Assembly (NCBI GenBank): GCA_002897955.1
Contig: BDTY01000099.1
Span: forward strand, 1 to 47,630
From: an archaeon BMS3Bbin15
GTDB lineage: Archaea > Hydrothermarchaeota > Hydrothermarchaeia > Hydrothermarchaeales > BMS3B
Length of the DNA stretch: 47,630 bases
Direction: 5' to 3'
Shown here: positions 1 through 47,630 of the stretch, in pieces
Position numbering within the stretch: the stretch's first letter is position 1
Layout: the number at the start of each line of letters is the position of its first letter
Notes under the pieces: generated by a model
What the model was told of the DNA's origin: nothing
Seen by the model: only the letters and a program-made list of their open reading frames with translations
Databases searched by the model: none
Translations under genes and position numbers: made by a program

Positions 1-143
1 TTATATCCACTCTTCAGTATATAATCATTGTTTTTATAAGTATATAAACTTTATGCTTATTTTCACCAATAAATTAAAATTTACGATTCATTATACCCTT
101 AGCTAGAGGTATTTCAATATTTTTAAAATAGTAACGCATTCAT

Positions 144-172
144 CCAACGACTAAAGAGGCTGTCCGACAATT
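144..172. repeat. Left terminal inverted repeat of the IS
   Basis: CCAACGACTAAAGAGGCTGTCCGACAATT. It pairs with the reverse complement of 2146-2174, differing only at the central AA/TT dinucleotide. Confidence 0.85.
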
Positions 173-304
173 ACTCTCAGTAATATAAAATCCACATGTT
201 CGGGCAAATAACGGAGTGATTTTACATCAATCTTAAAATCAGGAGCGAAAGTTTTATATCTGCCTGAATATAGTTATATAACTATACTAAAAGAGGTGTT
301 ATAT

Positions 305-475
305 ATGGGTTACAAGACAAAGATCCAGCAGATAAATAGGGAGAAATCAAGGCAGTATTACGTTAATCTACCGAGTGCTATAGTTCAGGCTATGGACTTT
401 AAGAAAGGGGCGTGCTTCGAATGGAGTGTGGAGGATAAGGATACCTTAACATTGAGGCGTTGCAGGGGAGAATGA
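305..475 (+). CDS. Small AbrB/SpoVT-like (MazE-like) DNA-binding protein, 56 aa, inside the IS
   Basis: Not in the ORF track because it is under 60 aa. ATG at 305 is preceded by AGAGGTG. Translation: MGYKTKIQQINREKSRQYYVNLPSAIVQAMDFKKGACFEWSVEDKDTLTLRRCRGE. The V.LP..I..A..FKKG..F.W pattern resembles a swapped-hairpin AbrB domain. Its TGA stop lies 1 nt before the transposase ATG. Confidence 0.5.
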   Translation: MGYKTKIQQINREKSRQYYVNLPSAIVQAMDFKKGACFEWSVEDKDTLTLRRCRGE

Positions 476-476
476 G

Positions 477-2165
477 ATGGTCTTCTACAGGAATTTGAAG
501 GGACAAGAGTGGCTATTCCCACATGACATCAGGGATATGATACCTGACAATCACATATGCCACCTTGTAGATATGGTGATGGGCGGGATGGACTTTAATG
601 ATTTAGAGTCCAGTTACGAGGGTCCAGGCCACCCAGCCTATCATCCGAAGGTGATGCTAAAAATTCTCATTATGGCAACAATAGACGGGATTCACTCATC
701 GAGGAATATCGCAAAGCTAGCCAGGGAAAACGTGGTTTACATGTACCTTGCAGGTCTTCTTAAACCCGATTTTAGGACGATAAGCGACTTCAGAAAAGAC
801 CATCCGGAAGAGGTGAGAAGGGCATTCAAAGAGGTTGTGATGCTTGCCAAAAGTCTTGACATGGTGCATCTGGGACACATATCCATCGACGGCACCAGGG
901 TGAAAGCCAATGCCTCCAACTACAGTGTGATTAAAAAGGAGGACCTGGATGAAATTGATAGGTTCATCAGAGAGGAGTTGGCGAGGGGTGCTGAAGAAGA
1001 CGAAAAGGAGGACGAGATTTACGGTCTGGACAAGACAGGCTATGAACTTCCTGAAGACACCGACAAGAAGAAGATAGTATCCAGAATCAAGGAGCGTTTC
1101 AAGAAAGGAGACGATAAGGAGAGAAGACGCCTTTTAAAGATTATGGGAAAAGCCAGGGATGAAATGGAGCGTGGGAAAGGCAATCTTGCCAGTCTTACCG
1201 ACCCGGAAAGCAGATTCATGCGGAACAGCAATGGACGAATAGGACTCTCCTACAATGCTCAAATAACAGTGGATTCAGAAGAAGGGATAATTTTAGCCAA
1301 TGACGTCGTTCAGGATTCGCATGACTCAGGCCAACTGATACCTCAAATAGAACAAACGGAAGAGTATCTGGGAAAAGACCTTTCAGACATAGAAGTGAGT
1401 GCCGACAACGGTTATTACAGCATGGACAACATACTATTCCTGAAGAGTAAAAAAATAGACGGTTACATACCTGACGAGGATCTTGCCACAGAAATGAAAG
1501 GTAGCACCAGAAGAGAGGGTTTTTTCCTGAAACGTATGTTCCGCTACGATAAAGACAAGGACTTCTTCATCTGTCCCGAAGGGAAAAACCTTACCCTCAG
1601 CACAGAATATTTGGACAAGAGTAATGGTCGTAGAGTCAGAACATATCGGTGCGGAATGAAAGTATGCTTTGAGTGCAGCTCCCGAAAACGATGTACCAAG
1701 AGCAAAAAAGGGAGGATAGTGAAATCATATGGGCATGAGACCTTGAGACTCGAGATGGCAGAGAAAATGCGGTCTGACGCAGGACGGAAGAAATACAAGA
1801 TGAGGGCTAGGACTGTAGAGGCTCCTTTCGGGGATATCAAGCAAAACATGGGTTTAAGGGAGTTCCTCACACGGGGAGTGACAACAGTTAAAACTGAGTT
1901 CAATTTGGTATGTACTGCCCATAATCTCAAAAGGATATGGAAGCATATAGGGGAAAAGAGTGTTTTGACAGATATGGGTGTGAACGAGCGACTCTCAACA
2001 TCAGACTGTGTGAAAACCACCAATTTTGTGAATTCTCTACCTTCTTTTTCATGCAAACATGTGTTTTTACACAACCTGACATTATGGGGGCTTGGGATTT
2101 TCAATCAGATCTTCGCCATTTTTATCCTTTTAACCACTGATATTGAATTGTCGGACAGCCTCTAA
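477..2165 (+). CDS. IS1182/IS5-family DDE transposase
   Basis: N-terminal region HPAYHPKVMLKILIMATIDGIHSSRNIAKLARENVVYMYLAG..PDFRTISDFRK is DUF772-like. Also present: ISIDGTRVKANAS, ADNGYYS, Cys-rich FICPEG...YRC..CFECSSRKRCTKSKKGR and C-terminal EAPFGDIKQNMGLREFLTRG...CTAHNLKRI. The last ~80 aa look like non-conserved read-through into the IR. Confidence 0.85.
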   Translation: MVFYRNLKGQEWLFPHDIRDMIPDNHICHLVDMVMGGMDFNDLESSYEGPGHPAYHPKVMLKILIMATIDGIHSSRNIAKLARENVVYMYLAGLLKPDFRTISDFRKDHPEEVRRAFKEVVMLAKSLDMVHLGHISIDGTRVKANASNYSVIKKEDLDEIDRFIREELARGAEEDEKEDEIYGLDKTGYELPEDTDKKKIVSRIKERFKKGDDKERRRLLKIMGKARDEMERGKGNLASLTDPESRFMRNSNGRIGLSYNAQITVDSEEGIILANDVVQDSHDSGQLIPQIEQTEEYLGKDLSDIEVSADNGYYSMDNILFLKSKKIDGYIPDEDLATEMKGSTRREGFFLKRMFRYDKDKDFFICPEGKNLTLSTEYLDKSNGRRVRTYRCGMKVCFECSSRKRCTKSKKGRIVKSYGHETLRLEMAEKMRSDAGRKKYKMRARTVEAPFGDIKQNMGLREFLTRGVTTVKTEFNLVCTAHNLKRIWKHIGEKSVLTDMGVNERLSTSDCVKTTNFVNSLPSFSCKHVFLHNLTLWGLGIFNQIFAIFILLTTDIELSDSL

Positions 2166-2174
2166 AGTCGTTGG
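2146..2174. repeat. Right terminal inverted repeat of the IS
   Basis: AATTGTCGGACAGCCTCTAAAGTCGTTGG, the reverse complement of the left repeat at 27/29 positions. The transposase ORF reads into it (stop at 2163-2165). Confidence 0.85.
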
Positions 2175-2183
2175 TCTTCTGCG

Positions 2184-3794
2184 ATGTTCTTCATAAATCT
2201 CTTCAAACCCGAGAGAATGCTGAAGGTTTATTTTGTTTTTTACATAGATTGTCTCACTGATGTGGTTAAAGCTATCAGAAAAGCTGGATGTCTCCACCTT
2301 ACTGATATAAAGAAGGAAATGCCCAATCTCAAACCTTTGGAGACCTGGGAGAGCAGAGTTATGGAGTGCATTAACAAACTTGAAAATCTGAACTCTCTAT
2401 TTTTAAGGGAAAGGCTGCAACTGAAAGAAAGACTCTTGGGACCAAGACATATCCCACTAAAGATTATTTCAGAATTTCCGGAGCTGGAGGAAATTGAGGC
2501 AAGAATTAAAACTCTTGAAAATGATTTTAAAGAACTTAAATCTGAAAAAGAAAAGTTTGAGAAAGAACTGAATAAAATAGAATTTGAACTTAAGGACACT
2601 GGAGATTTTAAAAGAAGAAGTTATTTAAAGAACCTTATAGATGAGAATAAGAGGAAAATTAAAAATATAGATATGAAATTGAAAACTTTAGGGAAAAAGG
2701 CAAATAGAGAAATTTTATTTTATAATGATATTCTAAAAAATATGCTTATAACTGAAAAAGCAATGAAGAATTTTGGAAGGACAGAATATGTGTGTGCAGT
2801 GAGTGGCTGGATACCTCAGAATGATGCAGATAAAATCGAAAGGATTCTCAAAAAATCATGCGACACCTCTTTTTTCTATGATAGAAAACCATATGAAGAT
2901 GAAGAACCTCCCATAAAACTTAAAAACCCTGCTTTTCTTAAACCTTTTGAAATTCTGACAACAACCTATGGTTATCCTGCCTACAGGGGTATAGACCCGA
3001 CACCGCTGGTTGCTCTGAGCTTCACTCTCATGTTCGGAATTATGTTTGCTGATATCGGCTACGGTATCAGCCTAACCCTTTTAAGCCTCGTAATATATCT
3101 GGCTACCACAAAGAAAGACCAGGTAATGCATTCACTGAATCTGATATTAATGTATGCCGGAATATCAAGTTTTATTTTTGGTTTCGTTTTCGGAGAGTTT
3201 TTCGGTGGTATTTTGAAGGTAACTTCCTATGTGGGAGAGATTGAAAAAGATATTTCATCTCTTTTTATCCTCTCTCTTGCTCTGGGATTTGTTCATATCT
3301 CCCTGAGTTTAATATCAAGAATTATCACGGAATATAAAAGCAGAGAGAGTTTATATCCTGTTTCTCTTCTTCTCATACTCCTTTCAGCTTTATTTTTTTA
3401 TTCAGGGTACACTGCAGCAGGTTTTTTGATTATGATTCCGGGACTGGTTCTTCTATTCTATATGAAAGGATTCGGCTCCTTTGAGGAGGTTATATCTCTC
3501 TTTACCAATATTCTATCATATATAAGGATAGGGGCTCTTGCATCCATGCATATTATCTTCACAGGGATTTTTACAATGATTATTCTGAGTCTTCCCAGAA
3601 CGATTACTGGAATAATCACAGGTGCTGTTTTATTCCTCCTTGGTTCAGCAATAATTCTTGCTTCCAGCACTTTTATTGTATTCATTCATTCTTTAAGGCT
3701 GCACTGGGTAGAATTTTTCAGGAGATTTTATTCAAGTATGGGAGAAAGATATAAGCCTTTCAGACAGGAAAGTTATTATGTTTATGAGGTGTAA
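2184..3794 (+). CDS. A/V-type ATPase subunit I (a-subunit)-like membrane protein, orphan and compact (536 aa)
   Basis: FKPERMLKV at the N-terminus; coiled-coil middle; GWIPQNDA...EEPPIKLKNPAFLKPFE...YGYPAYRGIDPTPL. The membrane arginine motif LSYIRIGALASMH and C-terminal LRLHWVEFFRRFY match the subunit I/a family. No other atp/aha genes are nearby. It is shorter than the usual subunit I. Confidence 0.75.
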   Translation: MFFINLFKPERMLKVYFVFYIDCLTDVVKAIRKAGCLHLTDIKKEMPNLKPLETWESRVMECINKLENLNSLFLRERLQLKERLLGPRHIPLKIISEFPELEEIEARIKTLENDFKELKSEKEKFEKELNKIEFELKDTGDFKRRSYLKNLIDENKRKIKNIDMKLKTLGKKANREILFYNDILKNMLITEKAMKNFGRTEYVCAVSGWIPQNDADKIERILKKSCDTSFFYDRKPYEDEEPPIKLKNPAFLKPFEILTTTYGYPAYRGIDPTPLVALSFTLMFGIMFADIGYGISLTLLSLVIYLATTKKDQVMHSLNLILMYAGISSFIFGFVFGEFFGGILKVTSYVGEIEKDISSLFILSLALGFVHISLSLISRIITEYKSRESLYPVSLLLILLSALFFYSGYTAAGFLIMIPGLVLLFYMKGFGSFEEVISLFTNILSYIRIGALASMHIIFTGIFTMIILSLPRTITGIITGAVLFLLGSAIILASSTFIVFIHSLRLHWVEFFRRFYSSMGERYKPFRQESYYVYEV

Positions 3795-3796
3795 CT

Positions 3797-4210
3797 ATGA
3801 TTAAAAAAATACTCCTTGCCACTGATGGTTCCGCCTTCTCTGAAAAAGCAGGAAAATATGCAATATATCTGGGGAAGAAGCTGGAAGCAGAGGTTACTGC
3901 TCTTCATGTAATTGAATTAAAGCCGCCCAGGTTCCTCTCTCCCGAGGATATAGATAGACAGAAGGCTGTTATGGCAAAGGATTGCTTTAATGTACTGAAA
4001 AAGAGAGCTGAGAATAAATGCGTAAAGCTCAGCACTCTTATTCTTGTTTCAAGAAGTACAGCCCGGTCAATTCTCGACGAGAGTGAGGATGGATATGACC
4101 TTATTGTGATGGGCAGCCTTGGAAAGACAGGCCTGAAAAAGCTTCTTCTGGGCAGCGTATCTGAAGAAGTTGTGAGAAAAGCAAGCATCCCTGTAATGGT
4201 GATTCATTGA
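3797..4210 (+). CDS. Universal stress protein (UspA family)
   Basis: 137 aa. Starts KILLATDGS and ends GSLGKTGLKKLLLGSVSEEVVRKASIPVMVI, as in UspA proteins. The start lies 3 nt after the upstream stop, behind a GAGGTG Shine-Dalgarno-like sequence. Confidence 0.8.
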   Translation: MIKKILLATDGSAFSEKAGKYAIYLGKKLEAEVTALHVIELKPPRFLSPEDIDRQKAVMAKDCFNVLKKRAENKCVKLSTLILVSRSTARSILDESEDGYDLIVMGSLGKTGLKKLLLGSVSEEVVRKASIPVMVIH

Positions 4211-5379
4211 TGCACTTCGATATATTCATTGCAGGAGCAGGACCAGCAGGGCTGGCATGTGCAGGAGAACTTGCCTCAGAATTTGAGGTTGGTATTGCCG
4301 AGGAGCATCCTGAATTGGGGAATATCAGTTGCACAGGAGTTCTCGGCATAAAGTCTCTTGAAAGGCTGGGGATTGATTATAAAGACTCTGTTCTGAGTTA
4401 TATAAAATCTGCAAGGCTTCACTCAAACACCGAAAACCTTGAATTTTCATTTTCAAAACCTGTTGCCGTAGTTGTGGATAGAGCAGCTTTTGATAGAGGG
4501 CTTGGTGAAAATGCTCTTGATGAGGGTGCCGAGATTCTCACATCAACCAGAGTAGTAAAGGTTGAGAGGAAGAGAAAAGGATGGAAAATAAAACTTCTTA
4601 GAGAAGGTAAGATTGAAGAAGTAGAGGCGAAGGTTCTCATAGGGGCTGACGGTTTCAGGTCAGAGATTGCTCTTTCTCAGGGGCTCAGGGAGAGATGGAA
4701 ACCAGCTCATATACTATCCTGCTATCAGCTGGAGGTAAACTGCAGTGCTGAGCTGACTGAAGTTTATTTTACTCATCATGCCAGGAATTTCTTTGCCTGG
4801 AAGGTTCCTGCAGGCGAGAAATGCAGAGTTGGTCTGTGTTCAAGGGGTACAACTCTTTCACCAAAATCTGCCTTAAAAAAGCTTGTCAGTGAAAAGGGGA
4901 TAGAAGGTGAGATTCTTGCCGAGACTGGAGATGTTATACCCCTTGGAATTATTAATAAAACATACGCCGAAAGTTTGCTAATAGTGGGCGAAGCTGCCGG
5001 ATTCATAAAGCCGATTACAGGGGGTGGAGTAATCTTTGGCATAACATCCGGGAAGCTGGCAGCAGAAGTGTTAAAAGATGCCGGTAATTTCTCAGAGGGC
5101 TCTTTAAGCAGGTATGAAAAGTTGTGGAAGAAAAATATGGGCAGGGAGATAAACTTCGGGCTGCACTTTTCGAAGCTCTTCCACTCTCTTACCGGGGAGG
5201 AGCTTGATAAGATTTTCAGAACCTTGGATAAGGAGGCTGTTGATGAGATAAAGAAAAACTTCAGTTTTGACAGGCACAGTTTTCTTCTTAAAGTTGCTCT
5301 CAGGCATGGTTACAGAATTTTCAGGGCTCTGGGGACAAGGAGGAGTGCAGAACTTCTGGGAGAGCTCAGAAAGATTTGA
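4207..5379 (+). CDS. Geranylgeranyl reductase-family FAD-dependent oxidoreductase
   Basis: Dinucleotide-binding fold DIFIAGAGPAGLACAGELA, LIGADGFRS and GEAAGFIKPITGGG motifs; 390 aa. The start (TTG 4207 or ATG 4210) overlaps the usp stop. Confidence 0.8.
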   Translation: MMHFDIFIAGAGPAGLACAGELASEFEVGIAEEHPELGNISCTGVLGIKSLERLGIDYKDSVLSYIKSARLHSNTENLEFSFSKPVAVVVDRAAFDRGLGENALDEGAEILTSTRVVKVERKRKGWKIKLLREGKIEEVEAKVLIGADGFRSEIALSQGLRERWKPAHILSCYQLEVNCSAELTEVYFTHHARNFFAWKVPAGEKCRVGLCSRGTTLSPKSALKKLVSEKGIEGEILAETGDVIPLGIINKTYAESLLIVGEAAGFIKPITGGGVIFGITSGKLAAEVLKDAGNFSEGSLSRYEKLWKKNMGREINFGLHFSKLFHSLTGEELDKIFRTLDKEAVDEIKKNFSFDRHSFLLKVALRHGYRIFRALGTRRSAELLGELRKI

Positions 5380-5396
5380 AGTTGAATATTTGAGAG

Positions 5397-5711
5397 TTAT
5401 ATCGGCGGAGCAATCGCAACCAGAACACGCATGCGTGTAGTTGCCTTAATGCCGTGAGGCTCACTTACCTTGCTTATCAGCATACTCCCGGGCCTGACTT
5501 CAACCTCGCTCTCCCCGCCAGTGAAATATCCTTCCCCGGCCAGCACAAGAATCATAACCTCGCTTTCAACATCATGACTGTGCACAGGCAGCTCCTGCCC
5601 TGCCTCAAAGTTGAAGTTTATTATCCGCCAGCCAGGTGAGTCGTGGAGTAGCCTGAGGTTATACCTATCTTCCCTGAACTGCGCATACTCGTCTAAATTT
5701 ATTATCTGCAT
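5397..5711 (-). CDS. Cupin-domain protein
   Basis: 104 aa with ELPVHSHDVESEVMILVLAGEG...PGSML...EPHGIKA, the two-motif His/Glu pattern of a cupin_2 domain. Confidence 0.7.
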   Translation of the reverse strand: MQIINLDEYAQFREDRYNLRLLHDSPGWRIINFNFEAGQELPVHSHDVESEVMILVLAGEGYFTGGESEVEVRPGSMLISKVSEPHGIKATTRMRVLVAIAPPI

Positions 5712-6045
5712 TTTCTATCACAATAGTAAATATGCATTCATAGAAGTTAATTCTATCTGCGAACATGTTTCCAGCATATTAATTCACCTGTGCCACTTAC
5801 CCAAACTAATTTGCTATGCATTCCATATCGCTAAAACAGATTAGATTACAGCAAATATATTGTAAGAGGAGAAATATAACACATCACAGCGAAGATATGC
5901 CCTATGGAAAATCTGAGAAAAACTTTCTCATACAAAGAAGTGAATCAACTCATAAAAGGTAAAAAATGAAATTTTTATTAAGAAATACAACACTTAATTC
6001 TAAAAAGAAAGAAAAACTTTTATTGTGCAAGAATGAAACTGAGTC

Positions 6046-6888
6046 ATGCGTACTGTCAGACTTGAGAAGATAATTGAAACCGTGGAAAAGCTCGCCATTG
6101 ACTCATGTTATATAGCAAAAAAAGAGATGACAGAAAAGATTGATAATGCTCTCAAAATTGAGAAATCTGACCTTGGAAAACATATCCTTGAAAAACTTCT
6201 CGAAAATGCCGAAATTGCTGAAAAGGAATGGATACCCTACTGTCAGGACACAGGAGTGGCTATAATCTTTGTCGAGCTCGGCGAAGAGGTTATATTTGAT
6301 TTTCCCGGTTTTATTGATGCTTTAAATGAAGGTGTGAGAAGAGGATATAAAAAAGGCTATCTCAGAAAGTCTATAGTCAGTGACCCTCTCAGGAGAGAAA
6401 ATACAGGCGATAATACACCCGCAATTGTACATATAAACCTTGTCAAAGGCGACAGGCTCAGGATTAAATTCTGCGCCAGGGGTTCAGGCAGTGAAAATAT
6501 GTCAAAGGTTAAGATGCTCAAACCTGCTGAAGGCTGGGAAGGTATAAAGAGCTTTGTACTGGAAACAGTCAGAGAGGCTGGTCCAAATCCCTGCCCTCCT
6601 ATAATAATCGGGCTTGGAATAGGAGGGAATCTGGAAAAAGCTCCCCTCCTTGCCAAAAATGCACTCTACAGGGGGGTAGGTTCCGAACACAGAGAAACCT
6701 TCTATGCCGAAAAGGAAAAGGAGCTTCTTGAAGAAATAAATAACCTTGGTATAGGACCACAGGGTATGGGTGGAAGAGTCACAGCCTTCGAGGTTCATAT
6801 CGAGGAAGCTCCCTGTCACATCGGCTCCTTACCTGTGGCTGTTGTTATTGAATGCCATGCTCACAGATACAGGGAGGTGGAATTATGA
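6046..6888 (+). CDS. Class I (Fe-S) fumarate hydratase / tartrate dehydratase, alpha subunit
   Basis: 280 aa with PYCQDTGVAIIFVELG, GDNTPAIVH, FCARGSGSENMS and ECHAHR motifs, typical of the Fe-S hydro-lyase alpha chain. Confidence 0.85.
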   Translation: MRTVRLEKIIETVEKLAIDSCYIAKKEMTEKIDNALKIEKSDLGKHILEKLLENAEIAEKEWIPYCQDTGVAIIFVELGEEVIFDFPGFIDALNEGVRRGYKKGYLRKSIVSDPLRRENTGDNTPAIVHINLVKGDRLRIKFCARGSGSENMSKVKMLKPAEGWEGIKSFVLETVREAGPNPCPPIIIGLGIGGNLEKAPLLAKNALYRGVGSEHRETFYAEKEKELLEEINNLGIGPQGMGGRVTAFEVHIEEAPCHIGSLPVAVVIECHAHRYREVEL

Positions 6889-7430
6889 TTCACATTAAAA
6901 CGCCACTGACTGAAGAAACAATCCTCAGACTCAAAGCCGGGGACATGGTTGAACTTTCGGGTACTGTATACTCGGCAAGAGATGCCACGCATAAAAAGTT
7001 TTTTGATGCCCTTGAGAGCCGTGAAGCTCTGCCCTTTGACATAGAGGGGCAGGTGATTTACTATATGGGCCCGACACCACCACCGCCCCGGAAAATTATT
7101 GGAGCAGCCGGCCCCACAACATCTTCAAGGATGGACAGCTACACCCCGAGACTTCTGGAACTTGGATTGAAAGGGATGATAGGCAAGGGTAAAAGGAGCA
7201 GGGAAGTCAGAGAAGCTATAGTTAAAAACAAAGCGGTTTACTTTGCAGCCATAGGAGGTGCAGGTGCCCTTGCAGCAAAAAGAATAATAAAATCAAAGCT
7301 GATTGCTTATCCTGAGCTTGGTCCGGAGGCGCTATATAAACTTGAAATGGATAGATTCCCCCTCATAGTTGCAAACGATAGCTCTGGAAATGATATTTTT
7401 GAACTCGCTATAAAGAGGTGGAACATATAA
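6885..7430 (+). CDS. Class I fumarate hydratase / tartrate dehydratase, beta subunit
   Basis: The ATG at 6885 overlaps the alpha-subunit stop (ATGA). MIHIKTPLTEE..LKAGD.V.LSG.VY.ARDATHKK, GPTTSSRMD and GKGKRS are typical of the beta chain. The ORF-track start at 6852 is probably too early. Confidence 0.85.
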   Translation: MIHIKTPLTEETILRLKAGDMVELSGTVYSARDATHKKFFDALESREALPFDIEGQVIYYMGPTPPPPRKIIGAAGPTTSSRMDSYTPRLLELGLKGMIGKGKRSREVREAIVKNKAVYFAAIGGAGALAAKRIIKSKLIAYPELGPEALYKLEMDRFPLIVANDSSGNDIFELAIKRWNI

Positions 7431-7467
7431 ATTTATATCGTTAACAATAAGACATACATGAAAAATC

Positions 7468-8337
7468 ATGACAAATTATTTTGGTGATATTATGAGTGAA
7501 GATGAGCTCAGTTACACCCTTAAGTTTAATGAAGGTATCATGCTTTTTGAGAGGGATTCTACCAGAGAAAATAGAAGGCTTATATACGATAAAGACAGGT
7601 GCACTGGATGCGGAATGTGCGTTGAAGCCTGTCCCACAAAGGCTGTCTATCTGGGTCCCCTCGGAGCCATAAATAAAGGACTTTCCGATGTACCACATAT
7701 TTCCATAGACGCTGAAAAGTGTGTACTCTGCGGAATATGCAGCGCAATCTGCCTTTTTAATTCCATAAACGTTGAAATAGATGGAAGAAGTGTTAAAAAT
7801 AATAGAGATTTTGTGAACTATGAGGGAATTCATATATTCAATCAGAATAAATGCAGCATGAAAAATGAAGAGAAGCTAGAAGCCTGCGAAGATTGTATGA
7901 ATGCATGTCCCAGAAATGCCATAACCTTTGCAGGAATTAAAGAAGTTGAAGACAAAAATATAAACACCATGGAAAGAGACGAAGATAAATGCGTTTTCTG
8001 CTCTGCCTGTGAGAAAGCCTGCCCCACTGAAGCTATAAAGGTGAATAAAATATTTGATGGTGAATTAGTTGTGGACCAAGAGATATGTCAGGGCTGTGGG
8101 AGCTGCAAGGAGATATGTCCCACCGGCGCTATTTACCTTCCCAATTATAACAAACTCTGGGAAAAAGTACCGAAAGTCGAAGTTACAACCCAGATATGCT
8201 GTTTCTGTTCCGCATGTGAGAAGGTGTGCCCTGTGAATGCAATAACACTTAAGAGAAGCAGTGTAAAATACACAAAGGGTGAAGAAAAGTCCTGGACAAA
8301 GGCCTGGGAAAAAGCCTTCAAAAGTTTTGTAGGGTGA
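7468..8337 (+). CDS. fwdF: Polyferredoxin, FwdF/FmdF-like
   Basis: Six Cys clusters of the CxxCxxCxxxC(P) type (CTGCGMCVEACP, CVLCGICSAIC, C..CEDCMNACP, CVFCSACEKACP, CQGCGSCKEICP, CCFCSACEKVCP). It lies directly upstream of fwdGDBAC. W versus Mo type cannot be decided from sequence. Confidence 0.75.
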   Translation: MTNYFGDIMSEDELSYTLKFNEGIMLFERDSTRENRRLIYDKDRCTGCGMCVEACPTKAVYLGPLGAINKGLSDVPHISIDAEKCVLCGICSAICLFNSINVEIDGRSVKNNRDFVNYEGIHIFNQNKCSMKNEEKLEACEDCMNACPRNAITFAGIKEVEDKNINTMERDEDKCVFCSACEKACPTEAIKVNKIFDGELVVDQEICQGCGSCKEICPTGAIYLPNYNKLWEKVPKVEVTTQICCFCSACEKVCPVNAITLKRSSVKYTKGEEKSWTKAWEKAFKSFVG

Positions 8338-9026
8338 AAATTATGGGTAACTTCACTTTAAAAATAGATGAAGAACTATGTCAGGGGTGTGGCAACTGTA
8401 TTGTTGTATGCCCTGTAAGCGCTTTCAGTGATAATAATGTAGCTGGTGGGTCCGGCTCAGATGAGCAGAGAAATTTTGGAGTTATCACCGGTGCAGTAAA
8501 AATATATGACCCTGAGTTCTGCACAGGTTGCGGAACATGTGTCAATGCCTGCGGCTACGGTGCAATAAAAATTGAAGTACAGGGGCAACAGAAGCTTGAA
8601 GTAAAGCTTTCTGCCGATAATCTGTGGATGACAGGAGAAAAAGCCATTGTTTATGATATAATAAAGAAGGAAGGTCCTCTATCCATAGAACAGATTATAG
8701 AAAAACTTGAAATTCCAAATAGACTTGCATTAAATTTAATATTCACACTTAAGAATGAAAATAAGATATTTGAAGCAGGTAAAATTGAAGAAGACCACAG
8801 AGTTGGATATATTTACACAAGTGAGCCTCCCATGACAGAGGAGAAAGAGAAGGAAGTTGAAGAAGTGGCAGAGATAACAGTTGACCCTGAAAAGGCAGAA
8901 AAGCTCAGAAAAACCCTTGAGAGTATGATTGACAGGTTCAACACTGTAAAGATAAGGTTCATGCTTGAGGCAGGAAAACTGGACAGAGTAAAAGAAGAGC
9001 TTGTTGCCAAACTTGAGGAGAGGTAA
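8334..9026 (+). CDS. fwdG: FwdG-like 2x[4Fe-4S] ferredoxin with a ~145-aa C-terminal wHTH-like, coiled-coil extension
   Basis: The N-terminal ~85 aa carry CQGCGNCIVVCP and CTGCGTCVNAC. The remainder (GEKAIVYDIIKKEGPLSIEQIIEKLEIPNRLALNLIFTLKNENKIFE...) looks like a winged helix followed by an E/K-rich helix. GTG 8334 overlaps the fwdF stop; an alternative ATG lies at 8343. Confidence 0.6.
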   Translation: MKIMGNFTLKIDEELCQGCGNCIVVCPVSAFSDNNVAGGSGSDEQRNFGVITGAVKIYDPEFCTGCGTCVNACGYGAIKIEVQGQQKLEVKLSADNLWMTGEKAIVYDIIKKEGPLSIEQIIEKLEIPNRLALNLIFTLKNENKIFEAGKIEEDHRVGYIYTSEPPMTEEKEKEVEEVAEITVDPEKAEKLRKTLESMIDRFNTVKIRFMLEAGKLDRVKEELVAKLEER

Positions 9027-9030
9027 AAAT

Positions 9031-9438
9031 ATGCTGGAATTTACTCTCATAACCGGAAGGACTGTGACACAGGGTGAAGCCATGGAAAAAGGAAAAAATC
9101 TTGAGAATTTCTCCAGAGCCTGTGCTTCTGTGGAGTTAGACCCTAATGATATGGTGAAAATAGGGGTCAGGGAGGGCGATACAGTTAAAGTTGAAACCCC
9201 AGCAGGGAGTGTTGCTGTAAAGGCAGTAAAATCAAAGGATGCACCTCATGAGGGAATAGCATTTATGCCACTGGGACCCTGGGCAAATACTCTTATAGGC
9301 TCAGGTACAGACGGCACCGGCATGCCTCCCTTTAAAGGAATAAAAGCAAAGGTTGTGCCTGCTCCTGATGACAATGTGCTTGGTACTGAAGAACTTGTTG
9401 AAACTCTCTATTCAAAATTTCTTGAAGATAAAGGGTGA
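9031..9438 (+). CDS. fwdD: Formylmethanofuran dehydrogenase subunit D
   Basis: ATG 9031 follows GGAGAGG. MLEFTLITGRTVTQGEAMEKGK...GDTVKVETPAGSVAVKA matches the molybdopterin-dinucleotide-binding barrel typical of FwdD. It is embedded between fwdG and fwdB. Confidence 0.8.
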   Translation: MLEFTLITGRTVTQGEAMEKGKNLENFSRACASVELDPNDMVKIGVREGDTVKVETPAGSVAVKAVKSKDAPHEGIAFMPLGPWANTLIGSGTDGTGMPPFKGIKAKVVPAPDDNVLGTEELVETLYSKFLEDKG

Positions 9439-10742
9439 GAATTATGATTCACAATGATATTGTGTGCACCTTCTGTGGAACCCTCTGCGATGACATACAG
9501 GTGGAGACAGAAGGTGATGTAATTGAAGAGATAAGGCATGCCTGTAGAATAGGTACAGCCAAATTCCTGAGTGCCAACGATATGGAACACAGGCTTCTAA
9601 AGCCCATGGTGAGAAAAAATGGAAAACTGGTTGAAGTTACACTTGAAGAGGCTATAGATAGAGCTGCTGAAATTCTAAGGAAAGCAACCAAACCACTGTT
9701 ATATGGCTGGAGTTCTACAAGCTGTGAGGCTGATAAGGTTGGAGTAGAGATAGCAGAAAATCTCGGAGCACTTATAGACAGCACCTCAACTGTATGCCAT
9801 GGCCCCAGTGTTCTTGCAGTTCACGATGTAGGGATGTCAACCTGCACACTTGGTGAGGTTAAAAACAGAGCAGACCTTGTCATATACTGGGGCTCAAATC
9901 CCATGCATGGACATCCAAGGCATCTCTCAAGGTATTCCATATTTCCAAGAGGTTACTTCAGAGAAAGGGGTCAGCAGGACAGAAAACTTGTTGTAATTGA
10001 TGTAAGAAAAACTGATACTGCAAAGCTCGCTAATCTTTTCATTCCTATGGATTATGGCAAAGATTATGAGGTCCTTTCTGCTCTCAGAAAAGTGGTTAAT
10101 GGCGGAGAGCTGAAGATTGATAGTATCGGAGGAGTTTCGAGGCAGAAGATTGAAGAACTTGCAGATATTATGAAGAAAGCCCAGTTTGGAGTTATATTCT
10201 TTGGTATGGGGCTCACCCAGAGCTTCGGAAAGCACAGAAATGTTGACAATGCTATTTCCCTTGTTAGAGACCTGAATGCTCACACCAAATTTGTTATAAT
10301 GCCCATGAGGGGACACTATAACGTGGTTGGTTTCACTGAAGTTCTATCCTGGCAGGCAGGTTTTCCCTTTGCAGTAGATTTCTCAAGAGGTTATGCAAGA
10401 TACAATCCTGGCGAAACTACTGCCAATGATGTGCTCCAGCGTGGAGAGCTGGATGCTGCCCTTATAATTGCTTCAGACCCTGTTTCCAACTTTCCAAAGA
10501 AGAGTGTTGAAAATCTTGTAAAGATACCCTATATCGCTATAGATATACACCCTACCCCGACCACTGCTATGGCTGATGTTGTTATACCAACTGCCATAGC
10601 TGGAATAGAGGTTGAAGGCACTGCCTATAGAATGGATGCAATTCCTATCAGACTGAGAAAGGTCAAGGAACCTCCAGAAGGTATACTTGATGATGTTGAA
10701 ATCCTTGAAAGGCTCAGGGATAGGCTTCTGGAGAGTGAGTGA
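9435..10742 (+). CDS. fwdB: Formylmethanofuran dehydrogenase subunit B (Cys type)
   Basis: N-terminal CTFCGTLCDDI cluster in a ~430-aa molybdopterin-oxidoreductase-like protein. The STVCHGPS region is encoded with Cys and there is no in-frame TGA. Start is GTG 9435 or ATG 9444. Confidence 0.85.
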   Translation: MRIMIHNDIVCTFCGTLCDDIQVETEGDVIEEIRHACRIGTAKFLSANDMEHRLLKPMVRKNGKLVEVTLEEAIDRAAEILRKATKPLLYGWSSTSCEADKVGVEIAENLGALIDSTSTVCHGPSVLAVHDVGMSTCTLGEVKNRADLVIYWGSNPMHGHPRHLSRYSIFPRGYFRERGQQDRKLVVIDVRKTDTAKLANLFIPMDYGKDYEVLSALRKVVNGGELKIDSIGGVSRQKIEELADIMKKAQFGVIFFGMGLTQSFGKHRNVDNAISLVRDLNAHTKFVIMPMRGHYNVVGFTEVLSWQAGFPFAVDFSRGYARYNPGETTANDVLQRGELDAALIIASDPVSNFPKKSVENLVKIPYIAIDIHPTPTTAMADVVIPTAIAGIEVEGTAYRMDAIPIRLRKVKEPPEGILDDVEILERLRDRLLESE

Positions 10743-10743
10743 A

Positions 10744-12447
10744 ATGGAGCTTGTGCTTAAAAACGGTTTTGTTTATGACCCTGCAAATAATATAAATGGT
10801 GAAAAGAAAGATATTTTTATAAAGAATGGTAAGATTGTCGAAAGTGTAAATAGAAATGCAAAGAAAATTGACTGCTCAGGCAAAATTGTCATGCCAGGTG
10901 GTGTTGAGATTCACAGTCATATTGCCGGTGGCAAGGTTAATTCTGGAAGAATTCTCAGACCTGAGGACCACTTCAAACATGTACAGGTAAAGACAGAACT
11001 CAGAAGAGGCTGCACAGGTTATTCCACACCCACAACCTTTACAGCAGGTTATCTTTACTCCCAGCTCGGCTATACCACAGCTTTCACAGGAGCAATTCCT
11101 CCTCTTACGGCAAGACATACGCACGAGGAACTTCATGATATACCCATGCTGGATAAGTCTGGACTTGTACTCATGGGCAACAACTGGTTTCTGCTGAAAT
11201 ATCTCAGAGATAAGGATTATGAGAGAGCAGCAGTGTATGCTGCCTGGCTTCTGAAGGCTACCAGAGGCTATGCCATAAAAATTGTTAATCCTGGCGGTGG
11301 AGAGGCCTGGGGCTGGGGTAAAAATGTGAGAGGCCTTGATGACCCTGTACCCCATTTCGACATAACACCCGGAGAGATTATCTCAGGTCTTATGAAGGTG
11401 AATGAGCTTCTCAATCTTCCCCACTCAATTCATGTCCATTTCAATAATCTTGGAAGAGCGGGCAACTATAAAACAACTATTGACTCTCTTGAACTTACCA
11501 GAGGCAAAAAAAGTTCCCGTGACAGGCAGGTTATGCAGGCTACCCATCTCCAGTTTCATAGTTATGGTGGTGACTCCTGGAAAACCTTCGAGAGCAGGAG
11601 CGATGAAATTGCAAAAGATGTAAACGGACGTGATAATATTGTTATGGACACAGGCAATTTAATATTTGGTGACACAACAACAATGACGGCCGATGCTCCA
11701 ATGGAATACTATCTGGCCTCTCTTACAAAGTATAAGTGGATGAACAGAGATATTGAACTTGAAACCTCGCCAGGTGTCACCCCTATGTTCTACTCAAAGA
11801 AAAGTCCGATTTCTACAGTACAGTGGGCTGTTGGTCTGGAACTTGCTCTCCTGATAGATGACCCCTGGAAGGTTATGATAACAACAGACCATCCAAACGG
11901 CGGCCCCTTTATAAACTATCCGACAATATTTGCCTGGCTTATGAGTAATAAATATAGAGAGGAAACCATGGCAGGTCTAAACAGTGCTGTTGAGAAGAAA
12001 GCAATTTTAGCAACTATTGACAGAGAGCTGGACTTCAATGAAATAGCAATAGGAACGAGAGCAGCTCAGGCAAAAAGTCTGGGACTGCAGGAAACCAAAG
12101 GCCATCTCGGTGCTAGTGCTGATGCTGATATAGCAGTCTATGATATTAATCCAGAGGTTATTGACCCCTCGAGAGATTATAAGGCTATTGAGAAGAGTTT
12201 CAGAATGGCAGCTTACACAATAAAAGATGGTAAAATTCTTGTCAGAGATGGAGAGATAGTCAATATTGTGGATGGAAAAACCTTATATGTTAATGCAGAG
12301 GTTGGAGAGGAGCTTAAAAAGGATGTGATGAAGGATATTGAATACAATTTCAAGCGCTTCTACTCGGTAAATCTCAACAACTATCCTGTGCAGGAACTCT
12401 ATCTAACCAATCCAACAGCTATTAATATTGAAACGAAATTAGAGTGA
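10744..12447 (+). CDS. fwdA: Formylmethanofuran dehydrogenase subunit A (amidohydrolase-like)
   Basis: ATG 10744 lies directly after the fwdB stop. MELVLKNGFVYDP...GKIVMPGGVEIHSHIAGG and TTDHPNGGPF motifs are present. The ORF-track start at 10687 overlaps fwdB and is probably spurious. Confidence 0.85.
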   Translation: MELVLKNGFVYDPANNINGEKKDIFIKNGKIVESVNRNAKKIDCSGKIVMPGGVEIHSHIAGGKVNSGRILRPEDHFKHVQVKTELRRGCTGYSTPTTFTAGYLYSQLGYTTAFTGAIPPLTARHTHEELHDIPMLDKSGLVLMGNNWFLLKYLRDKDYERAAVYAAWLLKATRGYAIKIVNPGGGEAWGWGKNVRGLDDPVPHFDITPGEIISGLMKVNELLNLPHSIHVHFNNLGRAGNYKTTIDSLELTRGKKSSRDRQVMQATHLQFHSYGGDSWKTFESRSDEIAKDVNGRDNIVMDTGNLIFGDTTTMTADAPMEYYLASLTKYKWMNRDIELETSPGVTPMFYSKKSPISTVQWAVGLELALLIDDPWKVMITTDHPNGGPFINYPTIFAWLMSNKYREETMAGLNSAVEKKAILATIDRELDFNEIAIGTRAAQAKSLGLQETKGHLGASADADIAVYDINPEVIDPSRDYKAIEKSFRMAAYTIKDGKILVRDGEIVNIVDGKTLYVNAEVGEELKKDVMKDIEYNFKRFYSVNLNNYPVQELYLTNPTAINIETKLE

Positions 12448-13241
12448 TGGCAATGAAAGATATACTACTTAAACCCCTGGACCAGCCGGTTTACACTCTT
12501 GAAGCTGAGGCTGTAACACCTGATAACTTTGCTGGTAAGAGCATTGAAGAGATTCTGGAACTTGAAGTTTATTATGGTAACAGGGTTGGAAAGCTTAGAG
12601 ATTTCTTTGATTTATCAGGAGAGGCCCCAGACAATCCTGAAGAGCTGAGAATAGTTATTGACGGTGATATTCCGGGAGTAAAAAGGATAGGGCAGAAAAT
12701 GAATGCAGGTGAGATACTTGTAAAAGGTAGTGCCGGCATGTATGTTGGAGCGCTGATGGAAGGTGGCAAAATTACAGTGGAAGGTAATGTTGACTCTTTC
12801 TCCGGCATGATGATGAGAGGCGGTGAGATTTATATCAAAGGGGATGCTGGAGAATATCTTGGTTGCACATACCGTGGCGATAGACTCGGAATGAGAGGCG
12901 GTATTATAATTGTGGAAGGTAATTCTGGAATTGAGACAGGTCAGTTTCTCAATGGCGGAAAGATAATAGTCAAAGGAAATACTGGAGCTTTTACAGGAGT
13001 GCACATGAAGAAAGGCATAATTGTGGTGGACGGCAAAGCTGGAGTAAGAACAGGAGGTCAGATGGTTGGCGGGGCTATTGTTGTTAAAGGTAGGATTGAA
13101 AGCCTTCTGCCAGGTTTTGACCTTGATAAAAGGGTTGAGAATCCTTTTGTAGAAAACGAGCCTTTTGACGGAAGTTTTGATAAATATTCAGGAGACAATG
13201 CAGAGAAAGGAGCCAAAGGCTCACTATATGTGAAAATTTAG
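12447..13241 (+). CDS. fwdC: Formylmethanofuran dehydrogenase subunit C
   Basis: Gly-rich beta-helix repeats (GEILVKGSAGMYVGALMEGGKITVEGN..., GGIIIVEGNSG, GGKIIVKGNTGAF, GGAIVVKG). The ATG overlaps the fwdA stop. Confidence 0.85.
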   Translation: MAMKDILLKPLDQPVYTLEAEAVTPDNFAGKSIEEILELEVYYGNRVGKLRDFFDLSGEAPDNPEELRIVIDGDIPGVKRIGQKMNAGEILVKGSAGMYVGALMEGGKITVEGNVDSFSGMMMRGGEIYIKGDAGEYLGCTYRGDRLGMRGGIIIVEGNSGIETGQFLNGGKIIVKGNTGAFTGVHMKKGIIVVDGKAGVRTGGQMVGGAIVVKGRIESLLPGFDLDKRVENPFVENEPFDGSFDKYSGDNAEKGAKGSLYVKI

Positions 13242-13570
13242 TTTTTTTGAGAAATCCCTGCTAAAATTAAGATAATGAGGACAGGTAAATAAAAAATCCC
13301 AACACTGAAGATAGAAATCGCCGTTCCTAAGGCAAACAAAAATATTAAACTCCAGAATATTATCTTATTGTAGGTATTTTTCTCTGTTATTATACCAATA
13401 GAATAAACCGCAATTAACAACGATATAATCCCCATATACAAACAGAAAAACAAACAGAAAATAGAAAAATAAAAACCTGTGGGTATTTGATTATAGAAAA
13501 TAACTGAAAGTATCAGTGATAAAATTGATACAATTCCTGATGTTACGAGAGATTTATTTTTCATGCACAC
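13238..13570 (-). CDS. Small hydrophobic membrane protein, about 4 TM segments, unknown function
   Basis: 110-aa ORF that is almost entirely hydrophobic. It is convergent with fwdC with a 4-nt overlap. No recognisable motif. Confidence 0.4.
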   Translation of the reverse strand: MCMKNKSLVTSGIVSILSLILSVIFYNQIPTGFYFSIFCLFFCLYMGIISLLIAVYSIGIITEKNTYNKIIFWSLIFLFALGTAISIFSVGIFYLPVLIILILAGISQKN

Positions 13571-13742
13571 CCACCAATTTTAGAGAGATATCAGAGGTCT
13601 TGAAAAAAGTACAGTTATAAAGCATGTCAGAACACTTGTTGATTCAGGGCTACTGGAAATTAAAAATAATGGTAGATTTAAGAGATATTTTATCAAAGAA
13701 AATGTTATAGATTCTATCGTTATGTTTGGATTTAATAGGTAA
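13540..13742 (+). pseudogene. Small wHTH regulator split by a frameshift at an A6 run
   Basis: Frame 1 (ATG 13540; alternative GTG 13516) gives MLREIYFSCTPTNFREISEVLKK and then stops. The adjacent frame (13584-13742) continues with LEKSTVIKHVRTLVDSGLLEIKNNGRFKRYFIKE..., a recognition helix plus wing. The switch point is the run cttgAAAAAAgt at 13603-13608. Confidence 0.4.
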
Positions 13743-13798
13743 TTGACATATTTTCTACATTATTCGAATTTTTCTTTTTTATTAAGTCATTAATAAAA

Positions 13799-14401
13799 TT
13801 ACAGGTCATCAACGCTCTCCCACAGGCTCAGCTTCTGTTTCAGTAACTTAACCTTCTCTTCAAGCTTTTTATTCTCCTTCTTCAGCTGTTCTATAAGTCT
13901 GTCTCTATCGGCAGTGTACTTCGAAAGAGCTTCTTTAGTCTTGGTTTTAAATTCTTTCAGCTTCTCATCCCTTTCCTTCCTGTAAATATCGAGCTCTGCC
14001 TTCAGTTTGTCGATTTCACTATTCAGCATAGCAAATTTTTCTCTATACATTTCAACTGTTTCATCAAGAGCACTCACCTTTCTAAGTTCCTCCTCAACTC
14101 CAGCCTCCCTTTTCTTCAATTCAATCTCTTTTTGATCCAGTTCACCCTCCCTTTCAAGAGATTCCCTCTCAAGTTCATTTAGCCTCTCCTTTATTCTTTT
14201 ATTCTCTCTCTCAAGGTCTTCCTTTCTTGAGAAAATCTCAGCCTTCTCATTATCAATACCACCAATAGTTTTTTTGAATTTTTCTGCCATTTTTCTATAT
14301 TTTTTTACGTAGAGGCTTAAAATCAGAGAAATCAATACAAAGAAAGCTATTACTGCAATCTGGATTTCACCAAACCTTGCCCCTGCTATATTTAAATCCA
14401 T
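13799..14401 (-). CDS. N-terminally membrane-anchored coiled-coil protein (200 aa)
   Basis: One N-terminal TM segment (IQIAVIAFFVLISLILSLYV) followed by E/K/R/L-rich heptad-like sequence. The C-terminus KKENKKLEEKVKLLKQK resembles that of the upstream paralog. Confidence 0.6.
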   Translation of the reverse strand: MDLNIAGARFGEIQIAVIAFFVLISLILSLYVKKYRKMAEKFKKTIGGIDNEKAEIFSRKEDLERENKRIKERLNELERESLEREGELDQKEIELKKREAGVEEELRKVSALDETVEMYREKFAMLNSEIDKLKAELDIYRKERDEKLKEFKTKTKEALSKYTADRDRLIEQLKKENKKLEEKVKLLKQKLSLWESVDDL

Positions 14402-14409
14402 TCCATCAC

Positions 14410-15351
14410 CTAAAGATTATCTATCTCCATTAGCCTTATTTTTTCTCTGAGCTGTTTGTTTTCCTTCTTAATAATATCCATTTCAGCTTTGATATCTGCT
14501 ATCTCTTTTTCTTTTTCCTTTGTAATAGTCTCTATAGCATCCTTTGTTCTGAGTTTTATTTCCTCTATTCTTGTATTAAGAGATTTGTCAAGTTCTTCCT
14601 TCTCTCTTTCTACTCTGTTTAACTCAAGCTCCTTCTCCCTCTCAAGTCTCTCCTTAAGTTTTTCAATATCCTGCTCCCTCTCAATGCTTATCTCCTCAAT
14701 CCTGCCTTCAAGCGAGTTTATCTTCGTTTCATAATCGCTACGCCTTCTCTCTATTTCCTTCTGAGCATCTAGAAGCTTCATATCATATTTTTTCTCAAGA
14801 TTCAGAAGTTTTTCCTCATACTCTTTCCTTATTAAATCTTTATCTCTGGCAAAGCTCAACTTAAACTCTTCAACTTCCTTCTCTTTCTCAAGAATTTTAT
14901 GTTCCGCCTGTTTTTCAATTATTTCCTTCTCCCTTTTAAGTTTCTCTTCCTGCACTTCTATTCCATCCTTGAATTCACCCATTTTTTTTCTGAGAAACTC
15001 TATCTCCTCCCTGAGAGCGACTACCTTCTCCAATTCTTTTCTGCTTTCTTCAACTTCTTTTCTGGACTCTTCCTCCCTTCTTTTAATCTGCTCCATCTCC
15101 AGTTCCAGCTTCTCCCTGACCTCCATATTTTTCTTCTCAAGAGTTTCTTTCTCTGACTGAAGCGCCTCTACCTGCCTCAAAAGTCTGGTTTTTTCTTTAT
15201 CTTCCATCTGTAAAATTTTCCTGTCCGGCTTATTTCTTCCCCTTCTAATTAAAAACAGGAGGATAATAAGAAACACTGCTACTGCCGCCACAGCATAAAC
15301 CATATTTTCGGTAAAAAAGTTACCAGGGTTGTAGGGCAGATTTAAAACCAT
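14410..15351 (-). CDS. N-terminally membrane-anchored coiled-coil protein (313 aa)
   Basis: TM segment (VYAVAAVAVFLIILLFLI) followed by ~270 aa of E/K-rich coiled coil. The C-terminus is KKENKQLREKIRLMEIDNL. The gene sits 8 nt upstream of its shorter paralog. Confidence 0.6.
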   Translation of the reverse strand: MVLNLPYNPGNFFTENMVYAVAAVAVFLIILLFLIRRGRNKPDRKILQMEDKEKTRLLRQVEALQSEKETLEKKNMEVREKLELEMEQIKRREEESRKEVEESRKELEKVVALREEIEFLRKKMGEFKDGIEVQEEKLKREKEIIEKQAEHKILEKEKEVEEFKLSFARDKDLIRKEYEEKLLNLEKKYDMKLLDAQKEIERRRSDYETKINSLEGRIEEISIEREQDIEKLKERLEREKELELNRVEREKEELDKSLNTRIEEIKLRTKDAIETITKEKEKEIADIKAEMDIIKKENKQLREKIRLMEIDNL

Positions 15352-15477
15352 GAGTTAGTGTATTACTTTCCGGGTTAAATAAACCTTACGTTTACCACTC
15401 ATTCGGATATGAAATACCACAAATACCAATACCATCTGGAAAAGCTTTTATAATATGCAATAAAAGATGTTACATAG

Positions 15478-15981
15478 ATGTGGGAAGAAATCAGCCAGGA
15501 ATTTAAAAATTATCCCTACCAGAAGAAGGTTGCTCTTTTTTTATTAAGTAAGGGGTTGAGAGTCAATAAAGAAGCTAAAATATGCCTGGAAAAAATTGAA
15601 ATTCCTCATGCAAAAATAGCCAGAGTACTTCAGATTGACAGAAGAGTTGTGGATGCAACGGCAAAGAGAATAAAGGATAGAGAAAAGCTCTTCAGGATAT
15701 TCTCAAACCTGGATACTATTCCATTTCTTAAGAATGTTGCACTTCATATAGGCCTCAACGTTCTTATTATAACCCCTCAGGATGCTTCGAAGCCCGGAAT
15801 AATGGGTAATGTAACATCAAAACTGGCTGAAGAGGGTATTCCAATACGCCAGGCTATTGCCGATGACCCGTATTTAACTGAAAATCCAAAACTCACTATA
15901 ATTACTGATATTGAGATAAAAGGTGAAGTCCTGAATGAGCTGAAGAGGATAGAAGGTGTCAAGGAATTAACAATATTTTAA
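15478..15981 (+). CDS. HTH plus ACT-domain regulator (COG2150-like, predicted amino-acid metabolism regulator)
   Basis: 167 aa. The N-terminal part has an HTH-like IPHAKIARVLQIDRRVVDAT. The C-terminal part (LNVLIITPQDASKPGIMGNVTSKLAEEGIPIRQAI...) looks like an ACT fold. Confidence 0.6.
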   Translation: MWEEISQEFKNYPYQKKVALFLLSKGLRVNKEAKICLEKIEIPHAKIARVLQIDRRVVDATAKRIKDREKLFRIFSNLDTIPFLKNVALHIGLNVLIITPQDASKPGIMGNVTSKLAEEGIPIRQAIADDPYLTENPKLTIITDIEIKGEVLNELKRIEGVKELTIF

Positions 15982-16505
15982 ATCATCCAGGAAGTTATTT
16001 CCCGGTGAAGCTTTTTCATCCTTTCCACTGCAGGATGTTTTTTTCCAAGCTTTTTCTCAAAAAGTTTTATACTCTCATCAAAGCTGATTCTCTTTGACCC
16101 GACAGTAAGGTTGTCGGCATAGGCAACGATTTTTTCTTCAGGTGTTTCTGGCATATAGTCGCCAGATGGGAGTCCGAGAGCTATGGCTTCATCAGACGTC
16201 AATCCTGCACCAATATGGCATCTGATTATATTCACAACCCTGTCATCCAGTACAAGACTCTCTGCCAGTCTCGCTCCCTCTGACACGTGGGTTATGTCAT
16301 GAGTAATATTCCTTCCAATATCGTGCAGTATTGCTCCGGTAAAAATAAGCTGTTTATCCACAGGGATTTTAACTTTTTCTGCAATTTCAAGAGCAGTATC
16401 AGAAACAGCATTTAAATGTTCAATAACCCCTGAATCAAGTTTCAACTTTTTAAGAATTTTCTCTGGCTCCATTCGATAGTTCCTCTTCAAGTCTTTTAAC
16501 TTCAC
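15978..16505 (-). CDS. HD-domain phosphohydrolase
   Basis: LHDIGR and HV..G motifs (AILHDIGRNITHDITHVSEG, IIRCHIGAG). The likely true start is the internal Met at 16472 (MEPEKILKK), which shortens the overlap with tfe. Confidence 0.75.
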   Translation of the reverse strand: MKLKDLKRNYRMEPEKILKKLKLDSGVIEHLNAVSDTALEIAEKVKIPVDKQLIFTGAILHDIGRNITHDITHVSEGARLAESLVLDDRVVNIIRCHIGAGLTSDEAIALGLPSGDYMPETPEEKIVAYADNLTVGSKRISFDESIKLFEKKLGKKHPAVERMKKLHREITSWMI

Positions 16506-16983
16506 CTTTAAGATTCATTACCATTTCGATATTATCAACACATTCAAGAACCCCGTTACATCTGGGGCATCTGAACTTATAATCAGCAGCTCTGTCAAAT
16601 GGAACCTTGGTGTTGTCTGACCGGCACCTGAAGAAAACATTATTCTGCTCAAATTCCAATCTTTTCTTCATATCTTCAAGTTTTCTTTTCTTCAGCGTCT
16701 TTATTATCTCATTAACCTTATTTAAATGCAAAGTCCAGGTGTAAATATACCAGCCAATCTCTCTATCTTTTGTTCGGTTGTAACTGGCTATTCTATACTC
16801 ATATAATTTATATAGAGCTCTTCTTACTGTATTCAGCCTTAAACCTGTTTCTTCTGAAATCTCTTCATCTGTAGCTTTCTTTTCCATCAGAGCATAGACT
16901 ACATCTATACTCTCCTCATCCAGAATCTCTATCAACAGATTCTTTACCTCTGGATCACTGAGAAGCGATTTTATATTATCCAA
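16450..16983 (-). CDS. tfe: Transcription factor E (TFE alpha, TFIIE-alpha homolog)
   Basis: N-terminal winged helix (TDEEISEETGLRLNTVRRALYKLYEYRIASY...GWYIYTWTL) plus a zinc ribbon (FFRC...FRCPRCNG); 177 aa. Confidence 0.8.
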   Translation of the reverse strand: MDNIKSLLSDPEVKNLLIEILDEESIDVVYALMEKKATDEEISEETGLRLNTVRRALYKLYEYRIASYNRTKDREIGWYIYTWTLHLNKVNEIIKTLKKRKLEDMKKRLEFEQNNVFFRCRSDNTKVPFDRAADYKFRCPRCNGVLECVDNIEMVMNLKGEVKRLEEELSNGARENS

Positions 16984-17091
16984 GCGGTCATCCTCCAGTT
17001 TAAATTATGAACTTAAGAGAATATAAATTTTTGTTAACTATAATATCTTACAAGGTTAACCAGAATAACTCTATTCTGACCAGGTGATTCA

Positions 17092-18156
17092 ATGCAGAGA
17101 GCACTGGATATACTCAAAAGAGATGCAAATGGATTTCTTGAACTTCCGAGGGTTCAACTTGAATCAAAGTTAACATTCTCAAAAAATCTCTTCATACCTG
17201 TAACCAATGCATGCAGAAACTCCTGCTCCTACTGCAGCTTCAGACTGGGAAAAACATATCTTCTGAGCAGAAGCAGGGTAACGAAGATGCTGGAAAATGG
17301 GAAAAAGTATGGATGTAAGGAAGCACTGTTTACCCTTGGGGAGAGGCCTGAGAACAATAAAGATGTGGGTAAAAAGCTGAAGAAATGGGGTTACTCCAAT
17401 ATTACCGAGTACCTCTATGAACTATGTGAAATTGCTCTCAGCATGAAGCTTCTCCCACATACCAACCCAGGCTCTGCAGATTATGAAGGACTGAAGATGC
17501 TCAGAGAGGTAAATGCCAGTATGGGTACCATGCTTGAAAATGCAAGCCCGAGACTTTCTGAAGAGGGCATGCCACATGAAAATAGCCCGGGAAAGCACCC
17601 TAAAGAGAGAATTAAAGTTCTTGAATCTGCCGGAAAACTTAAAATACCCTTTACCACAGGCATTCTGGTTGGAATAGGAGAAACTTCCGAGGAAATTGCA
17701 TTATCACTTGAGGTTATCGAAGAATTAAATAGAAAATATAAACATATTCAGGAGGTTATTGTTCAGAACTTCAAGCCAAAGAAGGGAACTCCCATGGAAA
17801 ATTATAAAGAGCCAGATATTTTTAAAATGATTAAGGTTGTTCGTGCTGCAAGAGAAGTTCTGACATCTCCTGTTCAGGTCCCGCCGAATCTTAACACCCA
17901 CACCTATCCCATCTTTGTGCTTTACGGCGCCTCTGACTTTGGAGGAGTTTCACCAGTTACAAAGGATTATATAAATCCCGAGGCAGCCTGGCCAGAGCTT
18001 GAGGAGCTTTTTAAAGCTTCTGAAAGGCTTGGACTCGAACTTAGAGAGAGGCTTCCGGTATATCCCAAATATATAAAAGAAAGATGGTACTCAGATAGAG
18101 TTGGTGAAGTGATAAATCTTTATGCTGATGACGAGGGTATGGTAACCTATGAATAA
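17092..18156 (+). CDS. cofG: FO synthase subunit 1 (7,8-didemethyl-8-hydroxy-5-deazariboflavin synthase, CofG)
   Basis: Radical-SAM motif CRNSCSYCSF, 354 aa, directly followed by its cofH partner. Confidence 0.85.
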   Translation: MQRALDILKRDANGFLELPRVQLESKLTFSKNLFIPVTNACRNSCSYCSFRLGKTYLLSRSRVTKMLENGKKYGCKEALFTLGERPENNKDVGKKLKKWGYSNITEYLYELCEIALSMKLLPHTNPGSADYEGLKMLREVNASMGTMLENASPRLSEEGMPHENSPGKHPKERIKVLESAGKLKIPFTTGILVGIGETSEEIALSLEVIEELNRKYKHIQEVIVQNFKPKKGTPMENYKEPDIFKMIKVVRAAREVLTSPVQVPPNLNTHTYPIFVLYGASDFGGVSPVTKDYINPEAAWPELEELFKASERLGLELRERLPVYPKYIKERWYSDRVGEVINLYADDEGMVTYE

Positions 18157-19240
18157 ATCGCCGGAAATTGACGAAATCCTTGAAAAAGCTCTTGAGGGTG
18201 TAAGGTTAAGCAAAGAGGATGCCCTTGCTCTGCTCAGCCTCACACCTGATAAAGTTTTTGATGCAGGAAAAGTTGCTGACAGGATAAGGGAAAGAAAGAC
18301 AGGAAATTATGCCACCTATGTGATTAACAGGAATATTAATTTCACAAATATATGCGTTGGAAGCTGTGCCTTCTGTGCTTTCAGAAGAGATAAAAATAGC
18401 AACGATGCCTATTTCTACCCTGTTGAGAAGATTGTTGAAAAGGCAAAGGCTGCAGAAGCTCTTGGCGCTACCGAGGTGTGCATTCAGGGAGGTTTACATC
18501 CTGGGCTGGAGATTGATTATTATGGTGATATACTCAAGAATATAAAAGAAGAAACCAGTCTCCATATACATGCTTTTTCTCCAATGGAAGTTTTATATGC
18601 CTCCAATAACAGCGGGCTTGATATTAAAGAAGGCCTCAGATACCTTAAGGAGAAGGGTCTGGATTCCATGCCAGGTACAGCCGCCGAAGTTCTTGTGGAT
18701 GAGATTAGAGAAGAGATATGTCCATCAAAACTGTCCACGAAGGAATGGATTAAGATTATAAAAACCGCTCATTATCTGGGTATTCCTAGCACTGCAACAT
18801 TACTTTACGGACATATTGAGGAAAATAAGGATATTGTTGAGCATCTAAACATAATAAGAGAGATTCAGGATAAAACTGGTGGATTTACTGAATTTGTACC
18901 CCTCTCATTCATACACTTCAAGACCGATGCCTTCAGAAATAAGAATAGCAGGGCAGGGGCAACCGGCTTTGAGGAATTAAGAATGTATATAACCTCCCGT
19001 CTGTTCCTTGACAATTTTGATAATCTACAGGTTTCCTGGGTTAAGCTCGGCAAGAAGCTCTCCCAGCTTATGCTGCGCTTCGGAGCCAATGACCTCGGCG
19101 GCACACTGATGGAAGAGAGTATATCAAGAAGTGCAGGGGCTGAGTATGAAATGTTATCAGTAAAGGAAATCGAAAGGTTGATTATCGATGCGGGCCTAGA
19201 GCCCAGGCAGAGGGATACACTTTATAATATTGTCAGATAA
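18149..19240 (+). CDS. cofH: FO synthase subunit 2 (CofH)
   Basis: Radical-SAM motif CVGSCAFCAF, 363 aa, with an 8-nt overlap with cofG. Confidence 0.85.
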   Translation: MNKSPEIDEILEKALEGVRLSKEDALALLSLTPDKVFDAGKVADRIRERKTGNYATYVINRNINFTNICVGSCAFCAFRRDKNSNDAYFYPVEKIVEKAKAAEALGATEVCIQGGLHPGLEIDYYGDILKNIKEETSLHIHAFSPMEVLYASNNSGLDIKEGLRYLKEKGLDSMPGTAAEVLVDEIREEICPSKLSTKEWIKIIKTAHYLGIPSTATLLYGHIEENKDIVEHLNIIREIQDKTGGFTEFVPLSFIHFKTDAFRNKNSRAGATGFEELRMYITSRLFLDNFDNLQVSWVKLGKKLSQLMLRFGANDLGGTLMEESISRSAGAEYEMLSVKEIERLIIDAGLEPRQRDTLYNIVR

Positions 19241-20039
19241 TTTCATTATTATGAATTCTTTAAAAGACTTTGCAATCAGGCTGGCAGAAAGCTCCGGTGA
19301 ATTTCTCCTCCAGAATTTCAAAAAGGATGAGGCTTTAATATCAACCAGAGGGCTGTCAAAGGAAATAACCACAGAGTATGATATAGAAAACGACAGATTT
19401 ATAATAAAAAAAATTTCTGAGACCTTTCCTGAACACAGTATTCTTACAGAGGAAAGCGGTTTTATTGACAGGAATAGTGAATATACATGGATTGTTGACT
19501 CTCTTGACGGAAGCAGTAATTTTGCTCTCGGAAATCCCTTCTTTTCTGTATCCATTGCCCTTATAAAAGATGAAAAACTGACTATCGGTGTGGTCTATGC
19601 ACCCTATCTCAGAGAACTCTACACTGCTGAAGCTTCTAGGGGTGCTTTTTTAAACGGAAGGAGAATTAATGTATCCATGGTGGACAGGCTGGATAGCAGT
19701 TACCTGTTAACCTGTGAGGGGGGAGAGAAGAGCAATGCAAAGATAGCAGGAATCAATGCACTGCTTCATCCGGGAGTAAAGGACCTGCGCAAGCTGGGTT
19801 CAGCTGCCATTGAGGGTGCCTGGGTTGCTTCAGGACGGGCAGAAGCATATATTACAACAGGCATATACCCTTGGGATATAGCCGCTGCTGTACTTATTGT
19901 CAGAGAGGCAGGAGGTAAGGTAAGTGATTTTGAAGGTAGAGAATGGAAGGTGGAGAAGAGTAATATTATTATGTCCAATGGAAAAATCCACGGAAAATTA
20001 ATTGAACTACTCATACCTCAGAGCTTCGGCAGGATTTAA
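19230..20039 (+). CDS. suhB: Inositol monophosphatase / fructose-1,6-bisphosphatase family protein
   Basis: Motifs ILTEESG, WIVDSLDGSSNF and WDIAAAVLIVREAGG. The probable start is ATG 19251 (MNSLKDF). Confidence 0.8.
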   Translation: MSDNFIIMNSLKDFAIRLAESSGEFLLQNFKKDEALISTRGLSKEITTEYDIENDRFIIKKISETFPEHSILTEESGFIDRNSEYTWIVDSLDGSSNFALGNPFFSVSIALIKDEKLTIGVVYAPYLRELYTAEASRGAFLNGRRINVSMVDRLDSSYLLTCEGGEKSNAKIAGINALLHPGVKDLRKLGSAAIEGAWVASGRAEAYITTGIYPWDIAAAVLIVREAGGKVSDFEGREWKVEKSNIIMSNGKIHGKLIELLIPQSFGRI

Positions 20040-21194
20040 CTTTGCAGCCCTGTAGGCTGGATATAGACCAGAGATAACACCAATAAACAGAGAAAAACCA
20101 AGGGCTGAAATTATAAGTTTGGCTGTTATAAGAGTTTGAAAGCTTGAACCGATATACATGGTGCCCATATACTGTATGAATGCAGAGATTATTGCTCCCA
20201 CCACAATTCCTATTATACCACCCACAATCCCCAGAATTCCTGCCTCGGCAACAAAGATTTTCAGCACCATGGAATCATCTGCACCTATTGCCTTCATAAC
20301 GCCTATTTCTCTTGTTCTCTCAAGAACCGAGGTTAACATTGTATTCATAATTATAACTGACCCAACAACAAGAGAAATTGATGCGATTCCCCCTATCACA
20401 AAGGTGATAATGCCTATCATTGTATCAATCTGCTTTGCAAGCTGCTCTTTTGTAAGCACATCAAAATCCTTGCCTCCTCTTATCTTTTTAAGTACCTTCT
20501 CAATCTTGGTGGCAAGCGGTTTAACCACACCTTTATTATTAGCCACCACCCAGAACATTGTAATTTCATTTCCAGCATTAAATAAATCCCTTACGGAATT
20601 CAGGCTCATATACACACTGGAATCATCTTCGGTATTACCGATTTCTCCAAAGATTCCCACAACTATGAAATTTTTACCCTTAATTTTGATAACATCCCCT
20701 ACATGCACTTTATTATCAAATATTTTATTTGCTACTCTGTAGCCAATATCTATCTCATCAAAACTATTATCACTGAAAAATCTTCCTTCCTTTATAGTAT
20801 AGTACTTACGAAACTGGTTCATCCCACCTCTTTTTATTCCAGTGACCCACATACTTTCAACTTCATTTCTGAATTTTGCTGTAGTAGGCCTGTAAAATAC
20901 CTTCACAATATCCTTAACTTGGGGAATAGCTTTTACTGCTCTTATCTGTGAATCAGTAAAGGGTAGAGATTCACTGGGGGGCCCCTGCATACTCATCATT
21001 CCACTGGGAACAACCATAATCTTATTGCTACCCATAGCATCAAGCTGCCCGGAAACACTTGCTCGCATACCTTCGCCAATAGAAACCATACTCACAACTA
21101 TTGCAACACCTATGACTATTCCCATGACAGTGAGAAAGCTCCTTATTTTGGATTCTTTAATATTTTTTATAGAGAAATATATCTCTTCAATCAT
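20007..21194 (-). CDS. ABC transporter permease, MacB/FtsX type
   Basis: N-terminal TM, a ~200-aa extracytoplasmic MacB-like domain, then a C-terminal FtsX 3-TM module with REIGVMKAIGA and LYPAYRAAKLNPAEALRYE. Confidence 0.8.
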   Translation of the reverse strand: MIEEIYFSIKNIKESKIRSFLTVMGIVIGVAIVVSMVSIGEGMRASVSGQLDAMGSNKIMVVPSGMMSMQGPPSESLPFTDSQIRAVKAIPQVKDIVKVFYRPTTAKFRNEVESMWVTGIKRGGMNQFRKYYTIKEGRFFSDNSFDEIDIGYRVANKIFDNKVHVGDVIKIKGKNFIVVGIFGEIGNTEDDSSVYMSLNSVRDLFNAGNEITMFWVVANNKGVVKPLATKIEKVLKKIRGGKDFDVLTKEQLAKQIDTMIGIITFVIGGIASISLVVGSVIIMNTMLTSVLERTREIGVMKAIGADDSMVLKIFVAEAGILGIVGGIIGIVVGAIISAFIQYMGTMYIGSSFQTLITAKLIISALGFSLFIGVISGLYPAYRAAKLNPAEALRYE

Positions 21195-21195
21195 A

Positions 21196-22380
21196 TTAGC
21201 TCCTCAGTGAGTCAACAGGATTCAACTTTGAGGCTCTGTAAGCAGGGTAAAGCCCGGCAATTGCACCAATTACAACAGCAAATATAAGAGCAAAGGCTGC
21301 AAGGGCAGGTGAAACTGTTGTTTTAAGAACATCATTGCCAAGGTAAACGGAAGCAGCCATATTTATAACTCTGGAAGTAGCATAGCCAAGGGCAACACCA
21401 ATAACACCGCCTGTGAACCCCACCACCACAGCATCTGCCATAAATATCTTCATTACCTGACTGTCGCTTGCGCCTATTGCCTTTATTATTCCTATCTCCC
21501 TAACCCTTTCAGTCACATTCATTATCATTGTATTGGAAATTCCTATAGCTCCAACTATCAGAGAGATTGCTGCAAGACCTCCAAATACAACCTGTACAAT
21601 TTTGAAAACCACACTGGCTTTTTCAAAGATTTCTTTCTGAGTAGCAACAAAATAATTCTTGCTGCTTTCCTTTCTCTTCTTAATCAGGTCATCAATTCTA
21701 ATTTTTACATCTTCAATATTTACTCCTTTCTGCGCTTTTACAATAATCATTGTTACAGCATTTTTGGCTCCAACAAGTTCTCTCAACTGGTTAATATCTG
21801 TATATAGAGTGTAATCCTTGATTCTATCCCCTGTCTTCTGGAAGATTCCGACAACCTCGAAGGTTTTCCCTCTTATTTTTATTGTATTGCCAACATTTAC
21901 TTTCCTTGAAAAGAGGTCATCATGGATACCATAGCCTATAACCACCTTACTCTGGTCTCCTTTGCCCAGCCACCTTCCCTGAAGTAGAGAATAACCCCCG
22001 GTGTTACCAAAGGTGTTTTCTGCCTTCTCAGGGTCTATGCCAAAGATAACTATGTTTTTCTCCTGTCCTCCAAATTCCACGCTTGTGGAGACGCTGAACA
22101 AGGGGGAGACAAAGGCAACACCAGAAAGCTTCCCAATAGCTCTTGAGTCATCATCATTCAGCTGGCCAGCTTTGGTCCCATAGGAGAATTTTGGGGTAAT
22201 AATAATTTTATCACTACCCAGAGACTGTAGCTGCTCTTTCAGTGTTGCCTTCATGCCTGAACCCACCGATATCATACTCACAACTGCCATTATACCAATA
22301 ATCACTCCCATAAGAGTGAGAAATGTTCTTGCTTTTCTGTGAGAGAGCGTTCTTACCGAAAGAAGAAAATAGTCATACAT
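21196..22380 (-). CDS. ABC transporter permease, MacB/FtsX type (paralog)
   Basis: Same architecture as its neighbour (REIGIIKAIGA, LYPAYRASKLNPVDSLRS). No ATPase gene is adjacent. Confidence 0.8.
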   Translation of the reverse strand: MYDYFLLSVRTLSHRKARTFLTLMGVIIGIMAVVSMISVGSGMKATLKEQLQSLGSDKIIITPKFSYGTKAGQLNDDDSRAIGKLSGVAFVSPLFSVSTSVEFGGQEKNIVIFGIDPEKAENTFGNTGGYSLLQGRWLGKGDQSKVVIGYGIHDDLFSRKVNVGNTIKIRGKTFEVVGIFQKTGDRIKDYTLYTDINQLRELVGAKNAVTMIIVKAQKGVNIEDVKIRIDDLIKKRKESSKNYFVATQKEIFEKASVVFKIVQVVFGGLAAISLIVGAIGISNTMIMNVTERVREIGIIKAIGASDSQVMKIFMADAVVVGFTGGVIGVALGYATSRVINMAASVYLGNDVLKTTVSPALAAFALIFAVVIGAIAGLYPAYRASKLNPVDSLRS

Positions 22381-22448
22381 TAAATTAAATTAGGCATAAA
22401 GAATATAAAAGTCTTGGCTACTTCTCATCTGATTTCCTCATTACAAAA
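22365..22448. repeat. Direct repeat copy A (84 bp) flanking the vapBC cassette
   Basis: GAAAATAGTCATACATTAAAT[TAAAT]TAGGCATAAAGAATATAAAAGTCTTGGCTACTTCTCATCTGATTTCCTCATTACAAAA. It contains the real start of the permease gene plus a duplicated last 9 codons and stop of the phosphatidyltransferase gene. Confidence 0.9.
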
Positions 22449-22502
22449 CAAATCTTGTGGTCATGAATTCGAAACAAATAAACCCCGATATCTCCTTCTA
22501 TT

Positions 22503-22994
22503 TTAGGGCTTCCACACCTTAAGGAAGTCAACACGTTCAAAATCTCTGTCGTTAGTGGCAATATCTGTGATGTCATTCACTTTGCAGCAGGCTGAATGAA
22601 GTGCATCGGAAAACCAGAGCCCGTACTTCCGTGAGATATCCAAGGCCTTCTCCAGAACATCAGAAGTATCCAGTATTTTTAACCCGTAGTCTTTGAGGAC
22701 TTCCTCACTTGCCTTAAAAGGTCTGTTTAAGCTTTTAATGAAAGCCGGATTGCTCTTCAGAAATTTTACAGCTTTCTGAGAGGTTAGCTTCTTTTTAGAA
22801 TAAACCTCGAAAATCACGAGTTTATGAAAAAATTCATCAAGCACAATGGAATTAATATACCCTTCAATTTCACCATACTTAACCCTACCAAGGAAATCCT
22901 CGCACGTTTTGGTATAATGGGTGTTTGTAAAAGCATATATCAGGATACTTGTATCGACGAAGACCGAACCTTTAACCAGGCGCTCCAGCTCCAT
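22503..22994 (-). CDS. vapC: PIN-domain toxin VapC
   Basis: Acidic PIN residues sit in VFVDTSILIYAF, IVLDEF, SDALHSA and ATNDRDFERV. 163 aa. The start overlaps the vapB stop. Confidence 0.8.
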   Translation of the reverse strand: MELERLVKGSVFVDTSILIYAFTNTHYTKTCEDFLGRVKYGEIEGYINSIVLDEFFHKLVIFEVYSKKKLTSQKAVKFLKSNPAFIKSLNRPFKASEEVLKDYGLKILDTSDVLEKALDISRKYGLWFSDALHSACCKVNDITDIATNDRDFERVDFLKVWKP

Positions 22995-23188
22995 CAGACC
23001 AGCTCTTCCAAATCCTTTTCCGCAATCTTCAGAACTATATCCTCTGGAACATCTATTTTGGTTTTAACAATTGGCCCTTCCTTCAACTTAACCAGTATCT
23101 CTTTTTCGCCGGTTTTTAAAGGTCTGTCAAGGATGAGCGTTTTCTTATCAATGATTCTGCCGTACACCTCTACAGGCATTCCTATCAC
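22994..23188 (-). CDS. vapB: Putative antitoxin VapB (AF2212/DUF104-like)
   Basis: 64-aa ORF translationally coupled upstream of vapC. VEVYGRIIDKKTLILDRPLKTGEKEILVKL resembles the small beta-barrel antitoxins paired with archaeal PIN toxins. Confidence 0.55.
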   Translation of the reverse strand: MIGMPVEVYGRIIDKKTLILDRPLKTGEKEILVKLKEGPIVKTKIDVPEDIVLKIAEKDLEELV

Positions 23189-23320
23189 CTGTTATATGAT
23201 TACCATTTAACCTTAAAAAACTATACTGCCCTGTTTTTAGTTTCAGCAATACTGGAATATTTCCCCCGCATGAAATACAGGAAGGATAAATCTCTGGAAC
23301 TTAAATATAAAATTTTGATT

Positions 23321-23399
23321 GAAAATAGTCATACATTAAATTAGGCATAAAGAATATAAAAGCCCTGGCTACTTCTCATCTGATTTCCTCATTACAAAA
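23321..23399. repeat. Direct repeat copy B (79 bp) flanking the vapBC cassette
   Basis: Same sequence as copy A apart from two transitions (GCCCT versus GTCTT) and the absence of one TAAAT unit. It contains the real 3' end of the phosphatidyltransferase gene plus an orphan copy of the first 16 nt of the permease CDS. Confidence 0.9.
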
Positions 23400-23968
23400 T
23401 AGGTGTAGGTAAATCTTTCTATTGCTGTGGAGAAGGCAATAAGAGTCAGTAAAACAAAACCATAGTATAGCATCTTTTCCGCAGGATATAAACCCATAAC
23501 GGCTGCTGCAAGGGCAACAATCAGAATAATCAGTCTCTCAGCTCTTTCGCCAAGACCGACATCGCACTTTGGAATGAAGTGTTCCGCTCTTGCTCTTGTA
23601 TAGCTAACCATAAAGCTTCCAGCCAGAGCAAACATGCCGAGAAGATACGCATGAAGATATAAGGTTAAGCCTATAAGCACGGCTGCATCGCTGTATCTAT
23701 CCAGAACTGAATCAAAAAAAGCACCGAAGTCCGAAATTCTATTTAGAAGCCTTGCCACAGCTCCATCCATTACATCAAAAAACCCGGCAAGTATAAGAAA
23801 AACAAGAGCAAGGGAAAGATTACCAGTGTAAAAAGATAAGGCAGCTATTACACTCGCTACAAAACCCATAATTGTAATCAAACTCGGGCTTATTCTCAGA
23901 AAAGCAAAAATCTTTGCTATGGGAATAATTATAGAATTTGCTATACCTCTAAAATTTGAACTGAGCAT
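23369..23968 (-). CDS. CDP-alcohol phosphatidyltransferase (archaetidylinositol-phosphate / archaetidylserine synthase-like)
   Basis: Signature DVMDGAVARLLNRISDFGAFFDSVLDRYSD, which fits D(x)2DG(x)2AR(x)8G(x)3D(x)3D. Multi-TM, 199 aa. Confidence 0.8.
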   Translation of the reverse strand: MLSSNFRGIANSIIIPIAKIFAFLRISPSLITIMGFVASVIAALSFYTGNLSLALVFLILAGFFDVMDGAVARLLNRISDFGAFFDSVLDRYSDAAVLIGLTLYLHAYLLGMFALAGSFMVSYTRARAEHFIPKCDVGLGERAERLIILIVALAAAVMGLYPAEKMLYYGFVLLTLIAFSTAIERFTYTYFVMRKSDEK

Positions 23969-24005
23969 CGTTCAGTTATTATAGCTTAACTATTAAAAAA
24001 TTTGT

Positions 24006-25523
24006 GTGAGAATTATGAAAGTTCTTCTAATAACAGGGAAACTGGCTGAGGATAGGGTCAGAGCTATAGCAGGAAAGTATGGCATTGACGTTTATACTTT
24101 CAATGTCAATGTTGCAAGTTTTATAACCCCTGGGAAGATTATCAGGGAGTTTAAGGGCACAAGATTTATTAAAAATTATGATGCTCTTATAGTTCCCGGT
24201 ACCATAGGGGGTAATTTGAATGCTGTTGAAAGGGAGCTGGAAATTAAAGCTTTCAGAGGAACAAAGGATTTATCACTCCTTGAATTCCTACTTAAGCATC
24301 TTGAAAGTCTTCCTCTTTCATCTGAAGAATCTGCTGATGATATGCTCAGGGAGTATATTAAAGAGGCTGCTATGGAGGAAATTAAAAATATTGAAATGCC
24401 TGAAGTTAAGGAAAGGCTTCTGAAGGAGAAAGGAAATTTCCTTATAGGCACTCTGGGCACTGGAAAGGATTTTCCAATGCGAGTGGTTGCCGAAGTGGTG
24501 GATGCTGAAAAGCTGAAAAGGAAGGAACTCCTTGAGAAGGCAGAGTATTATCTGAAAAGTGGAGCAGACATTGTCGATATAGGAATAAGGGAAAGAAATC
24601 CCGAGGCTGTTGAAAAAGCTGTATCTGTTCTCAAGGAGCTTGATGCCCCAGTATCTATAGACACAATGGAAGCAGATAATATTGAAGCCGCCATGGATGC
24701 AGACATAGATTTAATTCTCAGTTTCAGCAGGGAGTTGATTGAGGAGCTTCAGGGAGTTAAAGTAGCAAGTGTTATTCTTCCCATAGTCAGCGGAAAGCTT
24801 CCCGAGAGTGCTGAAAGGAGAGTTGAATTTCTCGAGCAAAATCTTGGTCTTGCCAGAGATTCCGGTTTTTCAAGAGTGATAGCTGACCCTGTACTTAACC
24901 ATCCAAATTTTAATCTCGTGGGAGCTCTTGCTGCCTACAGGCTCTTTGCAAGAAAAAATCCTGATGAAGCAATCCTGTTTGGAGCAGGTAATGTGACCGA
25001 GCTTCTTGATGCTGACAGTACAGGAGTTAATGCCCTGCTTGCAAGTATAGCAGGAGAGATTGGCGCTGAATTACTATTTACAACAGAGGCAAGCGATAAG
25101 ACTCTCGGGTGCGTAAGAGAGCTTTCTCTGGCAGGAAAGATGATGTTCCTTGCGAGGAAAAGAAAGTCGGCACCAAAGGACATTGGAATTGACCTTCTGG
25201 TGCTGAAGGAGAAGAGAATTTTTAGAGAGCCTCTTGACAGCAATGTGTTAAATGCAATCCTCGTGGAGGCTGAAAAAAGTTCCAGCTATATTGAGGATAG
25301 GAAAGGTTACTTTAAGATTTTCGTTAAAGATATGATTTATGCAGCTCATTTCATAGGAGATGAAATAGACATTGTAATCACCGGCGAGAAGGCAGGAGAT
25401 ATAAGTCATACTATATGTAAACTCGGGCTTATCTCAGAACCATCTCATGGTTTGTATCTCGGGAGGGAGCTTCAGAAGGCAGAATTTGCCCTGAGATATA
25501 ACAGGAGCTACCTTCAAGATTAA
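24006..25523 (+). CDS. Dihydropteroate synthase-like (pterin-binding) protein, archaeal ~500-aa type
   Basis: The central region (GADIVDIG..., VSIDTM, ISFSRE, AGNVTEL) resembles a pterin-binding TIM barrel, with extra N- and C-terminal domains. A role in methanopterin or folate-like biosynthesis is inferred only. The start is probably ATG 24015. Confidence 0.6.
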   Translation: MRIMKVLLITGKLAEDRVRAIAGKYGIDVYTFNVNVASFITPGKIIREFKGTRFIKNYDALIVPGTIGGNLNAVERELEIKAFRGTKDLSLLEFLLKHLESLPLSSEESADDMLREYIKEAAMEEIKNIEMPEVKERLLKEKGNFLIGTLGTGKDFPMRVVAEVVDAEKLKRKELLEKAEYYLKSGADIVDIGIRERNPEAVEKAVSVLKELDAPVSIDTMEADNIEAAMDADIDLILSFSRELIEELQGVKVASVILPIVSGKLPESAERRVEFLEQNLGLARDSGFSRVIADPVLNHPNFNLVGALAAYRLFARKNPDEAILFGAGNVTELLDADSTGVNALLASIAGEIGAELLFTTEASDKTLGCVRELSLAGKMMFLARKRKSAPKDIGIDLLVLKEKRIFREPLDSNVLNAILVEAEKSSSYIEDRKGYFKIFVKDMIYAAHFIGDEIDIVITGEKAGDISHTICKLGLISEPSHGLYLGRELQKAEFALRYNRSYLQD

Positions 25524-25541
25524 GCGCTGAAAAGGATTTAA

Positions 25542-25931
25542 ATATCAAATTGGCTATGCTGTATATCAGAATTTTCAAAGCATCTGGATAGCAGAAGATA
25601 TGATGTTGTGTTCACCTAAAACTTATATCATTTTTTCAGAAAGCAGGAAAGGAAGAAATTCAGAGAGACAGTCAGAAGAGTTCTGAAACCAGAGGGACTT
25701 CTTTTTCTGAGTACTCTATCCATAGAAGATATACAGGATTATACCACTCTCCCAGAAACAGCTTCGTCCAGAAAACCATACGTCCATCTATCAACCAGAG
25801 AAGAATTAAAGAAAGAGTTTAATTTTTTGAGGATTAAAGAGCTTTATGAGCATGAATATGACGAGCCTCACTCTTCTGGTGAGATTCACCACCATGTTTT
25901 ATTGATGCTTATGGGTGAAAACATTGGGTAA
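25542..25931 (+). pseudogene. Remnant of a class I SAM-dependent methyltransferase
   Basis: A single frame reads ...HLDSRRYDVVFT*NLYHFFRKQERKKFRETVRRVLKPEGLLFLSTLS...HHHVLLMLMGENIG*. There is an in-frame TAA at 25617-25619. No start codon is present and the N-terminal SAM-binding motif I is missing. Confidence 0.5.
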
Positions 25932-25982
25932 AGAGAGCTTCGCAGCAAAACACTTATAAAACAGTAAAAATATTCTCTGATT

Positions 25983-26552
25983 ATGCGTCAGGCAAAAGTA
26001 GAACGGACAACGAAAGAAACAGGTATAGAGGTAATTATCAATCTTGACAGCACTGGTAAAAGTACAATAAATTCATCCTTCCCCTTTTTGAATCATCTTC
26101 TTGACAGTTTTTCAAGACATGGCAGGTTTGATATTAAAATTAATGCCACAGGTGATAACGAACACCATATTGTCGAGGACATTGCAATTGTTCTTGGAAG
26201 GGCTTTCAATAAAGCCCTTGGTGAAAAAGTTGGAATAGAGCGCTTTGGCTCAGCAATTATACCCATGGATGATGTACTTGTGCTTGTGGCGATTGATATC
26301 GGTGGAAGGAGTTATATTGTAAATAATGTGAAGTTCAGATATAAGTCTGTAGAAGGTCTCAGTTCAGAGATGATTGACCACTTTATTGACACCCTTGCAA
26401 AAGAGATGAAGATAAACCTCCATGCAAAGCTTCTTGCAGGTAAAAATGAGCACCACAAGGCTGAAGCTTTATTCAAGGCTATGGGTGTTGCCATGAGGAA
26501 GGCCACAAGAGTTACAGGAGATGAACTTCCCAGCACAAAGGGCACACTATAA
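25983..26552 (+). CDS. hisB: Imidazoleglycerol-phosphate dehydratase
   Basis: 189 aa with ERTTKET, FLNHLLDSFSRHG, DNEHHIVEDIAIVLG and NEHHKAEALFKA motifs. Confidence 0.9.
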   Translation: MRQAKVERTTKETGIEVIINLDSTGKSTINSSFPFLNHLLDSFSRHGRFDIKINATGDNEHHIVEDIAIVLGRAFNKALGEKVGIERFGSAIIPMDDVLVLVAIDIGGRSYIVNNVKFRYKSVEGLSSEMIDHFIDTLAKEMKINLHAKLLAGKNEHHKAEALFKAMGVAMRKATRVTGDELPSTKGTL

Positions 26553-26561
26553 GGTGATATT

Positions 26562-27431
26562 ATGGTTGATTTAATAGTTAGCGGTAGTAGCTGTCAGGTT
26601 TTATCAAGAGAGATATCTGATGAACTCAATATTGAGCTTGCCATGGTTGAAAGTGGGCGCTTTCCTGATGGTGAACTCTATCTCAGAGTGGACAGCGATG
26701 TCAAGGGCAGGGACGTAGCTATTGTGCAGAGCACTTCAAAGCATCAGGATTCAAACCTGTTTGAACTCCTTTCTCTTCTTGAAACAATTAAAAGAGAGGG
26801 AGCCAGAGAGGTGACTGCAGTTGTGCCTTACTTTGGCTACGGCAGGCAGGACAGAAGCTTTGCATCAGGAGAAGCTATCACCTCCAGGGTAATAGCAGAA
26901 TTAATATCAAAGTATGCCGACAAATTTATCTCTCTAAACCTGCATAAAAGTACAATTCTTGACTTTTTTGATATTGAAGCTCTGGAAGGAGATGTTACTC
27001 CAGCTATAGCTGAATACTACTCTACCTTTGGTGTTAAAGATGCTGTGATTATATCGCCAGATAAGGGGGCATCTGGTCTTGCAAAGAATCTCGGAAAGCA
27101 TCTAAAATGTGAATATGACCATCTTGAGAAGAAAAGGATTGGCCCTGGAAGAGTTAAAATTATGCCCAGTAATATAAACCTTAAGGGTAAAAACGTCATT
27201 ATATATGACGATATAATCGATTCGGGCGGCAGTATAGCCGGAGCAATAAAGCTGCTCCATAAGCAGGGGGCAGAGAACATTCTTACAGCATGTATTCACC
27301 CTGTACTATCCAACAATGCTATAACAAGGCTATTCACCTCAGGTGTAGTTGATCTGGTTGGTACAAACACAATTCCGAGCCAGATAAGCTTTATAACTGT
27401 CTCAGAAATAATTTCAAAGATGCTGAAATGA
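26562..27431 (+). CDS. prs: Ribose-phosphate pyrophosphokinase
   Basis: 289 aa with RFPDGELYLR, VVPYFGYGRQDR and a PRPP-binding loop VIIYDDIIDSGGS. Confidence 0.9.
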   Translation: MVDLIVSGSSCQVLSREISDELNIELAMVESGRFPDGELYLRVDSDVKGRDVAIVQSTSKHQDSNLFELLSLLETIKREGAREVTAVVPYFGYGRQDRSFASGEAITSRVIAELISKYADKFISLNLHKSTILDFFDIEALEGDVTPAIAEYYSTFGVKDAVIISPDKGASGLAKNLGKHLKCEYDHLEKKRIGPGRVKIMPSNINLKGKNVIIYDDIIDSGGSIAGAIKLLHKQGAENILTACIHPVLSNNAITRLFTSGVVDLVGTNTIPSQISFITVSEIISKMLK

Positions 27432-27578
27432 ACCCTTTTGAAGCTCTTGAGGTTGGCGTGGGGGCTCAGGCAGATTTGCCTCAAATCTGGGAATTAGATA
27501 TGGCCTTAGTCCTTCTATTAATCTTTTGAAGATGGCCAAGTTGAGGGTATACGGGTAGTAAGAGGCGAAGGCTACACT

Positions 27579-28058
27579 CTATAGCCATTTCATACTTCTT
27601 TTATACTTAGTGGGACTTTCTCCTTCTTCAAGTTTCCTGAAGATATACAGATGCTCGTGAGCAATTAGCAGGAAGTCATATTTACATAGCCAGCTCTCTC
27701 GTGTTGTCTTCATCTTCCACTGGAGCTTTATAACTTCCTCACGCAGAATAAAGCCAGCATCGAGGAAGGCAAGAAGCACTCTTGTAGCTATGGGCACATA
27801 GTGCTTATATTTGCGGGTGTTTCCAATCAGCACGGCGCAGTGCTTCCCAGGCTTGAGCACGCGGTAGCACTCCTCAGCAACCCTGGCCATCTCTTTTATA
27901 TATTCTTCAAGCTTGAACGAGGATAAATCTCCAGGTATGCGCTTTGCAGAGTATGGAATTATGCCAGCGTAGGGTAGATGTGTGGCAATCAGGTCTATGC
28001 TTTCATCTGTAATCAGGTTCAGGTTGCACGCATCTCCGCCATTTTTAGATGTAATAAA
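27579..28058 (-). pseudogene. 5'-truncated DNA methyltransferase fragment (motif IV onward)
   Basis: The open frame extends upstream of the annotated 103-aa ORF: ...GGDACNLNLITDESIDLIATHLPYAGIIPYSAKRIPGDLSSFKLEEYIKEMARVAEECYRVLKPGKHCAVLIGNTR... The catalytic (D/N/S/T)PPY-type motif is degenerated to THLPY. No start codon exists upstream of the internal Met at 27890, and the SAM-binding motif I region is absent. The frame is closed by a TAA at 28059-28061. Confidence 0.6.
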
Positions 28059-28098
28059 TTATACTGATGATAATTGGTTGCGATTTTGATTTTTATGA

Positions 28099-28425
28099 CA
28101 TGATAGGGAAAAATTAAGAGAAGAATTAGTTCAAACTGGAGATTTAGATGAATACAAACAATTTATTAAATAATCTTTACAAGAAATGAGCAGAGTTCTA
28201 CGAAAAGAAAAATATTGTATTGTTGAGGTAGGTGATGTTCGACATAAGTCAAAGAAACTTTATCTTGATAGGGTTATTGTTGAGTTAGTTGGAGATATGG
28301 ATTTAAAAGTTGAAAAAATAATGATTAATTACATGAATGTTCCTAAAATATCAAGAGCATTTAGAAGAAAAGAAGAATAGCAAGGTACTAAAACTAATAG
28401 GTGTATTATCATGAAGAAAATTTAA
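28099..28425 (+). pseudogene. Decayed C-terminal fragment of a second DNA methyltransferase
   Basis: A single frame reads HDREKLREELVQTGDLDEYKQFIK*SLQEMSRVLRKEKYCIVEVGDVRHK...ISRAFRRKEE*QGTKTNRCIIMKKI*. It has two in-frame stops (TAA 28171-28173 and TAG after 28377). The E..RVL(K/R) post-motif-IV pattern is present. There is no N-terminal half. Confidence 0.5.
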
Positions 28426-29231
28426 TTTTTAAAGTCTGATAATCTTACTTCTTGAAGGGTATTTTTTAGTCGTTGTTCAATAATTTTGTTGTAAACAGGA
28501 GAAAGTTCAAAACCAAGATATTTTCTTCTGTTTTTTTTAGCAGAAACTGCAACAGTTCCAGAACCCATAAATGGGTCAAAAACGACCTCATTTTTGTTTG
28601 AACTTGCTTTAACAAAAATATCAATTAACTTTACAGGTAATTGGCAAACATGCTCGGTTTTATCTTTGTTTACATTCTTCACAATATTCATCTCAATAAT
28701 GTCTTCACCATTATAATCAAACTTAAAAACGTCGTAAGGTGTTTTTCCTTTTGATCCTTTTTCAATTAATTTTTTAATTCGTTTATCAGTTGGATTTCTA
28801 TAAGGTTCTGCAATTGCATCTTTATTAAATGTGCAATCACTTTGCTTTTTTGCTTTAATATAAAATAAAATACTATGTTGTGTTCTTGTGAAATTATACT
28901 TAGAATGACCTGTATTTGTTGGATAATGCCATGTCATCCAACGCTTAAATAGAAGATGTTCATCCAAGAAAGGCATCAGATAAGCATTATTTTCTGGATA
29001 GTTAAAAAGATAAAGGCTACCTCCTAACTTCAATATTCTTATACATTCTGAAAGCCATTTCTTACACCATTCTATATATTCTTCTTTTGATTTTTTATCT
29101 TTATATGGGCTGTTATATTGTTTACCAATATTGAAAGGAGGATCTGTAATAATTAAGTCTACCGAGTTGTCAGGAATTCTTTTTTTCATTCCCTCTACAC
29201 AATCCTCATTGTAAATTTTGTTGGTTTCCAT
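28422..29231 (-). CDS. Beta-class N6-adenine/N4-cytosine DNA methyltransferase (intact)
   Basis: Motif IV DLIITDPPFNIG lies near the N-terminus and motif I VFDPFMGSGTVAVSA near the C-terminus; RILKLGGSLYLF is also present. 269 aa. The region is very AT-rich. Confidence 0.85.
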   Translation of the reverse strand: METNKIYNEDCVEGMKKRIPDNSVDLIITDPPFNIGKQYNSPYKDKKSKEEYIEWCKKWLSECIRILKLGGSLYLFNYPENNAYLMPFLDEHLLFKRWMTWHYPTNTGHSKYNFTRTQHSILFYIKAKKQSDCTFNKDAIAEPYRNPTDKRIKKLIEKGSKGKTPYDVFKFDYNGEDIIEMNIVKNVNKDKTEHVCQLPVKLIDIFVKASSNKNEVVFDPFMGSGTVAVSAKKNRRKYLGFELSPVYNKIIEQRLKNTLQEVRLSDFKN

Positions 29232-29232
29232 T

Positions 29233-29493
29233 TTACATCAGTTGAAGAACTTTTTTACCATCTTCGGTAATCTGATATAATCGTCCTCTTTTATCTTCTT
29301 CATTAAGACATCTTACAAGTTTATTGTCTTTAAATTCTTTGAGGAAAATCGAAACGTGATTAACGACGATTCCAGTTTCTTTTGATATTTCAGTGGGAGT
29401 TAAAACTTTTCCTCTGTCAAGTAATTTTAAGATATTTACTCTATTTTCACTTGTTTTGAGCAATTGAAGACCTTTTATCATAAGCTTATCCAT
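29233..29493 (-). CDS. Small winged-helix (ArsR/MarR-like) regulator, candidate controller of the MTase module
   Basis: 86 aa. NRVNILKLLDRGKVLTPTEISKETGIVVNHVSIFLKEFKDNKLVRCL...GRLYQITEDGKKVL fits helix-turn-helix plus wing. Its stop lies 1 nt before the MTase start. Confidence 0.65.
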   Translation of the reverse strand: MDKLMIKGLQLLKTSENRVNILKLLDRGKVLTPTEISKETGIVVNHVSIFLKEFKDNKLVRCLNEEDKRGRLYQITEDGKKVLQLM

Positions 29494-29567
29494 GTAGTAT
29501 ATTAAACACTACTTCTTTTTACTGTTATTTACTACTTACACACAACTTATATATAAATCATTATGTG

Positions 29568-29587
29568 ATAAACTGTATATAAACTGT
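29568..29587. promoter_or_regulatory. Tandem 9-bp direct repeat (ATAAACTGT x2, 11-bp period), candidate operator upstream of the 220-aa gene
   Basis: ATAAACTGT occurs at 29568-29576 and again at 29579-29587. This is immediately upstream of a TATA-like TATAATAAA (29597-29605), which lies ~24 nt before ATG 29625. It sits in the divergent intergenic region shared with the wHTH-MTase operon. Confidence 0.35.
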
Positions 29588-29624
29588 GAAAAGCAGTATA
29601 ATAAATGATGATTATCTTTAATCA

Positions 29625-30287
29625 ATGCCTGAAGAGAACAAGATTGATACTGTTATTGAATTAAAAATTAAATCTCCAAAAAATATTTATCATGAGTTAG
29701 CTGTTGCATTAGAGCCATACAAAGAAAGGCCAACTTGTTCTGTGGAATTTATTGTTGAAGGTACAAAAGACCGACCAACAATTGGAATTAGATACCCAGG
29801 CCGTAAGGCGCTTAACAGAGTAAGAGCCGGAAGGATTAAGAAGGTAAGAGCAAACTCTGCAGAATGGGCAAATCTTTTTGATTTTTTAGTAATTCCATAT
29901 GTTAGTGGAAAAGAACTGACGCAAGGAGAATTTACATTTGAAAAGATTCTACGGGATTTTCAGGACAACAAAAGAAAAAGTGAAGAATTCTGGGAATTAA
30001 TAGAGGAACTCTATAAACATAACACCATTAGTAAAGAACCACCAAAATTGCCCGGTATTGATTCAAAATTATATTTGCTTGTTTTGAAATGGATATGGAT
30101 TCAGGAAGATTTTAATTACAAGTTGGGCTGGCAGGATGTTAATTCTCATATTCGTTATGTTTTGGAAACAAGAACAGGAACATCTACTTCAAAAGGCGCT
30201 GGAAGAGGAAAATTTTACGCAGCTCTAATTCTGTTAAAGCATAATTTCAATTTTGACGTAGTGAAAAAGATCATACCTCTCTATTAG
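29625..30287 (+). CDS. Hypothetical 220-aa protein, candidate restriction endonuclease or effector of the MTase module
   Basis: A long clean ORF in an AT-rich island, divergent from the wHTH-MTase operon. I recognise no motif. Notable segments are CSVEFIVEGTKDRPTIGIRY, LVLKWIWIQEDFNYKLGW and TSKGAGRGKFYAAL. Confidence 0.6.
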   Translation: MPEENKIDTVIELKIKSPKNIYHELAVALEPYKERPTCSVEFIVEGTKDRPTIGIRYPGRKALNRVRAGRIKKVRANSAEWANLFDFLVIPYVSGKELTQGEFTFEKILRDFQDNKRKSEEFWELIEELYKHNTISKEPPKLPGIDSKLYLLVLKWIWIQEDFNYKLGWQDVNSHIRYVLETRTGTSTSKGAGRGKFYAALILLKHNFNFDVVKKIIPLY

Positions 30288-30370
30288 AATGACTTACAAA
30301 TTTTCACACTCATTATTAACTCTTTTAAAAGAGTAATGTGGATTTTGTAAGTGGTTGAGAATTGTATGAT

Positions 30371-30571
30371 TTAATAATCTAAAATGCTATATAGTTCTAT
30401 ATTGAAAGTAGTTAGGGATTTAGTATTCTTATCAGGCCCTATCAAGAAATCAATAAACTCTCTAACATCAAAAATAATGATTTCTAATTCAGTGAAATTT
30501 AATATAAAATCTCTAATAAATGAGTCATAGTCAGTCTTTTTTTTACAAAAGAGTTTCTTTAATATTTTCAA
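30371..30571 (-). CDS. Hypothetical small protein (66 aa), doubtful
   Basis: AT-rich ORF starting at TTG. It is in the same frame as the 30581-30763 ORF, separated by one TAG and three codons. No motif. Confidence 0.25.
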   Translation of the reverse strand: MKILKKLFCKKKTDYDSFIRDFILNFTELEIIIFDVREFIDFLIGPDKNTKSLTTFNIELYSILDY

Positions 30572-30580
30572 GGAAATTAA

Positions 30581-30763
30581 CTAAGTAAACTGAATTTGGG
30601 TTCGGGGCTGTTTCTGTATTATCTGCCAAACATGTCGCTTAGTTTTAAGTAGTGGTTTGCATATCACTTCATGAAGCTCAGTCACAGCGACATCGAGAAT
30701 ATTTGTTCTTAGAGTTGTCAGGTATGTGTCTGGCACTAAGTCTGTAGCTGGGCAATATGACAT
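30581..30763 (-). CDS. Hypothetical 60-aa ORF, possibly the 5' stump of a gene truncated by the AT-rich island
   Basis: Composition resembles the host rather than the island. The ORF ends exactly where the AT-rich sequence begins. It shares the strand of the methyltransferase fragment at 27579-28058. Confidence 0.3.
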   Translation of the reverse strand: MSYCPATDLVPDTYLTTLRTNILDVAVTELHEVICKPLLKTKRHVWQIIQKQPRTQIQFT

Positions 30764-30853
30764 GATAGCCTCTTTAAAATCGAACGTGTTTATATATACT
30801 ATAGACGAAGAATATAGGATAAAATATCAAGAAAATTTCAGGAGGATTAAAAT

Positions 30854-31114
30854 ATGAAAGGAAGAATACTGGCCTTCAGGCAAAGCAGACGGGTGAGCAA
30901 TCCACGCTATGCGGTTGTGAAACCTTCAATTGAAGGAAACTACATTGGCAGGAAGGTAGTGTACACCACGCTGACAGGAAAAAAGATAGCCGGCAAGGTC
31001 AGAAAACACCACGGCAATGCACTGCTGGTATGCTTCTCCCGCGGGCTTCCTGGGCTGGCACTGGGGAGTGATGTGGAGTTCATACCGTCATCAAAAGCCG
31101 AAGAGAAATCTTAG
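30854..31114 (+). CDS. rpl35ae: Ribosomal protein eL33 (L35Ae)
   Basis: 86 aa. GRILAFRQSRR...AVVKPSIEG...IGRKVVYTT.TGKKIAGKVRKHHGNALLVCFSRGLPG.ALG matches the L35Ae pattern. An AGGAGG lies 8 nt upstream. Confidence 0.8.
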   Translation: MKGRILAFRQSRRVSNPRYAVVKPSIEGNYIGRKVVYTTLTGKKIAGKVRKHHGNALLVCFSRGLPGLALGSDVEFIPSSKAEEKS

Positions 31115-31170
31115 GCTGACAGAAATTTTGAAAAGCCAGGAAATATGGCGCATTTTCCTCACACCAGAAC

Positions 31171-31956
31171 CTACTCCTCAGAAAGAGATGCAAAAGCTCT
31201 TAGAAACTCCTCCTCCATAAAGTGAAACTCTGCAGGGATTATAAGAGTGTGAGGTGGTCTGCCAAGGTCTTCTTCCAGCAATTTTCTGATACTGCCCGCT
31301 TTTAGTTTGAACTCAGGCGCTCCCGCCCTTGAAACAACCACAGCAATAGTTTCAGTATTAATAACCCCCTCCTTTTTTCTATCTTCAAGCTTCAGCAAAA
31401 TTTCAAGAGCTTCCTTTGCATGCATAAGATAGGTTCCGCTCTTCTCAACCTTAATATCAAGGAAGAGCATTGTATGAAGCCCCATCTTCATATTTGCCTT
31501 AACTGTAGTGTAAGGTGTTTCTGAAAAAAACCTTTCTTCAGGTCTTGCAATACTTGCACTCCTGCCAAATTTATAATTCTGCAGTCCTGCAAGAGAGGGT
31601 GCAGCGGAGTAAATCGAGGCGTTGTTCACAACTCTAACTTCAATTTCTGACTCTCTGGCATCAAGAAGGAGGTGTACGTGAGTTGTGGATATAAGAGCGT
31701 CACCAGCCACCAGCAGTGAAACCTTGCTCTTCTTTGCCCTCTCCAGTATTACTTTTTCTCCCTCCTCTTCAATATCGCTTCTTGAAAGCAGCCTAACCTT
31801 TCTGCCTATAATTTTCTCCAGCCTATCCAGATTCAAACCAGGCATAACTGATGTATAGAACTCAGCAAAAATATAGTCGCTGCTTCTCGCCTCTTCGAGG
31901 CCCATTAAAGTTATATCCTTCTCACTGTAAAGTCCCAGGCCAATAAGCACAAGCAT
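31171..31956 (-). CDS. dphB: Diphthine synthase
   Basis: MLVLIGLGLYSEKDITLMGLEEARSSDYIFAEFYTS, LVAGDALISTTH; tetrapyrrole-methylase fold; 261 aa. Confidence 0.85.
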   Translation of the reverse strand: MLVLIGLGLYSEKDITLMGLEEARSSDYIFAEFYTSVMPGLNLDRLEKIIGRKVRLLSRSDIEEEGEKVILERAKKSKVSLLVAGDALISTTHVHLLLDARESEIEVRVVNNASIYSAAPSLAGLQNYKFGRSASIARPEERFFSETPYTTVKANMKMGLHTMLFLDIKVEKSGTYLMHAKEALEILLKLEDRKKEGVINTETIAVVVSRAGAPEFKLKAGSIRKLLEEDLGRPPHTLIIPAEFHFMEEEFLRAFASLSEE

Positions 31957-31988
31957 AATATTAATAGTTTTAATGCAATATAAAACTC

Positions 31989-32999
31989 ATGGCTCTTGCT
32001 GTTAAGATTGGAAAAGAGAAGGCAGAGGAAACAAGAAAGAAGCTTATTGAATCTAACCTCTTTGATTCAGAATATAAAATTCTGATTAATGGAAACTACG
32101 TACTTCTCCCAGTAATTGGAAAGCCTGAGGGCTTTGAGGTTGTTGATATTCCCCTTAAGAAGAGAAAAAAAAGAAAGAGCTTCCGGGACAGACTTGGTGA
32201 AATTCTAACAGAAAATGAGATTTCACAGGTTAGAACTTCATTTGACCTTATTGGTGATATTGCAGTAGTTGAAATTCCACCTGACCTGGAAAAAAAAGAA
32301 AAGGAAATAGCCAGGGCACTTTTAGACTCCGTAAAGGCTGTGAAGGCTGTTTTTAAGAAAGAAGGTTCGGTTTATGGCAGTGAGAGGATCAGAAAATTAA
32401 AATACCTTGCAGGAGAGCACAGGAGTGAGACGGTACATACTGAAAACGGAATAAAACTCAAGCTGGATATAAAAGAGGTTTACTTTTCACCGAGGTTGAG
32501 CTATGAAAGACTCAGAGTACTCAGCAGGGTGAATGACGGTGAGATTATAGTCGACCTTTTTGCAGGAATAGGCCCTTTTGCATTACTCATTGCGAAAAAC
32601 AGAAAAGTAAAGGTTTATGCAATGGACATAAATGCTAGGGCCATAGAGTATCTTAAAGAGAATGTTAAACTGAATAGACTCGAGGGAGAGGTTATTGTAA
32701 TTCATGGTGATGCTATGAAGGTTGCTCCACAGAGAGTAGCTGACAGGGTTATTATGAACCTTCCGAAGAAAAGTCACGAATTTTTACCCCTTGCTTTTGA
32801 CGTATTGAAAGAAAAGGGAGGGGTGATTCACTTCTACACAATTGCTCCTGAGGAGGAGCTTTTCGCACAAGGTGAGAGAATCATTAAGAGAACAGCAGAG
32901 GAAAAAGGAGTTATTGCTAGAATAGAGAATAGCAAGGTTGTTAGAAGCTACTCACCGGGAAATTACCATGTGGTATTTGATATCAGAGTTGTTTCATAA
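31989..32999 (+). CDS. trm5: tRNA (guanine37-N1)-methyltransferase Trm5 / Met-10+ family
   Basis: FDLIGDIAVVEIP, VYFSPRLSYER, VDLFAGIGPFALLIA and DRVIMNLP motifs; 336 aa. Confidence 0.75.
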   Translation: MALAVKIGKEKAEETRKKLIESNLFDSEYKILINGNYVLLPVIGKPEGFEVVDIPLKKRKKRKSFRDRLGEILTENEISQVRTSFDLIGDIAVVEIPPDLEKKEKEIARALLDSVKAVKAVFKKEGSVYGSERIRKLKYLAGEHRSETVHTENGIKLKLDIKEVYFSPRLSYERLRVLSRVNDGEIIVDLFAGIGPFALLIAKNRKVKVYAMDINARAIEYLKENVKLNRLEGEVIVIHGDAMKVAPQRVADRVIMNLPKKSHEFLPLAFDVLKEKGGVIHFYTIAPEEELFAQGERIIKRTAEEKGVIARIENSKVVRSYSPGNYHVVFDIRVVS

Positions 33000-33106
33000 G
33001 CTATATGCAGCGTTTGTAACCTGCTCGAATTTCTGACACTCTAAATCCAATCTTCTACCCATATCCCGGCACTAATTTTAAATATCATTGTATAGTTCTT
33101 AATCTA

Positions 33107-33814
33107 ATGAAACTTCTTGTAAGTCCCTACACTGTTGAAGAAGCAGGAGAAGTTCTTAAAGGCAGGGCTGATATTATAGACGTAAAGAACCCGAAGGAAG
33201 GCAGTCTTGGCGCCAACTTTCCCTGGGTTATCAGAGACATAGTCTCCATTGCAGAAGGCAAAGCAGAGACCAGCGCCACTATGGGAGACCTTAAATTCAA
33301 ACCAGGGCAGGCATCTCAGGCAGCATTCGGTCTCTCTCTGCTTGGTATTGACTACATAAAGGCAGGGCTTGCTTTCACTGGCATGGAAAGGGCTGAAGAA
33401 ATGGCCAGAAGTATAGTGAAGGCTGTTGAAGGGAGAACAAAGGTTATAATTGCAGGCTATGCTGATTATGCACTTATTAAAACACTTTCTCCTCTCGAAC
33501 TTCCCGCTATCGCAGAGAAGGCAGGTGCTCATGGCGTTATGATTGACACTTTTACCAAGAAAGGGAGAGGACTATTTGACTTTATGAGTGAAGAGGAACT
33601 CTCAGTTTTTATTGAGGAGGCACACAGCAAAAATCTTGAGGTTGCTCTTGCCGGGTCTCTGAAGGAGGAGCAGATTTTAAGAGTTAAAAAGCTTGGAGCA
33701 GATATAGCCGGTGTCAGGGGAGCAGTATGCTCTGGAGGGGATAGGGTTAACGGTAAAATTTCTATAGAAAGAGTTAAGGAGCTGAAAAAGATATGCAGTG
33801 CCAAAAGCCTGTAA
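33107..33814 (+). CDS. mfnB: (5-formylfuran-3-yl)methyl phosphate synthase (methanofuran biosynthesis, MfnB)
   Basis: MKLLVSPYTVEEA......ADIIDVKNPKEGSLGANFPWVI, GVMIDT..K and LAGSL motifs of the DUF556/MfnB TIM-barrel family; 235 aa. Confidence 0.8.
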   Translation: MKLLVSPYTVEEAGEVLKGRADIIDVKNPKEGSLGANFPWVIRDIVSIAEGKAETSATMGDLKFKPGQASQAAFGLSLLGIDYIKAGLAFTGMERAEEMARSIVKAVEGRTKVIIAGYADYALIKTLSPLELPAIAEKAGAHGVMIDTFTKKGRGLFDFMSEEELSVFIEEAHSKNLEVALAGSLKEEQILRVKKLGADIAGVRGAVCSGGDRVNGKISIERVKELKKICSAKSL

Positions 33815-33885
33815 ACTACAGAATAAAATAACTTTGCAGATATAAAATTGAAAAAATAGAAATAAAAGAGTTAGAAGTAGGCTTT

Positions 33886-34074
33886 TTAGCAGGAATCGTG
33901 AGAAATTGCACTCTGAGGGCAACCCTCAATACATGCACAACACTCTATGCAATCGTCCATATTGACTGCTTCACTCTTATTGTCATCGTTGAGTTCATAT
34001 ACACCAGCGGGACATACGTCCACACAGCTTCCGCATCCGATACATGCATCTAAATCAATCTTTATAGAAACCAT
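33886..34074 (-). CDS. 2x[4Fe-4S] ferredoxin
   Basis: 62 aa with CIGCGSCVDVCP and CIECCACIEGCP. Confidence 0.8.
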   Translation of the reverse strand: MVSIKIDLDACIGCGSCVDVCPAGVYELNDDNKSEAVNMDDCIECCACIEGCPQSAISHDSC

Positions 34075-34174
34075 ATACTTGGACCTCCTTTTGCAATAAT
34101 CGATTATAAGAATAACAAAAGAAAATAATTATTGAAGAGTTAGATTTAATAAGATGTGGGAGAATTAAAAATTA

Positions 34175-34807
34175 ATGACTCTCAAGCTCGACCTTCACAT
34201 TCACTCAGGATACTCCAAGGACTCGCGAATGGAAGTGAAAAGAATAATAGAGATTGCAAAGAGCAGAGGTTTGAGCGGTATAGCAATAACAGACCACAAC
34301 TCTGCTGAAGGTGGATTTCATGGCAGGAAAATTGCCGGAGATGATTTTACAGTTATACCGGGTGAAGAGGTTCTTACCAGCAGAGGCGAAGTTCTGTGTC
34401 TATTCCTCAATGATGAGGTCAAAACAAGAGAATTCTACGAGGTTGTGGATGAGGTGCATTCCCAGGACGGGCTATGTATAGCCCCCCACCCCTTTGACTT
34501 ATTCAGAATCAACAGATTAAAGGGTATCGAGAAACTCTACAAAAATCTTGATGGGATTGAGGTTTTCAATGCCAGATGTGCCTTTGAGAGCTGCAACATA
34601 AAAGCACTGGAATTTGCTCTGAAAAAGAAAATGCTTATGACAGCAGGAAGTGATGCCCACAACTACGGCGAGATAGGTTCGGCCGGAGTTGCTGTTAAGG
34701 ATATAGAGGATATAAGGAAGGGTAAAACTGAGATTTTCGGGAGCGCCTCAGGATTTTTCCAGTTAATAAAAACAAAAATTTATAAGAGTTTTGGTATAGA
34801 GGTTTAA
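34175..34807 (+). CDS. PHP-domain metal-dependent phosphoesterase
   Basis: LDLHIHSGYSKDS, IAITDHNS, APHPFD and AGSDAHN motifs; 210 aa. Confidence 0.7.
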   Translation: MTLKLDLHIHSGYSKDSRMEVKRIIEIAKSRGLSGIAITDHNSAEGGFHGRKIAGDDFTVIPGEEVLTSRGEVLCLFLNDEVKTREFYEVVDEVHSQDGLCIAPHPFDLFRINRLKGIEKLYKNLDGIEVFNARCAFESCNIKALEFALKKKMLMTAGSDAHNYGEIGSAGVAVKDIEDIRKGKTEIFGSASGFFQLIKTKIYKSFGIEV

Positions 34808-34809
34808 TC

Positions 34810-35487
34810 ATGTCAGAGGAGGAAAAAAAACTTGCTGGAATCGAAGCTGCCAGAGAGGTTGAGGAAGGAGGCTATATTGGTCTGGGAACTGGTTCGACTG
34901 TAAGGTATGCTGTAGAGGAGCTGGGCCGAAGGGTCAGAGAGAACGGCCTTGAGATTAAGTGTATACCAACTTCTGCTGATACAAGGATTCTTGCAATTAA
35001 AAATAAAATTCCTCTCACAACCTTCGAGGAGGTTCATGAGCTTGATATAGCTATAGATGGTGCGGACCAGATTTCGAGTGACTACGCATTGATAAAGGGC
35101 GGCGGCGCAGCTCTCTTCAGGGAGAAGGTTGTTGCTTCAAATTCAAAGAGATTTATTGTTGTTGTTGACAAATCAAAACTATCAGAGTCTCTCGATATTG
35201 CCGTTCCGGTGGAAGTTCTGCCATTCGCCTGGGCTGTCGTTTCTGAAAGGCTTGAAACTCTGGAATGTAAAAAATCTAAATTAAGGTGTGCAACAGGGAA
35301 ATCAGGGCCTCTGCTCACAGATAATGGTAACTATATTCTTGATGCCAGCTTTGGAAGAATTGAATATCCACAGAAGCTTGAGGAGGAGATTAATGATATT
35401 GTCGGAGTTGTGGAAAATGGAATATTCTGTGGCATGGCTTCAAAGATTATAGTGGGTAGAGACGGCAGGATTGAGGTGCTGCAGTGA
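34810..35487 (+). CDS. rpiA: Ribose-5-phosphate isomerase A
   Basis: GLGTGSTV, IDGADQI, LIKGGGAALFREK and VVDKSK motifs; 225 aa. Confidence 0.9.
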   Translation: MSEEEKKLAGIEAAREVEEGGYIGLGTGSTVRYAVEELGRRVRENGLEIKCIPTSADTRILAIKNKIPLTTFEEVHELDIAIDGADQISSDYALIKGGGAALFREKVVASNSKRFIVVVDKSKLSESLDIAVPVEVLPFAWAVVSERLETLECKKSKLRCATGKSGPLLTDNGNYILDASFGRIEYPQKLEEEINDIVGVVENGIFCGMASKIIVGRDGRIEVLQ

Positions 35488-36515
35488 TTAACAGGGTTCT
35501 TCAGGCTCTTCAGGAACCAGAGAGTTATGATGAGGATGTAAAGGAGATAAAACTAATCCAGACACATATCTCATTTGTGTTCCTCACAGGAGACTATGTA
35601 TATAAAATTAAAAAGCCTGTGAATTTTGGATTTCTTGACTTTACATCTCTTGAAAAAAGGAAGTTTTACTGCGAGGAGGAGATGAGGGTTAATAAAGCTA
35701 TTGCCGGAGAGATATATCTCGGGGTTATGCCTATTGTCGAGACTTCCGAAGGCAGGATAAAGGTTAATGACACGGGCAGGGTTGTTGAGTATGCTGTCAA
35801 AATGATTCAGCTTCCTCAGTCTGCAATAATGAGCAATCTTCTGAAGGAAAATAACGTATATAAAAAAGATGTTGTTGAGATAGCAAAACTGGTGGCTGAC
35901 TTTCACTCAACAGCTAACAGAGGCGAGGAGATTAGTAAATATGGCAGTTATGAACAGATTATGGCAAACTGGACTCAGAATTTTGAGCAGACGGAGAATC
36001 TTACTGGAGAGTATCTGGATAAAGAAAAATATCTGGAGCTTAAGGACAGAGTTATAAATTTCATGGATAGCAACAGAGAACTTTTTGAAAGAAGGGTCAG
36101 AGAGGGTAAAATAAGGGAATGTCACGGTGACCTTCACAGCGGTAATATCTTTATTGTGAGAAGGCCAGGAAAGCTCTATAAACCTGGAATTTACATCTTT
36201 GATGCCATAGAGTTTTTCAAAGGCTTTAGCTGCAGTGATATTCTTGCAGATATCGCCTTTTTATCAATGGACCTTGAATTTAATGGCAGAGATTATCTTG
36301 ATAAATCCTTTGTTGATGCATATTTTAAGTTTTCTGATGAGGAAAAGCTGGAGAACCTTCTGGATTTCTATAAGTGTTACAGGGCCTTTGTGAGAATGAA
36401 AGTCACAGGCTTTATGCTCTTTGACGAGAATGTCGACGAAGAGGAGAAGATAAAAATAAGAGGGCTGGTTAAGAAGTATTTCGAGCTGGCAGGGAAGTAT
36501 GCTACTCTGCTATGA
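35484..36515 (+). CDS. Protein-kinase-like / aminoglycoside-phosphotransferase-fold protein (APH half of COG2187-type proteins)
   Basis: IQTHISFVFLTGDYVYKIKKPVNFGFLDFTSLEKRKFYCEEE at the N-terminus. Catalytic loop is ECHGDLHSGNIF, followed by IFDAIEF. Confidence 0.65.
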   Translation: MINRVLQALQEPESYDEDVKEIKLIQTHISFVFLTGDYVYKIKKPVNFGFLDFTSLEKRKFYCEEEMRVNKAIAGEIYLGVMPIVETSEGRIKVNDTGRVVEYAVKMIQLPQSAIMSNLLKENNVYKKDVVEIAKLVADFHSTANRGEEISKYGSYEQIMANWTQNFEQTENLTGEYLDKEKYLELKDRVINFMDSNRELFERRVREGKIRECHGDLHSGNIFIVRRPGKLYKPGIYIFDAIEFFKGFSCSDILADIAFLSMDLEFNGRDYLDKSFVDAYFKFSDEEKLENLLDFYKCYRAFVRMKVTGFMLFDENVDEEEKIKIRGLVKKYFELAGKYATLL

Positions 36516-36535
36516 AATGTGTATCTTTCTATAAT

Positions 36536-37033
36536 TTAATAAGGAATTCTTTTCATAATTTCTCTGATATTTTCTCTGACACTTCCTGAGGTATCCAGCA
36601 CTACATGGGCCCTTCGAATCGGTTCGAACTCTTTTTCAATCTTTTTGTAAACCTCAAAGTCAGCATCGCTCAGAGAGTTTCTCATTTTCCTTCTCTCCAT
36701 CCTCTCACGTATTACAGCCTCAGGGGCAGAACATTCAATCACAAAAACCTTTGTTCCTGTATTTCTTCCGACTTCATAAACCTTTTGCCTCAAATCCCTC
36801 TTATAAAAGGTTCCATCCAGAATAACAGTCATCCCTCCCTTTGCAAGATATTCTGCAATTAAAAAGGTAACCTTATAAACCAGAAGCTTCTCTTCATTAC
36901 TATAGGTCGGATTATCAAAAAGCTGCTTTCTGATTAAATCGGTTCTAAGCACTGTAGCTTTGAACTTTTTTGCCAGGGTCGTCGCTATAGTGCTCTTCCC
37001 TGAGGCAGGCAAACCTGCGATTAAAATCATCAT
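36536..37033 (-). CDS. P-loop kinase (AAA_33 / COG0645-like)
   Basis: Walker A MILIAGLPASGKST; 165 aa. Convergent with the APH-like gene, with 20 nt between the stops. Confidence 0.7.
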   Translation of the reverse strand: MMILIAGLPASGKSTIATTLAKKFKATVLRTDLIRKQLFDNPTYSNEEKLLVYKVTFLIAEYLAKGGMTVILDGTFYKRDLRQKVYEVGRNTGTKVFVIECSAPEAVIRERMERRKMRNSLSDADFEVYKKIEKEFEPIRRAHVVLDTSGSVRENIREIMKRIPY

Positions 37034-37172
37034 AATATTAACTCAGCCTTAAAATATTAATAGCTTATCCTCCAGTAATTTTCACCTTCTATGAATTATA
37101 ACTTCTATGCGCTCTGCCTCGCTGAGAATAATATCGGAAAACTTAAAATAATAGCATGGAGCAGTTATACCT

Positions 37173-37820
37173 ATGAATTTTGATATGCATCTCCACAGTA
37201 TTTTTTCAGATGGAGAGCTCCTACCCAGTGAGATAGCAAGGCGTTATGCAGAAAAGGGCTTTGAAGCCATAGCCATAACTGACCATGCTGACGGAAGTAA
37301 TATGGAATTTATTCTAAAACACCTTCTCAGAGCAAAAGGAGAGCTTCAGGGACATGGCATAAAAGTTCTAATCGGGATAGAACTTACCCACCTTCCACCT
37401 GACCTGATTCCAGGGTTTGCTGTTAAGGCAAAGAAGCTTGGTGCAGAGGTTGTTGTTGTCCACGGAGAAACTATTGTCGAACCTGTAGCCAGAGGCACAA
37501 ATAGCGCAGGGGTTTCAACACCCGAGGTGGATATTCTTTCTCATCCGGGCTTAATAACCGTGGAAGAGGCAGAACTCGCCAGAGAAAATGGAATTTTTCT
37601 CGAGCTCTCAGCAAGGAAGGGGCACTGCCTTGCCAATGGGCATGTCGCAAGGGTTGCCGAGGAAGTTAAAGGAGAACTGCTGGTGAATACTGATTCCCAT
37701 GCCCCGGAGGACATAATTTCACCAGAGAATATACTTAATGTAGCTTTAGCTTCAGGTTTGAGCGATAAATATTCCAGAATAATTACTGCTGTTAATCCAA
37801 AAAGATTAATAGTTGATTAG
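37173..37820 (+). CDS. PHP-domain protein (histidinol-phosphatase-like fold)
   Basis: FDMHLHSIFSDG, IAITDHAD, VVHGE and NTDSHAPED motifs; 215 aa. Located upstream of gar1-tfb. Confidence 0.7.
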   Translation: MNFDMHLHSIFSDGELLPSEIARRYAEKGFEAIAITDHADGSNMEFILKHLLRAKGELQGHGIKVLIGIELTHLPPDLIPGFAVKAKKLGAEVVVVHGETIVEPVARGTNSAGVSTPEVDILSHPGLITVEEAELARENGIFLELSARKGHCLANGHVARVAEEVKGELLVNTDSHAPEDIISPENILNVALASGLSDKYSRIITAVNPKRLIVD

Positions 37821-37830
37821 GAGGGTTATT

Positions 37831-38103
37831 ATGCAGCCTCTGGGTGAATTCATTCATATCAGTGGTACAGGCACATTAATTTTCAGGGGAAAAAGTTATC
37901 CACCTATGTCCAGCAATGTCATCACAAAGACCGGTATTATAATTGGTAAGGTTGTTGATGTCATAGGCCCTGTTTCATACCCCTACTTTGTTATAAGGCC
38001 TGAAATTAAGCTTACTGAGAGGCTTGTGAGCGAAATAAAATCCTATGGATTATTTATATTAAAAGATAAAAGGAGGAGTTCAGCTGGGAGGAACGAATCT
38101 TGA
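37831..38103 (+). CDS. gar1: H/ACA RNP component Gar1
   Basis: ATG 37831 follows [27 protein letters not shown]......V......[20 protein letters not shown] matches the Gar1 barrel. Confidence 0.75.
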
Positions 38104-39007
38104 TGAATGCCCTGAGTGTGGGAGCCGGAGTCTATCTCATGATACAGAGAGGGCTGAAGTAGTATGCAATGGGTGCGGACTTGTTGTTAGTGAGGCACTG
38201 TTAGACAATGGGCCTGACTGGCGGGCTTTTGACAATGAACAGATGAATAAGAGAAGTCATACAGGTGCACCTCTAACTTATACTCTCCATGACCTTGGTA
38301 TGAGTACTGTTATAGACTGGCGCAACAAGGATGCATCGGGCAGAGAAATTTCTTCAGCCAGTAAAGCTCAGATGTACCGTCTCAGGAAGTGGCAGCAGCG
38401 TATAAGGGTTAGCAATTCATTGGAGAGAAACCTTGCCCGGGCACTAACTGAAATGGATGCCCTCTCTTCTCGCCTTGACCTGCCAAAAAATGTAAGGGAA
38501 ATGGCAGCCAAAATTTACAGGAGGGCTGTTGAAAAAGGACTTACAAGGGGCAGGAGTATAGAAGGAGTAAGTGCCGCATCAATATACTTTGCCTGCAGAC
38601 AGTACGGTGTGCCGAGAACTCTTGACGAAATTTCAGATACAGCAAGACTAAATAGAAAGGAAATAGGAAAGACATACAGGTTTGTTGCAAGAGAACTGGG
38701 CCTTAACCCAAGACCTTCTTCACCTCTTGATTATATTGAAAGATTCGGAAGTGAGCTGAGGTTAAGTGGAGAGGTAAGAAGTAAAGCCAGAGAGATAGTA
38801 ATTCAGGCAATAAAGCAAATGGGGGTTACATCAGGCAGAGGGCCGACTGGAATATGTGCTGCAGCCCTGTACATTGCTTCCGTAATTCTCGGAGAAAGAA
38901 AAACTCAGAAAGAAGTGGCTCATGTGACAGGCGTAACTGAAGTAACAATCCGCAACAGATATAAAGAGATGGTTGAAAAGCTCAATCTTGATGTTGCAAT
39001 TCAATAA
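38084..39007 (+). CDS. tfb: Transcription initiation factor IIB (TFB); start codon unresolved
   Basis: Zn-ribbon CPECGS...[10 protein letters not shown]-reader GPDWRAF, and two cyclin-fold repeats ([35 protein letters not shown]). The frame is open from 38063 but has no ATG/GTG/TTG before the ribbon. CTG 38084 sits 7 nt after GGAGG. The ORF-track Met 38243 would delete the Zn ribbon. Confidence 0.85.
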
Positions 39008-39012
39008 TCTTT

Positions 39013-40365
39013 CTAAATTATAAAAATCTCCACATAGAGGAACAATCCAGATATAAAGATAGATATAAATGTGAGAGGAGCACCGTATTTAAAAAACTCC
39101 TTAAAAGATATTGGATGTCCCATTCGTTCGCTTACACCAGCCACAACTATATTGGCTGAAGCACCAATCAGTGTTCCATTTCCTCCAAGGCATGCACCAA
39201 GGGCGAGTGCCCACCAGAGAGGGTTTGTATTGAGATGTGCAATCTGCGAGACAAGTGCAGGACTGGAACTCATACTTTTAACCAGCGGCACCATTGCGAC
39301 TGTGAAGGGTATATTATCCACTATTGCACTTATTATAGCAGAGGTCCAGAGTATCACAAACATTGCAACAATAAGATTGCCGTGAGTCATATTTACAGCA
39401 ATACTTGCAGCTTTCTGTATCAGGCCAGCCTCTTCCACTCCCTTGACTATTATAAATATACCAGCAAAAAATAGAAGAACACTCCACTCCACCTGATGAA
39501 GTGCCTTATCAGGATGCTGGCGGGTAAGAATCAGTAGCAGGGCTGCACCGAGAAGAGCAACTGTGGAAGGCTGGAGATGCAACCAGGAATGAAGAAAAAA
39601 TAGGATAATAACAAGAAAAATGACAGAAAGGGATTTTTTCAGAAGCCTGTAGTCTTTAATCATATCCCATTCGTTCATATTCAGAATATCTTTAATGTTT
39701 TCAGGTTTTTTTGATAGTTGCTCTCTGAATGCATATTTGAGAAACACGAGCGAGAATATAAGCACAAAAAAGATAATGGGGGTGAGATGTATAATAAATT
39801 CATTGAAGCTCAGTCCTGCACCACTGCTGATTATCATATTTGGCGGGTCGCCTATGAGGGTGGCCGTTCCTCCTATATTCGAGGCAAATATCTCAGATAT
39901 CAGAAAGGGAACAGGGTCCATATCCAGTTTCTTTGCTATACTTATGGTTATAGGGGCCATAAGCAAAACTGTTGTAACATTATCCAGAAAGGCAGAGATA
40001 ATAGCTGTGATAATTGCAAATAAAAGTATAATCTTTACAGGGTCGCCCTTTGAGAGCTTGGCAGTTTTTACTGCAATAAACTCAAATATACCAGTGTCTT
40101 TAAGTATCCCAACAATAATCATCATTCCGAGAAGAAGACCTATGGTATTCCAGTCCACAGCTTCAGCCACAAAACTTGAGCCTGTTGGATATATACTTCT
40201 GTTAATAAGCCCGAAGCTGGGGCCCAGAGCAATTATAAGAACTCCACCTGCGAGGGCAACAACAGTACGGTGAATCTTTTCTGAAATAATTAAAGCATAG
40301 GATATTATAAGAACCGCGGCTGCAAATATCTGGGCTGGATCCATATTCCTCAGTCTCCATAACAC
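39013..40365 (-). CDS. ArsB/NhaD-superfamily ion transporter (CitMHS/P-protein-like permease)
   Basis: 450 aa, multi-TM. FLDNVTTVLLMAPITISIAKKL and IGGTATLIGDPPNMII motifs, with the symmetric second half NIPFTVAMVPL...GGNGTLIGASAN. Confidence 0.75.
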   Translation of the reverse strand: MLWRLRNMDPAQIFAAAVLIISYALIISEKIHRTVVALAGGVLIIALGPSFGLINRSIYPTGSSFVAEAVDWNTIGLLLGMMIIVGILKDTGIFEFIAVKTAKLSKGDPVKIILLFAIITAIISAFLDNVTTVLLMAPITISIAKKLDMDPVPFLISEIFASNIGGTATLIGDPPNMIISSGAGLSFNEFIIHLTPIIFFVLIFSLVFLKYAFREQLSKKPENIKDILNMNEWDMIKDYRLLKKSLSVIFLVIILFFLHSWLHLQPSTVALLGAALLLILTRQHPDKALHQVEWSVLLFFAGIFIIVKGVEEAGLIQKAASIAVNMTHGNLIVAMFVILWTSAIISAIVDNIPFTVAMVPLVKSMSSSPALVSQIAHLNTNPLWWALALGACLGGNGTLIGASANIVVAGVSERMGHPISFKEFFKYGAPLTFISIFISGLFLYVEIFII

Positions 40366-40431
40366 TAATATTTAGAAGATTATATATTTGTTTGGTATTA
40401 TTTATGTTTTTCAAAGATACTTCAGAACTTT

Positions 40432-40938
40432 ATGGTTATCCCGTCATATAATATAAAAAGAAAGGTAATGAAAATGAGATTCTACACCCATATTGCAGCA
40501 GCTATTATATTTTACGTTATAACTTTCAGATTTTTAGGTTTACATTTGAGTTTAACTCTGGCAGGAGTTTCTCTTATTGCCTCTCTCCTGCCCGATATAG
40601 ACACACCAAGGTCCATCAGTGGTAGAATGTTTCACCCATTATCTTCTATATTAAAAGCAGTTTTTGGACATAGAGGGATTACCCATTCCATTCTTTCCCT
40701 GTTTTTACTCACTGCTTTATTATTCAAATACTCAGATATACAGTTTTCTATTTCATTCTTTACAGGTTATTCAAGCCATATAATACTTGATATGCTTGGT
40801 GGGGGAGTAAGACTATTGTATCCTTACAGGAAAAAATACAGACTGACTGGAAAAAGAATAAAAAAAGGAGAAGAACCAGTCTTTGCTTTCCTTTTATTCC
40901 TACTTGCCTTTATACTTATAAAAACCATCACTCCTTGA
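40432..40938 (+). CDS. Membrane-bound metal-dependent hydrolase (DUF457/YdjM-like)
   Basis: YTHIAAA..., LLPDIDTPRS, HRGITHS and SHIILDML motifs. The probable start is at the internal Mets (MKMRFYTH). Confidence 0.65.
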   Translation: MVIPSYNIKRKVMKMRFYTHIAAAIIFYVITFRFLGLHLSLTLAGVSLIASLLPDIDTPRSISGRMFHPLSSILKAVFGHRGITHSILSLFLLTALLFKYSDIQFSISFFTGYSSHIILDMLGGGVRLLYPYRKKYRLTGKRIKKGEEPVFAFLLFLLAFILIKTITP

Positions 40939-41863
40939 ACAGGGCTGAAAGTTCCTTTTCTCTCTCTTCAGCAAGACTGTTAATTACTTTCTCTATATTT
41001 TCAACCATCTTATCAAAGGCTTCCTTTGTTGCGCCTTCGCCGGATGTTATAAAGGGTTCACCAGAGTCACTGGCCTCAGCAACTGCCTGGTCGATTGGTA
41101 TCCTGCCGAGAAGAGGTACCTTCAACTCCTCTGCAGCCCTTTCGCCACCGCCCCGCTTGAAAATATATGTGATTTCGCCGCAGTGGGGACAGACAAAACC
41201 GCTCATATTCTCGATTATACCAATAATAGGCACCCTCATAATCTTTGCCATATCCACACTTCTTCGTGTATCCAGAACAGCAACCTCCTGAGGTGTTGTA
41301 ACTGTTATTATTCCATCCATCTCTGGAAGAAGCTGCATTATGCTCAGAGCTTCATCTCCTGTGCCTGGAGGAAGGTCAATTAGAATATAATCAAGCTCGC
41401 CCCACACAATATCAGTCAGAAATTGCTCTATTACTCCCATTATAACGGGCCCTCTCCATATAATTGCCTCATCCTGAGGGGCAAGAAATGCCATGGAAAT
41501 AACCTTTATACCATCCTTTTCAGGCGGGAACAACCCTGCAGGTGTGGAGTAGAGTTCCGGATTTTCAACACCCATCATTTTTGCAACATTCGGAGCTGTT
41601 ACATCAGCATCAAGAATACCAACTCTATGACCCTTATTTGCCAGAGCCTTTGCAAGATTAACAGTTACAGTTGTTTTTCCCACACCACCTTTACCAGACA
41701 TTACAGCTATTTTATGCTTTATATGCTTCATTCTCCCCTTTGTAGCCTGAACCTGCTCATCAAATAGAGCATCAGCATCCACAGGGGCATCTGAGGAACA
41801 GCTTGAACATTCACTATCCTCTTCGCCTGTTGAACATGTACCTGTACCGCATGTATGACCCAT
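40928..41863 (-). CDS. Mrp/NBP35/ApbC-family Fe-S cluster carrier ATPase
   Basis: Deviant Walker A AVMSGKGGVGKTT, DLPPGTGD and CPHCG motifs. The N-terminus is Cys-rich (MGHTCGTGTCSTGEEDSECSSCSS). Confidence 0.85.
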   Translation of the reverse strand: MGHTCGTGTCSTGEEDSECSSCSSDAPVDADALFDEQVQATKGRMKHIKHKIAVMSGKGGVGKTTVTVNLAKALANKGHRVGILDADVTAPNVAKMMGVENPELYSTPAGLFPPEKDGIKVISMAFLAPQDEAIIWRGPVIMGVIEQFLTDIVWGELDYILIDLPPGTGDEALSIMQLLPEMDGIITVTTPQEVAVLDTRRSVDMAKIMRVPIIGIIENMSGFVCPHCGEITYIFKRGGGERAAEELKVPLLGRIPIDQAVAEASDSGEPFITSGEGATKEAFDKMVENIEKVINSLAEEREKELSALFKE

Positions 41864-42065
41864 ATTTAAATCCTCCTTTTTTTTACTTTCAGTTATAATA
41901 TTCCCAGAGTAAAAGATTATAAAATAACCCGATATGCAACTTAAAAGGGTTTACAGGTTAAGTATGGTAATTAATTGCCATTTCGATTAGAATGAAACCA
42001 GAGGAAAACTGCCCCGGACAACAGATAAACGTAAAATTTATATGTTCTTTCGTTCTTATATATAA

Positions 42066-42515
42066 TTGGTGATAGAGATGTGGAGGGACACTTTTGAGGA
42101 ACTCAGAAATATGGAAAGAAGAATTAACCAGCTTTTTGAGGAACTCTTGGGAGAGAGGATTGGACTACCAGCTACTCCTGCAAAGCTGGGTGTGAGAGAA
42201 CCGTATGCCGACATAATGGAAACTGACAGAGAAGTTAAAGTGACTATCGAGATACCGGGTGTGGATAAGAAGGACATAAATATAAATGCAACAAAAAATA
42301 GTCTTGAAGTCAGTGCCGAGATGAAAAAAGAGGAGGAAGAAGAAAAGGAGGGATATGTGAGGAGAGAGAGGAGATACAACAAGTACTACAGAGCTTTCGC
42401 ACTGCCTGAAGAGGTGGAACCAACCAAAGCTAAAACAACATTCAAAAATGGGATACTGCAGATTGTACTACCAAAGAAAAGGATTGAAAAGAGAACCACC
42501 ATAAAAGTTGAGTAG
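42066..42515 (+). CDS. hsp20: Small heat-shock protein (Hsp20 / alpha-crystallin)
   Basis: PYADIMETDREVKVTIEIPGVDKKDINI......LEVSAE....E....Y.RRER.YNKYYRAFALPEEV......TFKNGILQIVLPK. The probable start is ATG 42078. Confidence 0.85.
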   Translation: MVIEMWRDTFEELRNMERRINQLFEELLGERIGLPATPAKLGVREPYADIMETDREVKVTIEIPGVDKKDININATKNSLEVSAEMKKEEEEEKEGYVRRERRYNKYYRAFALPEEVEPTKAKTTFKNGILQIVLPKKRIEKRTTIKVE

Positions 42516-42670
42516 GTAGGCTTTTTCCTTTTAAAAAATTTTATATTTTTTATTTTTAGAAAATTTCAGAGAATGGAGTAGGGCTTCTGAAGTAATGGAT
42601 TTCAGAAATTATTCATCAGGGTAAAACATTTAAATAACATAAAGTTAGTAAAATAAAAGGAGGTTATTAC

Positions 42671-42934
42671 ATGGATAAACAAATACTTATTGAGCTCTTT
42701 ACTTCTCCGACATGTCCGTACTGTCCAAAAGCAAAGGAGATTTCTGAGAGAATAGTCAAAGAGCTTCCAAATGCCCTTCTCATAGAAAGAGATGTCACTG
42801 TAAATGAGAATGCTGAAATAGCAAGAAAATACAGTATACAGGGTGTGCCTACAATGATAATAAACGGTGCTTACAGAATTGTTGGTGTGCCCAGCTCTGA
42901 AATAAAAGTTATAAACTATCTGAAACAGATATAA
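42671..42934 (+). CDS. Thioredoxin/glutaredoxin-like small redox protein
   Basis: 87 aa with a CPYC active site (FTSPTCPYCPKA) and a cis-Pro region GVPTMII. Confidence 0.7.
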   Translation: MDKQILIELFTSPTCPYCPKAKEISERIVKELPNALLIERDVTVNENAEIARKYSIQGVPTMIINGAYRIVGVPSSEIKVINYLKQI

Positions 42935-42954
42935 ATATAGGAGAGGCGGTATAA

Positions 42955-45150
42955 ATGAAAGACTTAGAACTGAAAGTGGCAGAAGCCAGGTCTAACGATG
43001 TTGGGAGAGGCATAGCAAGAATTGACCCTCTCGTTATGGATAAACTGGGAATAACAACTGGTGATGTCGTTCAGATTACAGGTAAAAAAAGTACTGTTGC
43101 AATATGCTGGCCAGGTTATCCTGAAGATGAGGGTTTCGGGATAATCAGAATTGACGGGTTCGCAAGAAGGAATGCAGGCATAGGTATTGACGACAAAGTA
43201 AGGATAAAGAAAATAGAGCCAAAAATCGCCACAAAGGTTAAGCTTGCTCCAACTGAGCCGCTGAGAATAGTGGGCGGTGAAACATATCTAAAATCATATC
43301 TTGAGAACAGAGCTATAGCCAGGGGCGACATTATTGATTTAAATATAATGGGAAGGAAGATTGGCCTGGTAGCTGTAGCAATCCAGCCCCGTGCTGATGC
43401 AGTGATAATAAACTATTCAACAGAGATTGAAATAAGTGAAAAACCTGCAGGTGAGATTAAAGAGTCAAAAATTCCCAGAGTTGCTTATGAAGATATAGGC
43501 GGCCTCAGAGAGGAAATAAGAAAAGTCAGAGAAATGATAGAGCTTCCTCTCAAATATCCTGAGGTTTTTGAGCGCCTCGGTGTGGAAGCTCCCAAGGGTG
43601 TGCTCCTTTATGGCCCACCAGGCACAGGCAAAACACTCCTTGCCAGAGCAGTCGCAAATGAGACAGATGCCGACTTCCACAGTATATCCGGCCCGGAAAT
43701 AATGAGCAAATTTTACGGGGAAAGTGAGGAGAACCTCAGGAAGGTATTCGAGGAAGCAAAGGAGAATGCTCCAAGTATAATTTTCATTGATGAACTGGAT
43801 GCAATAGCTCCTAAAAGAGAGGAGGTAACTGGCGAGGTTGAGCGCAGAGTTGTTGCCCAGCTTCTCTCACTTATGGATGGCCTTGAAAGCAGAGGAGAAG
43901 TTGTTGTCATAGGTGCAACAAACAGGCCTGATGCCATAGACCCTGCTCTGAGAAGACCCGGCAGGTTTGACAGGGAGATAGTAATAGGCGTGCCTGACAG
44001 AAATGCAAGAAAGGAAATTCTGCAGATTCACACAAGAGGTATGCCCCTTCCAGAGGACGAAGAAGAGAAAACAAAAATAATAGAACACTTTGCTAACAAG
44101 ACCCATGGCTTTGTTGGTGCAGATTTAGAGGCACTCTGTAAAGAGGCTGCCATGCGCTCTCTCAGAAGAATACTCCCTGAGATAGACTTTGAGCTTGAAA
44201 CAATACCTGCTGACATACTTGAAAAGATTCAGGTCGGCTATAATGACTTTCAGGAAGCTTTCATGGACATAGAACCCAGTGCCATGCGTGAAGTTCTTGT
44301 TGAAGTGCCTGATGTAAACTGGAGTGATATAGGTGGTCTTGATGATGCAAAACAGGAACTCAAGGAAGCTGTTGAGTGGCCTCTTAAGTATCCCGAGATT
44401 TTTGAATACATGGATGCCAGCCCTCCAAATGGTATTCTCCTCTTTGGCCCACCAGGTACAGGTAAAACAATGCTTGCGAAAGCAGTGGCAAATGAGAGTG
44501 AAGCCAACTTTATAAGTGTTAAAGGTCCGGAGTTTCTGAGCAAGTGGGTTGGAGAGAGCGAAAAAGCAGTACGAGAGACATTCAAAAAGGCGAGGCAGGC
44601 CGCACCCTGTGTTGTATTCATGGATGAGATAGACTCAATAGTTCCTGCAAGAGGGGCTGGTTTGGGCTCTCATGTAACAGAAAGGGTTGTGAGTCAGATT
44701 CTGACTGAACTGGACGGTCTTGAAGAGCTTCGTGGTGTTGTTGTTATAGGTGCAACAAATAGGCCTGACATTATAGACCCGGCTCTTCTCAGACCAGGTA
44801 GATTCGACAGGCTTGTGTATATACCCCCACCAGATAAAAAAGCCAGATTGGAAATATTTAAACTCCATACAAAAAATAAACCTCTTGCAGAAGATGTGAA
44901 CTTTGAAGAGATGGTAGAGAACACAGAAGGCTATACCGGTGCTGATATAGCATCAGTATGCAACGAGGCTGTTATGCTGGCTATAAGGGAATTTATTAAA
45001 GAAGGAAAGACTCTTGAAAAGGAAACTGTAAAGAAGCAGCTAATGCTCCACAAGAAACACTTCGAATCTGCAATCAAGAAGATAAGAAGTATCAGCAAGG
45101 AAGAACTCAGGAGTTATGAAGAAGTTGCAAAGAAGTTCCATGAGGCATGA
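42955..45150 (+). CDS. cdc48: Cdc48/VCP/VAT-type AAA+ ATPase (paralog 1)
   Basis: N-domain [19 protein letters not shown]. Two AAA modules, each with GPPGTGKT and DELD/DEID Walker B. 731 aa. Confidence 0.9.
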
Positions 45151-45151
45151 T

Positions 45152-45174
45152 GAGGGTGTATTCCACCCTTTTTT
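45152..45174 (+). terminator. Hairpin plus T-run after cdc48 paralog 1
   Basis: AGGGTG (45153-45158) pairs with CACCCT (45164-45169) across a 5-nt loop and is followed by TTTTTT. It starts 2 nt after the stop codon. Confidence 0.4.
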
Positions 45175-45274
45175 AAATTTTTACCAGTAACTTCAAATAT
45201 ACCGAAGTCTTATTTATAAACGAAATAAATTTATATTTATGGGTCATAATACTTATCAATCGAAGGTGTGAGGA

Positions 45275-47461
45275 ATGCAGGTAGAGCTGAAAGTTGCAGA
45301 GGCAATGCAGAATGACGTGGGCAGAGGTATTATAAGGCTTGATACAAAAACCAGAGAGATTCTTGGAATTTCTACGGGAGATATTGTTGAGATTGATGGC
45401 AAAAGAAAAACTGTTGCGATTGTCTGGCGTGCCTATGCAGAGGATGAAGGTTTAGGAATAATAAGAATGGATGGAATCCTCAGGCAGAATGCTGAAGTTT
45501 CTCTTGGGGAAACTGTCAGTATTAAAAAGGCTGAAGCCAAAGATGTAAAAAAAGTAACAATTTCACCCAATCAGGCTATACGCTTTTCAGCAGGTTTTGG
45601 AGATTTTATAAAAAGAAGACTTCTCGGAAGACCTTTAATAAAGGGAGATAAGATTGTGGTCGGAGTTCTCGGCACAACCCTTCCTTTCACTGTAACCCAG
45701 ACTTACCCTTCAGGTATAGTCAAAGTGACTGATAAAACCCAGATAATTGTCAAGGAAGAGCCCATGAGAGAAAAGGCTGGAATACCCAGTATAGCCTATG
45801 AAGATATAGGTGGTCTCAAGGATGAAGTTCAGAAAATTCGCGAGTTGATTGAACTTCCCATGAAGCATCCCGAACTCTTCGAACACTTGGGCATAGAGCC
45901 GCCCAAGGGTGTGCTCCTTCATGGTCCACCGGGTACAGGTAAAACACTTATAGCCAGAGCAGTTGCAAATGAAACAAATGCATTCTTTATACCTCTAAAC
46001 GGCCCCGAAATAATGAGCAAATTCTACGGGGAAAGTGAAGAGAACCTCAGGAAGGTATTCAAAGAAGGAGAGGACAATGCTCCAAGTATTATTTTCATAG
46101 ATGAACTGGATGCCATAGCTCCGAAAAGAGAGGAGGTTCATGGTGAGGTTGAGCGCAGGGTTGTTGCCCAGCTTCTCTCACTGATGGATGGCCTTAAATC
46201 ACGTGGACGGGTTGTTGTCATAGGTGCAACAAATAGGCCTGATACAATTGACCCTGCTCTGAGAAGACCCGGCAGGTTTGACCGGGAGATAATAATAGGT
46301 GTGCCTGACAGAAATGCCAGAAAGGAAATTCTGCAGATTCATACAAGAGGCATGCCCCTAACAGAGGATGTTGACCTGGATGAATTCGCAGATATAACTC
46401 ACGGTTTTGTTGGTGCGGATTTAGAGGCACTGTGCAAAGAGGCTGCCATGAACACTCTCAGAAGAATCCTTCCAGAAATTGACCTTGAAGAGGAGACAGT
46501 GCCTCCGGATATACTTGAAAGCCTTGAGGTAACAAAGGAGGATTTCAAAGAAGCCTGGAAATCCATAGAACCCAGTGCTTTGAGAGAAGTTTATGTTGAA
46601 GTGCCCAATATAAAATGGGAAGATATAGGTGGTCTTTCAGATATCAAAGCTAAGCTCAGGGAAGCTGTTGAATGGCCAATAAAATATCCCGAAGCTTTTG
46701 TTAAGCTGGGAATCAAGCCAACCAAAGGTATTCTTCTTTTTGGCCCACCTGGCACAGGTAAAACAATGCTTGCAAAAGCAGTGGCAAATGAGACAGATGC
46801 CAACTTTATAAATGTCAAAGGCCCTGAAGTTCTCAGCAAATGGGTTGGTGAAAGTGAAAAAACAATGAGAGAGATATTCAAAAAAGCAAAGCATGCCGCA
46901 CCAACAGTCGTCTTCTTTGATGAGATAGATGCAATAGCAAGTACAAGAAGTGTTGAGGCTGGAACAAGGGTAAGTGAGAGAGTGTTGAATCAGCTTCTAA
47001 CTGAGATGGATGGTCTCGAAGAGCTTCACAATGTACTTATAATAGCAGCAACAAACAGACCGGATATCCTTGACCCTGCTCTTATAAGGCCTGGAAGATT
47101 TGACAAGATTCTACTTGTCCAGGCCCCAGATGAGAAGGCAAGAAGAGAGATATTTAAGGTTCATACGAGAGGCATGCCACTTAAAGATGATGTTAATCTC
47201 AAAGAGCTTGCAAAAGAGACAGAAAGCTTCTCAGGTGCAGATATAGAGGCTCTATGCAGGGAAGCTGCTCTACTGGCCATGAAAGAGGCTATAAAGAATG
47301 AGAATGAAAATCTGGATGACAAGAATGTGGAGAGAAGACACTTCAAGAAAGCTCTCAAACATGTAAGGCCAAGCACAACACCTGAGATGATAAAGAGTTA
47401 TGAGCAGTTTTTAAGAAGGTATGAAAGCAGAGAACTTGAGAAGCTTGTGTATATGGCATAG
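45275..47461 (+). CDS. cdc48: Cdc48/VCP/VAT-type AAA+ ATPase (paralog 2)
   Basis: Same architecture as paralog 1 ([19 protein letters not shown], two GPPGTGKT modules); 728 aa. Confidence 0.9.
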
Positions 47462-47464
47462 ATT

Positions 47465-47630
47465 CTAATAGAACATCTTTTTCAATCTTTTAATTCTCTC
47501 CTCAGTTGGCGGATGTGTTGAGAATAGTTTTGCCATAGCCACCTTTTTGAATGGATTCACAATAAACATATGAGCCGTTGACGGATTGGCATTTTTCATC
47601 GGATTCCTTGCCACTCCCTTTTCAAGTTTT
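47465..47630 (-). CDS. htpX: HtpX-like M48 protease, C-terminal part (gene continues beyond the window)
   Basis: The reverse-strand translation ends ...[53 protein letters not shown] is the conserved HtpX C-terminus. Confidence 0.7.

Follow-up and report, generated by a model that had tools for sequence, protein, structure and literature searches.

A vapBC cassette between two ~80-bp direct copies of a host gene junction in a Hydrothermarchaeales archaeon

The locus described here lies within a 47,630-nt stretch of DNA (hereafter the window, 47.6 kb) from the archaeon BMS3Bbin15, and all of its features are on the minus strand. In the direction of transcription, a gene for a 199-aa CDP-alcohol phosphatidyltransferase (23369..23968; called as an ORF, Pfam CDP-OH_P_transf, E = 1.2e-18) runs with its final nine codons and stop into repeat copy B (23321..23399, 79 nt), which continues through a spacer into a non-functional duplicate of a permease gene's initial 16 nt. 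An 872-nt segment follows (22449-23320), in which vapB and a PIN-domain vapC are the only genes, and then repeat copy A (22365..22448, 84 nt), which comprises a non-functional transferase 3' end, a spacer that contains a TATA-like box, and the authentic start of a 394-aa MacB/FtsX-type ABC permease gene (21196..22380, with its first 16 nt inside copy A). The transferase gene is contiguous with copy B only and the permease gene with copy A only. In the transferase orientation, the insert begins with 38 nt that contain a TATA-like TTTATATT (23283..23320); these are common to a 98%-identical strain (L003, L005), which then diverges. Next come a 51-nt filler specific to the window-type insert, which had no match at any other locus compared (23232..23282), and the conserved cassette core of ~726 nt (22504..23228), which extends from ~40 nt upstream of vapB, a stretch with a promoter-like TTTTTTAAGG, as far as the stop codon of vapC. 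From there, a tail of 54 nt leads to copy A (22449..22502); it is present in the 98%-identical strain (L050-L052) and absent from the other contexts in which the cassette occurs.

Read on the minus strand, the repeat unit runs from the last transferase codons (T|TTT GTA ATG AGG AAA TCA GAT GAG AAG TAG, encoding FVMRKSDEK*) through a 37-nt spacer to ATGTATGACTATTTTC, the 16-nt permease start, as the initial annotation had described it. Coordinates and alignment also bear out its account of two nearly identical copies, which differ by two transitions (CCAAGAC/CCAGGGC) and in that copy A has one more 5-nt unit (TAATT/TAAAT). Their longest exact match is 34 nt, whereas 100 shuffles of positions 20001-26000 gave a maximum of 17 nt and a mean of 12, and a 20-nt degenerate probe for the repeat has exactly two matches in the window, with none expected. 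When the insert ends were compared, no homology was found past the repeat boundaries, and the ends of the 872-bp insert carry no terminal inverted repeat (TIR; p = 0.39). Within the repeat we found no hairpin, attC or RNA gene, no dyad symmetry and no secondary structure; its minimum free energy of -1.1 kcal/mol (z = +1.48) is weaker than that of shuffled sequences. [quoted passage not shown]

The 163-aa product of vapC (22503..22994) is a PIN-domain protein (Pfam PIN, E = 7e-18) and the toxin candidate; its acidic residues D14, E54, D109, D130, D149 and D151 are invariant in an alignment of 11 homologues. The antitoxin candidate is vapB (22994..23188), which encodes 64 aa from a GTG start or 61 aa from an ATG at 23179. 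It lies immediately upstream of vapC in the same operon, with its stop overlapping the vapC start (TGATG). Orthologues of vapB are annotated as AF2212-like (PF01954), and the window's own protein gave no Pfam match. Taken together, the PIN domain with its conserved acidic residues and the overlapping upstream antitoxin gene make the pair a candidate type II VapBC module.

The insertion is real, because sister species carry the empty site. In two of them (L019 and L020, transferase 91% and 82% identical in amino acid sequence), transferase stop, spacer and permease start follow each other with a single repeat copy, which is exactly the ancestral order that had been proposed for this locus and the empty site that had been expected in relatives. 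These empty sites are A-type, so copy A has kept their sequence state and copy B is the derived one, with the GGG changes and one 5-nt unit lost. In the more distant relatives L021 and L048, the transferase and permease genes are not even adjacent. No vapBC was found at the loci of the two empty successive outgroups, and no leftover vapBC or insert-flank sequence was found elsewhere in the window or in L019-L021. Were the polarity reversed, with the filled, duplicated state ancestral and the insert lost from the sister species by recombination between the direct repeats, a single copy would likewise be left behind, matching L019 and L020. That order of events is very improbable, as both successive outgroups are empty without vapBC at their loci, the more distant relatives lack the transferase-permease adjacency altogether, and an earlier insertion with duplication would still be needed.

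The initial annotation had also named an assembly artefact as something that would undo its reading. In that case, the shared 34-mer would have led to the wrong joining of an empty chromosomal site and a vapBC unit of ~0.95 kb, either circular or repeated; three Logan unitigs (L004, L013 and L016) do break at the repeat, and the k=31 graph is by itself ambiguous. We reject this explanation, to which we give even less credence than to reversed polarity, on the strength of independent assemblies and tagged junction contigs. Three independent full-length assemblies support the filled junctions with agreement of at least 99.95%, contigs from other datasets also span them, and the two SNPs and the indel tell copies A and B apart. 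Contigs carrying these SNP tags contain the joins: transferase to a B-type copy in the MEGAHIT contig L007, a B-type copy to the insert in L013, and the vapC tail to an A-type copy and the permease in L018. Both junctions are found in the sister strain as well.

That 98%-identical strain keeps both junctions but fills the slot differently, with additional cargo comprising a lipoprotein/S8 protease module and an ISMac19-like insertion sequence (IS), and the slot therefore behaves as an islet. The earlier statement that the insert carries vapBC only accordingly stands for the window strain and fails for its close relative. We note that the sister-strain slot is seen in part, with contigs that end within the S8 gene and at the IS, and with P0023 ending in Illumina adapter. 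The IS, located just upstream of the vapB promoter, is an ISMac19-like ISNCY element (L050:3-1649) with its own 23-nt TIRs and a 437-aa ORF for a DDE transposase; it is probably a later, unrelated insertion. We considered this ORF as the responsible recombinase and rejected it, since the IS to which it belongs has TIRs of its own. Neither a complete nor a fragmentary integrase is present in the part of the slot that can be seen (L005, L050). The B-position copy of L005 matches copy A at 100% identity.

Within the Hydrothermarchaeales, the ~726-bp core of the cassette is present in at least eight different contexts, and it is the sole block common to the window cassette and the copies elsewhere. 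What is conserved in every context is a minimal unit that starts at -40 and ends with the stop codon, and the flanks of the other copies have nothing in common with the window insert. Host transferases that share just 44-55% identity are accompanied by VapC proteins that share 76-79%, and on these identities the cassette has spread horizontally within the order. In Pyrohabitans (L048), a cassette of the same family (VapC 76% identical in amino acid sequence) lies in ~1.0 kb of vapBC-only DNA between perfect 16-nt repeats, CGCCGGGGAAGGGATT, which correspond to the 3' end of tRNA-Ser(tga) (BLAST E = 9e-5 with 700-nt flanks); the repeat looks like an att site. The initial annotation had suggested a check of whether other copies also lie between long target duplications. 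Copies of the cassette exist elsewhere; flanking repeats are present in just two of the ~8 contexts, and we rejected them as a general trait of the family. The long repeats in L059/L060, around a 48%-identical homologue, are not a target duplication; they are copies of an unknown gene, three paralogues at 88% identity with TA pairs interspersed. The vapBC family lies at most 4 kb from the transferase/pterin-gene pair in each of three divergent lineages, represented by the window, L048 and L066.

As had been observed at the outset, the locus shows neither TIRs nor a recombinase; none was found in the 872-bp insert or in the two portions of the window that were inspected, 13.2-34.8 kb (precomputed and newly run Pfam hits) and 40.9-47.5 kb. 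Searches of viral contigs with the repeat, the insert end and VapC gave no match, and no element with an R-like attP was found among these contigs. The target duplications of transposable elements are typically shorter than 10 bp, reaching 14-15 bp in casposons and 19-26 bp in IS1630. DDE transposons, IS elements, MITEs and casposons thus share with the window locus a target duplication around the insertion, but here it is about ten times the typical length and is accompanied by no TIRs, transposase or Cas1, in contrast to the clear 23-nt TIRs of the sister-strain IS. We rejected a transposon for want of TIRs and of homology extending past the repeat. Integron TA cassettes are likewise single, promoter-proximal discrete units that stabilize a variable slot; they differ from the window locus, whose repeat has no attC-like hairpin and which has neither an integron integrase nor a cassette array.

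The pattern fits two known kinds of arrangement, a remnant of an att-flanked element or an "insertion with long target duplication". The "undescribed route" suggested initially is not supported in that form: the latter class is published (Furuta 2010, PMC2853133), and ~80 bp is close to the archaeal att range (PMC6563490). In bacteria, that class consists of restriction-modification genes with 45-420-bp duplications and no mobility gene (Nobusato 2000, Gene 259:99; Furuta 2010, PMC2853133). To pass the published screen, an insert had to be smaller than 20 kb, its repeats longer than 30 bp and the empty site alignable to both of them, with mobility genes absent, and none of the cases that passed was archaeal; the repeats often cover a start or stop codon, so that the neighboring genes survive (PMC2853133). 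The window locus resembles the class as a small selfish module of putative addiction type, without transposase, integrase or inverted repeats, between direct repeats of 79/84 nt around 872 nt that match a single copy at the empty site. The repeat occurs twice in 47.6 kb, and no mobility gene was found in the window-type insert or the neighbors examined, while the sister-strain slot has the IS. The differences are an archaeal host and, in place of DNA-cutting restriction-modification genes, a type II toxin-antitoxin pair as cargo, for which the class would need widening. In the literature searched, we found no report of TA modules with long target duplications. Elements bounded by attL and attR are similar in other respects: the 3' end of a gene recurs in their direct repeats and stays intact, the repeats match a single attB-like chromosomal site that is empty in relatives, and the enclosed contents vary by strain. 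They differ in that the window insert is just 872 bp without an integrase gene or fragment, and in that its target is a protein-gene junction and not a tRNA, with a repeat of 79-84 bp versus a published range of 29-69 bp (PMC6563490).

We favor att-type integration followed by decay to a putatively addictive module, at a probability of about 45%. The two ~80-bp copies would be attL/attR-like scars of reciprocal recombination between the chromosomal junction and incoming DNA that also bore a copy of the transferase/permease junction, either a small vapBC circle or a larger element that has since lost everything but vapBC. The event would fall in the lineage to the window species, after its split from SZUA-158, and the recombinase would most likely have been a tyrosine integrase, acting in trans or deleted later. 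Selection would then pin both repeats, as copy B completes the transferase and copy A supplies the promoter and start codon of the permease, while the vapBC pair, presumed addictive, would be hard to lose; for these reasons deletion bias could have pared the slot down, between the two repeats, to vapBC with a short filler before it and a short tail after it. The slot has stayed a permissive landing pad, as the IS and S8-protease module in the sister strain show, and the junction of an excised circle would read vapC tail, one repeat, AATCAAAATTTT... This account is supported by the single-copy empty site in two sister species, by the spread of the cassette over at least eight contexts, and by the strain-variable content between shared junctions. 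The repeat covers the 3' end of one gene and the start of the next, as is typical of att duplications, and both host genes are therefore intact. The 16-bp repeat at the tRNA-Ser 3' end is a classic integrase signature, which makes att-type recombination the leading candidate. A precedent is offered by gene capture, an established idea for archaea in which the integrative element goes on to lose its integrase (She et al. 2001, 2002 and 2004, as cited in PMC8371274). Against it stand the absence of an integrase or fragment from the insert, the examined parts of the window and the visible sister-strain slot, where the sole mobility gene is the seemingly later and unrelated DDE IS; no element with the required attP in the viral contigs scanned; a repeat without dyad symmetry or structure, longer than the published crenarchaeal att sites; and flanking repeats at so few of the cassette contexts.

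[quoted passage not shown] The structure agrees with the formal criteria of the class (Furuta 2010, PMC2853133) in insert size, repeat length, an aligned empty site and, for the window-type insert and the neighbors examined, the absence of a mobility gene. Its repeats also cover start and stop codons, its repeat edges are sharp, its repeat is unstructured, and it has neither TIR nor recombinase. The minimal -40-to-stop cassette found in every context also suits this route, and the proximity of vapBC to the transferase/pterin pair in three lineages would suit short-range copying. The double-strand-break rationale proposed for the class does not carry over, because the window cargo is a PIN RNase unable to make the DNA breaks invoked for restriction-modification systems. 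To the best of our knowledge, there is no archaeal enzymology for 80-nt staggered cuts; no donor copy or remnant was found nearby in the window, the case is a single clear one, and the other repeat-flanked cassette, at a tRNA 3' end, points to an integrase. Homology-driven integration of a circle or fragment from a related donor that already bore the junction sequence, whether through a Campbell-type single crossover or through homology-facilitated illegitimate recombination whose anchor overlaps the join, would equally duplicate ~80 bp. The host-like GC content of the insert suggests such a within-lineage donor, and the horizontal spread inside the order, the recurrence near the transferase/pterin pair and the B-position copy of L005 with A-type sequence agree with it. 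Yet a stretch of 80 bp is short for homologous recombination, the flanks of the other cassette copies are unlike the window insert, and the donor arrangement, with vapBC beside an unduplicated junction, was not found; we therefore judge this route improbable. A broader and speculative proposal, toward which we lean no further than toward long duplication, is that archaeal minimal TA cassettes (promoter, vapB and vapC, ~0.73 kb) might themselves be mobility units that enter gene junctions and tRNA ends recombinase-free. Their target duplications would vary from 16 to 80 bp, and, just as tentatively, the route would be host repair or replication, or integrases parasitized in trans.

Chromosomal TA modules are usually assumed to ride plasmids, phages or islands, and their movement between genomes is poorly documented. 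The locus described here is unusually clean in this respect, with a filled site, empty sites in two sister species, a strain variant, sharp junctions and no cargo but a TA pair, which arrived with ~80 bp of target duplicated. Should it prove to be an att-flanked element in decay, it would illustrate well how addiction and essential gene ends dictate the minimal remnant of an island. If a recombinase-free route is real, the window locus and the tRNA-Ser case are concrete objects for testing it, and TA mobility would be linked to the unexplained long-duplication insertions of restriction-modification genes. Were the minimal cassettes mobile units themselves, that bacterial class would extend to archaeal TA modules and would point to a general, cargo-independent mechanism.

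Sequence comparison places the two copies of the direct repeat at 22365–22448 (copy A, 84 nt) and 23321–23399 (copy B, 79 nt), as the initial annotation had proposed. Two transitions (CCAAGAC vs CCAGGGC) and one 5-nt unit distinguish the copies; the longest block identical in both is 34 nt, against at most 17 nt when the surrounding 6 kb is shuffled, and a 20-nt probe from the repeat has exactly 2 matches in the window, with 0 expected. On the minus strand, the repeat unit opens with the final 9 codons and the stop codon of a CDP-alcohol phosphatidyltransferase gene (23369–23968, minus strand; Pfam E = 1.2e-18), continues through a 37-nt spacer that carries a TATA-like box, and closes 16 nt into a MacB/FtsX permease gene (21196–22380, minus strand). 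The 872-nt insert between the copies (22449–23320) encodes an antitoxin-like ORF of 61–64 aa, whose stop codon overlaps the start codon of the gene for a 163-aa PIN-domain protein (TGATG; Pfam PIN E = 7e-18), and the PIN acidic residues are unchanged in all 11 homologues compared. The insert has no terminal inverted repeats (TIRs) and no compositional contrast (GC 0.389 vs 0.401 for the window), the duplication has no hidden extension past the repeat boundaries, and the repeat has no secondary structure. The insert contains no Rfam family or tRNA, none of the neighbouring genes examined encodes a recombinase, and viral contigs contain no match to the repeat, insert end, VapC or IS transposase; for the window strain, the earlier claim of a locus with neither recombinase nor TIRs holds.

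We note that the duplication also gives rise to a chimeric 52-aa ORF (22418–22576, minus strand), which starts in the vapC 3′ region, crosses the tail, enters copy A, ends with the transferase's FVMRKSDEK and stop, and is probably meaningless. The largest repeat family of the window is a tandem of two CDC48/VCP-like AAA ATPase paralogues with two AAA domains each (42955–47461). A small methylase islet (27579–29493) contains an N4/N6 DNA methyltransferase (28422–29231), a winged-helix protein (29233–29493) and a 103-aa fragment of a second N6_N4 methylase (27579–27890), all on the minus strand, with no restriction gene recognised in the islet.

The same structure of this Hydrothermarchaeota archaeon is present in ERZ1742238 NODE_607 and GCA_011040935.1 DREF01000059, each at least 99.95% identical to the window. 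Logan unitigs break at the repeat, and the k=31 graph alone also allows an empty site accompanied by a 0.95-kb circle, but this mis-join is ruled out by the SNPs that tag each copy: a MEGAHIT contig (L007) joins the transferase to a B-type copy, a unitig (L013) runs from a B-type copy across the insert into the next repeat, and another MEGAHIT contig (L018) joins the vapC tail to an A-type copy and the permease.

In the sister-species loci of SZUA-158 (L019; transferase 91% aa identity) and binchicken_co64_34 (L020; 82%), ∼35 nt separate the transferase from the permease downstream and the repeat is present once, and neither fetched locus contains a vapBC homologue. These single-copy empty sites corroborate the ancestral transferase/permease junction deduced in the initial annotation and support its evolutionary reconstruction. 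Both match the sequence state of copy A, so the derived changes sit in copy B. The insertion postdates the split from SZUA-158. Both junctions recur in contigs of further vent metagenomes whose flanks are ∼98% identical to those of the window locus; insertion and duplication are thus older than this ∼2% strain divergence.

The slot has been remodelled since insertion. L003 and L005, contigs of the ∼98% strain, follow the window through the transferase, the repeat and the insert's first 38 nt, beyond which lie a lipoprotein-like gene and an S8 subtilase, and in L003 the permease pseudo-start inside the repeat copy has decayed. Three further contigs of this strain (L050–L052) carry vapBC (VapC 98%) and a 54-nt tail and reach into the repeat, with a 437-aa DDE transposase upstream of the equivalent of window position 23231. 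This ORF belongs to a widespread archaeal IS, with hundreds of archaeal homologues, typically on ∼1.65-kb contigs, one of them named "ISNCY family transposase ISMac19". In L050 (GCA_006243145.1 VAPA010111482.1), the ISMac19-like (ISNCY) element occupies 3–1649 (1647 bp), and its 23-nt imperfect TIRs mark it as a conventional IS, whose insertion point is immediately 5′ of the vapB promoter; the 2 nt to its left are compatible with a GGGCAGTAT target duplication. The lipoprotein-like gene and S8 subtilase (L005:1183–3273) constitute a mobile two-gene module, found inside the repeat-bounded slot in one strain and, at 87.7% nt identity, elsewhere in the window-type population (L053:4814–6971), where it adjoins a DUF772 transposase-domain protein and a ParA-like ATPase. 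That second contig, ERZ1742238 NODE_5759, terminates in Illumina adapter (L053:6935–7002; AGATCGGAAGAGCACACGTCTGAACTCCAGTCAC...), so the C-terminus of its deposited protein P0023 (...RSEEHTSELQSH) is artefactual. The variant slot is seen at both ends with its middle unassembled; the 872-bp form may be ancestral or a deletion derivative.

Cassette homologues with 74–98% aa identity all come from Hydrothermarchaeales, and the nucleotide block common to the copies (∼726 nt) always starts ∼40 nt before vapB and ends at the stop codon of vapC, and is never longer. The cassette occurs in at least eight genomic contexts: transferase/permease (window), riboflavin kinase/endonuclease V, beside a second AF2212-like/PIN pair near ApbE, hicAB/tRNA-Ser, directly after a pterin-binding gene, adjoining Vut_1, UDP-glucose dehydrogenase/ATP-grasp (VapC truncated), and a further locus, L055. 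VapC is 76–79% identical where the host transferase is only 44–55% identical, which indicates horizontal transfer of the cassette inside the order. We found direct repeats flanking it in only two contexts, the window and a Pyrohabitans sp. locus (L048). In the latter, ∼1.0 kb with vapBC alone lies between perfect 16-nt direct repeats (576–591 and 1589–1604) that reproduce the 3′ end of the neighbouring tRNA-Ser(tga) (L048:1588–1673, minus strand), with hicAB just outside. Such a tRNA 3′-end repeat is the textbook scar of integrase-mediated integration, and the L048 vapBC looks like an att-flanked, integrase-less insert. The family also lies within 4 kb of a divergent CDP-alcohol transferase/pterin-binding pair in three divergent lineages (window 23369–25523; L066:2640–5492; L048:676–7181), in differing position and orientation; in L066, 41 nt separate the stop of the pterin gene from the start of vapBC. 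We estimate roughly that such a recurrence is very unlikely to arise by chance (∼5e-4; 2/7 other contexts, ∼2-Mb genome assumed).

At L044:5074–6492, two AF2212-like/PIN pairs, 76–80% identical in nucleotide sequence over parts, are a local tandem duplication of the cassette beside ApbE/Rnf genes. L071:5001–5354, between the UDP-glucose dehydrogenase and ATP-grasp genes, is a decaying copy with a truncated VapC (117 aa) and an intact antitoxin. On a high-GC metagenome contig (L059:2306–5878; also L060), three ∼88%-identical paralogues of an unknown ∼130–160-aa gene alternate with TA pairs, first DUF433/DUF5615-PIN and next a 48%-identical vapBC; we rejected these repeats as a target duplication, as they form a TA array interleaved with paralogues.

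Any route to the window locus must duplicate ∼80 bp of target, and three mechanisms are not separable from sequence alone. We favour, at a probability of roughly 0.45, att-type reciprocal recombination, in which the chromosomal junction would recombine with a copy of itself on circular DNA, the integrase being supplied in trans or since lost. The repeat keeps a gene's 3′ end and the next gene's start, the sibling cassette copy at tRNA-Ser has an att-like scar, and the repeat length is close to that of archaeal att sites (29–69 bp; PMC6563490). Selection on both repeat copies, which the host genes need, together with an addictive vapBC, would explain the minimal remnant, all else being free to be deleted. 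The main rival, which we hold to be somewhat less probable, is a genuine long duplication of the target that needs no recombinase and would arise through a staggered break with fill-in or through replication template switching. [quoted passage not shown] The locus resembles this class in structure, with repeats over 30 bp, an insert under 20 kb and an empty site in relatives, but not in cargo type; the class includes no archaeal case (Furuta 2010, PMC2853133), whereas here a TA pair is inserted in an archaeon. Homology-driven integration of the Campbell or anchor-overlap type, from a related donor, is less probable still.

The initial annotation had suggested an undescribed route of TA mobility, which our results do not support; the pattern fits known kinds, one of them with its mechanism unresolved. 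What is new is the TA cargo, the archaeal host and an unusually clean series of filled, empty and variant sites.

Follow-up and report, generated by a model that had tools for sequence, protein, structure and literature searches.

Background

Controlled Type II restriction-modification (R-M) systems of the C.PvuII and C.AhdI types are defined by their layout, in which a C-box of two operators is followed by an operon of the controller (C) and restriction (R) genes. The overwhelming majority of restriction enzymes are phosphodiesterases, and to our knowledge only five structural classes have been recognised among them: PD-(D/E)XK, HNH, GIY-YIG, PLD and the half-pipe. The half-pipe of PabI was the latest of these, and it revealed an entirely different chemistry. 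R.PabI was found to be a restriction component through its R-M context, and has a new fold of its own without the classical nuclease motifs (PMC10273834). It is partnered by an amino-methyltransferase, is present in archaea and is subject to frequent decay of the R gene (PMC10273834).

The locus described here lies within 47,630 nucleotides of archaeal DNA, the whole of which is referred to as the window, and contains a gene that is probably the restriction component of a Type II R-M cassette, one that moves horizontally and is regulated by a controller. This identity is proposed because Type II restriction genes characteristically show linkage to a methyltransferase (MTase), a controller context and decay. 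Like the C-protein-controlled systems PvuII, BamHI, AhdI, BclI and Esp1396I, the cassette combines one amino-MTase with a candidate endonuclease of ~210 aa and a small controller, and it shares their mobility and decay. In loci from CPR bacteria the gene order is also alike, with a C-box, an Xre-type C gene, R, and a convergent modification gene (M). It differs from these systems in that the window and other archaeal loci have a winged-helix controller in place of an Xre-type HTH protein, and in that most MTases of CPR members carry an N-terminal LexA-like repressor/peptidase module. The R protein itself could not be related, by sequence or by structure, to PvuII, BamHI, BglII or any other solved restriction enzyme; from R.PabI it is set apart by a helix-rich C-terminal half and a different secondary-structure content.

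Organization of the locus

The R gene occupies positions 29625–30287 on the forward strand (ATG at 29625, stop codon included at 30287) and encodes a candidate restriction enzyme of 220 aa that belongs to an undescribed family. It had been singled out in a sequence-only reading, the coordinates, strand and protein length of which were all reproduced here; the existence of 357 homologues argues against a chance ORF. That reading had also quoted three peptide segments as conserved in appearance, and these are present and, in an alignment of 31 sequences, prove to be some of the best-conserved parts of the family.

Two genes lie on the opposite strand. The M gene (28422–29231, reverse strand) encodes a beta-class amino DNA MTase of 269 aa (PF01555 N6_N4_Mtase, E = 3.4e-48; PADLOC MTase_II, 1.3e-57), in which motif IV (DPPF, residue ~32) comes ahead of motif I (DPFMGSG, residue ~221), as is the order in the beta class; the closest solved structure is M.MboIIA (1.1e-33). 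The second gene (29233–29493, reverse strand) encodes an 86-aa winged-helix (wHTH) protein, a candidate, C-like controller, for which the best Pfam matches, HVO_A0261_N (1.7e-5) and HTH_45 (3.6e-5), were both under the curated cut-offs. A single base pair separates the wHTH stop codon from the M start codon, and the two genes therefore form an operon. Coordinates and Pfam matches thus agree with the layout first proposed, that is, a wHTH gene followed by a beta-class MTase gene on one strand, with the ORF divergent from them.

Between the wHTH-M operon and R is a divergent promoter and putative control region (29494–29624), which contains two copies, 11 nt apart, of a 9-nt direct repeat, ATAAACTGT (29568–29576 and 29579–29587). 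These flank a TATA-like element, TATATAAA (29576–29583); the spacer also includes two copies of ACTACTT and three imperfect inverted repeats. A TTTACTACTT box at 29528–29537 resembles a box that adjoins the wHTH gene in three homologous loci (L013, L029 and L044). The sequence-only reading had called this a repeat-rich 131-bp control region; the length is exactly 131 bp and the repeats are there, while the operator role has weak support within the window, since the spacer DNA is AT-rich and short repeats in it are weak evidence. The putative operator of the window shares just the TTTACTACTT box with its archaeal relatives and otherwise has repeats of its own. Clear operators occur in other loci of the family, rather than in the window.

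Size, distribution and conservation of the family

A search of 5.8 billion proteins recovered 357 homologues of R at E ≤ 1e-3, which were mostly 62–73% identical over the full length; almost all were 207–217 aa long, and every one was named 'hypothetical protein' at source. When 1.84 billion representatives were scanned exhaustively with HMMER, the family amounted to only 41 clusters at 50% identity, and it is therefore compact. It was present in 27 of 185,579 species genomes, chiefly those of CPR/Patescibacteria and DPANN archaea; one case each came from Planctomycetales, Acidobacteriota, Bathyarchaeia, Methanosarcinales and a Methanobacteriota MAG. No copies were found in annotated plasmids or annotated phages by tblastn, nor in IMG/VR viral contigs by scanning.

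Conservation was assessed in the alignment of 31 sequences, which extends down to 32% identity. Seventeen residues were invariant (Y57, P58, G59, D86, F87, D111, F112, K116, F122, W123, Y130, G144, W156, E161, N164, Y165 and G193) and five nearly so (E45, Q160, D162, R194 and K196); no His or Cys was conserved in either manner. The window protein has a four-residue insertion, VRAG, at residues 66–69 (29820–29831), which is missing from all 30 aligned homologues.

In several loci of Aenigmatarchaeota (L004, L005, L006, L014 and L017), R is followed downstream by two small ORFs, for example at 5672–5962 and 5988–6242 of L004. The ORFs are 96 and 84 aa as called, within open frames of ~104 aa, and one gives a faint zinc-ribbon signal.

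Methyltransferase partners

An MTase with the PF01555 domain adjoins R in 25 of 25 assessable GTDB species loci; there are 27 in total, two being set aside because R is cut by the start of the contig. The same was true of all nine distinct metagenomic contexts examined. Co-occurrence with MTases had been put forward in the sequence-only reading as a check, and it was seen in every case that could be assessed. Given that copies of R without an MTase are absent, the gene evidently cannot be kept without methylation.

The partner MTases belong to at least four lineages, and their genes may be convergent, divergent or in tandem with R. The first kind is a beta-class enzyme of 255–320 aa, with the motif DPPF in the window, L011 and L039, and DPDY in L015, L027 and L038. 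The second, found in most CPR loci, is a protein of ~500 aa in which a LexA DNA-binding domain and an S24 peptidase are fused to a beta-class MTase, and in which motif IV takes the unusual form DPDY. The third kind (611–624 aa; L013, L014, L029 and L044) has motif I ahead of an SPPY motif, and the fourth is a 406-aa SPPF enzyme in L016. Across these kinds R was 43–70% identical to the window protein. The identities of R and M to their counterparts in the window were uncoupled: in L007 they were 64% for R and 40% for M, and in L039 they were 43% and 65%, respectively. A central block resembling a target recognition domain (TRD) is common to the window-type and LexA-fused MTases, which suggests that these two kinds may have the same target sequence.

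The fusion is exemplified by L007 (5620–7176, reverse strand) and recurs in L018–L025, L028, L030, L031, L034 and L040–L043. Its N-terminus consists of a complete LexA DNA-binding domain and a self-cleaving S24 peptidase domain. A literature search found no description of a LexA/S24-MTase fusion. To judge from its domains, the module could possibly be a switch responsive to SOS or DNA damage within the modification enzyme.

Putative controllers of the candidate restriction gene

In seven CPR loci, a gene of 50–73 aa encoding an Xre-type HTH protein lies 4–5 bp upstream of R on the same strand. The protein matches the solved controllers C.BclI (4.2e-6) and C.AhdI (2.8e-5). Ahead of the Xre-type gene is a conserved palindrome, ATATTCCAA/TTGGAATAT or a variant of it, and ~10 nt after this is a second site, TGGAATATA/AGGATATA; together they make a two-site C-box. 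Linkage of R to a C-box controller, which is a mark of membership among Type II R-M systems, is thus present in these seven loci; in the window, the controller is the wHTH protein and its operator is putative.

Among archaeal loci, the place of the Xre gene is taken by a homologue of the wHTH gene in the window, always at the 5' end of R. This was observed in L013, L016, L029 and L044, whatever the lineage of the MTase. In L016 the gene runs in tandem with R; in the other three, as in the window, it is divergent from R. The spacers separating the wHTH gene from R in L013 (~4935–4965), L029 (~4935–4960) and L044 (~2715–2745) share a palindrome, TTAGTTAC-N8-GTAACTAA, and these loci have a TTACTACTTTATTTAAA box in common also. 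Because archaeal members share this palindrome between the wHTH gene and R, the archaeal protein looks like the functional counterpart of Xre-type C proteins in bacteria. We know of no description of a wHTH protein as a class of R-M controller.

In this family, one effector gene is seen with three apparently interchangeable controls, provided by a C protein of Xre type, by a winged-helix protein in archaea, or by the LexA-like module of the MTase fusion. This would amount to a natural experiment on the taming of toxic genes in different domains of life.

Genomic island and decay of the cassette

The composition profile placed the cassette within a low-GC island between prs and the L35Ae gene, with approximate boundaries at 28000 and 30750. 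The GC content of this island (~2.7 kb) was 28–35%, against ~38–45% in the flanks, and its neighbours are archaeal housekeeping genes (hisB, prs, L35Ae, dph5, trm5-like and mfnB-like). No tRNA gene was found within the window. A low-GC island amid housekeeping genes, together with the wide taxonomic scatter of the family, indicates that the cassette is horizontally transferred.

The left edge of the island is marked by the remnant of another MTase, of PF01555/UPF0020-like type (27579–28070, reverse strand), which has the GC content of the host (~45%). What is left comprises the C-terminal part and a degenerate form of the motif IV region (...LIATHLPYAG...), and the 5' truncation falls exactly where the GC content drops. 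A 64-aa ORF in the adjacent low-GC DNA (28186–28380, forward strand) resembles the same segment of the remnant. These features suggest that the cassette may have inserted into an older MTase gene or recombined with it, and that the site could be a hotspot of R-M turnover.

On the other side, the L35Ae gene directly follows R, both in the window (30854–31114) and in an unrelated archaeal contig, L044 (3522–3782). The flanks of the two are otherwise dissimilar, and at the DNA level only R matches (70.6%). The shared neighbour may be either a coincidence or a preferred insertion site.

A sister genome, L032 (QIGD01000032.1), is syntenic over positions 170–8403 with 25581–35541 of the window, and the flanks are 93–96% identical at the nucleotide level. 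Only the equivalents of 28410–28638, 29802–29849 and 29974–30336 are kept from the island, so that M survives only as its 3' end and R as 3' pieces. Deletions have removed the greater part of M, along with the wHTH gene, the promoter region and R's 5' half. The two sequences make a natural before-and-after pair for the loss of an R-M system. The surviving piece at 29802–29849 covers the DNA of the VRAG insertion.

Decay was not confined to this genome. Seven of the 27 species loci have a frameshifted or truncated R, usually alongside an intact M: R was frameshifted in L025, L029, L034 and L035, disrupted several times in L038, and truncated at the 5' end in L032 and L036. Some of these frameshifts may be assembly errors, as they occur in MAGs. 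By itself, decay is also compatible with dispensability, and hence with R being a non-toxic accessory of the MTase that, for instance, regulates by binding DNA, confers specificity or reads the methyl mark; the lack of an identified catalytic motif would fit such a role, and the basic loop and hairpin-helix GAGR-K motif of R could simply bind DNA. Such an accessory is nonetheless highly improbable. Beta-class Type II MTases need no partner protein and act alone, and the unrelated lineages of partner MTases argue against a specific protein-protein partnership. Regulation is already provided for by dedicated factors (the Xre C protein, the wHTH protein and the LexA fusion) that are placed to control R, and R always comes with an MTase. 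Furthermore, an R gene is defined by its place as second in an operon of C-box and C protein. Taken together, the linkage, the controllers, the decay and the deletion in L032 are the behaviour of a selfish, toxic restriction gene. The sequence-only reading, which put the ORF in the position of the endonuclease, is supported by the MTase linkage, the C-box operon in relatives, the decay and the want of any fold match.

Comparison with known restriction enzymes

R had no match in Pfam or PADLOC at E ≤ 1, and NCBIfam and PHROGs returned noise only; these searches, extended to as many as 31 members, gave nothing credible. Neither single-sequence nor profile searches found anything among PDB sequences. 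Eight members of the family were given no score by the PADLOC REase models, whereas EcoRV, as a positive control, matched REase_II at 9.5e-176. A literature search for signature peptides of the family found nothing. A weak but recurrent similarity of R residues ~150–200 to the WWDYG segment of the oligosaccharyltransferase STT3/PglB was rejected as spurious, this being a short aromatic-rich stretch and STT3/PglB an unrelated membrane enzyme; it concerned PDB 3aag (E = 0.11) and PF21436, which was matched by two of the 31 members with a best E of 0.0039.

AlphaFold2 produced confident models both for the window protein (pLDDT 93.7, pTM 0.90) and for P0143, the most divergent full-length member (pLDDT 90.1, pTM 0.88). 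In the model of the window protein, the N-terminal part is alpha/beta, comprising a strand (9–12), a helix (18–32), a hairpin (40–46/51–56), a basic loop of 30 residues and a further strand (88–93); the C-terminal half is rich in helices (105–116, 120–132, 147–165, 194–205 and 210–216). When the two models were compared with 350,542 PDB chains by Foldseek, the best E-values were 0.66 and 1.3, with TM ≤ 0.19 (normalised by query length), and no nuclease rose above noise. The only restriction enzyme among the PDB matches listed was 3ndh (E = 4.6, rmsd 13.6 Å). Against BFVD, one R model gave one marginal match, to an uncharacterised protein of Streptomyces phage BillNye (E = 0.038, TM 0.34), on which nothing useful was found in the literature. 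The sequence-only reading had described the protein as unrecognisable, and the profile, PDB-sequence and structure searches all concur: there was no confident match to a characterised restriction family or a housekeeping family in Pfam, NCBIfam, PADLOC or PHROGs, and two confident models found no structural match in the PDB.

That reading had also seen no PD-(D/E)xK, HNH, GIY-YIG or PLD signature by eye, and the alignment and model bear this out. PD-(D/E)XK enzymes have an alpha-beta-beta-beta-alpha-beta core in which strand two opens with Asp and strand three bears (D/E)xK. R has no conserved acidic residue at the first of these positions and no (D/E)xK at the other; its invariant D86 lies ahead of strand 88–93 and is not followed by a Lys. 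R resembles this superfamily in its size, its likely role as a homodimeric Type IIP enzyme, its conserved Asp, Glu and Lys residues and, vaguely, in the order of elements in the N-terminal alpha/beta part; it differs in that the motif is absent from the expected positions and there are no structural matches. The beta-beta-alpha-metal motif of HNH or His-Me finger enzymes, which has a conserved His and often Cys4 zinc sites, was absent in that no His or Cys is conserved in 31 sequences and there was no Pfam match; likewise, the HxK(x)4D motif of PLD (BfiI-like) enzymes was wanting, with no conserved His and no Pfam match. In GIY-YIG enzymes the two strands lead straight into a helix bearing a conserved Arg, and Glu and Asn come next, all inside ~100 residues. 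This class had no support from Pfam or Foldseek: the hairpin at 40–56 ends in an invariant YPG and is followed by the 30-residue loop instead of a helix, while E161 and N164 are 100 residues away. As for the half-pipe, RE_R_Pab1 was not matched at E ≤ 1 and no PabI structure occurred among the Foldseek PDB matches of either model. R therefore lacks the features tested for each of the five known structural classes.

These results bear on two other explanations, both of which retain a restriction role for R. The first is that R is an ordinary endonuclease in which a PD-(D/E)XK or other known core has diverged greatly, so that the sequence family is new and the fold is old. This seems unlikely when the PD-(D/E)XK acidic residue and (D/E)xK are absent from the expected strands, and when two models of such confidence came no closer to any PDB chain. 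The second is that R damages DNA by non-canonical chemistry, either as a PabI-like base-excision glycosylase/AP lyase or in some other metal-independent manner. This was considered the more improbable of the two. Phosphodiesterases predominate among restriction enzymes; R has no similarity to PabI (neither RE_R_Pab1 nor a half-pipe match by Foldseek), and several of the invariant acidic residues would fit metal binding equally well. In its favour, no metal-nuclease motif or fold was found in R, and the invariant aromatic residues (Y57, F87, F112, W123, Y130, W156 and Y165), along with D111 and K116, would suit base flipping or stacking and a lyase. PabI, a restriction glycosylase whose fold was itself new, also sets a precedent (PMC10273834).

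The system is best described as a Type II R-M system, having its contextual attributes, with an R component of a family undescribed in Pfam, NCBIfam, PADLOC, PHROGs or the PDB. There is an appreciable, though less than even, chance that the family constitutes a new structural and catalytic class, with a partly helical active site (D111/K116 and E161/D162) and perhaps non-canonical chemistry, living mainly in ultra-small DPANN and CPR organisms and reaching a methanogen-related archaeon. Were this so, a sixth class would add to the known ways in which DNA is read and broken in a methylation-sensitive manner, might offer a new enzyme specificity to biotechnology, and would fill a gap in the annotation of defence systems. 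Since the family is invisible to Pfam, NCBIfam and PADLOC, such systems in CPR and DPANN genomes are now scored as orphan methyltransferases.

Putative mechanism and recognition site

If R is the restriction component, M would mark a short target sequence in the host DNA. By motif convention, the most probable mark for the window enzyme is m6A, given its DPPF motif; from the SPPY motif of partners in other loci, it would seem that m4C could protect this site as well. R would recognise this site when unmethylated and break the DNA, probably as a homodimer on a palindrome. Its catalytic activity we infer from gene context, as the protein has no recognisable nuclease motif or fold; metal-dependent phosphodiester hydrolysis is favoured, from conservation only and with much less confidence than the restriction role itself. 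A candidate catalytic cluster comprises D86, D111, K116 and E161 (with D162 and E45), partly on helices, and was picked by conservation rather than by structural superposition. A hydrolytic active site would be consistent with the acidic and basic residues that are invariant. Contacts with DNA may be made by the basic loop (residues 59–80) and the GAGR-K motif. The wHTH protein would bind the 131-bp divergent promoter region, and so delay or limit R relative to M.

Palindrome frequencies offered a weak candidate for the recognition site. GATC was much the most depleted palindrome, with 11 occurrences in the window against 127 expected (z = -10). Pooled over the host loci there were 218 against 692 expected, and 27 of 29 loci were depleted, in a comparison confined to genomes that have the family. 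Three of the 11 sites in the window are inside the island itself (28753, 29141 and 30269). Both methylation and avoidance of GATC are common in archaea (PMC10609329). GATC is a weak candidate for these reasons, namely that the comparison covers only hosts of the family, that archaeal GATC systems are widespread, and that 3 of 11 sites fall in the island.

Two other routes to the site were abandoned. Identity with MaeIII, which had been prompted by its CamA-like MTase and a mild depletion of GTNAC, was rejected on the size of MaeIII (~35 kDa). The sites of the nearest solved MTases, M.MboIIA (GAAGA) and M.BceJIV (GTWWAC), were uninformative, because the part held in common with these enzymes is the catalytic core only. 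Elsewhere among the palindromes of the window, CTAG was also depleted (11 observed, 55 expected), and the most depleted 6-mer was GATATC, with 14 observed against 27 expected.
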